A stretch of DNA of 63,147 nucleotides, filler included, from Phoronis australis (Eukaryota > Animalia > Phoronida), in the NCBI GenBank assembly GCA_002633005.1. It is 5 parts of 5 records of this genome, joined end to end, with 100 filler letters (N's around TTAATTAATTAA, not from the genome) between each part and the next. Parts side by side here need not be neighbours in the genome. Positions count along the whole stretch, not along the records: positions 54,237 to 60,690 come from NMRA01000532.1; 4 more parts are not named here. One strand, 5' to 3'. Positions 1-63,147 of this stretch are shown one piece after another. The translations under genes were made by a program, and so were the position numbers. Numbering within the stretch: position 1 is the first letter of the stretch; every line of letters starts with the position of its first letter. The notes under the pieces were generated by a model. It saw nothing but the letters and a program-made list of their open reading frames with translations, had not been told where the DNA came from and searched no databases.

Positions 1-681
1 GTCGTTAGTTCTCAAAATATGTCAACCTCCAGAATTCAATTTAACGCAATTTTTTAAATTACACATCATCGTGGAACGATCCCCAGTTCTTTGAAAAAGA
101 TTGTTTTCAACACGAGACAAAAATGATTAAATGTTGAGTATCCTCACGTTTAGATGGAAGTCGCGAGTAAAATATTGCGGTCTGAATTCAGTTACTCGTG
201 GCCATCTACAGATGGATATAACTTTGTTTAAAAACAGTACAGTGCTTGTCGATAATTCAGAAATAATCAATTTTTGAAGTTGGTGCACGTCTAAACAAGA
301 TTTTAAATCTCAACCTCCTGGTTAACAAAAAGTAGGCCTACTCTGCGTCCACAGCTGTCAAGACGTTCCTGAACATGGGAATCCCTTTAAAATCCTTTTG
401 AAACAGAAATCGCTGTCCACTGTGGAAAACCCCGATGGAAACATTGAACCATAAATGAAATGATTTTAAAATCTTCGAGGACCATGGTGTATTAGCATTT
501 TGCTAAGCATGTATTGTGTCCACGTTAAATAAATTTAAAAATAATAATAATTAAAACGATAGCAAAAATGATAACAAGTATTAGAAATGATATTAGTAAT
601 ACAGTAATAGTAGTTGTAGTAGTAACGAAATACTAATGAAATTGATAATACATGTAGGTAGCCGAATTCATGTCGTGTCAG

Positions 682-2270
682 CCCGGAGGGCATTCCTATA
701 TTAAAGGTAGTCCGGATACCTATCGTCGTCAGGCTTCAGTGGTCGTCCGCCATCTTATTTCGCGTGCAGCGCATCCACTCGGTACTTAGCTTTCCAATTT
801 GGAGTGCTCGACGTCTGTACGTTGAGTAATAACCTCTCGGGAGAAACCCGCATCGAAGAACTGAGATGGAAATCGGTGCATTTACCGACTGTTTTAGAAA
901 CCACTTAAAAACCTGTAGATTTTATTAATGCACTTTTTTGTTAATTTCCAGAAGACATTTTCGAAATTAAATTTTCTTCAGACGGAACAGGGATTGTTTA
1001 TGCAATGTATCTACAAGTATCTGTCCCCATGGACAAATTGACACCTGTTAGGCCAAAGGAAAAACGCAGCGGACAAATGCAACACGCTGGGTGCTTAACA
1101 GTATCGGCCCACGCATTGGTTATCAAATTATTGTCCACTTGTTTTTTATTGCAAAACACACTACTGAGCTCAACATTTATGTTGAAATCTTTAGTTCAGG
1201 CATTTTGGGCTTATTTGAAGTAAATTAAAATACTTGAAATGATACAGAGTGGCTACCAATAAAGTAAAACGTCTGACTTTATTTTATTATATTGCATTGT
1301 TACATACAAAACAGCATGGCATAATTAAAAATAAAAGAAGTGATTGAGCAATAAATTGCAAATGCACCTTGGGTATTTATTTATGATTGCAGAAGTCTGT
1401 TAAAGATCGGAAAAAATCAAACAATATGATATTGGGTAAGTTACTAGAACAACTACATCGAGGTTTAATGATCAACATCCGCCAACCAAGTCTCAAAGGG
1501 TTACAGTTCTGTTTTGGCTGACAAGGTGTTAACAGAAAGTGAAGAAAAACTGAAAAGAAAAAGAAACACAGCAGAGATAAGTGGTATGGAGAACAGCAAC
1601 AGCAAAAAGTCAAATGAAGACGTCACAAATTGAAAATAAGTAAGGTCTATATAGAATAAAAACATCCTGATTTATTTTTGCAGAATTGAAAATCTGATTC
1701 AATTTTAATCGATATCATACCAGTAAAACAGTTTGTGGTTGATCTAGAATTCTTGTAAAAACCACTTTCCACTATTTTCTTGGCCATATTCTGTGTGATT
1801 TTCTGTTCTTTCATAAGGCGGCAGCATATGACGACTACAGGGATCATTATGGCTGCCGAAGAGCAATGCGCAGTTGAAAAAACTCGGTATGAACAAAAAA
1901 AAATGAATCCACGAATAATATATACTTGGGGGTGAGAGTTAAATCAAATCCTATTCAGAGGATAACTTTGAAGTGGAATAATTGGGTGAGTACGACAACA
2001 AGCCGGTTTTTTTCTTAGGCGGACAATTTTCGAGTATACGAAACGTGCCTCCCAAAAGGGTGTTCATTCACAGAAAAACAGTCTCCATAATGCCAGGTGC
2101 CTTTCCTGAATTTCTGGAACAAAAGTCTGCGAAAATGTGAATTTTTAAACAAATTGGTCTCTAAATTGGTCTATTATTTGTCCGAGTCCACTCTTTAAAT
2201 CGGTAGATATTCATTTTTTTCGGGTAAAATCCCTCTTCCAAAAATACAAATGTACTCCAGTACCCCCGGC
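682..2270. mobile_element. Non-autonomous DNA transposon (CCCGG-GGG terminus type) with 8-bp target-site duplication
   Basis: Starts CCCGGAGGGCATTC and ends GTACCCCCGGC (imperfect TIR). Identical 8-mer CGTGTCAG at 674-681 and 2271-2278. No convincing ORF inside. Confidence 0.6.
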
Positions 2271-2370
2271 CGTGTCAGAAACCACGTGTTCGTGATTGTG
2301 GTCATTTTCTTTGCATCATAAACTGGGTTTCGTAGAATGTAGCAATGGTACGTTCCTCGCATGTGCATTC

Positions 2371-2508
2371 GACGTAAAATGTAACAACTACCTAAATTGT
2401 AACAGCTTGTTACACTTTAGGAGAGGCTTAACCTTGTAAATTGTAACAATGACGTAAACTGTAACAGTTGTTACATTTGATGAAATTGTTACATTTTACG
2501 GCGTTTCA
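2371..2508. repeat. Short MITE-like palindromic repeat built of TGTAACA/TGTTACA motifs
   Basis: GACGTAAAATGTAACAA at left and TTGTTACATTTTACGGC at right, with several internal AATTGTAACA copies in both orientations. Confidence 0.55.
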
Positions 2509-2899
2509 GCCCATTCCAATGCTCGGCGTTGCTCTCGTTATATGTGTTGTTGCTGACCAGGCAAATTATAAATGTTGTTGACGCCGTCCAGTTCGTTCAG
2601 AATTGTTTCTAGAGTGCTGCTCCTGATCGTGAATTTTCCCTCTTTAAAAATCGTTAGTCGCCACCAGGAAGCTGAACGCAAACGTTTTTCAACCTTTTAA
2701 ACTTTCGTTTTCATAACGTGCCGTTTTTATGTCGATAAGAAGACCTTTTTCAAGCACCAGCCATTCGAAGCCAAGTCGCAAATTGTCATGCACAACTGTT
2801 CAGTTTTGTGGCAATTTGTGGAACCTGGTCCAAGGTAAGCGCAATTAATGTTTGCAGATGATAAACAAAACACCACATCACATTGTACTCAAAAGCATA

Positions 2900-2905
2900 T
2901 TTATT
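2900..2905 (-). terminator. Probable polyadenylation signal of the giant FN3-like gene
   Basis: AATAAA on the minus strand about 710 nt after the stop, followed by a GT/T-rich tract (GTGATGTGGTGTTTTGTTT). Confidence 0.4.
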
Positions 2906-3612
2906 TAACAAGTTGTAATCTGCACCTCTAAATGAGCACATGAATTTTCCTGTACCTGCAAATTATGTCACGATCAATGCATTTTGTTTATTGCTTGACG
3001 AGTATGGTACATGGAGTCTTTCCCTCAACTACATGTAGAACTAAACGAATACTGACCTGGCGAAAGATTTTATGGGGTTTCACACTGTTATTAAAGCTAT
3101 CTAAATAAAACGACACACTCAAAAAACTACGAATGCCACACTGGGAGCTAGCTCCCTGTAAGAATTTCAGGGTCTGATCAATCTAAAGTTATACAAGCAA
3201 AAACTCACGAAATCATAAGATAGAATCTCATAATGAAGAGCACGTTTTTGTGTCAGCAAAGCAAAGACTTGTATCCTGCTTTGAGGAAGCATACATACAT
3301 GAAATGAAATTTGAAATAATTTGAAAATATATTGAGAAATTAAAAATAGCTATATATGTGGTGTGCACGCCCCTATTGACCAAATTACGTGACCTTATGA
3401 ACATAAGTCAGAAAATATATCTGCCCCAGACCGGGACTCGAGAAAAATGATGCATTAAGGTAAGAACTACATTATGTTAAACGTTGCCGGTAAACGTGTG
3501 GTAGTGTAAAGCGTAGCAGCTTCGACAAGTGTAACACGGAGCAAAAATTTTAAACATACAATTCCGACAAAGTTCTCCATCATATACAAATCAAAATCTC
3601 GTCAATGGTATG

Positions 3613-3884
3613 CTAAATGACAACAGAAAAGCTCATTTTGTAGTAAACCCCTGACGGTTTCACAGCTGTAACCACTCCAAATATTTCTCGACTAATATTC
3701 GCAACAATGGCTCTAGACTTCAAAGAGATAGAAGATTCTTTAGTTTCAGTTGTTTGCAGCAAGTCACAAGCGCCTTGTGAGAGACCTAGGCAGACCTCAT
3801 ACCAAAGTGTAACTTCTTGGTCAAAGCAGTTCTTCCAGTTGATTACCACAGTGTCATCGATTTTTCGTATATCTGGTTTAATTC
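3613..3884 (-). CDS. Giant FN3-like protein, terminal exon
   Basis: Acceptor ctcttgtag|GA ATT AAA (phase 1); ends ...VTAVKPSGVYYKMSFSVVI*. Confidence 0.8.
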
Positions 3885-6800
3885 CTACAAGAGGCCAGAC
3901 ATGTGGTTTAAATGCATTTCGATTCAATTTTCGAAATGATATCCGAGCCTTTACCAAGCTACGCTCGGATTATACAACGTCATCCCTATGTTGCAACCAA
4001 CGTGTTATGATTCCAAGTCCAAAGTCTTCAAAAGTGATACATCTTCGTCAGCTTGGGCTTGCAAATATCAAAGGCTTTTGTTCAGGTATCAGAAATAAAG
4101 AAACATAAAAGGAAAAACGGTTATGCATATCTAATTGACAGTAATATTTTTAACTTATGAAACAGGTGAAGATACATTCAGCGTCAATTTCTCTAAAAAT
4201 CAAGCACTACAGACGTGTCGTTGACGAGAGACGTGGGAACTTCTCACCATCTCTTAAAATAACTGTCAAAGCCTCCTAGTATTTTCACTATATTGTTCTA
4301 AATTGCACGTTATGTAGCGGTTGTACCATTGTGCTACTTTACAAATTGACAGTAGTCAGAAATAGGCTTGGGTTCTTCTTTATGCTAAGCGTCCCCATAA
4401 TCGTATTATAGAAGATACCATTGATGCCACATACAGTACATGTAGCACATCTTTCTAGTTCTAAAATGTTACACATTATCGCAAAGCAAAATCATACTGC
4501 ACCTACCTGTAACTCTTGGTGCACGTTTATCCACACACAGCTTCCCCCTTACAACGTCGCTAGAAAACCCTCCAGAGTTAACAGCCAGGACTTCTGCCGT
4601 CAAGCAATCACCGTTGTTCACAGTCAAATTGACGAACCTAGCATTTGTTTGGTGGCCTGCATCTCGCCAGTCTACAATCAATTCATTATTCTTAAGGAGT
4701 CGAATTTCATACGACAGGTTATTGTCAAAGTCATGAAATCCAGACCAGATGACATACACCAGGGAAGGATCAGTTAATGCCACTTCGTGTCTTTCATACA
4801 CGCCGGTACGAGGTAGCAGGAAGTTGACTGTTGCTGTCGAAGTTGCTGGAGAGTTACTGACGACAGTCCGAGGCCCAATCACAGACGTAGTGGATAATTC
4901 AGCATTGTTGGAGCACACAATTGTCGCGTATACACTCTGGCCGTGTGCGAGTGATGGTGTAGCTGTCGCAGTATAACAGTTTGGTGACGTTGAAACAACT
5001 GGTATACGAGACTTGATGTTACCTGTATTCGACGTATATCCTGAAAAATCATTGTTTATAGACTGTTTATGACAGACATGTGAAACAATCAAAACTGCGT
5101 TTCAAAAGATTGATTGAGGACTTCATAAATAAATTTTGCAAGTGGAGGGCAACCACGATTTTGAAAGTGAAAATGTACACGTCAGCCCTGAAACCGGTAT
5201 GGCAGCAGCGTCTTGTTTGTGGTGTTTAGGCTTCTCCTAGATCCGCCTGTGGTTACGAACGACTTGATGTAGGTAACCTATTTCACTCGTATATGTATCT
5301 ACTTTAAGTGACTGAAGCTTAACTTTTAGGTACTTTTTGGAGTTATAAGCTTATATGTAAGAATTTTACTGCAACTTAATTAAATTTCGCTAAAATACTT
5401 ATCATTCGAACCCAAAGGTCTGTTCGATGCGTTTCCAATTCGATAAATAGTATAAAAAGTTTGATGAAAGTTGGGCAAATACCTACACGCATATATCATT
5501 GAATTTCTAAAGGTCCAGTAGTGCCTAAGTGACCTATTGTTTGGAACACGATCAAAGGCTTTTGCCCGTGAAATCAAAATTCTTGCCATGACAAACATTG
5601 ATGGTGAAACTTTCCAGTTCTATTCATCCTGTAGACACCCCCACCTTTGAGCAGCTTCCAGGTTTTCAAAGCTGCTATAAAGCTGTCTTGGTCTCAACAT
5701 TTAACTTTTGATTGAGACCACTTATACCTGCCAATCACTTAGAAAACACGTGGTTTCTGGGGATTGGGAAATGGTCAGATACCACTTTTCATATAAGTAA
5801 ATAACATACCGTTACAGACTATATCGGTAAGTAGTCTAATCAAAAGTCGTGTTTTTGATGGAATGCTTTTTTGTACCACCTTTAACACATTAGACTATTT
5901 TAGTGCCTCACGTACCTAATTTAACGAAAACATCTTTAACACTTTTAATGTCAAACTACATGTACTACAAACCCAGCTCGACGGTGCATTCTTTAATGTT
6001 ACTCTCGCTGTCCTGTGCTGCCCATGATGTTAGTATGGAAACGGTGTTATTCACACGTGATGGAACAACCTCGATGGTAATGTTTGATATTGCAGGCGGT
6101 GAGTGGTCAAGTACAGTTTTCTCTGATTGAAAATACGACCTGACACCAGCATTATTTTCTGAAATAACTGTTGCGTACAAAGGTGAACCGTGGGGTAGGA
6201 AAACATCGTAAGTCACGTGCTGTTGTCTGCCGATGTTATGAAGAGCGACAACCTGAAAACCACCAGAGGTCGTGCCAATGCCGACAAGATGCTTGTGGAT
6301 CCCACTTCCACGATCTTTAATTTCTAAAGTGAGCTCAACAATAAAGGGACTTAACTGCCGAAGGGACACACTGCTACTATCTTTACTCTCTTTTGTACAC
6401 TTCCGTAACGATATAGAAATTGACGTTGTATCTCCTTCTATTGACAAAACCAATTCGTACACGGCAGTGTTTTCGACATAAAACCTGAAGCTTGCTACGG
6501 ACCTTTCGGTAAAGTATAGTTCTTTTCGCGAATCTAAGAATAACATGAATGCTTGAACGTTAGTTTTGTTTGATGTGAAAATGAGCTCATACGTTTCATG
6601 AGCGTCAAGGATCAGCCTATATTTAGAGGTCTTCATTTTGTCCGCCTTATTTATGGAAGTAATGTGTGCACTGTCCTCAGACCATGCCTCACACTTGAAA
6701 CCTTCTGGAGGCGTTGTGTCAATAAGTAGCGAATCTGATTGGACGTCTTCAGACACATGACCAGCTGCATCTTCTGCTTTTACATGGACGTTGTACGCCA

Positions 6801-9800
6801 TGTTGTGATTTAAATTCAAATGACACAGCTCAACCGTGTTTTGAATCCCAACATACTGTGGCTTTAGAACAATATGTCTGTTACGATGAGTTCCGACCGA
6901 CACAATATATCGTCTTATGTGCGAGTGTAGATCATCAAATCCATTCCAAGATGCGCCAATGCAAGACGTGTTTGAGCTCCAATATTTACTTGAGAATTGA
7001 TTTGTGTTGAAAACAATTCCACTGGTGGGAGGTTCATTGTCGATAACCACTCCATCCGACGTAGAAATTGTGTATAGCCCGACTTTGTTTATTGCCTTAA
7101 CAGTCGTAAAATACTTCTCGCCCTTTTTGAGTTTCAGAGCAGTGGCAGTGAACGATGTCCGGGTTGTCCTCATTTTGGGCATGATAGAATCGTCTGTTGA
7201 AAGAAATCAGAACGTGATATGGTTTTGTTATTGCCTCACGACTTGAAGGAATCAATGAGATAATGCTTGTACTTTAACCACAAATACTTGCTCCACATTT
7301 ATGCTAAAAGAATTTATTGCAAACTCATATTTTTGTTTTTTTAGGGTTACTTTTGTCGAGTTTTAATGATTTCTCATTTCTTGACTGCATGCTTCAATAC
7401 AGCAGTACAGATTATTTCAAGCCACCAGTGGATAGAACTTATAATTTAACCACTTCGGCATCATCAAATACCATACACTTATAAATGATTAATATCATTA
7501 TCATCAAGTGCGTAAAACAACACCTTTTTATTGACATCACGAATTTAAAACACGGTGTGAGTTTTGGCAGACGAAAAATATTACCAATATATAAATATTT
7601 CATAACTTTTAGCCCAGTGTATGTTTGCCTTATTTCACTTATAATTCAAGTTTTTTAAGGTGGGCGGGGTTTCCTCAGAAAACTGATTACATATGACGCA
7701 GTCGAGTAAGTACCCATAATGCACTGTCACTCACTACACCCACCATTTTAACAGGTATTGCAGCACCAAAAATAAACATTGAACTAAAAATTGATATGAT
7801 TAAACTCAATTAAATTTGACAATATTTGAAGTTGCGTTGCGTGACGATTATTTGGGTTGAAGCTTCATTCGATTAACTCACGTTAAACAAAAGTGGAGCA
7901 AAAAGAGAGTCTTTAAAACTTACCGCCAGGAAAAGTACCCATCATGACTTCATAAGACTCGACGTCACCAGTTACGTCTCTAAATAGCCTGTCCCACTTT
8001 GCACCAAGCTCATTCATGTTTGAAGAGAAATCGATGTCGCGTGAGCACGAGCCTTCGTCCAGACAATCAATGACGTGGCGCCCTCGATTTTGATTGGGAG
8101 GTGTAACGTCTACTGAGATCTCGTTAGACCTAAACTCGGAGTAAGCATCATTTGCGTACCATGCTCGTATGTAGAACACATACTTCTGGTTGCCTTGGAA
8201 GTATTTGGTTCTTGGTAGGCAGAATGTCATATTAGTCCACAAGTCTATGTTTCGCCATACTACATGATCTGGGCCAAAAACACCTGAACCCACCGTTCTG
8301 GAGTTTGCTTTACCTAATGAATATTCGTATCGTAAGACGTCACTACTTGACACCCAGTAGGCAGATAAACACTTTTGATTGGAAGAAATGTTCAGGGCAG
8401 ATGTAATCCCAATCGTAACATGAACGGTGACGTCCGACTTTGTCGAGTTTTTGCAAGCTGAATAAGGGAGTGTCTCGCATTTCTTTCCAAAAGGCGCACA
8501 CGCACAGTCCTTGTTACAGAAAGATGCATCACATGAATGCTTTTCAACGACGAGCAATCCAGATGAATGATTGTGTCTTGCTGTACGAACAACGGCAACG
8601 TGGTGTTTGAGGATGGAACTACGTAAACCCACGTTATTTTCAGCCACGATGGAGATGAAAAATTCATGACCTGGTATAATCCTTTTGCTCAGTGTTATAG
8701 TTGTTTGTTGATATTTCGATGATAAATTATGAGAAGCAGTTACAAATCCATTGCTCAGTTCTTGAGAGCTGTAACTAGAACCGATTGTGAGTATGTATTG
8801 CTTTATGCCAGAATGAGGATCAACAAATCCAGACCAAGTCAAATTGAGCGTCGTGCGTCCCGCTTTTTCAGTCCATTTAAGTGAATCAAAACCACCCAAA
8901 TGAGGGGGAGAAGAATCAACGAGAACTCCCCCTGTCGAGTTCGCAACAGTACAGAGACCGGCATAATTGCATGCCGTGACAGAGACGTAATACCTGTCGC
9001 CGTCTGACAAACTGTGATTTTTAGATAAACTGACTGACAGGGAATTTTCGTTTCCAATCTCAAGATTTGCCACGGGATTAAAACCATTGTGATGGGAGAA
9101 CACGTTGACTAGGTGTTTTGCCAAACCGCTCTCTGGGTCGTGGAACTTCCAGTCCATGAGTAGTGCATTTGTTTCAAACTGATTTCCCTCAAATAGCGAG
9201 ATCATGCCACGTTTGCGGAACACTGGAGCGGCGGCAACACTAGGTGGTGTGTTGTCCACTTGAATTGGCGCCGAAGACTTCGTGGTCGCGAGACCAGCTT
9301 TGTTAGAAGCTCGAACTGTTGCGAATATAGGCGTCGCACGAGGAAGGTCCATGTCAACCCTGACTTGAACATTGGAATGATGACATTCACGGAATGGTTG
9401 GATATCACACTGTCCAACACTGGTACCAATGCACCACTCATAGCGACCGATTCCTGACTGGGGATCTTGGAATCCCATCCAACTTGCACTGAAATATTTC
9501 CTAAAATGACAAAACGGGACAATAACAATGTTATAATAGTAACTATAAAATCAGAAACCATGTTGTATGATGCATTCATTACATATAATGCATAGCTTGT
9601 AAGGGAGACACGGGTTGTGCGAAATTATGTTTTGTTGCTATAAACATCTGCTGTATAACTAGTTCCGTGAGTTCAGAGAAACTCAACGTTTGTTTCATTC
9701 GCATTCATAGTTAGCAATTGTGAACCAGAGGATAATATTTAAAATTTGCAATTTCTTTACTTTCTTATGGTGTACCTTGAAGCTTGGTAATGACGGGCTC

Positions 9801-12800
9801 CGAACTGTAGATGACCGACTGTGACTATGCCCGACAATGGAGGGGTTGGGTCGATGATTATCCCGTCTGACGATGCACGTCGACACAGGCCAACTGAGTT
9901 ACATGCTTCGACAGTAGCAACATACCGTCGGCCAGTTTTTAAAGGCGACTGCATAGACAGAGCTGAAATTATTTGCAAGATGCGTGGTGAAAACTTACCG
10001 CGAAACCCGTACTGACAGGCAAACCAGGTCATGAGGTGTTCTTATTTATCTGACTATTGACACTGATAAACTTTTCTGTCTCCAATACCGTAACGCAAAC
10101 TTACCCGAGCAGACGCAACTGCTCCAAACCTCCCCTGTCAATCCTCATCTAAGCATTCAGTGATCAGAAATTGTATTTATTTTAAATCGTTAGGTGAGAC
10201 AATTGCCCCCGATTTAGGGGTCAGCTGAACTCGAATTCAACCCACGTCACTGCAAAACCATATCACTATCCCGATGACTTACTAGTCCCAAGGTTCAATT
10301 CTACAAAGGCGCACTACTTCGAAGGTTCACTATTCTGAAGCCAGGTCCACTACGCCTGCAGCTCACTGCTCTGAATATCTGCTAATGTACCAACCACTTA
10401 ACAAGCGAACAGGAGTTTAATAGTGCTAAAACGCTGATTGCATTTGGTATAAATGAGGTTATTTCCAGTCACTAAAACTCTCGATTCTTGAATCTCAGAC
10501 TTCTCATTCTCACACAGGGACAAATACCAGGTACGGGGATATTTTATTTTTGGCCGTGGCGACCAACATGCGGCTGCAAATTTGAGAAGACGTGATTGTA
10601 CTCTCCGGTAAAGACGTCGTACTAAATTTAGATTCGATGGCACTCTGCGAGTTGTTTCGAAGCTGTGGGTGCAGTTCATGCGCAGCGGATAGACTTTCCA
10701 GTCGCGCTTTGAGATTATCCGATTTTGGATTTCGTGAACGTCAGTATTGAGCTTTCGATTCAATAAGCCTTTGGAGTATTGAACTTTCCGGGTAGTAAAC
10801 CGTCGGGTACGCAGTTCCTATAATTTTGAGCAAAATGTTTTAGTTATCTTATCGACAATTTAGTTACATACATGTATAGGCCCTACTCACAAGTGACCAG
10901 TCCCACGTTTGACAACATTGGTTCATCTTTTTCTTCTGCAACACCTACATGGTATTCGGTTATGGGGGAGTGTGGGTCATGAAACCCGTCCCAAGTAACG
11001 CAGATTGTTGACGTGCTTGTCTGAAAGTCGTAATCTGCTAGGCTGGTCAGATTTTTGCAGTCTCGCACCAGGCCAGAAGATGGCGGAGACGAGTCGTACA
11101 CAAACTTTGCATCAGACGACGTCATCAGTCCGGCTCCATTTATAGCCTATTGGGTAGTAGTAAGTTAGCGAGTCAATAAACGCTACATGTTTAGGACAAT
11201 ATCTTCCTAGTAGTCTGTAGTGGCACTAACCAAAATTAGGGTAAAATAATACCAAATGATATTATGATTAATCAAGCAGTTGCTGTGTAGTATTTAAAAT
11301 CCCATCCTTTGGTCCACTGGTAGCTTTCTATGCAATATAGATGTGGCATTACGACAAGCATGTTTCCTTTCTTAATTAGCCGTGTCCGTAGTGGCCGGTC
11401 CAAGCACCCTGTTTCATCTGTATCGTCATGTATGCTTACAGGTGATTTTAGCTAAAAGAAATTTAATGAAAATTCATTTACATGCAAGAAGGTAGGTTTA
11501 TATTTGGATACTTGTCGAACGTTAACCCATTGTTATAGCTTGAAATGTTTCTTGTGACTTCCGAAAACGGACAGCGTCAGAAAATTCAAGTGTTTGTGAG
11601 AGACACGTTACGTTAAACCATTATTAACGCAAAACATTATTTGCGAAATATACAACATCTTTTCCGTCCATAGTCAAGAACATGCCCGCATGTAACGTTC
11701 CTTTAGTAAATAAGTGCATTTACTTGTACAAAATGTCATTTTACGAGAAAAAACCGCTTGTTATGAAAGTGGCCAACATCTGTAAGAGTTCTGTATCAGC
11801 AATTAATACATTAAAATATGCCTGCTCATCAATTCTTTACAGAGGAACTCGAAAAACTTACCATAACAATTGCGTAATAACTATGACCGTCACGCATGGC
11901 AGAATCCGTCACTTCGACGTAAGTTGTTGTGAACTCTTTTAGATGGAAGATATCGTACAGCCCAGGCGAGGAACCAATGGCGAATTCATACCTTTTTATG
12001 CCGCTTTGAGCATCTTCAAAATCTTGCCAGTGAAAGTGAAGCATGTCTCCATTTACGTGCTGTTGAGTGCGGTGCGGTGAGCCTACATGCACCACTCCTT
12101 TAGATGGAGGCGTTGTGTCTACTATGAACGGTCTTGAAGAGGCTGACGTAACGTGCCCGACATAGTCTTCGGCTAAAACAAGACCATCGGGATTATGGAA
12201 ACCAAAATGTCGAACGTGTTGCTCAATTGGAGAAACAACGGATTAAAAAATGAAATTTTTAAAAACGGTGGATGATAGAGTCGTAAATGTAACTTGAACA
12301 CAGCTGTAGCGCCGTTCTACCAGAGCGAAAAACTAATGCTATAATGACTGAACATTTATACGGCATAAGCATGTCGGTCAAATTCAAGATTGTTTACCTG
12401 CACATGGGGAATACTGCTGCAGGCTAATTTTATAAGACTTATCAAAAATAAAATAAAATGTTTATCCATTGAGCGGCATGCACGAATAATAATTGTCTTT
12501 GCAGAAGCAAGGTAGTTGTCAAATAAGATAACCTCCAGCAAGTGACTTTGGACATGGCTGTCGACACGTATTCAAGACTCAAGGATGCAACACTTACCTT
12601 GAACGTTAACAAAATACTCTTGGCCATCAACTAATGTAAGATTATTGAGCATAACGTGTGTCTCTTGTTCTCTACTTGTGAGTGGTACCACGTTGTCAAC
12701 TCCTGGAGAGGTCCCTAAAGCCAAGTGTATAAGAAAGTACATTGTAAGTGATGGGAACAGAGTTCACTAATTGGAAACACACTTTTCAAATGTGTCATAT

Positions 12801-15800
12801 CGTTAGGTTAAAAGGGCATAGTCACTCAAAATCACTACACATGCCAAAATACCTGTACATCAAATAAAACGTTCTATAGATAGACCGAAAAGTGACGACA
12901 TTCAATGATAAACAATAATTAAGATAATGATGAGTACGTTGAATGTAATGATAATTGTGATGGTGATCATTGTTATTCGGGGATCGGAATGTGACAAATG
13001 AAGGCGTATGAGAATTGCAAAAACTCAGTCAAATCCACTCCCCCAGTCGCCACAATTTTATTTCACCTTCGTCACCAATTTCAAGCTTCTTCTTCTTCTT
13101 CTAAATCTTTGTATTTTCTATTGGCAAGGTTCTTATTGTGGGTGAATATAATGCAATACTGGGAAAACAAAAAATAACAAAAATTATGTCATAAAGAAGT
13201 TGACGCACCTAAGGAATACCAGTACGAACGCACGCCGGTGGTCAAACTTGGCAAAGACTCTTCCAGATCCACAAAACTATTCCAGTCTACCGTGACGTAA
13301 GCATTAGTTGTCAAAAACCCATTAACTGCGTTTGTGACAATTACTTCACCAGGTATAGGACTGTTTGTGTCAACTATAAATCCATTGCTGCATAGGTGTT
13401 CTGTTGTATCCTCTACGCCGTAAAAAACCGGTTTCCTTGGGAACTGTGCATGGACGCATATGAAGTATTTGACGCCATGTAATAATTTGATGTTTGGTAT
13501 CAACACGTTGTTTTTCGAGTTCTTCAGAAACGCAATGCACGAAGGGTTACTGGAACAGTTTATAAAATGGTCTGGAATGGTTGCCACAGACCACGTATAT
13601 TCAGAGAAAAGTTTTCCAGTAAGAAGAGCAGTGGCGCTGTCCGTTATATTTGTGAAGTCTAGTTCCGACCTGTGGAGGTCTTTCAACGTTTTCGTTTGGA
13701 CACTTGACGCGTGCGCTACTCCAGCAAATCTTTTAATGTCTTTATAACAGAGATCGTGTACTGCTTTATCGAGGGCTGTAGTTGTCGCTGATTCAAATTC
13801 AACCTTTTTTACCACCACGGAATAAACATTCGATAGTGACTGTCCTCTCAGAAGAACGTACATGCGTTGTAGCCTGTGATGGTTCCAGTGAAAATTGGCA
13901 GTGTCCTAAAACACAAAAGAATGAATCAAGAGTGCCGAATGAGTCTTTTAACAATTTGAATTACGCGTAATAACGACAAATTTTTAATGACTCACCTGAG
14001 TGCTATTATAAACAGCAATCCAATAGTTTCCAACGTCTTTCATTTTGTAACTGGGCGAAAGAGTCCACTCATATCTAATCACTTCTTTATTCGTGATCCC
14101 GTGATCTACTCGAAAATTTTGCCACCGGATTGAAACCTCCGCTGTGTAATTACCGGAAGTTCCTGATAAGTAGACATTTGTAAAAATATCACCAGACGTA
14201 GGAATGCTTGGGGTAACAATTACACCGTTTGAAATTGACGGTGACATGCACACCTGATGGAAACACGGGCGAACGTGTAATCTGTATCTGTTTCCGGGAG
14301 CGAGGTTCAGGTTATGGAAAGTGGATCTGTGTTCCCTTTGTACTTTCCAAGGCAGTAAGTCACCCACACTAACACACGAAGGCGAGCACGCTTCTATCGA
14401 CACTTTGCTTTCGTAGTGTGTGACATGTTTTTTAATATCTATGGGAAAATTCCAGTACCCTGAAATCATTGTTGTATCGGACTGGTAATCAAGGTCTATC
14501 TGACACACCATAAGTTTGACAGAAATCACCACCAGTGTAGTTTTTGCGTGATTGACGACATCAAAAACGTATTCTTGATTTTTCCACTCGAAAGTAAAAA
14601 GCACGCGGTGCGTAGAGTTGTCGGAATCAAAATGCATCGTCTTAGCTGATTCGCCGTTTTGAGTCACCGTCACATTTGAAAGATTTCCATGACTTGAGAG
14701 CTTAATGGTGAAATACGAACCAAAGAAAGGAACGATTCCAGAAAATTGAAAGGAAAATTTTGATTTCGGGTTAATGGAAAACCCGTTTAAACTCTCAAGG
14801 ACTCTTGATTCGTCGCAACCGATACCGTCGAAAACGGCCACAGACATCTGGGACATGGAACCACTAAATACCATCGCGCCGTCGGAGGAAACAGTCACAG
14901 GAAGCGACTGAGCTTGGTCAAGGCTTGCCATCACAGTCGCATAAGTTTTTGTGAAGTCTGGCATCTTTGGCAGGAAGAAACATGCAAAGTTATCTCCAAA
15001 AATAGTGGCGTTCTGAATGGGTGTAAAATCCATGATGTCTGTGCAGTTGTCTGAAGTTCCCAAACCAACAGAGTAATGAATACGGCCATTATGTGTGTGG
15101 AATCCTGCCCACGCCACGCAGAATCTGTTCCCCTCTACATAATCAACATCATTCAGCGTGCCAATTACAGGGCCAGGACTAATGTCATAAACAACCCCGG
15201 CAGTCGGGCGTAAAGCTGACGATATTTGAAATGGAGGCGCTTTAAAGACACTGTAAAGCCCTGCTTTGTTAAACACTTTCAAGGCTACAGTGTAGGTACT
15301 TCCAAATCCATCATCAGCATCCTGAAGAGGTCGCTTTTCAATTTCAATTCCAACTCTCCCTTGGCAACAGATGGTTTTTGGTGTAAATGCTTTGAAATGA
15401 GCGACGGCTTGGTTGTGTTCGTCAGTTCCTGCAACAAGTCATTGTTGTCTGTGAAGACTCCATCAAATGGGAATTAGGTAAAATTAATACAGTATATGTA
15501 CACGGTTAGGAACTTGCACTTATTAGTGAAGCTGCGCCTTCATTGTGAATCATATCCGATTATGTGTGAAAAACTTGAATAAACCATATAAGAGCGAAAC
15601 TTGCGTTAACCGTTTGTTAATGCCAGACATTGGTTTGTTCACAGGAAAAGTGAAAAGTACTCAAGAACGATAGGAGTTACGTACTAGAAGACTACAAGTT
15701 GGGTACGCATAAAGTTTCGAGCTTGCTGCTCATGCCCTTGTTCACGACTGATCTTCTCGCCGTTGTTGAACCTTAAGTAACACCTTGTCTGAACGGCGGG

Positions 15801-18800
15801 AAAGTCTGTCACGTGAACAAGGGCCTAAACTACAGGCTCGAAACTTTATGCGCACCTAGCTTATAGTAAGTAACTTCTATAGTTTTTACCATCTTCACAC
15901 AAGGCAACGATGATTTATGAACACTTTTAACTTAAAATTACTAGGACGGAAAAAGAAAACAAACACTGACCCATTCCAAGACATAAGCGCAAGCAAATAA
16001 TAAATACTTGCCTCTTTAAGTGAAACTTAATGCGCATGCGCCTACATGCGAAACATCTGAGCGAACATTCTTTGGAAAACGCACATTTCAGTCGCTTATG
16101 TGTGGTATTGATATCATCAAACGAAAATTGATGTTCAAGGAAGATTGCATAGCAACAGATTCAAGGGACTCTTTTATACTCTTTCTGTAATTTATACCTT
16201 GATTTTACGGATAGATTTAAATCCCACTTAATATAAATGTACACCAGCCTTAATCACCAATTTTATGTTTGATGGCAACCATGGGCAAAGTACCTACAAG
16301 TACAATGACCCTACTTTGACACTGAGTGGGGGGAGGGTGCCAATTTGAAATGAGTACCCTTGCCATGGTAACCAGGTAGTTTGCCAGTCGAAATGAAGAA
16401 TGTCAGCATTGCTGGCAAATTCATGTTAGAAGTAGGGAACCAGCTTGCCAAGAATATTTGAATTGGTCCTTTTGAAATTTAAAGCGTACTGCTTATCTGA
16501 ACCAAATATCGGTAACCAAGTATTTTCGCAATCACGATAACGAGTTTTAGGCGTAATGGCAGTCGTGTTTGAAGACAGGCAACCAAGTTCAAATCATTTT
16601 AGTGACTTTCCCCAAAAGGTAGACGAGTGTCAACGTTGCACGTGCAAGCTTGACACTTCCCTAAATAGAATTATGAAAACGTTATAAAGTTTGATGATCT
16701 TTATATGTGAGCTTTGCAGCCCCCGTCATTTTGAGTGATTGCGATACGTGTTGCGTGCTTCTAAAATGACTCATAGCAAAGCTTTATCTAAAAGACACCA
16801 AGGTTGACCTTCTGACCATATGAACGATTTCATTCAAACTCTTGTTTATTATACGTACCAATTGCTATCTGATACTCTCCAATGCCGTCTGAATACTCCT
16901 CATCGTAAAATGAACCATCAGCCCAGGATACAACAATGGGGTCACCATGTTTGAAGCCCATGTCAACTTGCAAAGTACCAACCATCCGAGGGGGTGTCTC
17001 ATCCACCAGAATAGGTCCAAATGAGAGCTGGCTGTGAAGTCCAGACTCGCTAATGACAATCATTTGAACGGATATTTCGTTACCTTCGTCCAGTCCAGAA
17101 AATATTTCAGTAAAAAAATTTGCCCCACGCGTAGATTTCATTCCGGAGAGGTCGGTGCTGACGCCAATTCTGTAGTCGTGAATTGGTGACGAATTGGATG
17201 TTTTCCATTGAAGACGAATGTGGTCCGTAGTTATGAACTTTGGCAACGACTCGTTGTAAAGGGAATTGAGCTTACATATATCTTCACTTGTCTCCCTGTC
17301 CATTGCTGATCCATTGGTTGATGATGGGATAACAGGAATGAGATTGATGTCGACCTGCACTTTGTCTGAACATTTCATCCGACATGCAGTGACTGGTGAC
17401 AATCGCATTCTCGTGAAATTACGAAAAACAAACCAAATTTCACGTTCACTGATGTTAGTGCAAATAATCCCTTCATGGACACGTAAACCATTCAAATAGA
17501 TGTCTCTGAATTTAGGTAGTACGCTGTCCACCTGTACACCATCAGAGCACGCAGGCTCTGATGGTTCGTTGGCACTGTTATATGCTACAACACTTAGGTA
17601 GTATTTACCATCTTTGTTGGCAACACCAGTACCATGTGAAACTGTTGAGTTTTTACCAACTAAGCCTAATTCTTGTTTCGAGAGGCAGCGGTCAGCAAAA
17701 GCATATTTGTAGTATGAAATTCCACTTTCGTGGTCATAAAAGCCATGCCAGATGCCAGACAGTGTCATGTCACTCTGGTAGTCGACATCTGGTTGGGCAT
17801 CTAAGTTCCCGTCACGAGCGACTCCTGTGGTTGGCGGTGACGCATCTATTAGAATTTTGACCGAGTACGGCGCAGTTGCTAAAAGAGCGTTGTTCCTTGC
17901 AATAAGCGTTATGAAGTACTCGCGGTTGTGATTTCCCTTATGTTTTCTTGCCTCAAATAGGTGGTTAAGGTCAATAGAGTAGTTCAAATACTCGCATTCC
18001 GCACCAACGACTGTAGGACAATACTTATTTTCACCATTATCGGGTGCCTAGATGAATGCAACAGCTTAAATTAGTGTACGCAAAATTCCACAAATATTAC
18101 ACTAGCGGTGCTAATGGGAAAATGAAAAGTAACGACAGAATCAAAGTTCCTAGCAATAGGTTACAGTTTGCGTAACGGTTATGAGGCTTTGACCAAACCT
18201 AAAAGACAAAACATTCTGTCCTACGTCCATTAACCTACAGCAATGCCAAGGGAACTATTGCTACATTTATTGGAACAATTCGAATCAGAATCGCGCTCAG
18301 GGCTGTTAACACAAACGCACATATGTGAGCAAAACCACCAAATGCAAACCCCGTTAGATAATGAACAATTTGTTCAATGTACGGGAAAAATTGAGGCCAG
18401 CATGCGGTATCGCAATTATGCAATCGGTTTCCAAACCACCAACTGTCACGTTTTACCAAAGGAAAGTAATAATCAAAGCACGACCGTTTGCACAGCCTTT
18501 CGAAATACACATTGATACAACTTTTGTTTCTATAGCGTTTGTTTTGTTGGGTTGCAGAAAATGTCGCAACTTCAAAAACTAAAGTGATCGTTAAATTACA
18601 ACAGTTTGTTCAGACCCTTCAAAACAGAAAACTTGCCATAAAATTAAAACGCAATTGGGCAAAATGACTAGTTGCGGAAGTCTTCACAGTCTTGACAGTT
18701 TGTTGCCTTACACTACTTTGTCGAATATAGGTATAAAGCCTACTTAACAAAAGTCGGAACAAGGTCTACCAAGCATATTACCTTCATTTTAAATGCAAGG

Positions 18801-21800
18801 TAGATAAATGGATACGATCAGTATCAGGTGTAGAAAAAGTACAATTTGTTAGTACAATACGTGAATTAAATATTTGTACGAAACAAGCCCTAAAATACGT
18901 GGGAACTTACAGACTTCACCGGAAGAGAACCTTCGCTTATATCGGCAGCATCTCGAGATGTACCCAACTTCCATTTAACATCGTGCAAACCGCTGTGAGC
19001 ATCCATCGCTTCGAAGACGAACTTCATGGTTGACAAATCAGTTTCGAAGTGAACAAAGAGCTCTCGAAGACCGTTATTTGTAACTCCGACGCTCGAAAAC
19101 AATGGGGGCGTGGAATCGACTTTGAGAAACACGGTGTCGTTTTTAGTGTTGCCCATTATGTCTTTGGCTTGAATCATTATTTCATAACTATCGCCGTCCT
19201 GCATTGCATTGTCTGTATTGTGTGTGATCATCGTCTGTAAAGGACTGGGTAGACTTATAAGGTTGTTGATAGACTTTGGTATCGACACAATGGCGTACTT
19301 GAACTCTACAATTCCATCAACATTAGGCGTACCTGTTACTGGAAGGACACCTGTACCTTGATCATATATGCCAGTCAAAACTACGGAAGAATTGCTAGCA
19401 ATAGGTTTCAACATGTTGCTGTGTACGTGGAAAGTATTGTGAAATCGTCTCGTCCACTTAACAGTCAAGGGGCCGTGTGTTGTTTGCCAAGCAAAGTCCG
19501 TATTAGGATCTGCGGTGGTTACGACAATTTTGTGCGCTTGAGAAATTTCAACTGTGGAGTTTGGATCACAAAGAACAAAACGTCTTGCGTGTTTGACGTT
19601 GCCGACCTTGTCCACTACGTCCACATATACAGCATAAAGTCCTTGTGAAGGCAATGTAAGCTGTAGAGAACCGTGTGTTCTGTTTGTCTTTTGTGAGACC
19701 CCTTCTTTACTGCCGATTTGGTTGACATAACGGGTCTTTTTAACTACTGTGTATACATTGAATTCCAGATGATCAATGCCGGATGCTAACTCATGATTTC
19801 CAGAAGTCGGTATTGGATCTAACCATCCGCCAAACGTCACTGTTATTGCCGGATTTCTAGTTATACGTGGGATTACGTCGATAGGGTAAGATGATCCAGG
19901 AGCACAGCTATGGCTTTCCGAACAATGTATCGGGGCTGCGCTGTCATATGTCATACAAACAGTTTTGTTGGTCCGGGTGGATTTGAAATATTTTCTTGTT
20001 GAGTTGACTGACCCTGTTACCAGATTTTTCGTCAACAAATAGCCACCTCCCTCAACCTGATAGTCGACGCAATATCTTTAAGGAATGAATGAAACTGCTC
20101 TTTAGAAGTGCATCTGACATACATAATCAATCTGTTCAATGCAATTTAAGTTGGTACTAACGCAGAAACCTGACTTCACGAACATCAAAGATTTGAAGTA
20201 CCAGTGAAACAAAATATCGGGTTAATTAATAAGCGTATTGCAATGGTTATTAAGACATTGCTAGCACTCTCATGGGCTCCGGAACTGATAGCCACAAAGC
20301 TGCCGGGAGTCATTTTAAAGACTCCCGGCAGCTGTAGATACAAAGGCATAGTTGTCTCTGTGACATTTGTGCCCTATCTTGTTGATTTCTCACATTTTGC
20401 AGAACGTTTACCAGAGACAAAATTAAATAAGGCAGGGACATTTTTACTTAACTCAAACAAGCCTCGTAAGGAAGGGCTAGCGGCATTCAAGTCAGTGATC
20501 GAGAAGTTTGCCTTTTTCAATCTTCAGTGGTCAAAACAAACATGGACATGTCATCATAATCTAGCGTGTCACCAGGTGGAATAGAATTTCGGATGCGACA
20601 CCTCGTCAACCGCGACAAGCCGCCAGGTAGTAAAGACTTGACTGCAACGTAGTCGATGTACGGCCATGCAGCACTTAACCCGAATGATAGCTCACTCGCG
20701 TAGCTTGTCACGTGTCAAGTTTGGAACTGACGTGCGCTTGCAAGGGTACACGCAGTAGCGGACCTAGGATATCATAGGGGGGAGGCAACAGTTTGTCTCA
20801 GAGAACCGCGCAACGCCACCCTAAAATATAGGGCGGCTCAAAAAGATATAATAAAAAATAAAAAACAGGAAACCGATTGCGGTGACACTTCCAATAGGAC
20901 CGAGTCACCCCACATGCGCACGCCCAAACTTGTTTCAGCTGCATGTTAATTACCGGAGTTAGTTAAGGAACACAATATTTCCTCACGCTCTGGCTGTTTT
21001 TTTCTTGCAGCCAACTTACCTCCCTAATTCCGCCTATGACACGCATTGTACCCCTTTACGTGCATTCACTATTTAATCTCCTACATTGTACCTTTCTTGA
21101 TTTTTCTAAGTTGCGTTTATGAAATTGTCTCAGATATGCCTTTAGGTACACATTATCCGTTTTTTACAGATTTTCAAACATAATGCCCTGTAGTTTTCAT
21201 AAAAGAACAATCAGTTTCATTTCAATCTTCAAATTTCTTCATATTCACCAAAATTCTCTTTTTCATCAATTTTGAGCCCGGACAACGTATACGAGCGCGT
21301 TCAGGGTTTTCCTGACTTAGTCGCCGAAAGTTTGACGTGGAAAAAGAAGAACATTATCTTGCCTCATCGTTGTTTTAGACTGGACGCTCAGAGCACTTAG
21401 GATGGATGAACAAATACCAACATCTAAACAAACGAGCACTCTCCAGTATGTACAAACATTGATCTCCGCCTATGTCTCCACTTCGTAAGGTGCCGGTCAA
21501 AACTGATTCAAAATGAATAGTCGTGCCACACTAAGCACTGAGTGAATCCTCATGGCGAACAAACTGCACTTTGTAAAGTTCCCCCCAGAAAATCAAAAAC
21601 GAAGGCTCCGAAAAACATTCGAGGCGTCACGAGATGAAGTCTGTGATATCATACTTATCAATAATGCGTGTAATTGCAAGCCAATGAACATCAAGTCTTG
21701 GATGATCAATGACACATGTTACAAGCACGAAAATATTGGAGACTTTAGTTATTACATACTTATCCACGAACCGAGATCTCCGTAACCCACAGACACGAGT

Positions 21801-24800
21801 TTTTGCACAAAACTTACACCTGTTTTAGATTTTGACAACCGAGTTTTTCGGGTTCTTTATTAGGCATTTTGGCGCGAAAATTAGCTGCCACTTATCAAAA
21901 AATTTCAACATTTTTAATGAATGTTGAGGTCCCAGTCTCTGCTCACGTAAATGTTTTTCTCCCTTCGTCAACTGATATTTTGGTGCTTTTATATCACATT
22001 TTTCACTTTGACTTTACTTGTAAGCTTAGTGGAGTGCACGCAGTGTTTCATATACTTGTTGTGTACATTTTGGATACTTAGTGAGACATTATCTGCACAT
22101 CCCCATTCTGGGCTACGCACCGTGAAATTCCCGATTGGCATCGTATGCCGCTGTCTAGTCTAACCATATTTGTCTCAGATATCAATGCCAAATGATTTCT
22201 TGACATATTGATTATATTAACTATCCGAAGACCAATAATTGTTTGTTCATATATCTGTGGAGAGAAACGGGCACTTGTCAGCAAAAGTTCAATTGCAGAA
22301 GAAGAAACAACTTTACTGAGAAAATTCCACAATCGGGGTATGTTTTCACTGTACTCAACCTAACTTTTTGTCATATTTTGATAGCGAGGAGCCCCCGGGG
22401 CTACGGTAATCTAGCGTTTTAGCAGTGTGATTAGCCCTCGTTTTTATATCAGAGTCACACAGAAATAGATGCGACACAAGTGTCTGGTAATCTGTCTGAT
22501 AATCTTTTCAACAACATCCCAAAAGCGATTCATCATTTTCACATATTCATACCATCCGGTAATATCTAGAGAGCAATTTCGTGTCCCGGCTAATAGTAGC
22601 TGTTTGTTTAACATCGATTTCAACCGGAGAGTCATTTATTTCAAAATTTAAAAAAATTATAAGGTTGGGAGTTTTGTGATTCTTGTCGTTCTCCACCTCG
22701 CGTATTTTGGCGTATTCCATGTTCTGAATCACATGGAATTGTTCTTGTACTTTGAATGTTGAAAAACCTCAATTAGGAAGCTCATTTTTAATCTCTTGCG
22801 GGCCCTTTCTAGACGTTTTTTTCTGTAATGGGCCATTCGGTGCTCAGTGTGATATAATTGTTGATTTTAGATCACTTTAGCCAAAATTTAAACCAAAATT
22901 CAAGTTCTCAGGAACATTCCATTGGTGAGATAATTGGGAGCTTCTTCTGGGCCAACTCAGTGAATTCTCCGTCGTATGCTATTTAGTGGTCAGTGGCATA
23001 TACAACAGTGTTAAATCATGAAGATTTTTTTGGTTCATCGATTCATTGTAAATCAGTTCCGATCGGTCTCTCGAATGCGTTATGTAGCTCACAAACTGAA
23101 AAATAAAACGCTTGTGACATGTTTCTGGCGGCCATACCCAGAGTGCGTTTTTGGTAGGACGTCATTCTTGAACTTCTGCTATGTCCTTTCCAGAATGCAA
23201 TTTTTTCTGTCATAGGTCATTCGGTGATCAATGTAACACTTCAACAGCATTCTTTAAATGAGGTGTCAGGGTTTTTTGGCAGGTCCACCCCATTATAAGT
23301 TATCTGCCATAGGTCATTTAGTAACCAGTGACATATTCTGAACCATCTGAAATGTTGTAGTGATACCTCGAATGTTTGAGGTAGCTCAATTTTTGGGCGG
23401 GACCCTCCAAAAGTGCACTGGTCTGTAAATAATGCGTACCTTCTAAAGGATCCTATTATCAGGTGCTGGTACCTCTTTTATCTATGCTAATTAGCCTGAG
23501 CTGCATGTCTACCTACACGCCAACGGAAACGGCATATCTAGATGACAAATGAGGACTGCGCCGCTCAGAATATACACAGCATGAACTCATGACAAACCCT
23601 TTCCTGTGATTTCGCGAAACACCAACGTGAGGAACGCACACCACTAGCTCACAATTAATGGCAAGCCATTCTACTCATTTACGATCTGGCGTACCCACTC
23701 TCCTAAACTGTAGTGACATTGCCTTAGAAAACAACTAGAGACAGAAAGATCTTATCAACGACTTATCTCGTTCATCATCCGATAGTTTGCTCAAGGCCCA
23801 TGAATCCAGTTGACATCACAAAATCATAACTCTGAATTAAGATTCTCAGTAACACGTTAGAATATGTGATCATGTTAAGGTCGTTACGACTTATTTAGCC
23901 TGATCAACCAAGTGCAAAGATCTGGTTCGCAGCCTGCTCACATACAGTACAACAACTAAAACCGGACTTTCGAGGTGTCCCTGTTTACCGCAAACATGGT
24001 ACTCGCCCTTCTGAGTAGTTCAATTGTTTACCAGACGTGATGCGTTATCTCATGGTCGCCACTATCGCCGTGGTGGACTGCTTGCCGTACGTTTTATGCG
24101 ACAGGGTTTACTGAATTTCTCTAGGTTTTCCTCGAAGGATCGCTTGGTTCCGGAATTAGCTACATCGTGTTTATTCATTTGCGTCAATGACATCTAGGCA
24201 AACGCCGTTCTTTGATGCGCTATCATCCAACTCATTTTAACCTCATTCGCACCATGGCCATTTTCCGAGTCAATCCCGTGTCTAACACCTATGTACTCTA
24301 GAACTATAAACTGTTAACGTCATTTGGAGTGCGTCTAACTGCTTGAGTCAGGAACCAAGGCAACAACCCCATTACAGAATGAGATGGTGCCGAACTGGTG
24401 AACGAGTTGATGCACAAAGAGCGTGAAGGTGGTCCAGTGACTAAGCTAAATTTGATTGTAGCCATATGTCTTCATACCCGTGGTTTGTCGTCAGAGAGTC
24501 ACCCACAGAGCAAAAGAATACACAGGGACGCCAGCGGTATCGTTTGCCCTGTTTAGGTGCAGGCGACTATACCTTTACGCGGACGATGACAAGACAATTG
24601 ACAAGGGCTCATAAAGGATGCTGAGTTATATCTTTCAGAAACGACTGGTGCTAAACGTGGGCAATTGTTGCGTTGAGACCAAAATGTTCTGTTGATAATG
24701 ACGAAAGCCAACTCTCTCCTCCAGTTTGAACGCTGGATTGCCACCGACGAACCATATTTCGATACATGTACCAAAGCCCATTCTCGACCATAACGGCTCA

Positions 24801-25444
24801 TTGGTTTGCATTGTGTCTACATAATACACAAACTACTACATAATTATGCCAAGCTGTAACACACTTGGGGGAACTTCTTGCCAGGATCATTTGGCAATTT
24901 AGTAGAGCATGTGTTGTAATATCGTTACATTTCTGTGAAACTTTAAGCGCAGTTAAATGTGATGTTATTCCACCTAGCCTCTAAGTGATTATTTCGAAAT
25001 GGAGTTGAGAGGTTCGTTGTTGCGACTTCAACAATATGCCGCCGTTGAGAAGACCATATACCCCGACAGACTTCTGGGAAATGCAGGTCCTAAAATTTAT
25101 CTGATATGGAGCCTGAAATAGCCTGAAATAAGGAGCGCGGTAAATATAAGATTTCTCGGTTGCTCAGAGCAACGAGGTGGCCTCAGTGTACATGTACGTG
25201 CTACTTCGAGAAACAAATTAGACCTCTTGCATTACCATCAAGTGCATCAAATTGACATTATATAACAGCCAAATTCAACAGCCAACAAATATCTCTTACT
25301 TGTATCCATTCTGCAGATACGGACCCTCAAATAACACCCTGTCTTTACATGTCACTGATGATGTCTGCGCGGTACTTCCTGAAAAAGCGTGCGTGCATTG
25401 GTTTCTATCCAACTGTCTTCTTACCCCTTTGTGCACTGGTGAGC
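3613..25444 (-). CDS. Giant fibronectin type III/Ig-like repeat protein (uncharacterised invertebrate family), 5'-partial, 13 exons, >3,030 aa
   Basis: Exons in transcript order: 25444-25300, 20075-18911, 18047-16859, 15428-13996, 13905-13209, 12714-12598, 12172-11862, 11146-10891, 9962-9776, 9500-7924, 7193-5973, 5040-4507, 3884-3613. All introns are GT-AG and all phases match, giving 9104 nt of uninterrupted frame. Recurrent unit D-x-(T/S)-PP-x2-G-x-V...W-x-GF-x-D-x2-SGI-x2-Y...IGT...Y-x2-V-x-A-x-N-x2-GL. Confidence 0.88.
4507..5040 (-). CDS. Giant FN3-like protein exon
   Basis: ttttcag|GA TAT ... ACA G|gtaggt; contains WSGFHD and AVNSGG repeat motifs. Confidence 0.88.
5973..7193 (-). CDS. 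Giant FN3-like protein exon
   Basis: tcaacag|AC GAT ... CTG G|gtttgt; DNEPP, DTTPP and DHSPP repeats (ORF 5965-7182). Confidence 0.9.
7924..9500 (-). CDS. Giant FN3-like protein exon
   Basis: cattttag|G AAA TAT ... GGC G|gtaagt; GFQDPQSGI, DNTPP, DSSPP, DVTPP (ORF 7913-9478). Confidence 0.92.
9776..9962 (-). CDS. Giant FN3-like protein exon
   Basis: aatttcag|CT CTG ... TCA AG|gtacac; YVATVEACNSVGLC...SDGIIIDPTPP. Confidence 0.85.
10250..10830. repeat. Intronic MITE-like element with short internal tandem subrepeats (GGTTCACTA(C/T)TTCGAA-like) in inverted arms
   Basis: Repeats such as CACTACTTCGAAGGTTCACTATTCTGAAG at left and reverse-orientation GGAGTATTGAACTTT at right. The same subrepeat family occurs at about 25950-26045. 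Confidence 0.4.
10891..11146 (-). CDS. Giant FN3-like protein exon
   Basis: ccaatag|GCT ATA AAT ... ACT T|gtgagt; AINGAGL...DSSPP...WDGFHDPHS. Confidence 0.88.
11862..12172 (-). CDS. Giant FN3-like protein exon
   Basis: gttttag|CC GAA GAC ... ATG|gtaagt; DTTPP...WQDFEDAQSGIKRY. Confidence 0.88.
12598..12714 (-). CDS. Giant FN3-like protein exon (not in ORF track)
   Basis: ctttag|GG ACC TCT ... CAA G|gtaagt; GTSPGVDNVV...NLTLVDGQEYFVNVQ. Confidence 0.85.
13209..13905 (-). CDS. Giant FN3-like protein exon
   Basis: gttttag|GAC ACT ... TTA G|gtgcgt; ORF 13189-13863. Confidence 0.88.
13996..15428 (-). CDS. Giant FN3-like protein exon
   Basis: gttgcag|GA ACT GAC ... CAG|gtgagt; ORF 13984-15282 extended upstream in frame. 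Confidence 0.9.
15650..15898. repeat. Palindromic intronic element with about 75-110 bp imperfect inverted arms, each carrying a hammerhead-like motif (Penelope-derived?)
   Basis: Left arm ACTACAAGTTGGGTACGCATAAAGTTTCGAGC...CCCTTGTTCACG...CGCCGTT mirrors right arm AACGGCG...CGTGAACAAGGG...GCTCGAAACTTTATGCGCACCTAGCTTATAGT. Confidence 0.7.
16859..18047 (-). CDS. Giant FN3-like protein exon
   Basis: catctag|GCA CCC ... ATT G|gtacgt; DASPPTTG...WHGFYDHESGI. Confidence 0.9.
18911..20075 (-). CDS. Giant FN3-like protein exon
   Basis: ccttaaag|A TAT TGC ... TCT|gtaagt; ORF 18890-20038. Confidence 0.9.
20753..21038. mobile_element. MITE with CA(G/T)..GCGGA termini and 5-bp TSD
   Basis: CAGTAGCGGA...TCCGCCTATG flanked by ACACG at 20748-20752 and 21039-21043. 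Related termini at about 32270-32305, 52292-52312/52860-52957 and 54114-54136. Confidence 0.6.
25300..25444 (-). CDS. Most 5' visible exon of the giant FN3-like protein
   Basis: ttgttcag|GC TCA ... TAC AA|gtaaga. The phase-2 end joins exon 20075 to read ...YLQNGYK-YCVDYQVEGGGY. Confidence 0.72.
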
Positions 25445-26233
25445 CTGAACAAAACAGTATGTCTATGAATACCACATACAACTTAAATACTTGAACGTCG
25501 TGAATTAAAATCTAACCACACGAAGGTTTATTATTCCAACTTACATGACAGACCAGTATAATTTTCAGATATACCTCGTTTTTCTTGGATTGAAAACATA
25601 TCTGTCTAGCNNNNNNNNNNNNNNNNNNNNNNNNNNNNNNNNNNNNNNNNNNNNTTAATTAATTAANNNNNNNNNNNNNNNNNNNNNNNNNNNNNNNNNN
25701 NNNNNNNNNNAACTCGAGTAAAAACTCGAAATTTCGAGTTCAAACTCGAACTTATTGCTTTAATATTGGGTTTACAAACTGTGAACTAAGGGCAATAAAT
25801 TATCTACGTAAGTTATTGTGTACTCGAGCAAAGAATAATAGACACTTATCTTGAGTTCGCCCAAAAGTAGAGTAGAAAATGCCAAACCTAATTTCGAGTT
25901 CCATTTCGAGTAAAAAGATTGGAGACCGGGCCCTGGTTTCGGAATTGCGGACATTCGAAGTAGTGAACATTCGAAGGCAGCGAACCTATGGAGTAACTTC
26001 GAAGTAGTGGACTTTCGGAGTAGTGAACCTTCGGAACAGTGACGTGTAACCTTGGAAGTCTTTTCCATTAAGTTTTTTGCTCGTATAACGCCTGCGAGGC
26101 TGTGAGCCATTGACACTGATTGACAAGTGAAGACTTTCTTCATTATTTTTATTAGGTCTAGACCTACTTTTCCCTCATAATATGAACATGCTCGTCGGGG
26201 TTTTCTTCAGTAGTGTAAGAAAATACGCTAGTT

Positions 26234-26309
26234 CATGGGCGGCGCAGCACTAAGAAAAGTGAGGGCTATAGCCCCCCTCCCCCCAACCCCCTATGGTGCG
26301 CCGCCCATG
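26234..26309. mobile_element. 76-bp MITE monomer, 13-bp TIR CATGGGCGGCGCA, 5-bp TSD
   Basis: Perfect TIR; TAGTT directly repeated on both flanks. Confidence 0.8.
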
Positions 26310-28169
26310 TAGTTAAATGTCTGCCTTTGAGCAACGACGGAGGACTGCCTATAGTGAGTGTATACAGAATTTAAAGGAATGGATACGCACTCTCGTGTAC
26401 ACGCATGCATGTCATCCACCAATTCACAGCTAAAGTGTAAATTTGAAAATATCTGCACTTTATCGTACTCTGCCACTATATCAAAATAGCAGAAAGCAAA
26501 CCTAGGCCTACTTTCTGCTATTTTGTTTCTTGACCGATTTTAAGGCATTCACACCGTACTACTTTTTGGTAGGTCTCTCGCTGCTATATAACCTAGCTAG
26601 GTATACTTCTAAACTCCCTTGTTACCCTGTTGTAGCCACCACGCGCATTCAATGGCGATGAAGAATATGAAGTCACCTCTAATCGTCTGCACGATGCTAT
26701 CATCAAGCACTCTCGGGCGAAGTTGATCGGGTACGGCCCGGCGATGATTATGTGAAGTAAATTCAGAATTATTACTGACTTAGTTATCATTGTAGTTAGT
26801 AGTACCAGTAGCTGCAACAATTTTGTTATTGTTGTCCATCTATATCCCATCTTTAACAGATAGGCCGGGGCTGGACCTTTNNNNNNNNNNNNNNNNNNNN
26901 NNNNNNNNNNNNNNNNNNNNNNNNNNNNNNNNNNNNNNNNNNNNNNNNNNNNNNNNNNNNNNNNNNNNNNNNNNNNNNNNNNNNNNNNNNNNNNNNNNNN
27001 NNNNNNNNNNNNNNNNNNNNNNNNNNNNNNNNNNNNNNNNNNNNNNNNNNNNNNNNNNNNNNNNNNNNNNNNNNNNNNNNNNNNNNNNNNNNNNNNNNNN
27101 NNNNNNNNNNNNNNNNNNNNNNNNNNNNNNNNNNNNNNNNNNNNNNNNNNNNNNNNNNNNNNNNNNNNNNNNNNNNNNNNNNNNNNNNNNNNNNNNNNNN
27201 NNNNNNNNNNNNNNNNNNNNNNNNNNNNNNNNNNNNNNNNNNNNNNNNNNNNNNNNNNNNNNNNNNNNNNNNNNNNNNNNNNNNNNNNNNNNNNNNNNNN
27301 NNNNNNNNNNNNNNNNNNNNNNNNNNNNNNNNNNNNNNNNNNNNNNNNNNNNNNNNNNNNNNNNNNNNNNNNNNNNNNNNNNNNNNNNNNNNNNNNNNNN
27401 NNNNNNNNNNNNNNNNNNNNNNNNNNNNNNNNNNNNNNNNNNNNNNNNNNNNNNNNNNNNNNNNNNNNNNNNNNNNNNNNNNNNNNNNNNNNNNNNNNNN
27501 NNNNNNNNNNNNNNNNNNNNNNNNNNNNNNNNNNNNNNNNNNNNNNNNNNNNNNNNNNNNNNNNNNNNNNNNNNNNNNNNNNNNNNNNNNNNNNNNACAC
27601 ACACACACGCACACACACAAATACAAACTTCAAAACAAACGTCACGTGACAACAACATGTGTGTTCCTCCGGAGGTTTTTCTCGTGTTGAGGTCTACAGT
27701 CTAGCGCAAATCTGGACTTAATCTGCAGCTACTAATCCAGACTCCACAAGAACTTAAAATCTTAGAGACGCTATTTGGAAAACTTAAGGAGGATTTCAGG
27801 TAATTTGTTGAGTCGAAACTGTATTCTTATTCGAGAATTCAAGTTGCCCTATCGACGATTGCGAGACCGGCAGCTACGCATTTGTCGGCGAGATTTCGCC
27901 CTCCCGGGATTTCAGCACAAGTTTTTGAAAAATGATCGTAATTTTACAACGAATTTTGATAGCAATGCACCACAATTTTGTAGAAAGTTAATAATAATAT
28001 TCTGGACTTTGTCTTAGCACTTTAATGCATAGTGTGCGTTAAGTGAGTCGACAGAACAGGTGATTGTGTAGAGGCATTATTCGCAAAATTGCTTAGGTTG
28101 GCTTGGTTCTGTCAAGCGAAAACAAGTTTTTTCACTACCCTCCGCCGTGGAGTATTTTTTTGCAGTTTC

Positions 28170-28410
28170 TTTCAAGGGAAATATTGTTTTGCAGTTTCCA
28201 AGATACGTTTTCTTGCCGCCCTCAAAATGAGCGCTGCATGCTTTATGCCACGAAGAATTCACTAAGTCGGCCTTCGCTACCAGAGCTACCGATGTGTCTG
28301 ACCCATTTTTTATGCAGTTCTTGATCCTTGGGAAGCAGGTAGTAACTAAATTCTTTATCTCGCTAACTGTTATTATAGCAGCCAGGCACGCAACACGTAT
28401 AACATCCCTG
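28170..28410 (-). pseudogene. Decayed THAP zinc-finger coding sequence (DNA-transposon relic, distinct from the Kolobok-like family)
   Basis: TCCVPGCYNNS*RDKEFSYYLLPKDQELHKKWVRHI, then a frameshift, then WHKACSAHFEGGKKTYLGNCKTIFP. This is a complete C2CH THAP signature with one stop and one frameshift. Confidence 0.75.
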
Positions 28411-28604
28411 TGGCCGCTTCGCCCACACACTTGCCGACGTCCTTGTTTACTGAATAATACCACATTAACCACAATGCAACATTCTGACCCATTTCCAATA
28501 TGGCGGGGGTGCAACTCCGCTATTAAACAAATTATCATCGAGAAAAGATTCCTATGCTGACCCGCCAAGATAAGGCATCTCGACCGGTTTGCATAACACG
28601 ATAT

Positions 28605-28752
28605 CATGGGCGGCGCACCACTGAAAAAAGTGGGGGCTAAAGCCCCCTCAGCCCCCCATGAGGTGTACCGCCTATAGACCATGCGTGGCGTAGCACTGAA
28701 AAAAGTGTTGGGCTATAGTAGCCCCCCAGCCCCCTATGGTGGGCCGCCCATG
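28605..28752. mobile_element. 148-bp MITE dimer of the CATGGGCGGCGCA family, 5-bp TSD
   Basis: Two head-to-tail units; GATAT repeated on both flanks. Confidence 0.78.
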
Positions 28753-29277
28753 GATATCTGCTGCAAGGATGAAACACATCATACATGTACAGTTGCAAGC
28801 AATTACATCACCTGTGGACACAACAGGCTGTTAATGTTATGGTTCTCGTCTAAAAAATTGGACCCATCATAAACACACCGGAAGCGTCACAAGTATCGAA
28901 AATTTTAACGTAGAATTTTTGAGAAGTTGTGAAAAGTATAAATGGCTAGGTTTCTGATGTTTGAAAACATGGAACAAAAATGTGACTTTTACAACCTAAA
29001 ACATTTGAAAAAGGTTGCCAGTATTGTGGTTCTCATTAATTCTGTTGGATGTGCAACGTAATTGGGTCAATTACCAGATCAGCTGGCAGCTGTTGGATTT
29101 TGAGGTAAGCCACGTGTCGTCGTCTAATTGTTGGCATGATAAATGTTACATGTTATTTGATTTGGTTAGATTAGTGCATTTTGCATAAGCGGAAGAGTAC
29201 CAAAACAGGCTGGGTCTACTTGAATCGTGAGGACAAGCTGAACTTGTCACACCAATATAAGAAAAATACTATTTGTA

Positions 29278-29416
29278 CATGGGCGGCGCACCTTAGGGGG
29301 CTGGGGCTATAGCTCTCACTTTTTTTCAGTGCTTCTCCGCTCACGGTCTATAGGCGGTGCACCACAGGGGGCAGAGGGGGCTTTAGCCCCCCTTTTTCAG
29401 TGCTGCGCCGCCCATG
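29278..29416. mobile_element. 139-bp MITE dimer of the same family in inverted orientation, 5-bp TSD
   Basis: Perfect 13-bp TIR; TTGTA repeated on both flanks. Confidence 0.78.
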
Positions 29417-29819
29417 TTGTACGTGTATTTCTTTCGTTTAAAGACCGTTTTAACTGATTTGTATAATAGTAACGAATCTAACAATATCGCCCAACGAAAA
29501 GTGTTCTCTGACTCCTAGATCTTACCAAGATTGCAGTTTGCAAGCCATGGCACGTAAGGCCGGATTATTTAAGAATTAGCCACGAACCAACAATCCTGCA
29601 TAGACCCTGAAGCACCTAACCATCAACAATGATTGTGTGGTAGGCCTCTCGACGATGGGTTTCTTGGCAATGAAAACAGGCTTTAAACTACGTTTATTCA
29701 AAGCATAGGTAGTTATACCAAGATACGTTTTGAAGTAGTAAAGCTGTGTCCGAGAGGGGGCTTCCTCGTTTGAGAACGGTCACATTCAATTGGTGGACGC
29801 CAACATTAGCTCTATAATT

Positions 29820-30964
29820 AACCTTTTTCCATGTCATTTTGAGCTAAAATAAGGTTGGTTGGTTATCCTAGACATATTTTCCACTTAATTACAGCTTTTT
29901 GTAATTTTATTAATTACTCGTCCGCTACTCCGGAAGTGACGTTTTAGGAGGCAAGCATTTCGCGCCAATTTCTTTTCATATAGTCTGACTGTGAGAGCTG
30001 CCGAGTCAGTCATTGTTCTACCTCGGTTGTGTTAAGTTCCGTCGTCGTTTGCTTCCATTTATTAGTCAGTCAACATGCCACACTGTTGCTGCGTACCAGA
30101 ATGTACTAATTATCGGCTCACGTGCGCTTTGGGAGTACTTTTGCATCGCTTTCCGATGGATGACACACTTCGCCGTACTTGGCTCGTTCGTGTGAAGAAC
30201 GCAACGTTACCCGTCCACGCAACGTACAAAGCAGTGGAGAATTACCGTGTGTGTGGCAAGCACTTTCTGCCNTGTACTAATTATCGGCTCACGTGCGCTT
30301 TGGGAGTACTTTTGCATCGCTTTCCGATGGATGACACACTTCGCCGTACTTGGCTCGTTCGTGTGAAGAACGCAACGTTACCCGTCCACGCAACGTACAA
30401 AGCAGTGGAGAATTACCGTATGTGTGGCAAGCACTTTCTGCCCTCCGGTTACGAAAGGGATTTGTACGCTGAACTGATGAAGGTCCCTGCGAAACAACGT
30501 CTGAAGAAGGATGCCATTCCGTCTGTGTTGATTCCCGGGAGTGCCCCGTCGCCACCCCCGAGAAGTGCGTTTGTGAAGCAAGAAACCTCGCGAGCTGTGG
30601 CCAGTAGAGTGACTGGAGCCAGTGGAGGCACTTCATCCACTGTCACCCGTGCCTCCGAACGTACCCCAGAGCGTGCAATTCCTGGAACCAGTAGTGATTC
30701 GCCCTGTGCTGTTTTCTTCAGCCCAGAGCCTCTAAGCAGCCCTGCAGCGATATTGAGTAGTGGGAGTGATTTCAGGCTCAGTTCGACACCAAGTGAAGAG
30801 GACAGTTCGTCGTCCAGTGAACAGATCGGTGAGCCAAACTTTGATAAGTTTATTGTGGACTTGGCTAAAGTCTTAGAGCTATTTAGATGGTGTCAGGTGT
30901 GTGGCGAGGGAGTCACACGACACGATGTAAGCAGTTTGGGTGCTCAGGTTACCATCCAGTGGGA
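29820..30964 (+). mobile_element. Kolobok-like DNA transposon, left part (runs into an assembly gap)
   Basis: The first ~290 bp match the terminus of the TTAA-flanked element at 58860 (terminal ~10 bp missing), followed by the THAP-transposase ORF. Confidence 0.7.
30075..30964 (+). CDS. THAP-domain transposase N-terminus (Kolobok-like), 3'-truncated by gap
   Basis: MPHCCCVPEC...HRFP...W...VCGKHF...AIPS is a THAP C2CH domain, followed by a Ser/Pro-rich linker and KFIVDLAKVLELFRWCQVCG...LGAQVTIQW. The 171-bp internal duplication at the single N is probably an artefact. Confidence 0.75.
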
Positions 30965-31074
30965 NNNNNNNNNNNNNNNNNNNNNNNNNNNNNNNNNNNN
31001 NNNNNNNNTTAATTAATTAANNNNNNNNNNNNNNNNNNNNNNNNNNNNNNNNNNNNNNNNNNNNAAATTTATTT

Positions 31075-31362
31075 GCCTTTGATGACTGATGTATAGTCGA
31101 AGTACCGCTACTGTTTTATTATGATATGTTTTGTACAGAGTTTTATTATATATTTACTCATATATATGTGTTTGTGATGCCACTTACACTGGGCGATCTA
31201 TTATATCAACTACCATCTGATGAAAGACACTTGTGTAGACACTACGAAAGTTTGTTGTACAAACTAATTAAAGCAAAGAACAGCTTACTTTTCAACGCAG
31301 CATGTATAAAAGAAGGTCTGCTACCCAAATACACAGATATATATATATATATATATATATAT
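31075..31362 (+). mobile_element. Penelope-like retroelement terminal fragment ending in (TA)n
   Basis: Encodes LGDLLYQLPSDERHLCRHYESLLYKLIKAKNSLLFNAACIKEGLLPKYT, resembling the N-terminal R-x2-E...F-x3-C-x4-LLP segment of PLE ORFs; directly abuts a (TA)n tract. Confidence 0.55.
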
Positions 31363-31565
31363 ACGGCAAAACTAGACGAGTTACTCTGTATTTTATAAGC
31401 ATGTCAACATGTCAACCGGCAATTCATGTTAATACACTCCAAAAGGCAAGTTTAGAACAAAGTTGTTGTTTGGCATCAAAAACATACAGGTGAATCAAAC
31501 ATACACCACTAACTACACATCAAATCATACATGTGAGCCAAACCAACAACAGTAACATCACTTAC

Positions 31566-31664
31566 GTGGCTCTTTACACGATCTGGTGTCAATTTTGACA
31601 ACAAATGTTCAAAAATGTCGAGATTACCACCAAATGCAGCATACTGCAAAAGGTTTTCACCGTT
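31566..31664 (-). CDS. Ankyrin repeat exon
   Basis: NGENLLQYAAFGGNLDIFEHLLSKLTPDRVKSH; ttacag|...|gtaagt. Confidence 0.82.
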
Positions 31665-32330
31665 CTGTAAACGAAAATAGCAAGAGCATTAATTAAGTGG
31701 GCGTATAATTATATAAATTCATACATATTTTTTACCAGTGGTGAAACAGTAATGTGTGAGTTACTCGTCTTGTGGTTATGAAAATTCCCATACTCACAGG
31801 AGGAAACATTGCTAACTCTGAGCAAAATTTTCGACGTGCATCTCAATATATCTCTGTAACCTAAGGTGTTTAAGTGAAATGATAACATCAACAGTTACCT
31901 CGTCAAGTAAGTCGGTGTCATTGTTGTTTGTTGTTTTCTCCAGAAGCAGGACGAACACGCCAAAGTTGTCTTTCCAAGTAGATGAACGGCTAACTAGTAA
32001 CTGAAAAGGGTAAATCAAAAATAAATTGACTATAAAATAGGATTGAGGAGGTATTGTGGTCTAAAGGGGAACGCGTCTGCTTTATCTTCTGAAATCCACT
32101 GGATCACATCTTTGAGTATGGAACGCAGCTGAATGGTACTCCCGTTTTTTTACTTTTTAGTCTTTCGATAGAATTTGAGAGCAGCAGGTCCACATTCCCG
32201 TCCCCGCAGCTTTCGGGCCGCCAGTGTACATACAATCGTGCTTTGCCCAATTCCCCGAGGCAACATGTTGCCCCCCCCCTTATGGTATCCTAGATCCGCC
32301 ACTGCATACAGTACATACATACATACATAC

Positions 32331-32364
<34 letters not shown>

Positions 32365-35300
32365 AGAAGAAATCATAAATTGCTTTCAGGTGATTGATGC
32401 AACGAGTCCATCGGAGCGGTCTGCGAACGTCCACAGACCGCCTAAAATTATTTTTGGATGATTTCCAAAAGTTGTGTACATTTATAAGCGCACCTGTTAA
32501 ACCATTAAACTAAAAGCACATAAACTATTGGCTAAAAAATTCAGCGTATTTGCCTAACAAGATGATGCTACAGGCAAGTCTATGGTTTTTGATGTGTTAC
32601 TATAATTACAAGACAGTACTTACTTTCCCATTAGCCCATTTAAACGCGTAACTCGGCTTGTGCTGAAGCTATAAAAACAACACAACATCAACCGTCACTT
32701 TATTTACAGCACTGCTAAAGCAGAAAGAAGGAACTGGCATAAATACGGAGCCCTTGGGGGTTACCAGGCAAGTACATTTATATACTGTTGCTGTCTAGTG
32801 AAGGTATGCAACAAAGGCCTGCCACGTACGAAAAGTCATGTAATGAAGGCTGATGAAGCAAATTGGTTTAGACGAGGTCTTATCACTAACATCTGCTCCC
32901 AACCTTGTCGAACCACCAAAAGAGGGAATTCAAGGAAAGAAATGAAATTCACAATGAAGGTGGGATCCAGATGGCAATGGTAGCAGAAAGATATCTAAAC
33001 AGAAATTGTTGCCACTTTTGAATAGCAGAAAATTATGGCTGCGAGCTGAAAAGATTAGCAATAGGTGAAATAATTCCCCACTGTGGTTTAAATAAATGCC
33101 TCTGGCAGTGAAATATATGGTTGCATCAGCTAGCCACAGCGACAAACATTGCACTACTCGTACATTACAGATCAGGGTTACAGGAATAGCCGATTTTCCA
33201 GGTGTGTCATTTCGTCAAAGGAGCGCCCCATAAAATTCTTTTGGAACCAGAATGGATTGTTCCGTAAACGATATCTCCGACTGCAACGCTTTGTAGTCCA
33301 TTAACTTTAGAACTTGCTAAAAGAGGCATATTTCACTTTATCGCCACTTTGCGTAGTGTACAAGGCATATGGATTCACCTCAGTTGACATGTGACAACTT
33401 GAAATGATTGAACTGCATGTTTAAGAAAGGACAAAAATCAAACGTATAGTGACATTTTACCAAATGCATAGTGACATTTTACCAAACGTATAGTGACATT
33501 TTACCAAACGTATAGTGACATTTTACCACGTTTTCCATAACTGTCCCAGACACGTAAAACGACCCCAACAGTTGGCTTCATGCATTGTGTGTTACTAGTT
33601 TCAGTGGGCTATGGGTACACTGTAGATGTTGCACTACGGAACAGTGCGTGCTAGTAGTTGATTCTCAATTTGTTTCACAGGGGCGCTGCATCACTCTGCC
33701 TGTTTGACTTGGTTTGTCCTTTGAGTATTCATGTATTTATGCTTTGTAATTAGAAACCACTCATTGCTTTGTTGATTTTACTTAAGTTCAGGTGTTATAC
33801 GAATTACTATGATTCTTTGTTTGTTTATGCTTTTCTGCATTTTCCTTTCGGTACAATAGTTAGTGTATCATCTTGTATTGGAAACTGGATGATTGAGCCT
33901 GGTAAAAGGACTTAATTGTTACATTAAACATTAATGAGGTTAAAACTTCTGTTACCTTTGAACCTTTCGGTAACTAACCTTAGACGTGTTGGCTCAGACA
34001 TGTCAAAGTTTTGGGCGGGTTGTACTTGAAAAATATGTTTGTTGCACTAACCTTTTCCTTGAAGCCTTGGTAACTTATTCGTTCTCCATTGATCAGCGAC
34101 AGGTTATCTTTGAAGGCCAAGAATTGCAAAATAGATCTCTCGCCAACCTGAAATTTTCCGTCCAACTGGTCATTAAGTAACAATCATTAAGAAAAGATTC
34201 TTGCGTACTCAGTTGAACACTTCCGCAAAATTGAACTCTACCTTTCAAGAAAGATTCCAAAATGCTACAATTGCAATTTGGTCCAGCAAAACGATTCCTC
34301 AGTGTAACACACAACTACATGTTGCAACCGTCAGGTATACACTTGTTCCGTGTACTGGTTAAGAATTATTTAAAATGCTGCTATTCAACATAAGTTTTAC
34401 ATTTGTGCGGCGCAACTGAGTTCACTAACCTCGTGTAGTTAGGTCACATCTGCATTGTATTGCGGAATCGTGACTCCCGTACAGTATATCCGTTTGGTTT
34501 ACAAATATGTTCGGGTGATCTTAACACATGTTAACAAGCAGTTAAGTTTTCAAACTAACAAGATATACTTTGAAATAGCTCTCTCGGAATTTACTTAAGC
34601 CGTAAAAACATCTTTGCCGAATTATTTGCTCGGGTCAAAAGTTTGTTACACTTCCTCTGCTGTTATCAACTCGCAAATTGTTTATGGATGGATGGACTTA
34701 CGCAATAATTTGTCGTGATTTACGATACCTGACCACATCTGATTCTGGTTTTATTCAGAAAGATAATGTACCTTTAGTCGCAGTTTTGTGAGTCAAATAT
34801 CATCATTGTATAGATTATTTTGAAAATTAATATGTGAATTTGCAACATCGTTTATTCAAATTTTCTTGGTGCGTTGATATTCATGTAGATGAGTATCTGT
34901 CCTAATAACCACACTTACCGCGTCGCAATACCATGGTGGAATGCTTAGAACGTTCAAACTCTGCAAGTTATCTCCCAAAGCAGCATAATGCAAGGCCGTC
35001 GCTTTAGACTACAAGATAATTTTATTATAAATTAGAATGGAAATTCTGTTGCATTAACATTAGGCCTCACCTCATTCAGTGAGTTATAATGGCACAACTA
35101 GATCGTTGGGATTTTTTGTGAAGCACAAACACGTTTTATCAGAGGTTTAAGTTAAAATTATCAAGTACAGCTCTACGTTTTTATTCCCTGTGCCATATAT
35201 GCCTTATAGTTATATTTTTTTGAGAAAAAGTAATTGTACATCTTTTTAACATGCCACTTGCGTAGATGGTAAAAATCTGTAGACGGTCGTTTTTTGTTTT

Positions 35301-38300
35301 TATTTTGACACATCGCTCACGACGTGTGTTTTGTTTAAGGATAACACGCTATATATCACTTGAATTGCATTGTAATCACTTTATCCCAATATCGTGTGCA
35401 TTTGGTGTCATACTTACGCGATCTCTTTCTTCAACAAATGCGTTTTGTCTCAGCAGAAGCTCAACAACGTCACGGTCACCTCCTAAAGCTGCATAATGGA
35501 GAGGCGTCCGACCAAACTAGAACAGTGGATTAAACTGTTTTAGGAGGTGATGTAAAAGATATCCGGTGCTAATTTTGCTAAAAAATACCTGTCTTGCCAC
35601 TGCATCTTAGCAAAAAGGAGCTACTAAAACACGTGCCAATTTTGATCGAAACTACAAGTAGGGAAGCATTTCCATAGACTCAGTAACAGTATCAGTATAA
35701 AAAGTCATGTGACTTTAAAAATGGAGCATGCCGTCAAATGTCACTGTTATTATGGATTAAAGCATTAAATAAAAGTACACCGATGTAGACCATTGATCGA
35801 GAAGGACATAATGGTGTATGTCTAGCTGCTAGGCGAATAACCATGAGCTCTCACCAAATTTTTTGCTCTTCTTACTGAAGTTCGCATATATGCAGGTATG
35901 AAACGCAATCGAGTGAAAATTCATGGCTAGGAAAATGAACGAGGTGTTCCGCATTATACAGAGACCGTTATTTTGGGAGATGATGAATCATATATAAATA
36001 TTAAACTGTATTTTGCACCAAATGCTTCGGTATTAATAGCCAAAACCATTAAATTAGTAAATTATTCGAGCTACTGTTTTTTAATTTTTATTAAGCGATG
36101 ACATTTATTTCACATTTTCTACATGTTTCCATTACACGCAACCCATAAATGCATTTTGCTTACATAGTCCATTTTGTCCACATCTACATTTTTCATCAGC
36201 AGCAGGTTGACGATATTCCAGTTACCTCCCAAAGCAGCATAATGCAGCGGTGCAGCTCCAGACGGCTATAAACACCACAGGTAGATATTTCCATACAACA
36301 TAATTCAATAACATCCCCTGAAACTTCAATTAATCTTAAAAATGCAAAATGCTTTCTTGTCTTATTTCTTAATAGGAAATAAATAATTAGGACACTGAAC
36401 CATAACACGTTGGTGAAGAATAAAATGTCACACTTTCATTATCTAACATTATCATAGGAACGGTTTTGAGACAATACGTTCTCCAAGCTAGCTTATTGGA
36501 AGAAAAAAACATTACGACGTCTGGCAAAAGCTTGGCAAACACATTCCTAAGCTTCGTTGTCATTTACAAAGTTGAAACACATAAGTGATGGGTGTAAATA
36601 GATCAGCTTGCTTCGAGTTCCAATAGTCGAATTGATTAATGAAACTGAATAATCAAACTTGAAATAATGGCCAATGTTTCAATTTGAATTAGAGCATAGA
36701 ACAAAATTTCAATTTACAACCAATCACTACACTGAAATGCTGTAAACCATGGTGTTCACGGCAGAATATTTCATCTGCCTGTCAAAAGTTTATTTGCACA
36801 GCACCACCAATATCTGTTAGAAGCAGTTTGGCTACTGTTCACAACAGCGCTGGCATTTACATCCAGCAAAATGAAATATTGAGAGAATTCTAATGGCTTC
36901 TAGTTTCAATTTAGGTTAAGAATAAAACAATGGAAGGTTGGCTCAATCTTCACAATTCAATTTCAATTAAACATTGTCTACCAAAATTTCTTTTTTTCAG
37001 TTTCGATTGAAGCAGGAATGTTTGAATTAGAGTGCTAGCACTCACTTTTAGAATGAAAAATGAACTCGAAACCTGCACACTGATTGGCAGTTTCCAATTG
37101 GCGTTAAACAGGCAGATGGGGAGTAGCAAATGTTTTTGAAATCAGCCCCAAGATGGTTTCGAACACATGGCATCGGCCAAAATACATCAATTTAAGAGCT
37201 CTGTTCGATCCAACAGCATTCAGGGAATTTTACTTCATTCAACTCGGATCATTCATTTGAATTTTCTTTGATTACATGGGTTCACTCACTTCATTATATG
37301 CAAAGTCCACTAACGTTCAAAATGTGCTGGTATTTTACTTTAAAATCTTGTTTCCTGCCCCAGTACCCACCCTTCCGGTTTTGTCGCTCGTATAAAATGC
37401 ACTTATCTTAAACACATTTTTTTTATTTAACACCTTCAGAAACTTAGCTTGAAATAACTTGTCATCAAAATATTTTCCTCGATAAATAGTGTTTGCCTCT
37501 ACTTACGTCAACCTTGTCCTGAGAAAATGGCCTTTCCTCAAGCAGTAGTCGGAAGATATCCTCATTACCATCCAGTGCCGCAAAATAATGTGGAGTCCGT
37601 TCAAGCTGAATCAAAAAATCATTTATCATTAACATATGCATGTATGTATGTATGTATGTATGTATGTATGTATGTATGTATGTACAAGTATTGGTGTATG
37701 TATGTGCATGTGTGTACATGTATGTATGTTTGTATGTATGTATGAATGCGTGTATGTATGTATGTATGTCTATCGTTCAATAGCAACCCTTAATTAACAC
37801 AAACTTCGATGAAGACACGGCTGTACAGTGTGTATGTTTGGTTGAAAGCTTAATACAAACTTGCTCGCAGTCTCGAAATAATCTTCTATTTCCAGGTATG
37901 CAACTATGCAGAAAAACACCAAGCGACATAACAAATAAACAAGTTGAATACGTTATCAATATTTCGATACCACATGTCTTATCATCAAGCAATGAGTGAT
38001 ATAAACATATACAAAGCGAAAAAAGGTGAAATAAACGGTACAGCTCGTAGAAGGGCATACAAGCATAGAGTGTGATTTAGTTACACGGTAGGATATTGCC
38101 TTCAAGCCTACCGACACAGAGTCAAGCCTTTGAGCTGCTCATTCCGCACAGGTTTTTCGTGACTGAACGATAGGGATTCCGGAATCTTTAACCGAAATGG
38201 CATTGTCTAATATTTCTTGCCTAATTGTTTTTGAAAAATGACTAGGCAAGAAATAGTAGACTATTTTTTTACACACGGCGCAAGGTGTATAATTAATTTA

Positions 38301-41300
38301 TTTCTTTCCGGATAATGTTACTTTGAAAAACTCAGCTGTGACGACATCTTATCTGTACACAACTGGACTATGATCATCTTCGGTCATTTTAATATCACGC
38401 CAAAATTTCCGGTATTGGTTAGCATTTGCAGAGAAGCTGAAATGGGCATCGTCGACAGAGGTCACAGGCGCTTTGAACGACATGCTATTGAAAGTTGGTA
38501 TTTAGAAGTCTTTGGCATTAAGTTTGATTTTTTTGCCCCACAGCCTACGTTAGCATGAGAGGGGTATCAGTTAATGAACTTTGAAGTGCAGTGATGGTCT
38601 TTTACTTACGTGACATGAAACAACACATTTCTGGAGCAGGCATATAGGGATGGTCATATATTATGTCAGTGGGAAGACTTTGTCGTTGACTTTATCCTCA
38701 TTTTGAAGCTAAGCCGATGTACGCAGTATCACCGAAAGTCAAAGGGGGCATATTAGTAAGAAATGTTGAGAGCGACGTGTGGCCTTGAATGAAAGGGAAG
38801 ATTGTTGGTGTCTGAACATGCAGGGGTTGACATGACCGTCAAACATTGGACAGCCTCTATCTCATCAACGGATTACTTAAGGGTTTAAAAAGCTTGATAT
38901 TCATGGAAACCAAGGCTGGGACACGCAACTCTGTCGTTTATTTTTGATGATTTAGAGGCCTGGAACTGTAAATGGTTGGTGTGAGTCTTTCTGTTACCGA
39001 CAGCTACTTTTTGTTGAGCAACTGGCAAGTCGCAAGCAAAAGGCAGTTGGATACTCGTCGTCTTCTGGTTCTGTATGTTTGGAAAGAACGACTGATCACC
39101 CGTACAATGGTAAAGCTAATGTTGAAAATGGATTCGTTATCCAGGCCAATATTAAGAGGTAACGCCAACCAAGACCGATAAATTTATTTGCTACGTGAAA
39201 TCACGTGAAACGGCAGCATATGAAGAAAAGGGAGATAATGCCAAAACGAGTATCTGCGGTAACAAAAATCATTAACTGACGTTATGTGTGACATATCAAT
39301 CTATATAAAGAAGTAAGATTGCTTTCTTTGATGACTTATTACACTTACACGATCTGTTTGGTAGGCAAATGCCAGTTTTTTCAGGAGAAGATTGACAATG
39401 TCCAAGTTACCACCCAAGGCTGCATAATGCAAAGGAGTTGCTTTTGACTGCAATGGAAACGTAGGACATTGTAGGTAAATTATAAAGGATGAAGCGACAG
39501 TGGTAATTAGGTAGCAAATTAATGGCTTGAGTGTGATTTGATGCGCTCGGTAACATTTCATCAAGTCTACGTATCAAAATAATTTAAGAGAGACGCTAAA
39601 ACTTTACGTATTCAAACTAATTATTTTCTGAAAGTACAATCTACTCGAAGCTCTGTTTATAATATTTAGAAATGAAAGTAGGTACTGCAAAACGAGAGCA
39701 ACGATATTAATATCAAATTTCATAAAACTGCTCAAGGTGAGTTCCCAAAAACCGCTACCAAGTTTTTAAGGTATGTACAGTTTTCGTCTCATGGACATTT
39801 TGAGAGATTTAAAAAAATGTTAGAAGTCCTAGCGATATAACGTTATGCAAATGTATAGATTCTACATTTTACTTATCGAAAAAACACTCTTCATGCTATA
39901 CGCACATAATCCTTCACGTAAACACCTGATCCTTCTTTCAGCAGTAGTTTGACGATGTCTGGATTACCTCCCAAAGCTGCATAATGAAGGGGAGTCGCAC
40001 CAGCTGTCTGTAAAGCAAATATTTTTGTTTAAAGTCTTTGAAAATTAAACATCCCTCCAAAATACTTATTATATTAAAAACCTTCATTATCAAGATTAAC
40101 AAAATCTGGTTATTGTATTATGGGGTGATCTTCCTTTGTGATGTTATTTCAGTCTCGGTTCTTACGAACGTTCAGTTATTCATAAGTGGCGTAAAAGAAA
40201 GGTTACTTTAGATAGCTCCCCTACCTTGCAATATCCAAGACCGGCCAGTGATTGTAGTACAGGTAAAATGTTCATGTCTTTAACGCTTTCTAGGCGTTTA
40301 TAAGACGCTATCCAGTACATGTTGCTTTCAAAAGAAACCGGAAACGCAACTTTTGAAAACAGCGGTCCTCCGATTTCATAGCAGGCTGCTATAACGTTAT
40401 TTTCGACAAAGTTACAAAGGTGAGTGGTTCCGCTAATATCCTCGAGTCTAGAGCTACGTGTATACACCTGATTCGTGACTTCAGTAAAACTATTAAAATG
40501 AGTGTTGATACCAGAAAGGCAATTTAAGCTTAGTTTTGACAATGTTAAAATCTTAATGATGAATTCTTATTTAAATCATCGCGTTGGGATTTCAAAGCAC
40601 TACCACACGTGTCCTAAACCGAATTGTGACTTATTGAGTCAAAAACAATCACTTGAAAAGATTGTCGCTCCAAACTCCTGAATCTTGAAATCATACGTAC
40701 ATGTACACATCTCAAACAATTCTTGCATCACTTATCAAACCCAATTGCTTGAATTTAGTCATGATTGATGCAAACCAAAGACAGGAAGGTAATGTAAGTT
40801 AAATGAAACCTTAAAATTCTGTGTATAAAAACATATTAACGGTTACAGAAGAAGTAAAAACGGTAAATATCTGGAAACATTAACTTGACCCATGTTTTAC
40901 TCACATGTATATTTAAGAGGACCTGCAGTCCCCGGTCCCAACTACGGATGCAATAAAACTATCAAGTAAAAACACAGTCACCAAGTTGGCTTGAGGACTT
41001 TCATCCCCGTTTTTCTTAAGCAATTTAATCTTAGGTCCCAGTTTGTCACCATTCAGGCCCCAGCGTGTCACAATTCAGGCCCAAGTGTTGTCACTACTCA
41101 GGCCCAAGTGTGCCCCGATTCAGACCCCAGTGTGTCACCATTCAGACGCTAACGTGTCACCATTCAGGCGCCAGCGTGTCACCATCCAGGCACCAGTTTT
41201 TAACTACTTAGAGCCCAGTGTCTCACCATTCGGGCCCAGTGTGTCACCATTCAGACCCCTGTGTGTCACCATTCAGGCAACAGTATGTCACCATTCAAGT

Positions 41301-43426
41301 CACAGTGTAGCCTGACAACAAAACGGGTCTTCTGATTTTTTCAAATCTCAATGTTAGGGTTTCAAGAAGAGCAATATTTTATTAATAACTAAAGTTTAGC
41401 GTGGTGGTCGACACACAAACGTATTAGGTGGGGCAGCACACAATTTCCCTCTGATTCGGCAAAATGAGGGAAACTTTGACAAAGAATGATAAAATCGAGT
41501 CAGCAGTGCGTCCACTAAAAACGCACAAGCGTGAAAGACGGTTGCAAAAAGGGGACACAAGGAAACCGGCAGCGACCCGGTGATTACGCCTATAGTAGGG
41601 TATACAGCTGTAAAAACAACGTAATATGATTCCTTGAGCAGGCAAGCCCATATGTGTGCCTATGGTAAATGTTATCGGTAGAAAACACAGGCAAAATTAA
41701 TTTCCTTCGAATATATACTGTGCATATTATTAGGGATCGTTGCATCTTCATGTAACTTTGGTAATTTAGCGCTTACATGGGCTCGTACCGCTACATGTAG
41801 ATTTTCCGTCATAACTTTTTATTTAAAATCATGAATGAACACATTTTTAAACCAGTTTGATTATGTTGTACAGTGTAGCTTTCGTGTTTTAGAGGCTTTA
41901 ATTATATTCATAATTGTAATTATAATGGAATGTGTTCGTGGATTTTTTAATTTTTGACTTCTACACAAAACGCTGTAGCTAAAAAAGTAGTTAAAAAAAC
42001 ACTGGATTGCGAATGGAATTTTGAATGATTGTATTCGTTATAATGACATTTGTTAAACAGATTCAGATATTTATAAATTGTTGATAAATAACACCGCCTC
42101 ATTGAACTGTTATCAATTAACTAAATACAACCTCTTCCTTTCAAAAGTACAATACCCCAAAGTATAAAAAACTCTCAGAAAAATTTTGCACTTAACATGC
42201 ATTAAAACATTAAATGCTCGACAAAATGTTAGCTTCAGTGATCAAGTGCTCTTTAATAACTATATTGTTTGGAGTACGAGTCGCACACGAAATGAAGATT
42301 ACATGTATCTTTTACAGACAACATCATTGGCATAATGCACTGCATATGTTCTGGCTCTGCATTTTTGTATCTGCCAACTTCTATCTCCAAGGATGTGTGT
42401 CAAATCTGAGACATCTCCTTACTTTATGAAAACAACAGTACATATGGTATTCAGTTTTTTAATTAAGTTTAAATAACATGCAAGTTCTCAGTTTTAATTT
42501 TGGCTTAATACTTTCCTCTGATCTTCTAGAAACTATCGAGCACAATTGACGTCATACAATGTGTATAACAAAACAGCTAATTACCAAACACATCATGAAT
42601 AACGCGTTACGAGTTTGCAGTTCACAAGTCAAAAATAAGATCGCGACTGCAGTTAAATCAAGTGTTGCAAGTATATCAACTATACAACCGTACTTCACAA
42701 ACTACGACAATAGACTCACTCAAACCACGAGAGCACGGGCATTTACTTATCAATGACTAGCCAACAAATCGCTTAAATGAGACTCCAGAATATGAATAGT
42801 GACTCGCGCTATTCCACGACATTTTGTCACGTCACAAATACGTATATAAAAGCTTACTATTTAAAATGACTAATTCTTATTAAAATATGTTGCAGTTCTG
42901 TTGATTAATTTTTACCACCTTCACATTGGCGACTGCATTCACGTTTTTCAGGCAAAACACGCCTGGATGTTCACGAGGTGAGACTTACTATCAAAGTACA
43001 CCTTGCCGGCAACAATTTTAATGATCGATCTCAGGAGAAAAGGGTGCCTGCCTACCGAAGGCATTGACACTGCCAATAAAATTAAAAAAATCAAAGACTA
43101 GGGTTAGTCGCCGTAATTTCTCTATTTTTGTCAAGGCATGAAAGAACCGTGTTTCGCTTGCCTGGTTACATGTATAAAATATAACTTCCGGTAAGTATAA
43201 TCACGGAAGATTTCTGCATTTACAAAGAAGTCCATTTTCAAAGTGATATCAAGGTTACAGGCACGTGAACTCTTTTTAAAATGGTACAATAAAACAAGAC
43301 GCGACATTTAAAAAGAGATGTACTTACGTCATCCTCTTCGTGAACACTTGCATTGCCCTTCAAGGATAAACTGACCTTGTTGAAGTCTCCAATAAAAGCC
43401 GCGTAATGCAAAGGATTGCGACTCAA
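31566..43426 (-). CDS. Ankyrin-repeat protein, partial; 9 single-repeat phase-0 exons
   Basis: Exons 43426-43328, 40007-39906, 39447-39349, 37605-37507, 36265-36164, 35516-35418, 35008-34919, 32000-31899, 31664-31566 (99/102/99/99/102/99/90/102/99 nt). All are AG/GT bounded; consensus (T)PLHYAALGGN-x-DIV-x-LLL. Confidence 0.85.
31899..32000 (-). CDS. Degenerate ankyrin-like exon
   Basis: LLVSRSSTWKDNFGVFVLLLEKTTNNNDTDLLDE; ttttcag|...|gtaact; 102 nt, phase 0. Confidence 0.6.
33439..33526. repeat. Tandem repeat, 22-bp unit x4
   Basis: CAAACGTATAGTGACATTTTAC repeated contiguously, one variant copy, no spacers. Confidence 0.95.
34919..35008 (-). CDS. Ankyrin repeat exon (shortened, 30 aa)
   Basis: SKATALHYAALGDNLQSLNVLSIPPWYCDA; ttgtag|...|gtaagt. 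Confidence 0.75.
35418..35516 (-). CDS. Ankyrin repeat exon
   Basis: FGRTPLHYAALGGDRDVVELLLRQNAFVEERDR; ttctag|...|gtaagt. Confidence 0.9.
36164..36265 (-). CDS. Ankyrin repeat exon
   Basis: PSGAAPLHYAALGGNWNIVNLLLMKNVDVDKMDY; ttatag|...|gtaagc. Confidence 0.9.
37507..37605 (-). CDS. Ankyrin repeat exon
   Basis: LERTPHYFAALDGNEDIFRLLLEERPFSQDKVD; attcag|...|gtaagt. Confidence 0.85.
37638..37770. repeat. (TATG)n microsatellite
   Basis: Imperfect tetranucleotide run. Confidence 0.95.
37775..38070 (-). mobile_element. Penelope-like terminal fragment, decayed, abutting (CATA)n
   Basis: VMSLGVFLHSCIPGNRRLFRDCEQVCIKL...VFIEVCVN*GLL aligns by eye with the 31075 peptide; the DNA is similar to 46355-46625. 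Confidence 0.5.
39349..39447 (-). CDS. Ankyrin repeat exon
   Basis: SKATPLHYAALGGNLDIVNLLLKKLAFAYQTDR; ttgcag|...|gtaagt. Confidence 0.9.
39906..40007 (-). CDS. Ankyrin repeat exon
   Basis: TAGATPLHYAALGGNPDIVKLLLKEGSGVYVKDY; ttacag|...|gtgcgt. Confidence 0.9.
41033..41308. repeat. Minisatellite, about 22-bp unit x about 13
   Basis: Diverged contiguous copies of AGGCCCCAGTGTGTCACCATTC. Confidence 0.92.
43328..43426 (-). CDS. Ankyrin repeat exon (most 5' visible)
   Basis: LSRNPLHYAAFIGDFNKVSLSLKGNASVHEEDD; gtttcag|...|gtaagt. Confidence 0.88.
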
Positions 43427-46354
43427 CTGAAACGAAATAGAGTCTACATGCTCACGGAACACGGGTTCGAAGTAACGTGGTCACTGTCAACTTGCCAAGC
43501 TTAACCGTATTGTTTGTTAAGTATGAAATCCTTTGAAGCAATGATTAATTGGGAGTCCAAACCACAATAATAGAAAGGCTAACTGTTAGTAGAGTAGCTG
43601 GGTGCTTACAGTACTTGTAGCTGTACCTACATAACTGGGATGTGAGGATGGAAATGTTGAGACTGGACTCCATGAAAGCCTCACCGAACTCGATTTGGTA
43701 TGAATGTCTGTGACTTTGAGACCGCTGTTAGTGCACTTTCACAAGCGGTGCCAATTGTAAATCTACACTGTCCTTGGGTAACGTTCTTGGTTGGTTTGTT
43801 TACCATAGGTGATTTTAATAACCCAGGTTAAACCATCCATTCAAGTGATCATTGGCGATTGAGGATGGTACAGACGACAACAAACTTCCAGGTTTGATTT
43901 TTTTACACATTGAATGGATTAATTTTGTTTTATTCCGTCATCACCCAAATGCTGGTTTCTTTAACCAATGTTCAATCACGTGTCGCCATAAAAATATTAC
44001 CTCTGGAATAATGACACTCCGATCTTCTGTACTGTTCATCGGACCTGATTTTGTGTCGTCTGGAACATTCATCACTGCCCCTTATTTCTCTTGTGGTATC
44101 CCTGGAATTGAACTCATGCACATGGCATTTCAAGCTTTGCAGTAAGGCACACAAAAATCTGACCTGACGCCACAGAGTCAACAGTCCCCTACACTGCTAG
44201 CCATTTCGAATGTCGTCGCCAGCAACTTTTTGTCCCACGGAAGCTGCTTACCCACTGAACCATAACTCTTTAAAGGAACATTATCAATTTTACTGCAGGG
44301 CCTTTTTGATGGTTGTTGGGTCGGAGAGGCTTCTAAAACTTTTAACTTTAAGTAATTCAGCATAATTGCACAGACTGAACAGAGGAGGATGCAGGTTTGA
44401 ATCAGCGTCGAAACTGTTCTAACAAATCACATTTCTCACCGATAGTGTTTATCTATCTAAAGATTGCAACGTCTACCAACTTCTTATAACAGATTGACCA
44501 ACACGAATATTGGCGTTCACTGCAACAGCAAAGTTTAATTCCACTGGAATTTAATTAATTTTCAACTCTTCAGTTTAAAAACAAACCGACCAGACGTTTA
44601 GAAGCCACACAGTTCAACCCACTGCACAGGGTAAACCTTTTGGTTTTTTTCAATTTCTTTTTTGATTGTAATTCCCCCACACATTGATTACAGCATCTCA
44701 AATATTTCCCATGTTTGTAGCCAAGTCACAGTTGTATAAATCAGTCCTGTAGTTGTTAAATTTGTGCAAGACCTGAAGTCGTACACCACAACAACAATAA
44801 CAACAACAACAATAACAACAGCAACAATGATGATATCAACTATAATAATGACAATGAATAGTAGTAAAACCAATAGGAATAATAATTTGTAAAAAACTAT
44901 TCAATGTTTCTCCTGGTGTTTTTATACGTAATTATTTTAAAAGAAATGTTCCAAAACCAATAAGGATTGACGCAGAGAGACATGGCTAGCCAGCAAGGTC
45001 AAACTGCAACATTCAAGTAATAACATGAACGACCTCTTTAGAATATCTATTTAACTAATGATAAACATGACTGCTGTTGCTGCTAAGCCAGCCTTATGTG
45101 AGAATAGGTGTACGTCGTAAAAGTATAAAGACAACAGAAAATAAACATGAATGCCGTTAACATTTAGCCAGCGTCATGTGAGTCGAACAAGTCTACAAGT
45201 AGATAGAAGTAGCCACCAACGCTACTTCCAGTCAGCCAGGGTCTCGTCTAACCGGTTTCATGCTAACCGAGCCACGCCCACACCACAAACATATCGCAAT
45301 ATCGTTCAATCTTGCGAAGCTGTCCGGGGGTTTGCCCCAACGTACATACTCCTGCTCATCGCTAAAATATCGATACACCCAACTCTTGCTCTTTTTTTCA
45401 AAATAAATTGTCCGAAAGCTTGCTTCGTCACGTTCTATGCTTTATTGTTCGGGCCATTTGAAAACATAGCTGTAAATGAATTGACAGTTGACAGATACTG
45501 ATTTAAGAAAAAAAATGTCACATCGCTGTCTTACGTCGACATGTAGTTATTGCGTGACGTTGCTCACAAAACAAAACTTGAACCGTTACTGAATTGTAAT
45601 TCCAAACTTTCTAATTTAATTCGTTTGGTTGCAAATATTTAGGAAGAATGTCAATAATTTGTGGCCGTGATAACAAAATTTTCGGTTATTTTGAATGGAG
45701 TTAATTATCTACAATAGTGAAAGAAAATGCAAGGGATTTCGCAGCAATCAATCATGTTTATCTCTAAACGTCTGCATTGTAACTGACAGTGCGCATACTT
45801 TAATGGTATTCTTAATTAGTGCGCGTTGCTAGCAACGCATCATTTACCTCGTATATCGCTGTGAATCCACAAGACAGTAAGTTGTCTTCTTCAAAGTGCA
45901 TATGTACAATGTATGACACAGACGTCTGTTCACCGTCGTATACTGTATATACTCTCGCTTCAGGAAACGATATACAGTGAACAGCCTTCCTGATTACAGT
46001 CAACTATTTGTTTTAGATTCGAGGTAGATTACAAGCAAGTATTTTCTAGGGTAAACACGGTAAACAAAAATACATGATTGACCCACCTGCTACCCATAAA
46101 GGCGCATTGTATTCTAACCTAGAATTCGACGAAATACAAAAGCCAAAAGGAAACTATGTATGTTTTCATTTGTCGGTCAAACGTTTTCAGCCATTGATAT
46201 TAAACGGTGAAGTTTAAAAACAGGTTAATCAATGAACAATTTCCGAGAATGTTCTTTCAGACAAGTTATGTTTGAACAAAGCACAATATAGTTCAATGGT
46301 GTGAAAAAGGTTAAACGATTGGCTTGTAAATCAAATACTATTTATTTACAATAC

Positions 46355-46625
46355 TAGAATTTCGTTAAAGACACAACTAAACTTTTTATTAGCGAATTTG
46401 ATACTGGTACGTTGGTAATTTCGGAACAGTCTCCTTTCTTCTGGTGCGCTGGTATGAAGAAAAAACCCGAGAGACATAACAAACAAACACATAAAAACAG
46501 TAGCTCTATTTTGTGACTTCGTGTCACATCATCAGGTAATAAGTGGAATGAACATATAGAGAGCGAAATAAACAGTGAAATACACGTGACAGCGCGAAGA
46601 GGGGCATACAAGCAGAGAGAACTAA
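46355..46625 (-). mobile_element. Penelope-like terminal fragment with decayed hammerhead core
   Basis: Diverged direct copy of 37790-38070; minus-strand CTGATGA-TGTGAC-acgaa-GTCAC-AAAA at 46509-46535. Confidence 0.5.
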
Positions 46626-48072
46626 TGCAACACACAGTAGTAAGCCCGCAACTTTATCAAAACAGCCGTTGTAAAGCGAAGCTTTTGCAGAGCGTACTAA
46701 TTCACTGGATTTTTAAATTCAATAAGTCAATTTTTGCGAATGCAAAACAATATTTTTTTCGGATGCCTCTCTCTGGCAAGGGATAACGGAGGCAAATTTC
46801 GCTTTATTTTTTTCTCGGAACAGTATACACGTGTTACATGAGAACATTGATGACCTGACAGATAACATCAACTGCTGCGCGTTTCCTGATATTTGAAAAT
46901 ATAGATATTTTAATATTTAGGACCTGCCCTTGAAGGAGGCCATTGATGATATTAAAGTGGCCACCTTCATTGTGTTTTTATTGACAAATTCTTTACGTAT
47001 CTACGACAATCTATAGATTCGTGAAAGTTTTTGACAATTAGAAGGTAAACTTGTAACTAAATAATTGATGATGTTTTAGTGAATTTAATTGCTGCCTGAA
47101 GTTGGAAAACTCTATAATCCGATCTCCAAATAGCGAAGTACACCTATAGACGATTTTTGCTGACTATCTTTAATAACTCTCAGACATTGATGAAGTTCGG
47201 ACTCATAAACCGTAGAGAGAAAAAACGTTTTAAAAATCTTTAAATAAATAAATCTAAACTCATTGCTTTGAAAGGTTGTCTTTAAATGGCACTTCCTTGG
47301 TGTTTTCAGTTTCCAGTAGTATTGAGCAATGATTTTTTTCTTCAAAACTGAATTGATTGCTTTCCCTGATTTACCTGCGCGTCTTGACTGAGGTACCCAC
47401 GTTAAAAATAAGATGCACCCTTGCAGTTGGACTGCGCAGAATCTCAGTGATCCACGATAACTGAATTTGAAGTCCTGCCGTTCAGGAAGTGTGTACATTT
47501 TCGAGACACACTATCCTTTTCCCCACCCCCCAGAAACTGGACTACGTGTCGTGTTTCAGCCCTAAAGGCACTAGAACAGGGACTTTGGGGCCTCATCTTT
47601 TCAAAGAACTCCTTCAAAGAATGACCATAATAAAATATTTTTTTCCCGAAACTGAATAACAACAAAACGATTCTTGACCTTAGAGAGAGCGCAGACGGCC
47701 GGTACGAGCTGGCTGTCTCAAGTAAATTTCAGCTGAGCTGACCAGCAACTAGCTTTAGTTCATTGGGAATTTCGTATTTTTACACTATTAGATCTCAGCT
47801 ATAACTTCTCTAGGCAGCTCCTGGCTACCGGTCCGTTGCTATTCTTACTCTCCGTTTCGGTTCACGGTAACTCAACACTTAATGGCTTCAACCACGGGAT
47901 TGTTTCAGGGGGGATTAAGGATTTTGAGTTGGGGGTGCAGGGCAAAGTATTAGCCAGGATTTCACCCACCAGAGATTCGCACCCCCAAACTGCAAAATGG
48001 AATCTGGGAGAAATTTAGGGGAGAATCCGCCACTTTGTCCCCCATCTAGGGCGGACGTGAAAGATTCGGTAN

Positions 48073-48870
48073 GCACTTTATCTACTGTCACCCGTTCCTC
48101 CCAACGTACCTCCAGCGCGCGCAACTCCTGAACTAGCAGTGATTCGCCTTGTGCTGTTGTCTCTAGCCCAGATCCTGTAAGCAGCCCTGCAGCGATGTTA
48201 AGCAGTGGGAGTGAATACAGGCCCAGTTCGTAGACACCCGGTGAAGAAGACAGTTCGTCGTCCAGTGAACAGATCGGTGAGCTAAACTTTGATAATTTTA
48301 TTGTGGATTTGTCTATAGTATTGAAGCTATTTAGAAAGTGCCAGGTGTGTGGCAACGGAGTCACGCGGCGGGATATAAGCCGCTTGGGTGCCTGTGCTTA
48401 CACATGGTCTCATCATACTCGGGCTCAAACATGTACCCACTCACCGACTGTCCGTGAAAAAATTCGTCACCACTGTTATGAACAATACATGCGTCGCTCA
48501 CGTCACTACTGTCACTGTGATGATATGGGTGCCGATTCCAGCCATTTTCAGGTTACCACGAACTAAATAATCCCTAAATCCAACAAAACTGAGAACTTTG
48601 ACAACTTAGCTGGTCGTAAAACACTCGTCGATGGGAAGTGATGACGACCATTTTAGAAAAACAGCACGAAAACAAGAGTAGGACAGATTCTCAAAGTAAA
48701 CTCAACGCAGAACCAAATTGGGGCAAAATTCTTGCCTCCCAAAACGTCACTTACCGAATTAAGGACGAGTAGTTAATTAAATAACAAAACGCTGTGATTA
48801 AGTGAAAAATATGTCTTGGATATTCAACAAACCTTATTTTTGGTAAAAATGTCAAGAAAAAAGCTTGCCG
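48073..48870 (+). mobile_element. Internally deleted Kolobok-like element (transposase relic, convergent second-gene relic, right end)
   Basis: 48075-48390 matches 30640-30940. The minus strand of 48390-48545 reads HSDSSDVSDAC...GQSVSGYMFEPEYDE. 48725-48870 is an inverted copy of the family terminus. Confidence 0.68.
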
Positions 48871-49953
48871 CACTCTGAAATTTAAGTTTATATTGAACGG
48901 TAATACCTGTAAAATTTTTTCCTACAGTATGTAAGAGCATCACTCTGAACCCACTAGTGACACAAATTGCCAAACACATAAGTAACGAACTGTTCGGCGT
49001 ATTGGCTTGCTGTTGTCTACGCCAACGCGAGAATCACCTTTTTAACTCAAACAGCATAACCCTATTCAATATAAATGATTTCGGCCTTTTAGCGCAATAT
49101 GGTACGAAAAGGCAACTTCACCTATCGACGAACTTACATTTGAGTGATTGAACTAGCGTTCTCGTAATTTTCCAAGGCTTCACTATGACTATCTGGTTAG
49201 CCCAGCATATCTAAAATTAATAAATTCCGTTGAAGTAAATCTCTAAAGCGGATATGAACCCGAGTTCCGTGCTGAAATAAAGCTTTGATTTAGTCCACTT
49301 ACCGGCATGAAGTTGGCTTCAACTTGTCACTTACTTAGATATGCATAGTGTTTAGTTTGAAAGGAAGACCGTTATTTGTTGTTGGCATGCTTGACGCATC
49401 AATTGAGACGCCGTGACAAGCCAACTTGTAAAGCGTACATCCCATGTGGGTAACACACTTTCATATTTTAAGAATTCCTGAACTCGGATTCAATTTGTCT
49501 ATGAAAAGTTGAAACCAATTGCACACAAACGATAAACGATATCAATGGAAGGTTATTTTTGTGATGAAAGGCGTGTTTATTAACCTTTTACAAAAATTAC
49601 AGTCACAGGAGCTGACCACTAATTGCACTAGAAAGTTTAGCTGGCCGTATTTTAGAGAACTAATTTCGAGTTTCTTATTATATGGTTTGTACACGGGCAT
49701 ACCTTAGCATGCTCGAAAAGGAATTTAAAATGACCTAGTGAAACATTTATGGTAGTGGAGGATTATATATAGCGGTGAAAAGGGGGACCAATTAAATAAA
49801 ATTTCGAATGGCTGGTCTAGGCGCAATGTTACTGCCCATGGAAGAGTTACAATTGTCAAGACGATTTTTTAGCAAAGCTTACCCATGTGTTTGTCACTCC
49901 TATCTGTTTCCATAGGGTTTACATGTATACTAATTTGGGGAAAACCTGGCGTG

Positions 49954-50094
49954 CGTTCAGTAGACGCTAGGACCTACGCGAGGACCTAGCTAAAACCTAG
50001 TCAATCTCCCTTGTTCTCATTTAAAATGCACGGCAATATCTCACGTAATCTCGCAAAGCCCTGCTTTTTAGCGAGGTCCTAGCGTTACTGAACG
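49954..50094. repeat. Small MITE-like inverted repeat
   Basis: CGTTCAGTAGACGCTAGGACCT ... AGGTCCTAGCGTTACTGAACG. Confidence 0.6.
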
Positions 50095-52789
50095 GGAGGC
50101 TGTTTTCACTTCATTTGGGGAGAATAATAAAATAGCTGAAGATACAAATGTATGATCCGGGGTTATAATCCAGAATGATCCACTTTTCTACATAAAGACA
50201 CTGAAAATCATGTGGAGTCGTAAACTAGTAAACCCAAACATGAATCGTGTGGGTGTATTGGGACTGAAACACTTTGGCATAGCTTTTGTAATGTCTTGGC
50301 GATGAGAACTGTGATGTTATCTGATCTTAAATAAAAAAAAATTGAAAGATACCGGCGAACTTTAAAAATATTCTATCTTTTAGAATGTTAAAATTTTCAT
50401 TTTTTTAAAAGGCGGCTTTTGGTATAAATACTATAAAATAATACAAGATATTCTCTTTTGAAGCAAATGGAATCAAGGATAGAAGTTTTTAGCTTGTTGC
50501 CAAAAAGTGATGTCTGTGTGAGTCACAGCGAGCCCAGTGAAAAGTCAAATATGTTTGAGGAAAAATTCAGTGGCTTGGAATCATTATTTCCACCCTCACA
50601 ATAGTTCTGTTTTACGGGTTTAGGAGGTCTATCAAATCGTTATTCGTAGACACGAGATTTGGTACTTGTACTACCGTAAATCTAAAATTCTCTGTAATTC
50701 TACTTGAGATAACTCTACTCAAACCCTTCAGGATATGCGTAGAGAATTTGTTTTTGGATTAGATTAAGATGCTCAAGATTGAATTTAATTCTAGACCTTG
50801 TCCCAACGTGGTAATTGCTTCAATTTAAAAGATCCTTATCTTTTTTTGACCAAGAAAAGCAATTTTAAGACTTACGGTGAATGGAATACACAGCTTAACG
50901 TTATTAGCTTTGACCAGAAATTTAAAACGATAAAAACAACTACAACTGTTTTTGTGAGTTTACTGCAAATCGTGTGCATGCAATTTTCGACGTTGCCTTT
51001 CAGAAATTTGCTGATATAGGGCCGATGTATTAATCATTTAAATACGGAATGCATGGGGTTTGTCTCGCCGGTAGAGCGTTCGGCTGCAACCGGAGCTATG
51101 CTGCTTCTCTATGTATCAGTTTGATGTCGTCTATATTCTAACTCTTGTAGATTTTACTCTCATCAGATTGACGCTTTAACTGATTTGGAAAAGTTGCTTG
51201 ACTGGTTTTGGGATTTTAACTGAGCATTTCATAACTTTATTAGATTTTATTCTAAAGACAAAAACGATGGTACTCGTGTTGTTTTCTGAATTATGCGATT
51301 GACGGTGTGAACGCAGAGACAGCGCTACATTTTATTTTCATCAGAAGAGTTTTGTTTGAAGTGAAATCACTACTGCTCTTCCGTGTCAAATTCCGCGAGA
51401 GGTGTGTACGTGTAAACTGTTTCATTATGTCCGTCATTTGTATAAGAGTCCGTCCAAAGACAGTGTGGAACACTTTATTCAAAGTCAACCAATAAAATAG
51501 GCCTAAACACTGCAAAAATTCATCCATGAACTATTCCAAAAGAAATCCAAATTGACTCTCACATTACAATCACGTCGCAGAAAAGAAGTATAGTAAATTG
51601 TATCCTTAAAAAGTGTTATAGACGTAAACAATTTGACGAGCCATTCAGCACTATTGATTACAGTGTTACCACGAAAAATTGCAAAGCACATTAAATAGAG
51701 TTTCTGCAGCATAGTTCCATATTGGACTAAATCGACGATTTTCTTGCTTTCCACTCAACAATAATTTTTCGAATCTGAGACCTTTACACAACTGTGCATT
51801 TCGACTCTCGCCAGTACCTGACACAAACAACAATTACTTGTAGAGTGCTGTAAATAAGTCTCCACACAGAATCGAATTTTCATAGCAACAACTGGGCAAC
51901 TGACATCATACACGTTACAATATTGTACTCTTGTCAATTCTGCTGAACATGTACAGCTTGTAGCTGGTAACGATCTTTGTCGAACTTCTCAAATAAATTA
52001 CAATGTACATGGTTATAACCTCAAGAACTAAGGACAAACAAAGCCTGCACACATTCATACAAATATCAGTATACCTGTAAATAGTCAATTAGTATACATC
52101 TACCACACCCAATCTTCGTAAGCACACAAGTACTTGGTTAAAAATGATTTGAAATGATAAACATGTAGAGTTTAATGCATGATTGTCCTGCCACTGAATA
52201 AAGTGAACACACATTTACACACACAGACGTGCGGGCGTCTACACTGTTCACACTGCCAAAGTACTACATTAAAGTCGTTTAAAAAGGATAAAGCGGATCT
52301 AGGATATCATAAGTGAAGTGAAACAATTGCATAGCGCCACCCAGTGGGAAATTTTGTCTTTGCTTCTAAAATCAAGCATTTTCCTGGATTTCTCAAGTAT
52401 TTTCAAAGAAAAATAACACCAAGATTATGCGTAAAAATGGAAAATTCGTGAACTGCACGGACTCAAAGTCACGACCCATTGGTAAGAACGCGCATGCTCA
52501 TTCATCGCACCATAACGCTTCCAGCTAAAATATCTTGCTAGGAGACATACTTTTTTATGGTCCACAGCGTTTGTGCGCGAACCTGCTTCTTTCCGCTTCG
52601 ATTAAAGATTATATCTTACCAGCAGCTTTTGTTCCTTTATCGTCACTCAGCTTCCATTTTCTTTGAAAAATGAAGTAAGTTTCTTCATTGCACATTAGAG
52701 CAGACGACGGAATCGGAGTGATAGTGGGCAGCACTATTTTCGGCTGCCTGAGATATCACGCACACATTGAATTAACACAAATTATCGAA

Positions 52790-52793
52790 CACA

Positions 52794-52829
<36 letters not shown>

Positions 52830-52836
52830 CACACAC
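52790..52836. repeat. (CA)n microsatellite
   Basis: Dinucleotide run. Confidence 0.95.
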
Positions 52837-53798
52837 AACCTGAAAGTCTACACATTGTCAAATCTTGTTTCAGCTGTTCAATGTTAATTAATAAAACCAA
52901 TATTTTCTCACGCTTTTGCTGTTTTTGCGGCAGCCGGGGCCCTAGATCAGCCTACGTTTGATGCGAATGTTTCTAATGTCGAATGAACGTGCGCATTATG
53001 GAAATGGACGGACTGTTACATTTCCAGGTTCTCCAATATCAGGCAAATAAGGAAAACATTTATGCTGCGCAGAATGCTATGAAAAATTTTGGCCTCGTTG
53101 TCAGCAAAATTAAAAGAAACGAAATAAAGTAATGCTGAATAGAAGACTTTTGTCACCTACTTGCGCGAAAAAAGGCACAGTGTTGAGGTACATGTATAAT
53201 AACGTGCCGTCCCAGAAGATAAAACTAGTTTCAAGCAAGGGTTTTATGGCGCCAGCAAGTGGGTAAAGCTGATGATGACCGATGATTGGCAAGGATCACG
53301 AAGGGTAGAAGTTAATAGTGATCGGGGAAAGACGGCAAAATTCACAGCAATCGGGGGTGGAAAATGGCGGTTCTTAGTAGGGCAATAATATTATCATCAT
53401 CCCCCCAAAAAAATCTTACGCCCAGGTAATCATACAAACTGCAATAAGCGCCCTCCAAACAACTAAGTACATATACATTGTATTGAATTCAAGGCAATAT
53501 CATATAACCTTGGTCCATAGGCCCACCACAGCAAAAACGCCTTAACACCTGCGATCAACATCGTCTTTATGTACATCAATAGTAACTGGAGTGGGTGGAA
53601 AGTCAAAACAAATGAAACACACAACGCGTCATACATGTAATGTGGACAATAAACACTTGCAGATCGTAGTTCTCGAGATCAGTTCTGCGTGAAACCAACA
53701 ACAGACGCAGCAGCTAAACCCACTGAAGCAGTGAGCGTACTGGGTGAAGGAGCGGAACCGGAAGCGATAGCCGTACTTCAATTGATGCCTGCCATGGA

Positions 53799-54061
53799 TT
53801 ACAAGTACATATTCTTGGTCAACGTATTTTCACACGTTGGAATCTGTGACGCCGGCACATATTTATACTTTGGCGTCTGTGACGCAGGCGTCTCCTCCTC
53901 AGGGTTCCTTATCTTTACAGGCCACGTTTTTTTGGCAAATCTTCCTCGGACCAGTGTCAACATGTCAGTAAAATGTGTGGACCTGAAGTTCTCTGCAACC
54001 ACGTCACAGAATTCGGATATGAAAACAGAACCCTTAAGTGGATTTCGAAACGCAAAATGAC
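53799..54061 (-). CDS. Caspase (peptidase C14A), terminal exon encoding most of the p10 subunit
   Basis: ttgttgcag|GT CAT...: (G)HFAFRNPLKGSVFISEFCDVVAENFRSTHFTDMLTLVRGRFAKK...ASQIPTCENTLTKNMYL*. This matches the p10 pattern G-x3-RN-x3-GS-x-FI...DML-x2-V...Q-x-P-x4-TL-x-K-x2-Y. No QACxG exon is visible in the window. Confidence 0.8.
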
Positions 54062-55108
54062 CTGCAACAAAAATTCATTGTCAATTTAATGTAGGCCAAT
54101 ACACACATTGTTGCATAGGCGGATTTAGGGGGGGGGNNNNNNNNNNNNNNNNNNNNNNNNNNNNNNNNNNNNNNNNNNNNTTAATTAATTAANNNNNNNN
54201 NNNNNNNNNNNNNNNNNNNNNNNNNNNNNNNNNNNNTGAACTGATGAGCCGGAAATGTGGGTACGGAAATAACCGATGACAACCGGTAATCATACGCTCA
54301 GAGAGAAGGGTCAAATACTGTTAAAAATCGCTTTTGGCAAGAAAGGCGAAAAGAATATAAAGAAAGGGTGTCGAAAATAAGAATTTATGTAGTAAGTATT
54401 TTCGGATACTGGAACCACATGGGCAGTTTGCAAGAAGGACTTTAACGGATTCGAATAGCGAACTATGCATCGGCGTGAACATGATGTGGCTCGGAGGTTT
54501 CTAAATGTTTAAAAATCACCGACCCGTTTACATTTACCATGGTCTACATAATTTTGCTATGAGTCACAGTCGTGCAGTGTTGTAACTCTGGATGGCAGGG
54601 ATTTATCGGAGTGGGTCTTCAAATAAACTGTCGCAGACGTTGTTGTATGGCCGCGCACAGAAAGGTACCTGCGATCAGAGCCATCGTACCAAGGAAACTG
54701 TAACTCAGTTTAAAGGTCAACGCTGTTTACCTCACACACAGTTAGCAAAATACTCACAGACCTGCTGCTTACGTTTGCAGTAAACATCGTAAATATAGTG
54801 CACATAAAATACGTATGACTGAGATTTTTTGTTGTTAGGTGATGCAAAATTTATATTTCGTTGCCTGCCGAAAGTAATCGTGAGTTGAAATCCTCGCGGT
54901 TCATTTTGCCACAGGCTTGAGTCATTGGCCGTGCTCATTTGAATTCAGTACACGGAATAAATTAATTAACTATGCATTTGCGGCAAAATACGCCTACGAA
55001 ACGAAAACAATGAATTCATTGAAAATGCCTGATTATTTGTTGGGCAACACAGTCCTTCCCTAATTCTATAATGGACTTTCGTATTTTATATGACATGAAA
55101 TATACGCC

Positions 55109-55292
55109 CTACTACCACTACCACTACCACTACCACTACTACTATCACACCCACTACCACTACAGCTACCGCTACCACTTGCACTGCCACTCTCACTGCC
55201 ACTACCACTGCCGCTGCCGCTGCCACTGCCACTGCCACTCTCACTGCCGCTGCCACTGCCGCTGCCGCTGCCGCTGCCGCCGCCACTACTAC
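55109..55292. repeat. Compound triplet/hexamer microsatellite (TAC/CAC grading to TGC/CGC)
   Basis: CTACCA repeats grade into CTGCCA and then CTGCCG. Confidence 0.92.
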
Positions 55293-55444
55293 CCAGTTTA
55301 AATCGGTGACATGTCTAAATAAATAGCTATTTTTACGGATGGTGGATTTTTAAGAGCTTTAACTAAAGTCATAAAATCTGTTTTCCAGCATCACGGTAAT
55401 TAAACAATTAAAGGAATATACCTCTGCTCATGTACGACTTTCGG

Positions 55445-56330
55445 TTACCATTTTTCTAATTCTTCCAGGCGCCAGGGAAGATCCGGTGTGTCCCAAGAAC
55501 ATAGTTTCACAAATCTCGCATCCCGTAAGTCACCACGTATTATTTCTTTGCATGTCTGAGACACGTAGTTAAAAGCAGCGATTCGACAGTCGAGAGGCGT
55601 CATTGATAGGCTCCAAATATGCAAAAGGATACTTGGACTCCTCCACAGAGTCAATGCCATCAATCAGTTACAACAAAGTTATCATTCCCTTAGTCATAGC
55701 CAATTGCACCCTCTGCTACATGAGGTCACAAATCTCAGGTCTTTGTGCAGAAGGTCTCAACGATCTACATTGGTTCGCGGCACAGAAAGATGACTAATGT
55801 TGGAGGGCCGTTTATGTTTCGACGAAAGCGAAGCCACTAAGTCTTCAGTCGGCTTCCGGCGCAAGGAATTGTTGACGATGTAGGCATAAGAGCCATTCAG
55901 CACCTAACCCGTTTCATCCTCTGTGCAAACCTGGCCAATGCCTGGGAAAAAGACGACGGGTCATCTGTGCCTTTCGACGTGTTAGAACCAGCACGAGAAT
56001 CGAAAAAGGTGGCGATATCGCCCAGTGCATCGTACACAGCCTTACACCGTGCACTATATTCTAACTCTGACCAAGAGCCAGGCTGGGCATAACCACCTGT
56101 TGGCTGCGCTATTTTGTCCTCCAACGAGGTAAGGGGGGTCATAATTGCGGTGAGAGTCTCTAACAACGTGTTATTCTCCTCTGGGCCGCAAACAGAGCCA
56201 GTCCCAATATCCAACCCGTTTGCTTCCTCAACAGCCTTCGGGGATTCAGCCACGGTCTCATAGGATCCCTCCGCACTATTAGCCAAGTTCAGAGAAATTA
56301 GAGCTTCAGGTCCAAATACATGTATCATAG
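55445..56330 (-). mobile_element. Decayed gag-like ORF1 of a DIRS-type (tyrosine-recombinase) retrotransposon
   Basis: Across stops and frameshifts: YIVNNSLRRKPTEDLVASLSSKHKRPSNISHLSVPRTN...DLM*QRVQLAMTKG...AAFNYVSQTCKEIIRGDLRDARFVKLC, resembling the RP-x-N-x3-L-x-VP-x2-N...D-x5-Q gag motif. Confidence 0.5.
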
Positions 56331-57015
56331 GCCCCTATTTGGTTCACAAATTCTTGATAATTAAAATTATGATTGGAATCACCAATTGTTTGAAGCAAAA
56401 CCCGTTCTAAAGCTTTTGGTGTATTTCGGGTCAGGCATGAGACATCCGAGGAATCCTGAAACAATCCTGTGCTCGTGTGTTGTTAGCGTTGTTCCTATGA
56501 CGACAGTGTTTGGTTGGAACTTTTCCGGTTCCGTCATTGTTATCGAATGTCGTCTGATTATATGAACCCGTTACACTTACGATGCATTGCCTGGTTTGTC
56601 TGGCGCTGCATCTTCTTTCCATCCCAATCAAGCCCAGATATCATCTCATCTGATGTTCGGACTCGGGAATAACCGAAAGTTCTCTCATAGCTCGAGGACA
56701 GAGCAGGTCGCACAAGTTAGCTCAGTTCTGCGTATTGTTTCATGGTTGGATCAAGGCTTCAGGCCATTGTGAACTTCAGTTTTTTCTAAGCGCGTGTAAT
56801 AGTTCAAAAATGAGTATGGAACAATGTGAGACCAGTTTCATTACGCTATGTGGGCTAAATCAAAAGTTAATTTTGGCTGATTTTCGGATTTTTAAATTGC
56901 TGTAGTTTGCAGTAATGTCTGACAGCTCGGGCAAATGCAATTTTATCATGGGATGCCAAATTGAATCATGGCTTTGAACCGTAGCTTTATATTACTGAAA
57001 ATCTAGGCGAGACAT

Positions 57016-57120
57016 TGACGTCATTCTTCCCGTCACCCTTTGATAATAAGATAGATACCATGTAGAGCGTATCTAGGGTTACTTTATAAAATGATCTACA
57101 TTGCCGAATATCAACCATTC
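57016..57120 (+). promoter_or_regulatory. Core promoter of the secreted peptide gene
   Basis: Palindromic CRE TGACGTCA at 57016-57023, GATA motifs at about 57041-57058, TATAAA at 57085-57090, Inr-like CCATTC at 57115-57120 (A is 32 nt after the TATA start), ATG at 57155. Confidence 0.6.
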
Positions 57121-57154
57121 TGGTGGTGGCTAACGGGACATCTCATCGAACGCA

Positions 57155-58601
57155 ATGAAACTGGTAAGAATCTTTTGAGATGACAGGTCGTGTATTCATC
57201 GGTTTCAAACTAATTTCAAACACGATGAGCTGTATGTCGAAGCTTTGTTATTGTTAATTATTTTGAATTAAGACATAGCAATGTGATTAGTCGTGTCAGT
57301 GGTTAAGCAGTAAAAGTTCATTTTCTTACTTTTTATCGTCGGAATCGCTCAATTTTTGCAAAAAATATTTTCCTTTTTTACCACTGAAAACACAATTCGT
57401 TTGTTGAGATTTCAAAAATAATCGTAAGTGAGAAAGTAAAAATTGATGGAAGATCACAAAATTTCGTTTTATTAACACTAAAATGTGTTGTGCTTAGTTC
57501 AGGTTAAATATCAAATGTTAAAGTATGAAGTTGGATAAATCAATGTGGAATGAATCTGCACACTCAGACTGTGCGCACACAGCCTAAGAAATAGGGGGCT
57601 CGAATTTTTGAGAAGGTGGAGCTTTTACTGAGATTCACGGGATACATTTAAAGCTATTAATTGTGGAATCTTTCATTACCACAAAAGCTATCAACAACCC
57701 ACTCTCACCGCTTGAGGGAATACCGATGAACATAATGACTCGTCTATAATTAGTTGTCAAATACTTATCAAAATCTTATTTTCGAACTGATTAAAACTAA
57801 TTGTACGAGCAGCGTTTAAGGGAAAATCGTTTTACGAGCAAAAAACGCATCATAATAATAATTCTTAGAAACAAGTACTTATGAAGATATTACCTTCGAT
57901 CAGTCTATGGACAAAAACTAGTTTTGTTTTTTAATTTTATTACAAATCACCAATTAATGCCGTTGTCTACGAGATATTCAACGAAATCAAGGCGATGTCT
58001 TTTCCATTTAAGTACTCTTAAAATACGCTGTTATTTATCGAATAGGATTTAACTCTGCCACACCTTCTAGTCTACCATTGTCACTATTTCATTGGGTGCA
58101 AATTACGAAATTATTGCCCGGTAAAACGGGCTTCAGAGGATTTAACGTGGCAGTTCATTTGTCAACATATCCACTATTCACATTACCTGAGTATCGTTTC
58201 CTAGATCTTCGTGTGTGCTCTGTTTGTCTGTGCTATCGGGCTTCTCCGGGCTGAAGAGGCCGAGGTTGGTGATGCTTATGACGCTGACTTCGATAGTCGT
58301 TCACTGGAAAACGATATTGATCAAAACGATAATGAAGATCCCAAGCCCTCAGATTTCAACGCTCGCTTCCTGGAAAATGCTGATGAAGGATATCAGTCAG
58401 ACCTTTCCGTTCGTTCCGAAAGTGACGTCAAGGATGACGACAGGAATGCAGACGACGACATGGCTTGAAGAACAACAGAGGGGCCCTCACTGGAAGATAT
58501 GCCACGCGAGACAACGCCCCATTCGGGTCGTCAGGATTCGATGGCGCCGTTACCGACTCAAAAGACCCGTGACCATTTCCTGGTGTCGGCAGATCGGGTA
58601 A
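57155..58601 (+). CDS. Secreted prepropeptide, putative cationic beta-hairpin antimicrobial peptide precursor, with +1 frameshift at about 58466
   Basis: Exon 1 is 57155-57163 (ATG AAA CTG|gtaaga); exon 2 starts at 58205 (ttcctag|ATC). Signal peptide MKLIFVCALFVCAIGLLRA plus acidic propiece runs to TGA 58466-58468. The +1 frame continues EEQQR-GPHWKICHARQRPIRVVRIRWRRYRLKRPVTISWCRQIG*. Confidence 0.72.
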
Positions 58602-58665
58602 GCAAAACACATTCGATCAATAGGGCATTAGATCCAAGCCGCCTGTCAAAAAGAAAAAAAAATCG

Positions 58666-58671
58666 AATAAA
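58666..58671 (+). terminator. Polyadenylation signal of the peptide gene
   Basis: AATAAA 65 nt after the TAA at 58599-58601. Confidence 0.55.
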
Positions 58672-58859
58672 AGCACTGATTGCTATACTGGGAAAACACG
58701 TGTGTTATCTGCTAGATGGATTGAACAATTGATTAATGTGCTCGTTGTCATCCAGCTCCTTACAAGGATTAGAACCAATTTTCAATGATTAGGAAAGACA
58801 GTCGTTACTGGTTGAGATCTTAAAATATCTCGTCACGATGGCTTAGTTTCAGATGTTAA

Positions 58860-59750
58860 AGGCGAAGGCAACCTTTTTTCACGTCATTTTTAGCAAAAAT
58901 TTGGTTCGATGATTATCCCAGACATATTTTCCACTTAATTACAGCTTTTCGTAATTTGATTAATTATTCGTGCTCTACTCCGACGTGACGTTTTGGGAAG
59001 CAAGAATTTCGCGCTAATTTCTTTTCCCATAGTCTGACTATATGAGCGTTCTCGAATCAGTCATTGATTTACCAGTCGTCGTTTGCTTTTGTTTACGAGT
59101 CAGTCAACAGGCCACAATGTTGCTGCGTACCGGGATGTACTCATTATGGCCTAAAGCCTGTAAGCAGCCATGCTGCGATGTTGAGTAGTGGGAGTAAATA
59201 CAGGCCCCGTTCGAAACCCAGTGAAGAGGAGAGTTCGTCGTTCAATGAACAGGTCGGTGAACCAAACTTTGATAAGTTTATTGTGGTCTTGTCTAAAGTA
59301 TTGGAGCTGTTTAGAAGGTGCCAGGTTTGAGGCGAGGGAGTCACACGGCGGGGGTGTAAACAGTTTGTGAGCTCAGGTCACTATCAGTGGGAGTGTGTCG
59401 CGGACACTCGGGCAAGTGGGACAGTTGCTCCTCTGTCCGTTAGACGATAATGAGTACATCCCGGTACGTAGCAACAGTGTGGCATGCTGACTGACTCGTA
59501 AACAAAATCACACGATGACCGAGCTTATCAAAATCGAGATAGAGCAATGACTGACTCGGCAACTCTCACAGTCAGACTACACGAAAAGAAATAGGCGGGA
59601 AATTTTTGCCTCCCAAAACGTCACTTCCGGAGTAGACAACGAATAATTAATTAAATTACGAACAGCTTTAATTAAGTGGAAAATGTGTCTGGGATAACCA
59701 ACGAACCTTATTTTTGCTAAAAAAGACATGTAAAAAGATTGCCTTCGCCT
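58860..59750 (+). mobile_element. Complete non-autonomous Kolobok-like element, 891 bp, TTAA TSD
   Basis: TTAA|AGGCGAAGGCAA ... TTGCCTTCGCCT|TTAA. Inverted repeats of about 290-300 bp (58860-59147 / 59447-59750). Deleted THAP-transposase relic CCCVPGCTHY...KFIVVLSKVLELFRRCQV...WEC..GHSGKWDS. Confidence 0.85.
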
Positions 59751-60059
59751 TTAAGGCTGTATGGTTTTACGTGATGTCACTGAATTCAGATAAAGGCCGG
59801 AGAACGTGTTGATATTGATTTGGAATAGTGTGATGAATGTTGGTGTCTTTATCACCTGAATTGGTTTGAAACCGACTTCAAGTATGCACAACTCCTAAGC
59901 AATGAATCTATTAGTTAAACTGCTCGGAAATATTGGTTTCAAAATGCACGTTGTCTCGCGGACAACGGGGCGCAGGTTGTCACTGACTGGTGTTAATAGC
60001 TTTCGGGGCTTTGAAAGACAGAAGACTGGGTAATTTTGACCGTATATACGCACGTCTAG

Positions 60060-60260
60060 TAGAACAAAACGTCCTACGTAATGTCTGTTCTATGCTGCAG
60101 CCACTGCTGCGAAGCCACGGCTCAGTCACCTCCACCAACTGATACACTCGTTGATTCAATAAATGCCAGTCTCTGCAAATGGCTACTGCTGATTCTTCAA
60201 CTGCACCTCAACTGAACCTTTTACTACATCTATATCTTTAACTCTTCAAAGATCAAGTTT
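60060..60260 (-). repeat. Diverged fragment related to the solo LTR at 61424-62179
   Basis: The reverse complement GGCTTCGCAGCAGTGGCTGCAGCATAGAACAGACATTACGTAGGACGTTTTGTT matches about 61989-62042. Confidence 0.6.
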
Positions 60261-60519
60261 GAGTCTAATACTTACAAAAATTAGTGACGTTACGTCCGCA
60301 TCTCACGGACCAAAGCTTGGCTTGTGACGTTATCGTTATTCTTGCCAATTGGTGGCGTTTTGGCCAGACTATGTGGCATTGACGTCAGAACACCATCACA
60401 TACGTGTGACAAATCGAATCTTAACCCGCCTCTTTTATTTAAAGAGGGACTCTCAATGCGCTCATGTCCTTTTACACCCCTTCTGAACCAATCTGTCTCA
60501 AATTAGACGCCGTTAATTG

Positions 60520-60641
60520 GCCTACACATACATATCAATAAACAAACATGCATACATAGATACAAAAACGCATACATACATTCATTCATTCATACATACA
60601 TACATACATACATTAAAAATGTATAAATACATTAACTGCCA

Positions 60642-60675
<34 letters not shown>

Positions 60676-60690
60676 CATACATACATACAT
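60520..60690. repeat. (CATA)n microsatellite running into gap
   Basis: Imperfect tetranucleotide run. Confidence 0.92.
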
Positions 60691-61423
60691 NNNNNNNNNN
60701 NNNNNNNNNNNNNNNNNNNNNNNNNNNNNNNNNNTTAATTAATTAANNNNNNNNNNNNNNNNNNNNNNNNNNNNNNNNNNNNNNNNNNNNCAGGTACGGC
60801 CTTACTGTTCTTCACGACCGCCATTGAAAGACTCTAGAGCGCAAGGCAAGTTGCCGACGTGAAACTTTTGAATCAGTGCTCTCTAACTGACTTGTGCATT
60901 CGAGTAGCTAAATTTGGGATGTGAAAAGGGAGAAAATGCCCGTTGAAAAAGTATCCGGGATTTTGTTAGATCTGGCCTGCTACTGGCTGTCATCAAAGTC
61001 GTTAAAGATTCAAACTAACTTGGGTAACGGCAAGTTTGCTCTTCAATACCTTCCAAGTACGGAAAAAATAGGTCAGTCACAAAACGACACGCATGTCACT
61101 AGTGTTAACTTTCTTTCCGAGGTATAAAACAAAGCCGGGATTTGGTTTTACATATTATGAAAAGAAGTTTTTAAAACACAAGTTGTGTAAAATGAAAGTG
61201 ACACACCATATAAGCTGCGTGTCAATTTTAAACCACACGCAGTCGTTTGTAGTGCGCTATGATGGGCGCTAGCTTGAACTGTGGGCGCTTAATTGGAAAT
61301 TCTCAAAATTTAAGGGGGGACTTTTAATAGATCAGTGAGCGCTTATTATGAAACACTTTAAAGGTAGGGAGTAGGCTAGTGCGTGAGCAACGTCGTTAAC
61401 CTCAGTGTTTGCGGTAATAAGAT

Positions 61424-62179
61424 TGTCAGAATATAGTCTGACAGTATTATTAGTTGTATTGTTTTGTTTTGTTATTCAGTTTGATTGGCATGACCCCGAG
61501 TTAAGTACAGTGATGATGTAATTTGTTTACTACAAAATAGTGTGGAACTTTCTAGAAGACTGAGGTCAGAACAGTGATGATGAAATTTGTTTACTACAGT
61601 ATAGTGTGGAACTTTCTAGAAGACTCTAGCATGACAATGATTAATGCAGTCTGAAATATTCTAGAGACTAGTACATGTTTGTAGAATGATTGGGTAGGTT
61701 CCAGAAAGTTCTGGTATGTGCTTGAATTGATGAAAAGTTCCAGAACAATGCGTTAGGCTATAAATACACAAGCATGGGTTTGTGTTAGTCAGATTAAGTC
61801 AGTTGAGTCCAAGAAGATCAAGTCGAGAGATCAAGTGAGTTCAAGTAAGTTAATCAGGAGAACTACAGTTGAGTTGCAGAATCAGCAGTTACAGCAATAG
61901 TCAATAGAGAGCCAGCTATAGAGACAGCAGGTTATTGAATTGAGTGTAACAGTTGCTGGAAGTATCTCAGAAGTTCAATACAAGTCAAGGCTTCGCAGCA
62001 CTGGCTGGAGCATAAACAGACGTTACGTCGGACGTTTTGTTTGAGTAGGCTTGTGAACGTACGGTCAGGATTAATAAAGGATTAACTCGAACCAGTCTTC
62101 AGNTCAATCTTCGCACCGAAAGCTATTAGCACCGGTCTGTAACAACCTGCGCCCACCCACACACGGGGAAAACGTGACA
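61424..62179 (+). mobile_element. Solo LTR, 756 bp
   Basis: TGTCA...TGACA termini; flanks AAGAT/AAGGT (4/5 TSD); U3 tandem duplication 61507-61561/61571-61625; TATAAATA at about 61759; AATAAA at about 62073. Confidence 0.6.
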
Positions 62180-62800
62180 AAGGTAAACTACGGAGATTGG
62201 AGACCGGGCGCAGGGCTTAGAGAATGATATAAGGTAAACTACTGAGAAGGCAGGTGCAGATGGTACAATGGGAACTACAGAAAGGGCATGAGCTAATTAT
62301 AACGTTTAACGTCAATAAACATGTGCTGCAGAGAAAACGGGATTACGACAGATAGCTTAGCTGAAATTGAAAGCGTTCCAATTTCAAAGCTGCTTCAGCC
62401 AAAAAGCTGAAATCACTTCAACTCTAAGTCAGGCCGACTTTAGACCAGTTCCAATAATGATAGCATAAGGTCTTGAGCAAAAATACACGTCATACCTGTC
62501 GTAAAGTCTGTTTAGAAAACCTGATTCCTTCTAGCTCCAACGATGAGAATTTTATCAACTTCGTTTGAAAGTCACTGGTGACTGACTGACTGGTCGTTTT
62601 TCGTATGACGCTGGGGAAAACCCGAGCTGACTAAGTCCCGGGGGCCTTTGAAAACCCCAGCAGTGTAAACAAAGTTCGATATTGATTGGCATGGCCCTTT
62701 TAGAAATTTGGCCTTTGTTCAAACTCAATGTGAAAGACGGTTCGGGTTGCAGGCAGGTTGTTATCGGCCATTGTTTGGCAGATTGTAAAACGACTCTGAA

Positions 62801-62887
62801 AAAATAATCATTGACATATCCGTACAGGTATTGCATGGCAAAATAATCATTGACATATCCGTACAGGTATTGCATGGCAAAATAATC
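62801..62887. repeat. 39-bp tandem duplication (2.2 copies)
   Basis: AAAATAATCATTGACATATCCGTACAGGTATTGCATGGC x2. Confidence 0.92.
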
Positions 62888-63147
62888 GTAAAGGTGTTGT
62901 ATAGAGCACCAATTAGCGCAGATATACAGGTGTTACATGACACCTGAGAAAGCAAGAGAGAGAAGGATTGTTCTTATCATGCAGTTTGTAAGTGATCAGT
63001 AAGCACGGTCGCAACCAAACACCAAAACATAAGTACTCAAAATTTTCTAGACATTTCCAATATTTTTGCTGCAAATGAAATGTACTGGCATAAGTGAGTG
63101 TCGTGGCTTAATAATTTATGGTGCCACGACACAATCCAGTTTCAGTT

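Follow-up and report, generated by a model that had tools for sequence, protein, structure and literature searches.

The window, by which we mean the whole stretch of 63,147 nucleotides of Phoronis australis DNA that was analysed, contains a small spliced gene whose features all lie on the plus strand. Exon 1 (57128..57163), defined by 5' read ends and spliced reads, comprises a short 5' leader and three codons (57155-57163), intron 1 (57164..58204) is 1041 bases long, of the GT..AG type and phase 0, and exon 2 (58205..58597), defined by read depth, encodes the rest of a hydrophobic leader peptide, an acidic propiece and the first 38 residues of a cationic domain. The ATG at 57155, the three-codon exon with its GT donor and the acceptor at 58204 can be seen in the sequence itself. 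In two RNA runs (X6 and X7) the 5' read ends are concentrated at 57128-57134, and a TATA-like box, TATAAA (57085..57090), stands 43-49 bases upstream of the commonest of these ends, which is further than usual unless the reads fall short of the cap.

Six of the eight runs from one organism (X1, X3, X5, X6, X7 and X8) were used as read evidence. X1 and X3, which come from one study, may be the source of the window and, as samples, cannot count as independent of it. Although its listing gives probable DNA, X3 contains spliced contigs and behaves as RNA; its library kind thus differs from genomic DNA. An earlier note on this DNA had proposed a hidden spliced gene, staked on reads that join 57163 to 58205, and such stranded reads are present (78 in X6 and 376 in X7). 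The two exons that it had envisaged have become at least three, since reads leave at 58597 for an exon outside the window. The gene is strongly and unevenly expressed across samples: first-mate sense-strand depth over exon 2 is approximately 180-210 in X6, 730-920 in X7 and 0-1.6 in X8, a gap of more than 100-fold among three runs of the same study with 11-13 million records each. Contigs of X3 and X5 run through the acceptor of intron 1; retention of this intron was considered and rejected, given that contigs drop minor joints and that the mean depths fit a deep exon followed by a shallow intron.

Several other loci share the window. A very large gene of fibronectin type III repeats with long exons occupies 4469-20077 (-), and its best relatives, 36-39% identical, are found in bivalves, then in lancelets and hemichordates, and in some bacteria too. 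An ankyrin-repeat exon (PF00023, E 3.7e-6) lies at 39304-39573 (-), and a simple repeat with a six-base period and long low-complexity frames on both strands lies at 55066-55349. A caspase-domain exon (PF00656, E 4.5e-9) at 53802-54074 (-), which adjoins an assembly gap, precedes the peptide gene by about 3 kb and is a possible immune neighbour of it.

The exit from exon 2 changes the view of the product. A consensus phase 2 donor of intron 2 (58598..58603) is marked by loose ends in 84 (X6) and 361 (X7) reads and by an X3 contig that leaves the window at 58597 with a depth of 114.5 and continues for 90 letters past the junction. Depth inside intron 2 is approximately 4 in X6, 30 in X7 and 5 in X3, so that about 92-95% of transcripts are spliced at this donor, as roughly estimated from counts relative to depth; the unspliced share is larger in the X5 contigs (52.9 of 95.2). 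The 30 exon-3 letters shown finish a Gly codon and continue for nine stop-free codons, which include a third Cys at position 42 and give a Cys spacing so far of C-x27-C-x6-C. Because the donor is mostly used, the stop codon, the Gly and the AATAAA that had been taken to end the gene fall away from most transcripts: the peptide extends past residue 39, and the Gly regarded as an amidation donor is internal in spliced transcripts. The AATAAA is indeed present (58666..58671), but it lies within intron 2 and is apparently unused, as X7 depth across it (29, 27 and 22) does not fall. The cationic domain is therefore at least 48 aa long with at least three Cys and runs into exon 3, in place of the 39-aa amidated single-disulfide product formerly proposed. 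As its C-terminal part has been seen for nine exon-3 codons, the domain may be much larger or otherwise folded.

The exon-3 start letters were not found in the window with up to three mismatches, and exon 3 may be located within a gap or on its far side. An assembly gap at 60691-60790 has a 12-base all-frame stop spacer inside its Ns, and contiguity past it may be artificial. A THAP-domain element (PF05485, E 4.9e-23) and related fragments were observed at 30066-30962, 48073-48391 and 59149-59392; one THAP fragment sits in intron 2, between an inverted pair at approximately 58856-59154 and 59440-59754.

The precursor begins with a predicted 19-aa signal peptide, the exon-2 part of which spans 58205..58252. 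The hydrophobic leader described earlier was recovered from the sequence, with a mean hydropathy of 3.0 over the first 14 exon-2 residues and, by eye, small residues at -1 and -3. At 58236, 675 of 875 X7 reads carry a leader allele with Thr in place of Ile. Reading the window's own frame gives the 71 aa with 26 Asp/Glu previously reported, ending at the stop codon 58466-58468; in the intact frame the acidic propiece (58253..58481) is 76 aa long by count, including the residue at the break, with 28 Asp/Glu and 7 Lys/Arg, and three D-[FL]-x-x-R units can be read in it. Its net charge is approximately -21, and that of the cationic domain is +12 in the first 38 residues. The propiece ends in LEEQQR (58464..58481), a predicted single-Arg processing site that is unchanged in a sister copy of the gene.

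The Arg-rich part had been described as standing one base out of frame. It does belong to the acidic precursor, but the frame break is absent from most reads. The single extra base at 58462..58463 is missing in 187 of 187 X6 reads and in 720 of 721 X7 reads, and the X1 and X5 contigs likewise lack it; two X8 reads span the position and are not counted as lacking it. In these reads and contigs, the acidic propiece and the Arg-rich part consequently form one frame. An assembly error was rejected as the cause of the frameshift, since an X3 contig (depth 90.7) that has the extra base aligns to 58170-58597 without a single difference or gap. We infer that the window holds a real broken allele, a natural frameshift null, whose premature stop codon, 58466-58468, is 129 bases upstream of the next junction. 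This allele would yield the acidic part alone.

The exon-2 part of the cationic domain (58482..58597) contains 12 Lys/Arg, no Asp/Glu, 3 Trp, Cys7 and Cys35. These counts agree with the 39-codon Arg-rich frame first noticed at 58482-58598 (10 Arg, 2 Lys, no acidic residue and 3 Trp). Over all six frames, the window contains 16,595 stretches of 39 codons without a stop; 22 of them, in four places, reach a net charge of +12, and among these 58482-58598 alone has 3 Trp and 2 Cys. The Arg-rich stretch is more than chance. No second copy of the gene was found within the window. The symmetry of Cys7/Cys35 and of Pro13/Pro29 about Trp21 is present in the window, and both symmetries occur jointly in just 0.2% of shuffles, by a test chosen after the fact, but the prolines are not retained in the sister copy. 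The X1 contig and 641 of 899 X7 reads carry an allele with Gly in place of Arg20 (58539), a residue that adjoins the conserved Trp21.

In-frame paralogs, which the earlier note had called decisive, do exist. At 80% likeness, a second exon 2 was found in all four runs examined for sister copies, with its own intron acceptor in an X1 genomic contig. The sister copies number one or two: X5 contains two sister forms, a difference that may reflect either a third copy or allelic divergence. The sister copy is dominant in X3 and X5 (depth of approximately 1400-2400 versus 90-95 for the window's copy) and minor in X7 (approximately 150-200 reads). It is in frame, and its propiece is seven codons shorter (148 versus 169 letters). 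There is no difference from the window's copy in 58464-58483, which spans the candidate cleavage site. Over 58464-58553 the two copies show 16 differences, 7 silent and 9 replacement (pN/pS 0.37, Fisher p 0.04), and in the core from Ile14 to Tyr24 (58521-58553) all six changes are silent and at third positions; the p of 8e-5 for this stretch overstates the case because the core was picked out once the data were known. Codons read by hand across the leader and the beginning of the propiece give 12 differences, of which 2 are silent. The excess of silent changes in the core indicates that the Arg-rich frame is under purifying selection, which answers the main doubt raised at the outset, namely that the frame might be chance and homologs might conserve the acidic part alone; the sister conserves the cationic core better. 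It also keeps Trp4, Cys7, Trp21, Leu26, Val30, Ile32 and Trp34 (codons by hand). The last four of these, Leu26, Val30, Ile32 and Trp34, fall in the ten codons past the core and form an every-other-residue pattern, which is typical of a beta-strand. The sister replaces both prolines and gains three acidic residues in the domain, and its first 34 domain residues carry approximately +8, compared with approximately +11 in the window's copy, a point against an antimicrobial role.

The first exon may be common to the window's copy and the sister copies. In sister-copy reads, the exon-1 letters match the window in 25 of 25 shown, whereas exon 2 differs by about 14%, and these reads reach into exon 1 with the same median as those of the window's copy. 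The X1 genomic contig with the window's copy extends unbroken for 2890 bases upstream of 58170. A second exon 1 with at least 30 identical bases should break this contig, and a common first exon was hypothesised on that ground; the argument depends on how contigs are simplified and built. Separate genes with a conserved 5' exon are about as likely. In its fullest form, the proposal would be that one promoter and the three-codon exon 1 are spliced to alternative tandem cassettes, each encoding one long disulfide-tied Arg/Trp antimicrobial peptide of an undescribed family, with a sample-dependent choice and a null allele segregating in one cassette; we put this forward tentatively and regard it as doubtful on balance.

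The beta-hairpin that had been envisaged drew no support from structure prediction, which gave low-confidence models, and it is not established. A single-sequence AlphaFold2 model, built without exon 3, paired strands 5-10 and 32-37 and placed a helix at 14-24 (pLDDT 63, pTM 0.24); a second model with six more residues, also without exon 3, had no secondary structure (pLDDT 56). The strand propensity of the core (1.28) exceeds its helix propensity (1.00), and beta-type amphipathicity was not significant against shuffles in seven stretches (best p 0.07). A Foldseek search with a low-confidence model returned no match. Since Cys42 is present, a Cys7-Cys35 disulfide is plausible but no longer forced.

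Searches for relatives gave no homologue in Pfam, PDB, 5.8 billion proteins or 1.84 billion representatives. Pfam returned just TMEM210 on the leader, at E 0.08 and below its cut-off, and PDB sequences returned one Fab chain at E 1.1 in one search and none in a second. The cationic part compared with longer proteins gave one candidate and none at E up to 10, and exon 2 read through gave two candidates, none of which scored. The ESM Atlas yielded no usable match, a result that indicates neither absence nor novelty. None of 418 pattern matches in metagenome contigs and none of 8 in viral contigs was confirmed, and Rfam gave 0 matches over 56500-63147. The one match among the 1.84 billion representatives, P0077 (E 8.8e-4), was rejected as chance: it is a singleton with tandem repeats, five of which add up to its score, it has no leader and no Cys at matching places, and it partly matches residues that the sister drops. 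In the literature, we found no description of this peptide family, and supplements could hold transcriptome-mined lists that contain the peptide; of three short motifs searched, two were absent and the third occurred in eight papers unrelated by title. The blank is weak evidence of novelty, as the collections are thin for short animal orphans and the queries were short.

Comparison with known systems was more informative about layout than about kinship. The Hydra peptide arminin has an acidic N-terminal part. According to parts of two published accounts, periculin-1 and arminin of Hydra and the strongylocins and centrocins of sea urchins combine a signal peptide with a cationic, often Cys-bearing C-terminal part, and periculin-1 and the urchin peptides have an acidic N-terminal part, all as in the present precursor (PMC10608444, PMC11767717), and an anionic propiece that neutralises a cationic peptide is an established AMP layout in the sections of those sources concerned with it (PMC10608444; PMC11767717 on periculin-1). 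The gene has a spliced 19-aa leader that is hydrophobic by hydropathy, and in intact alleles the acidic propiece shares its frame with a C-terminal cationic domain of 12 Lys/Arg and no Asp/Glu. The propiece here has 76 aa, compared with 15-30 aa in the urchin peptides; no sequence similarity to the Hydra and urchin precursors was found, and the partial spacing C-x27-C-x6-C is not among the Cys spacings named for these peptides in the sections concerned (PMC10608444, PMC11767717). The precursor layout is thus known, and the gene family itself is undescribed.

Other families resemble the gene in part. The domain resembles the arenicins, capitellacin, alvinellacin and HfBRI peptides of polychaetes in being C-terminal, cationic, Arg/aromatic and Cys-bearing, with alternating Val/Arg-like stretches; however, a Pfam search up to E 1 detected no BRICHOS domain in the propiece, which is devoid of Cys, the ring is longer than in BRICHOS-related beta-hairpin AMPs, and a single Arg precedes the cationic domain, in contrast to the dibasic site that HfBRI precursors have in a partial account of them (PMC10745061). 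As in ALF of crustaceans and horseshoe crabs, a cationic aromatic loop lies between two Cys and ends in Trp-Cys, and by analogy the mode of LPS binding would likely resemble that of ALF. ALF, as outlined in a portion of PMC3701609, is built of a 22-residue loop and three helices, contains two Cys and lacks an acidic propiece, whereas the present domain has a 29-residue ring and a third Cys, gives no Pfam or PDB match to the family and has a 76-aa acidic propiece after the signal peptide. By these features the gene does not class with the arenicin-type or the ALF families. The myticalins of Mytilus, in the part of PMC12294457 that describes them, are likewise lineage-restricted, three-exon, multi-copy cationic genes with frameshift alleles, and null alleles and pseudogenes occur in this invertebrate AMP family; unlike the gene reported here, they have no Cys, a non-coding exon 1 and a C-terminal propeptide (PMC12294457).

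Taken together, the layout, the near balance of charge, the conserved Arg/Trp core, the duplication and the high, uneven expression are best fitted by a masked, stored precursor. We consider it fairly probable that the gene belongs to a putative family of undescribed anionic-propiece cationic host-defence peptides, and its product is likely a new antibacterial peptide, longer than earlier thought. Every step past translation we infer to run as follows. The hydrophobic leader would route the protein to secretion, and the acidic propiece would mask the cationic domain in the stored precursor. A cut at the single Arg would free this domain, which may then fold as a disulfide-tied, probably beta-rich loop, and its Arg and Trp residues would bind and disturb anionic microbial surfaces such as LPS, lipoteichoic acid and anionic lipids.

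The third Cys fits another reading, in which a larger, disulfide-rich secreted domain begins with the cationic stretch as its first loop; this could be a three-finger (Ly6/uPAR-like) domain with an unusually long Arg-rich first finger, and the product would then be a receptor ligand or pattern-recognition protein rather than a free membrane-active peptide. Cys42 in exon 3 comes six residues after Cys35 and is followed by hydrophobic residues, and since the count of Cys is odd, further ones are to be expected downstream. Three-finger proteins have a similar Cys-long loop-Cys-x6-Cys start, although this fold does not typically have a first loop of 27 residues or an acidic propiece of 76 aa. Measured against a Ly6/uPAR domain of 60-90 residues with multiple disulfides, the gene shows three Cys, with exon 3 seen for 30 letters, and its exon-2 part has neither a Pfam nor a PDB match. 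Domains of this type occur throughout invertebrates in the relevant part of PMC13719153, which favours the larger domain, but the charge of the propiece fits the masking of a cationic effector, and we judge this reading unlikely.

A secreted venom, deterrent or cytolytic peptide, directed against predators, prey or competitors and made by the same acidic-propiece route, would also account for the high sample-restricted expression and the duplicated copies. In toxin families the mature part usually diversifies fastest; here the core is conserved, and Pfam gave no match to a toxin family. Venom peptides share the layout in the portion of PMC6832493 that deals with their precursors, which counts against the antimicrobial reading, and the spider processing quadruplet motif defined there (PMC6832493) is matched by the Arg at -1 and the Glu at -4 of the present site. 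This motif, however, is short, insufficient for membership and, by the same partial account (PMC6832493), rare outside spiders. A venom role appears quite improbable. A structural secretion, such as mucus, adhesive, tube, cuticle or a coat of eggs or sperm, whose acidic blocks associate with the basic ones and whose cationic domain stays in the precursor, would suit the block-wise opposite charge, the orphan status and the very high sister contig depth in X3 and X5 (approximately 1400-2400). The small size, the conserved putative cleavage site and the conserved Trp and Cys look instead like a folded effector, and the propiece tolerates replacements and a seven-codon change of length; a structural role is very unlikely. 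The 39-residue amidated single-disulfide hairpin of the earlier note could still arise from transcripts that keep intron 2, where the stop codon is in frame and which amount to about 5-8% of the donor signal in X3, X6 and X7 and more in X5, but it is scarcely credible, as intron 1 depth is similarly low and intron 2 depth continues beyond the AATAAA, as pre-mRNA would.

The gene is of a kind that gene callers miss; with a broken reference allele, annotation would record it as a small acidic protein or overlook it altogether. The natural null allele, together with the sister copies, offers a ready test of function and redundancy. A common first exon, if confirmed, would be an unusual route to diversify defence peptides. 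If the peptide is active, an animal lineage without a close annotated genome would have supplied a new natural scaffold for cationic antimicrobials.
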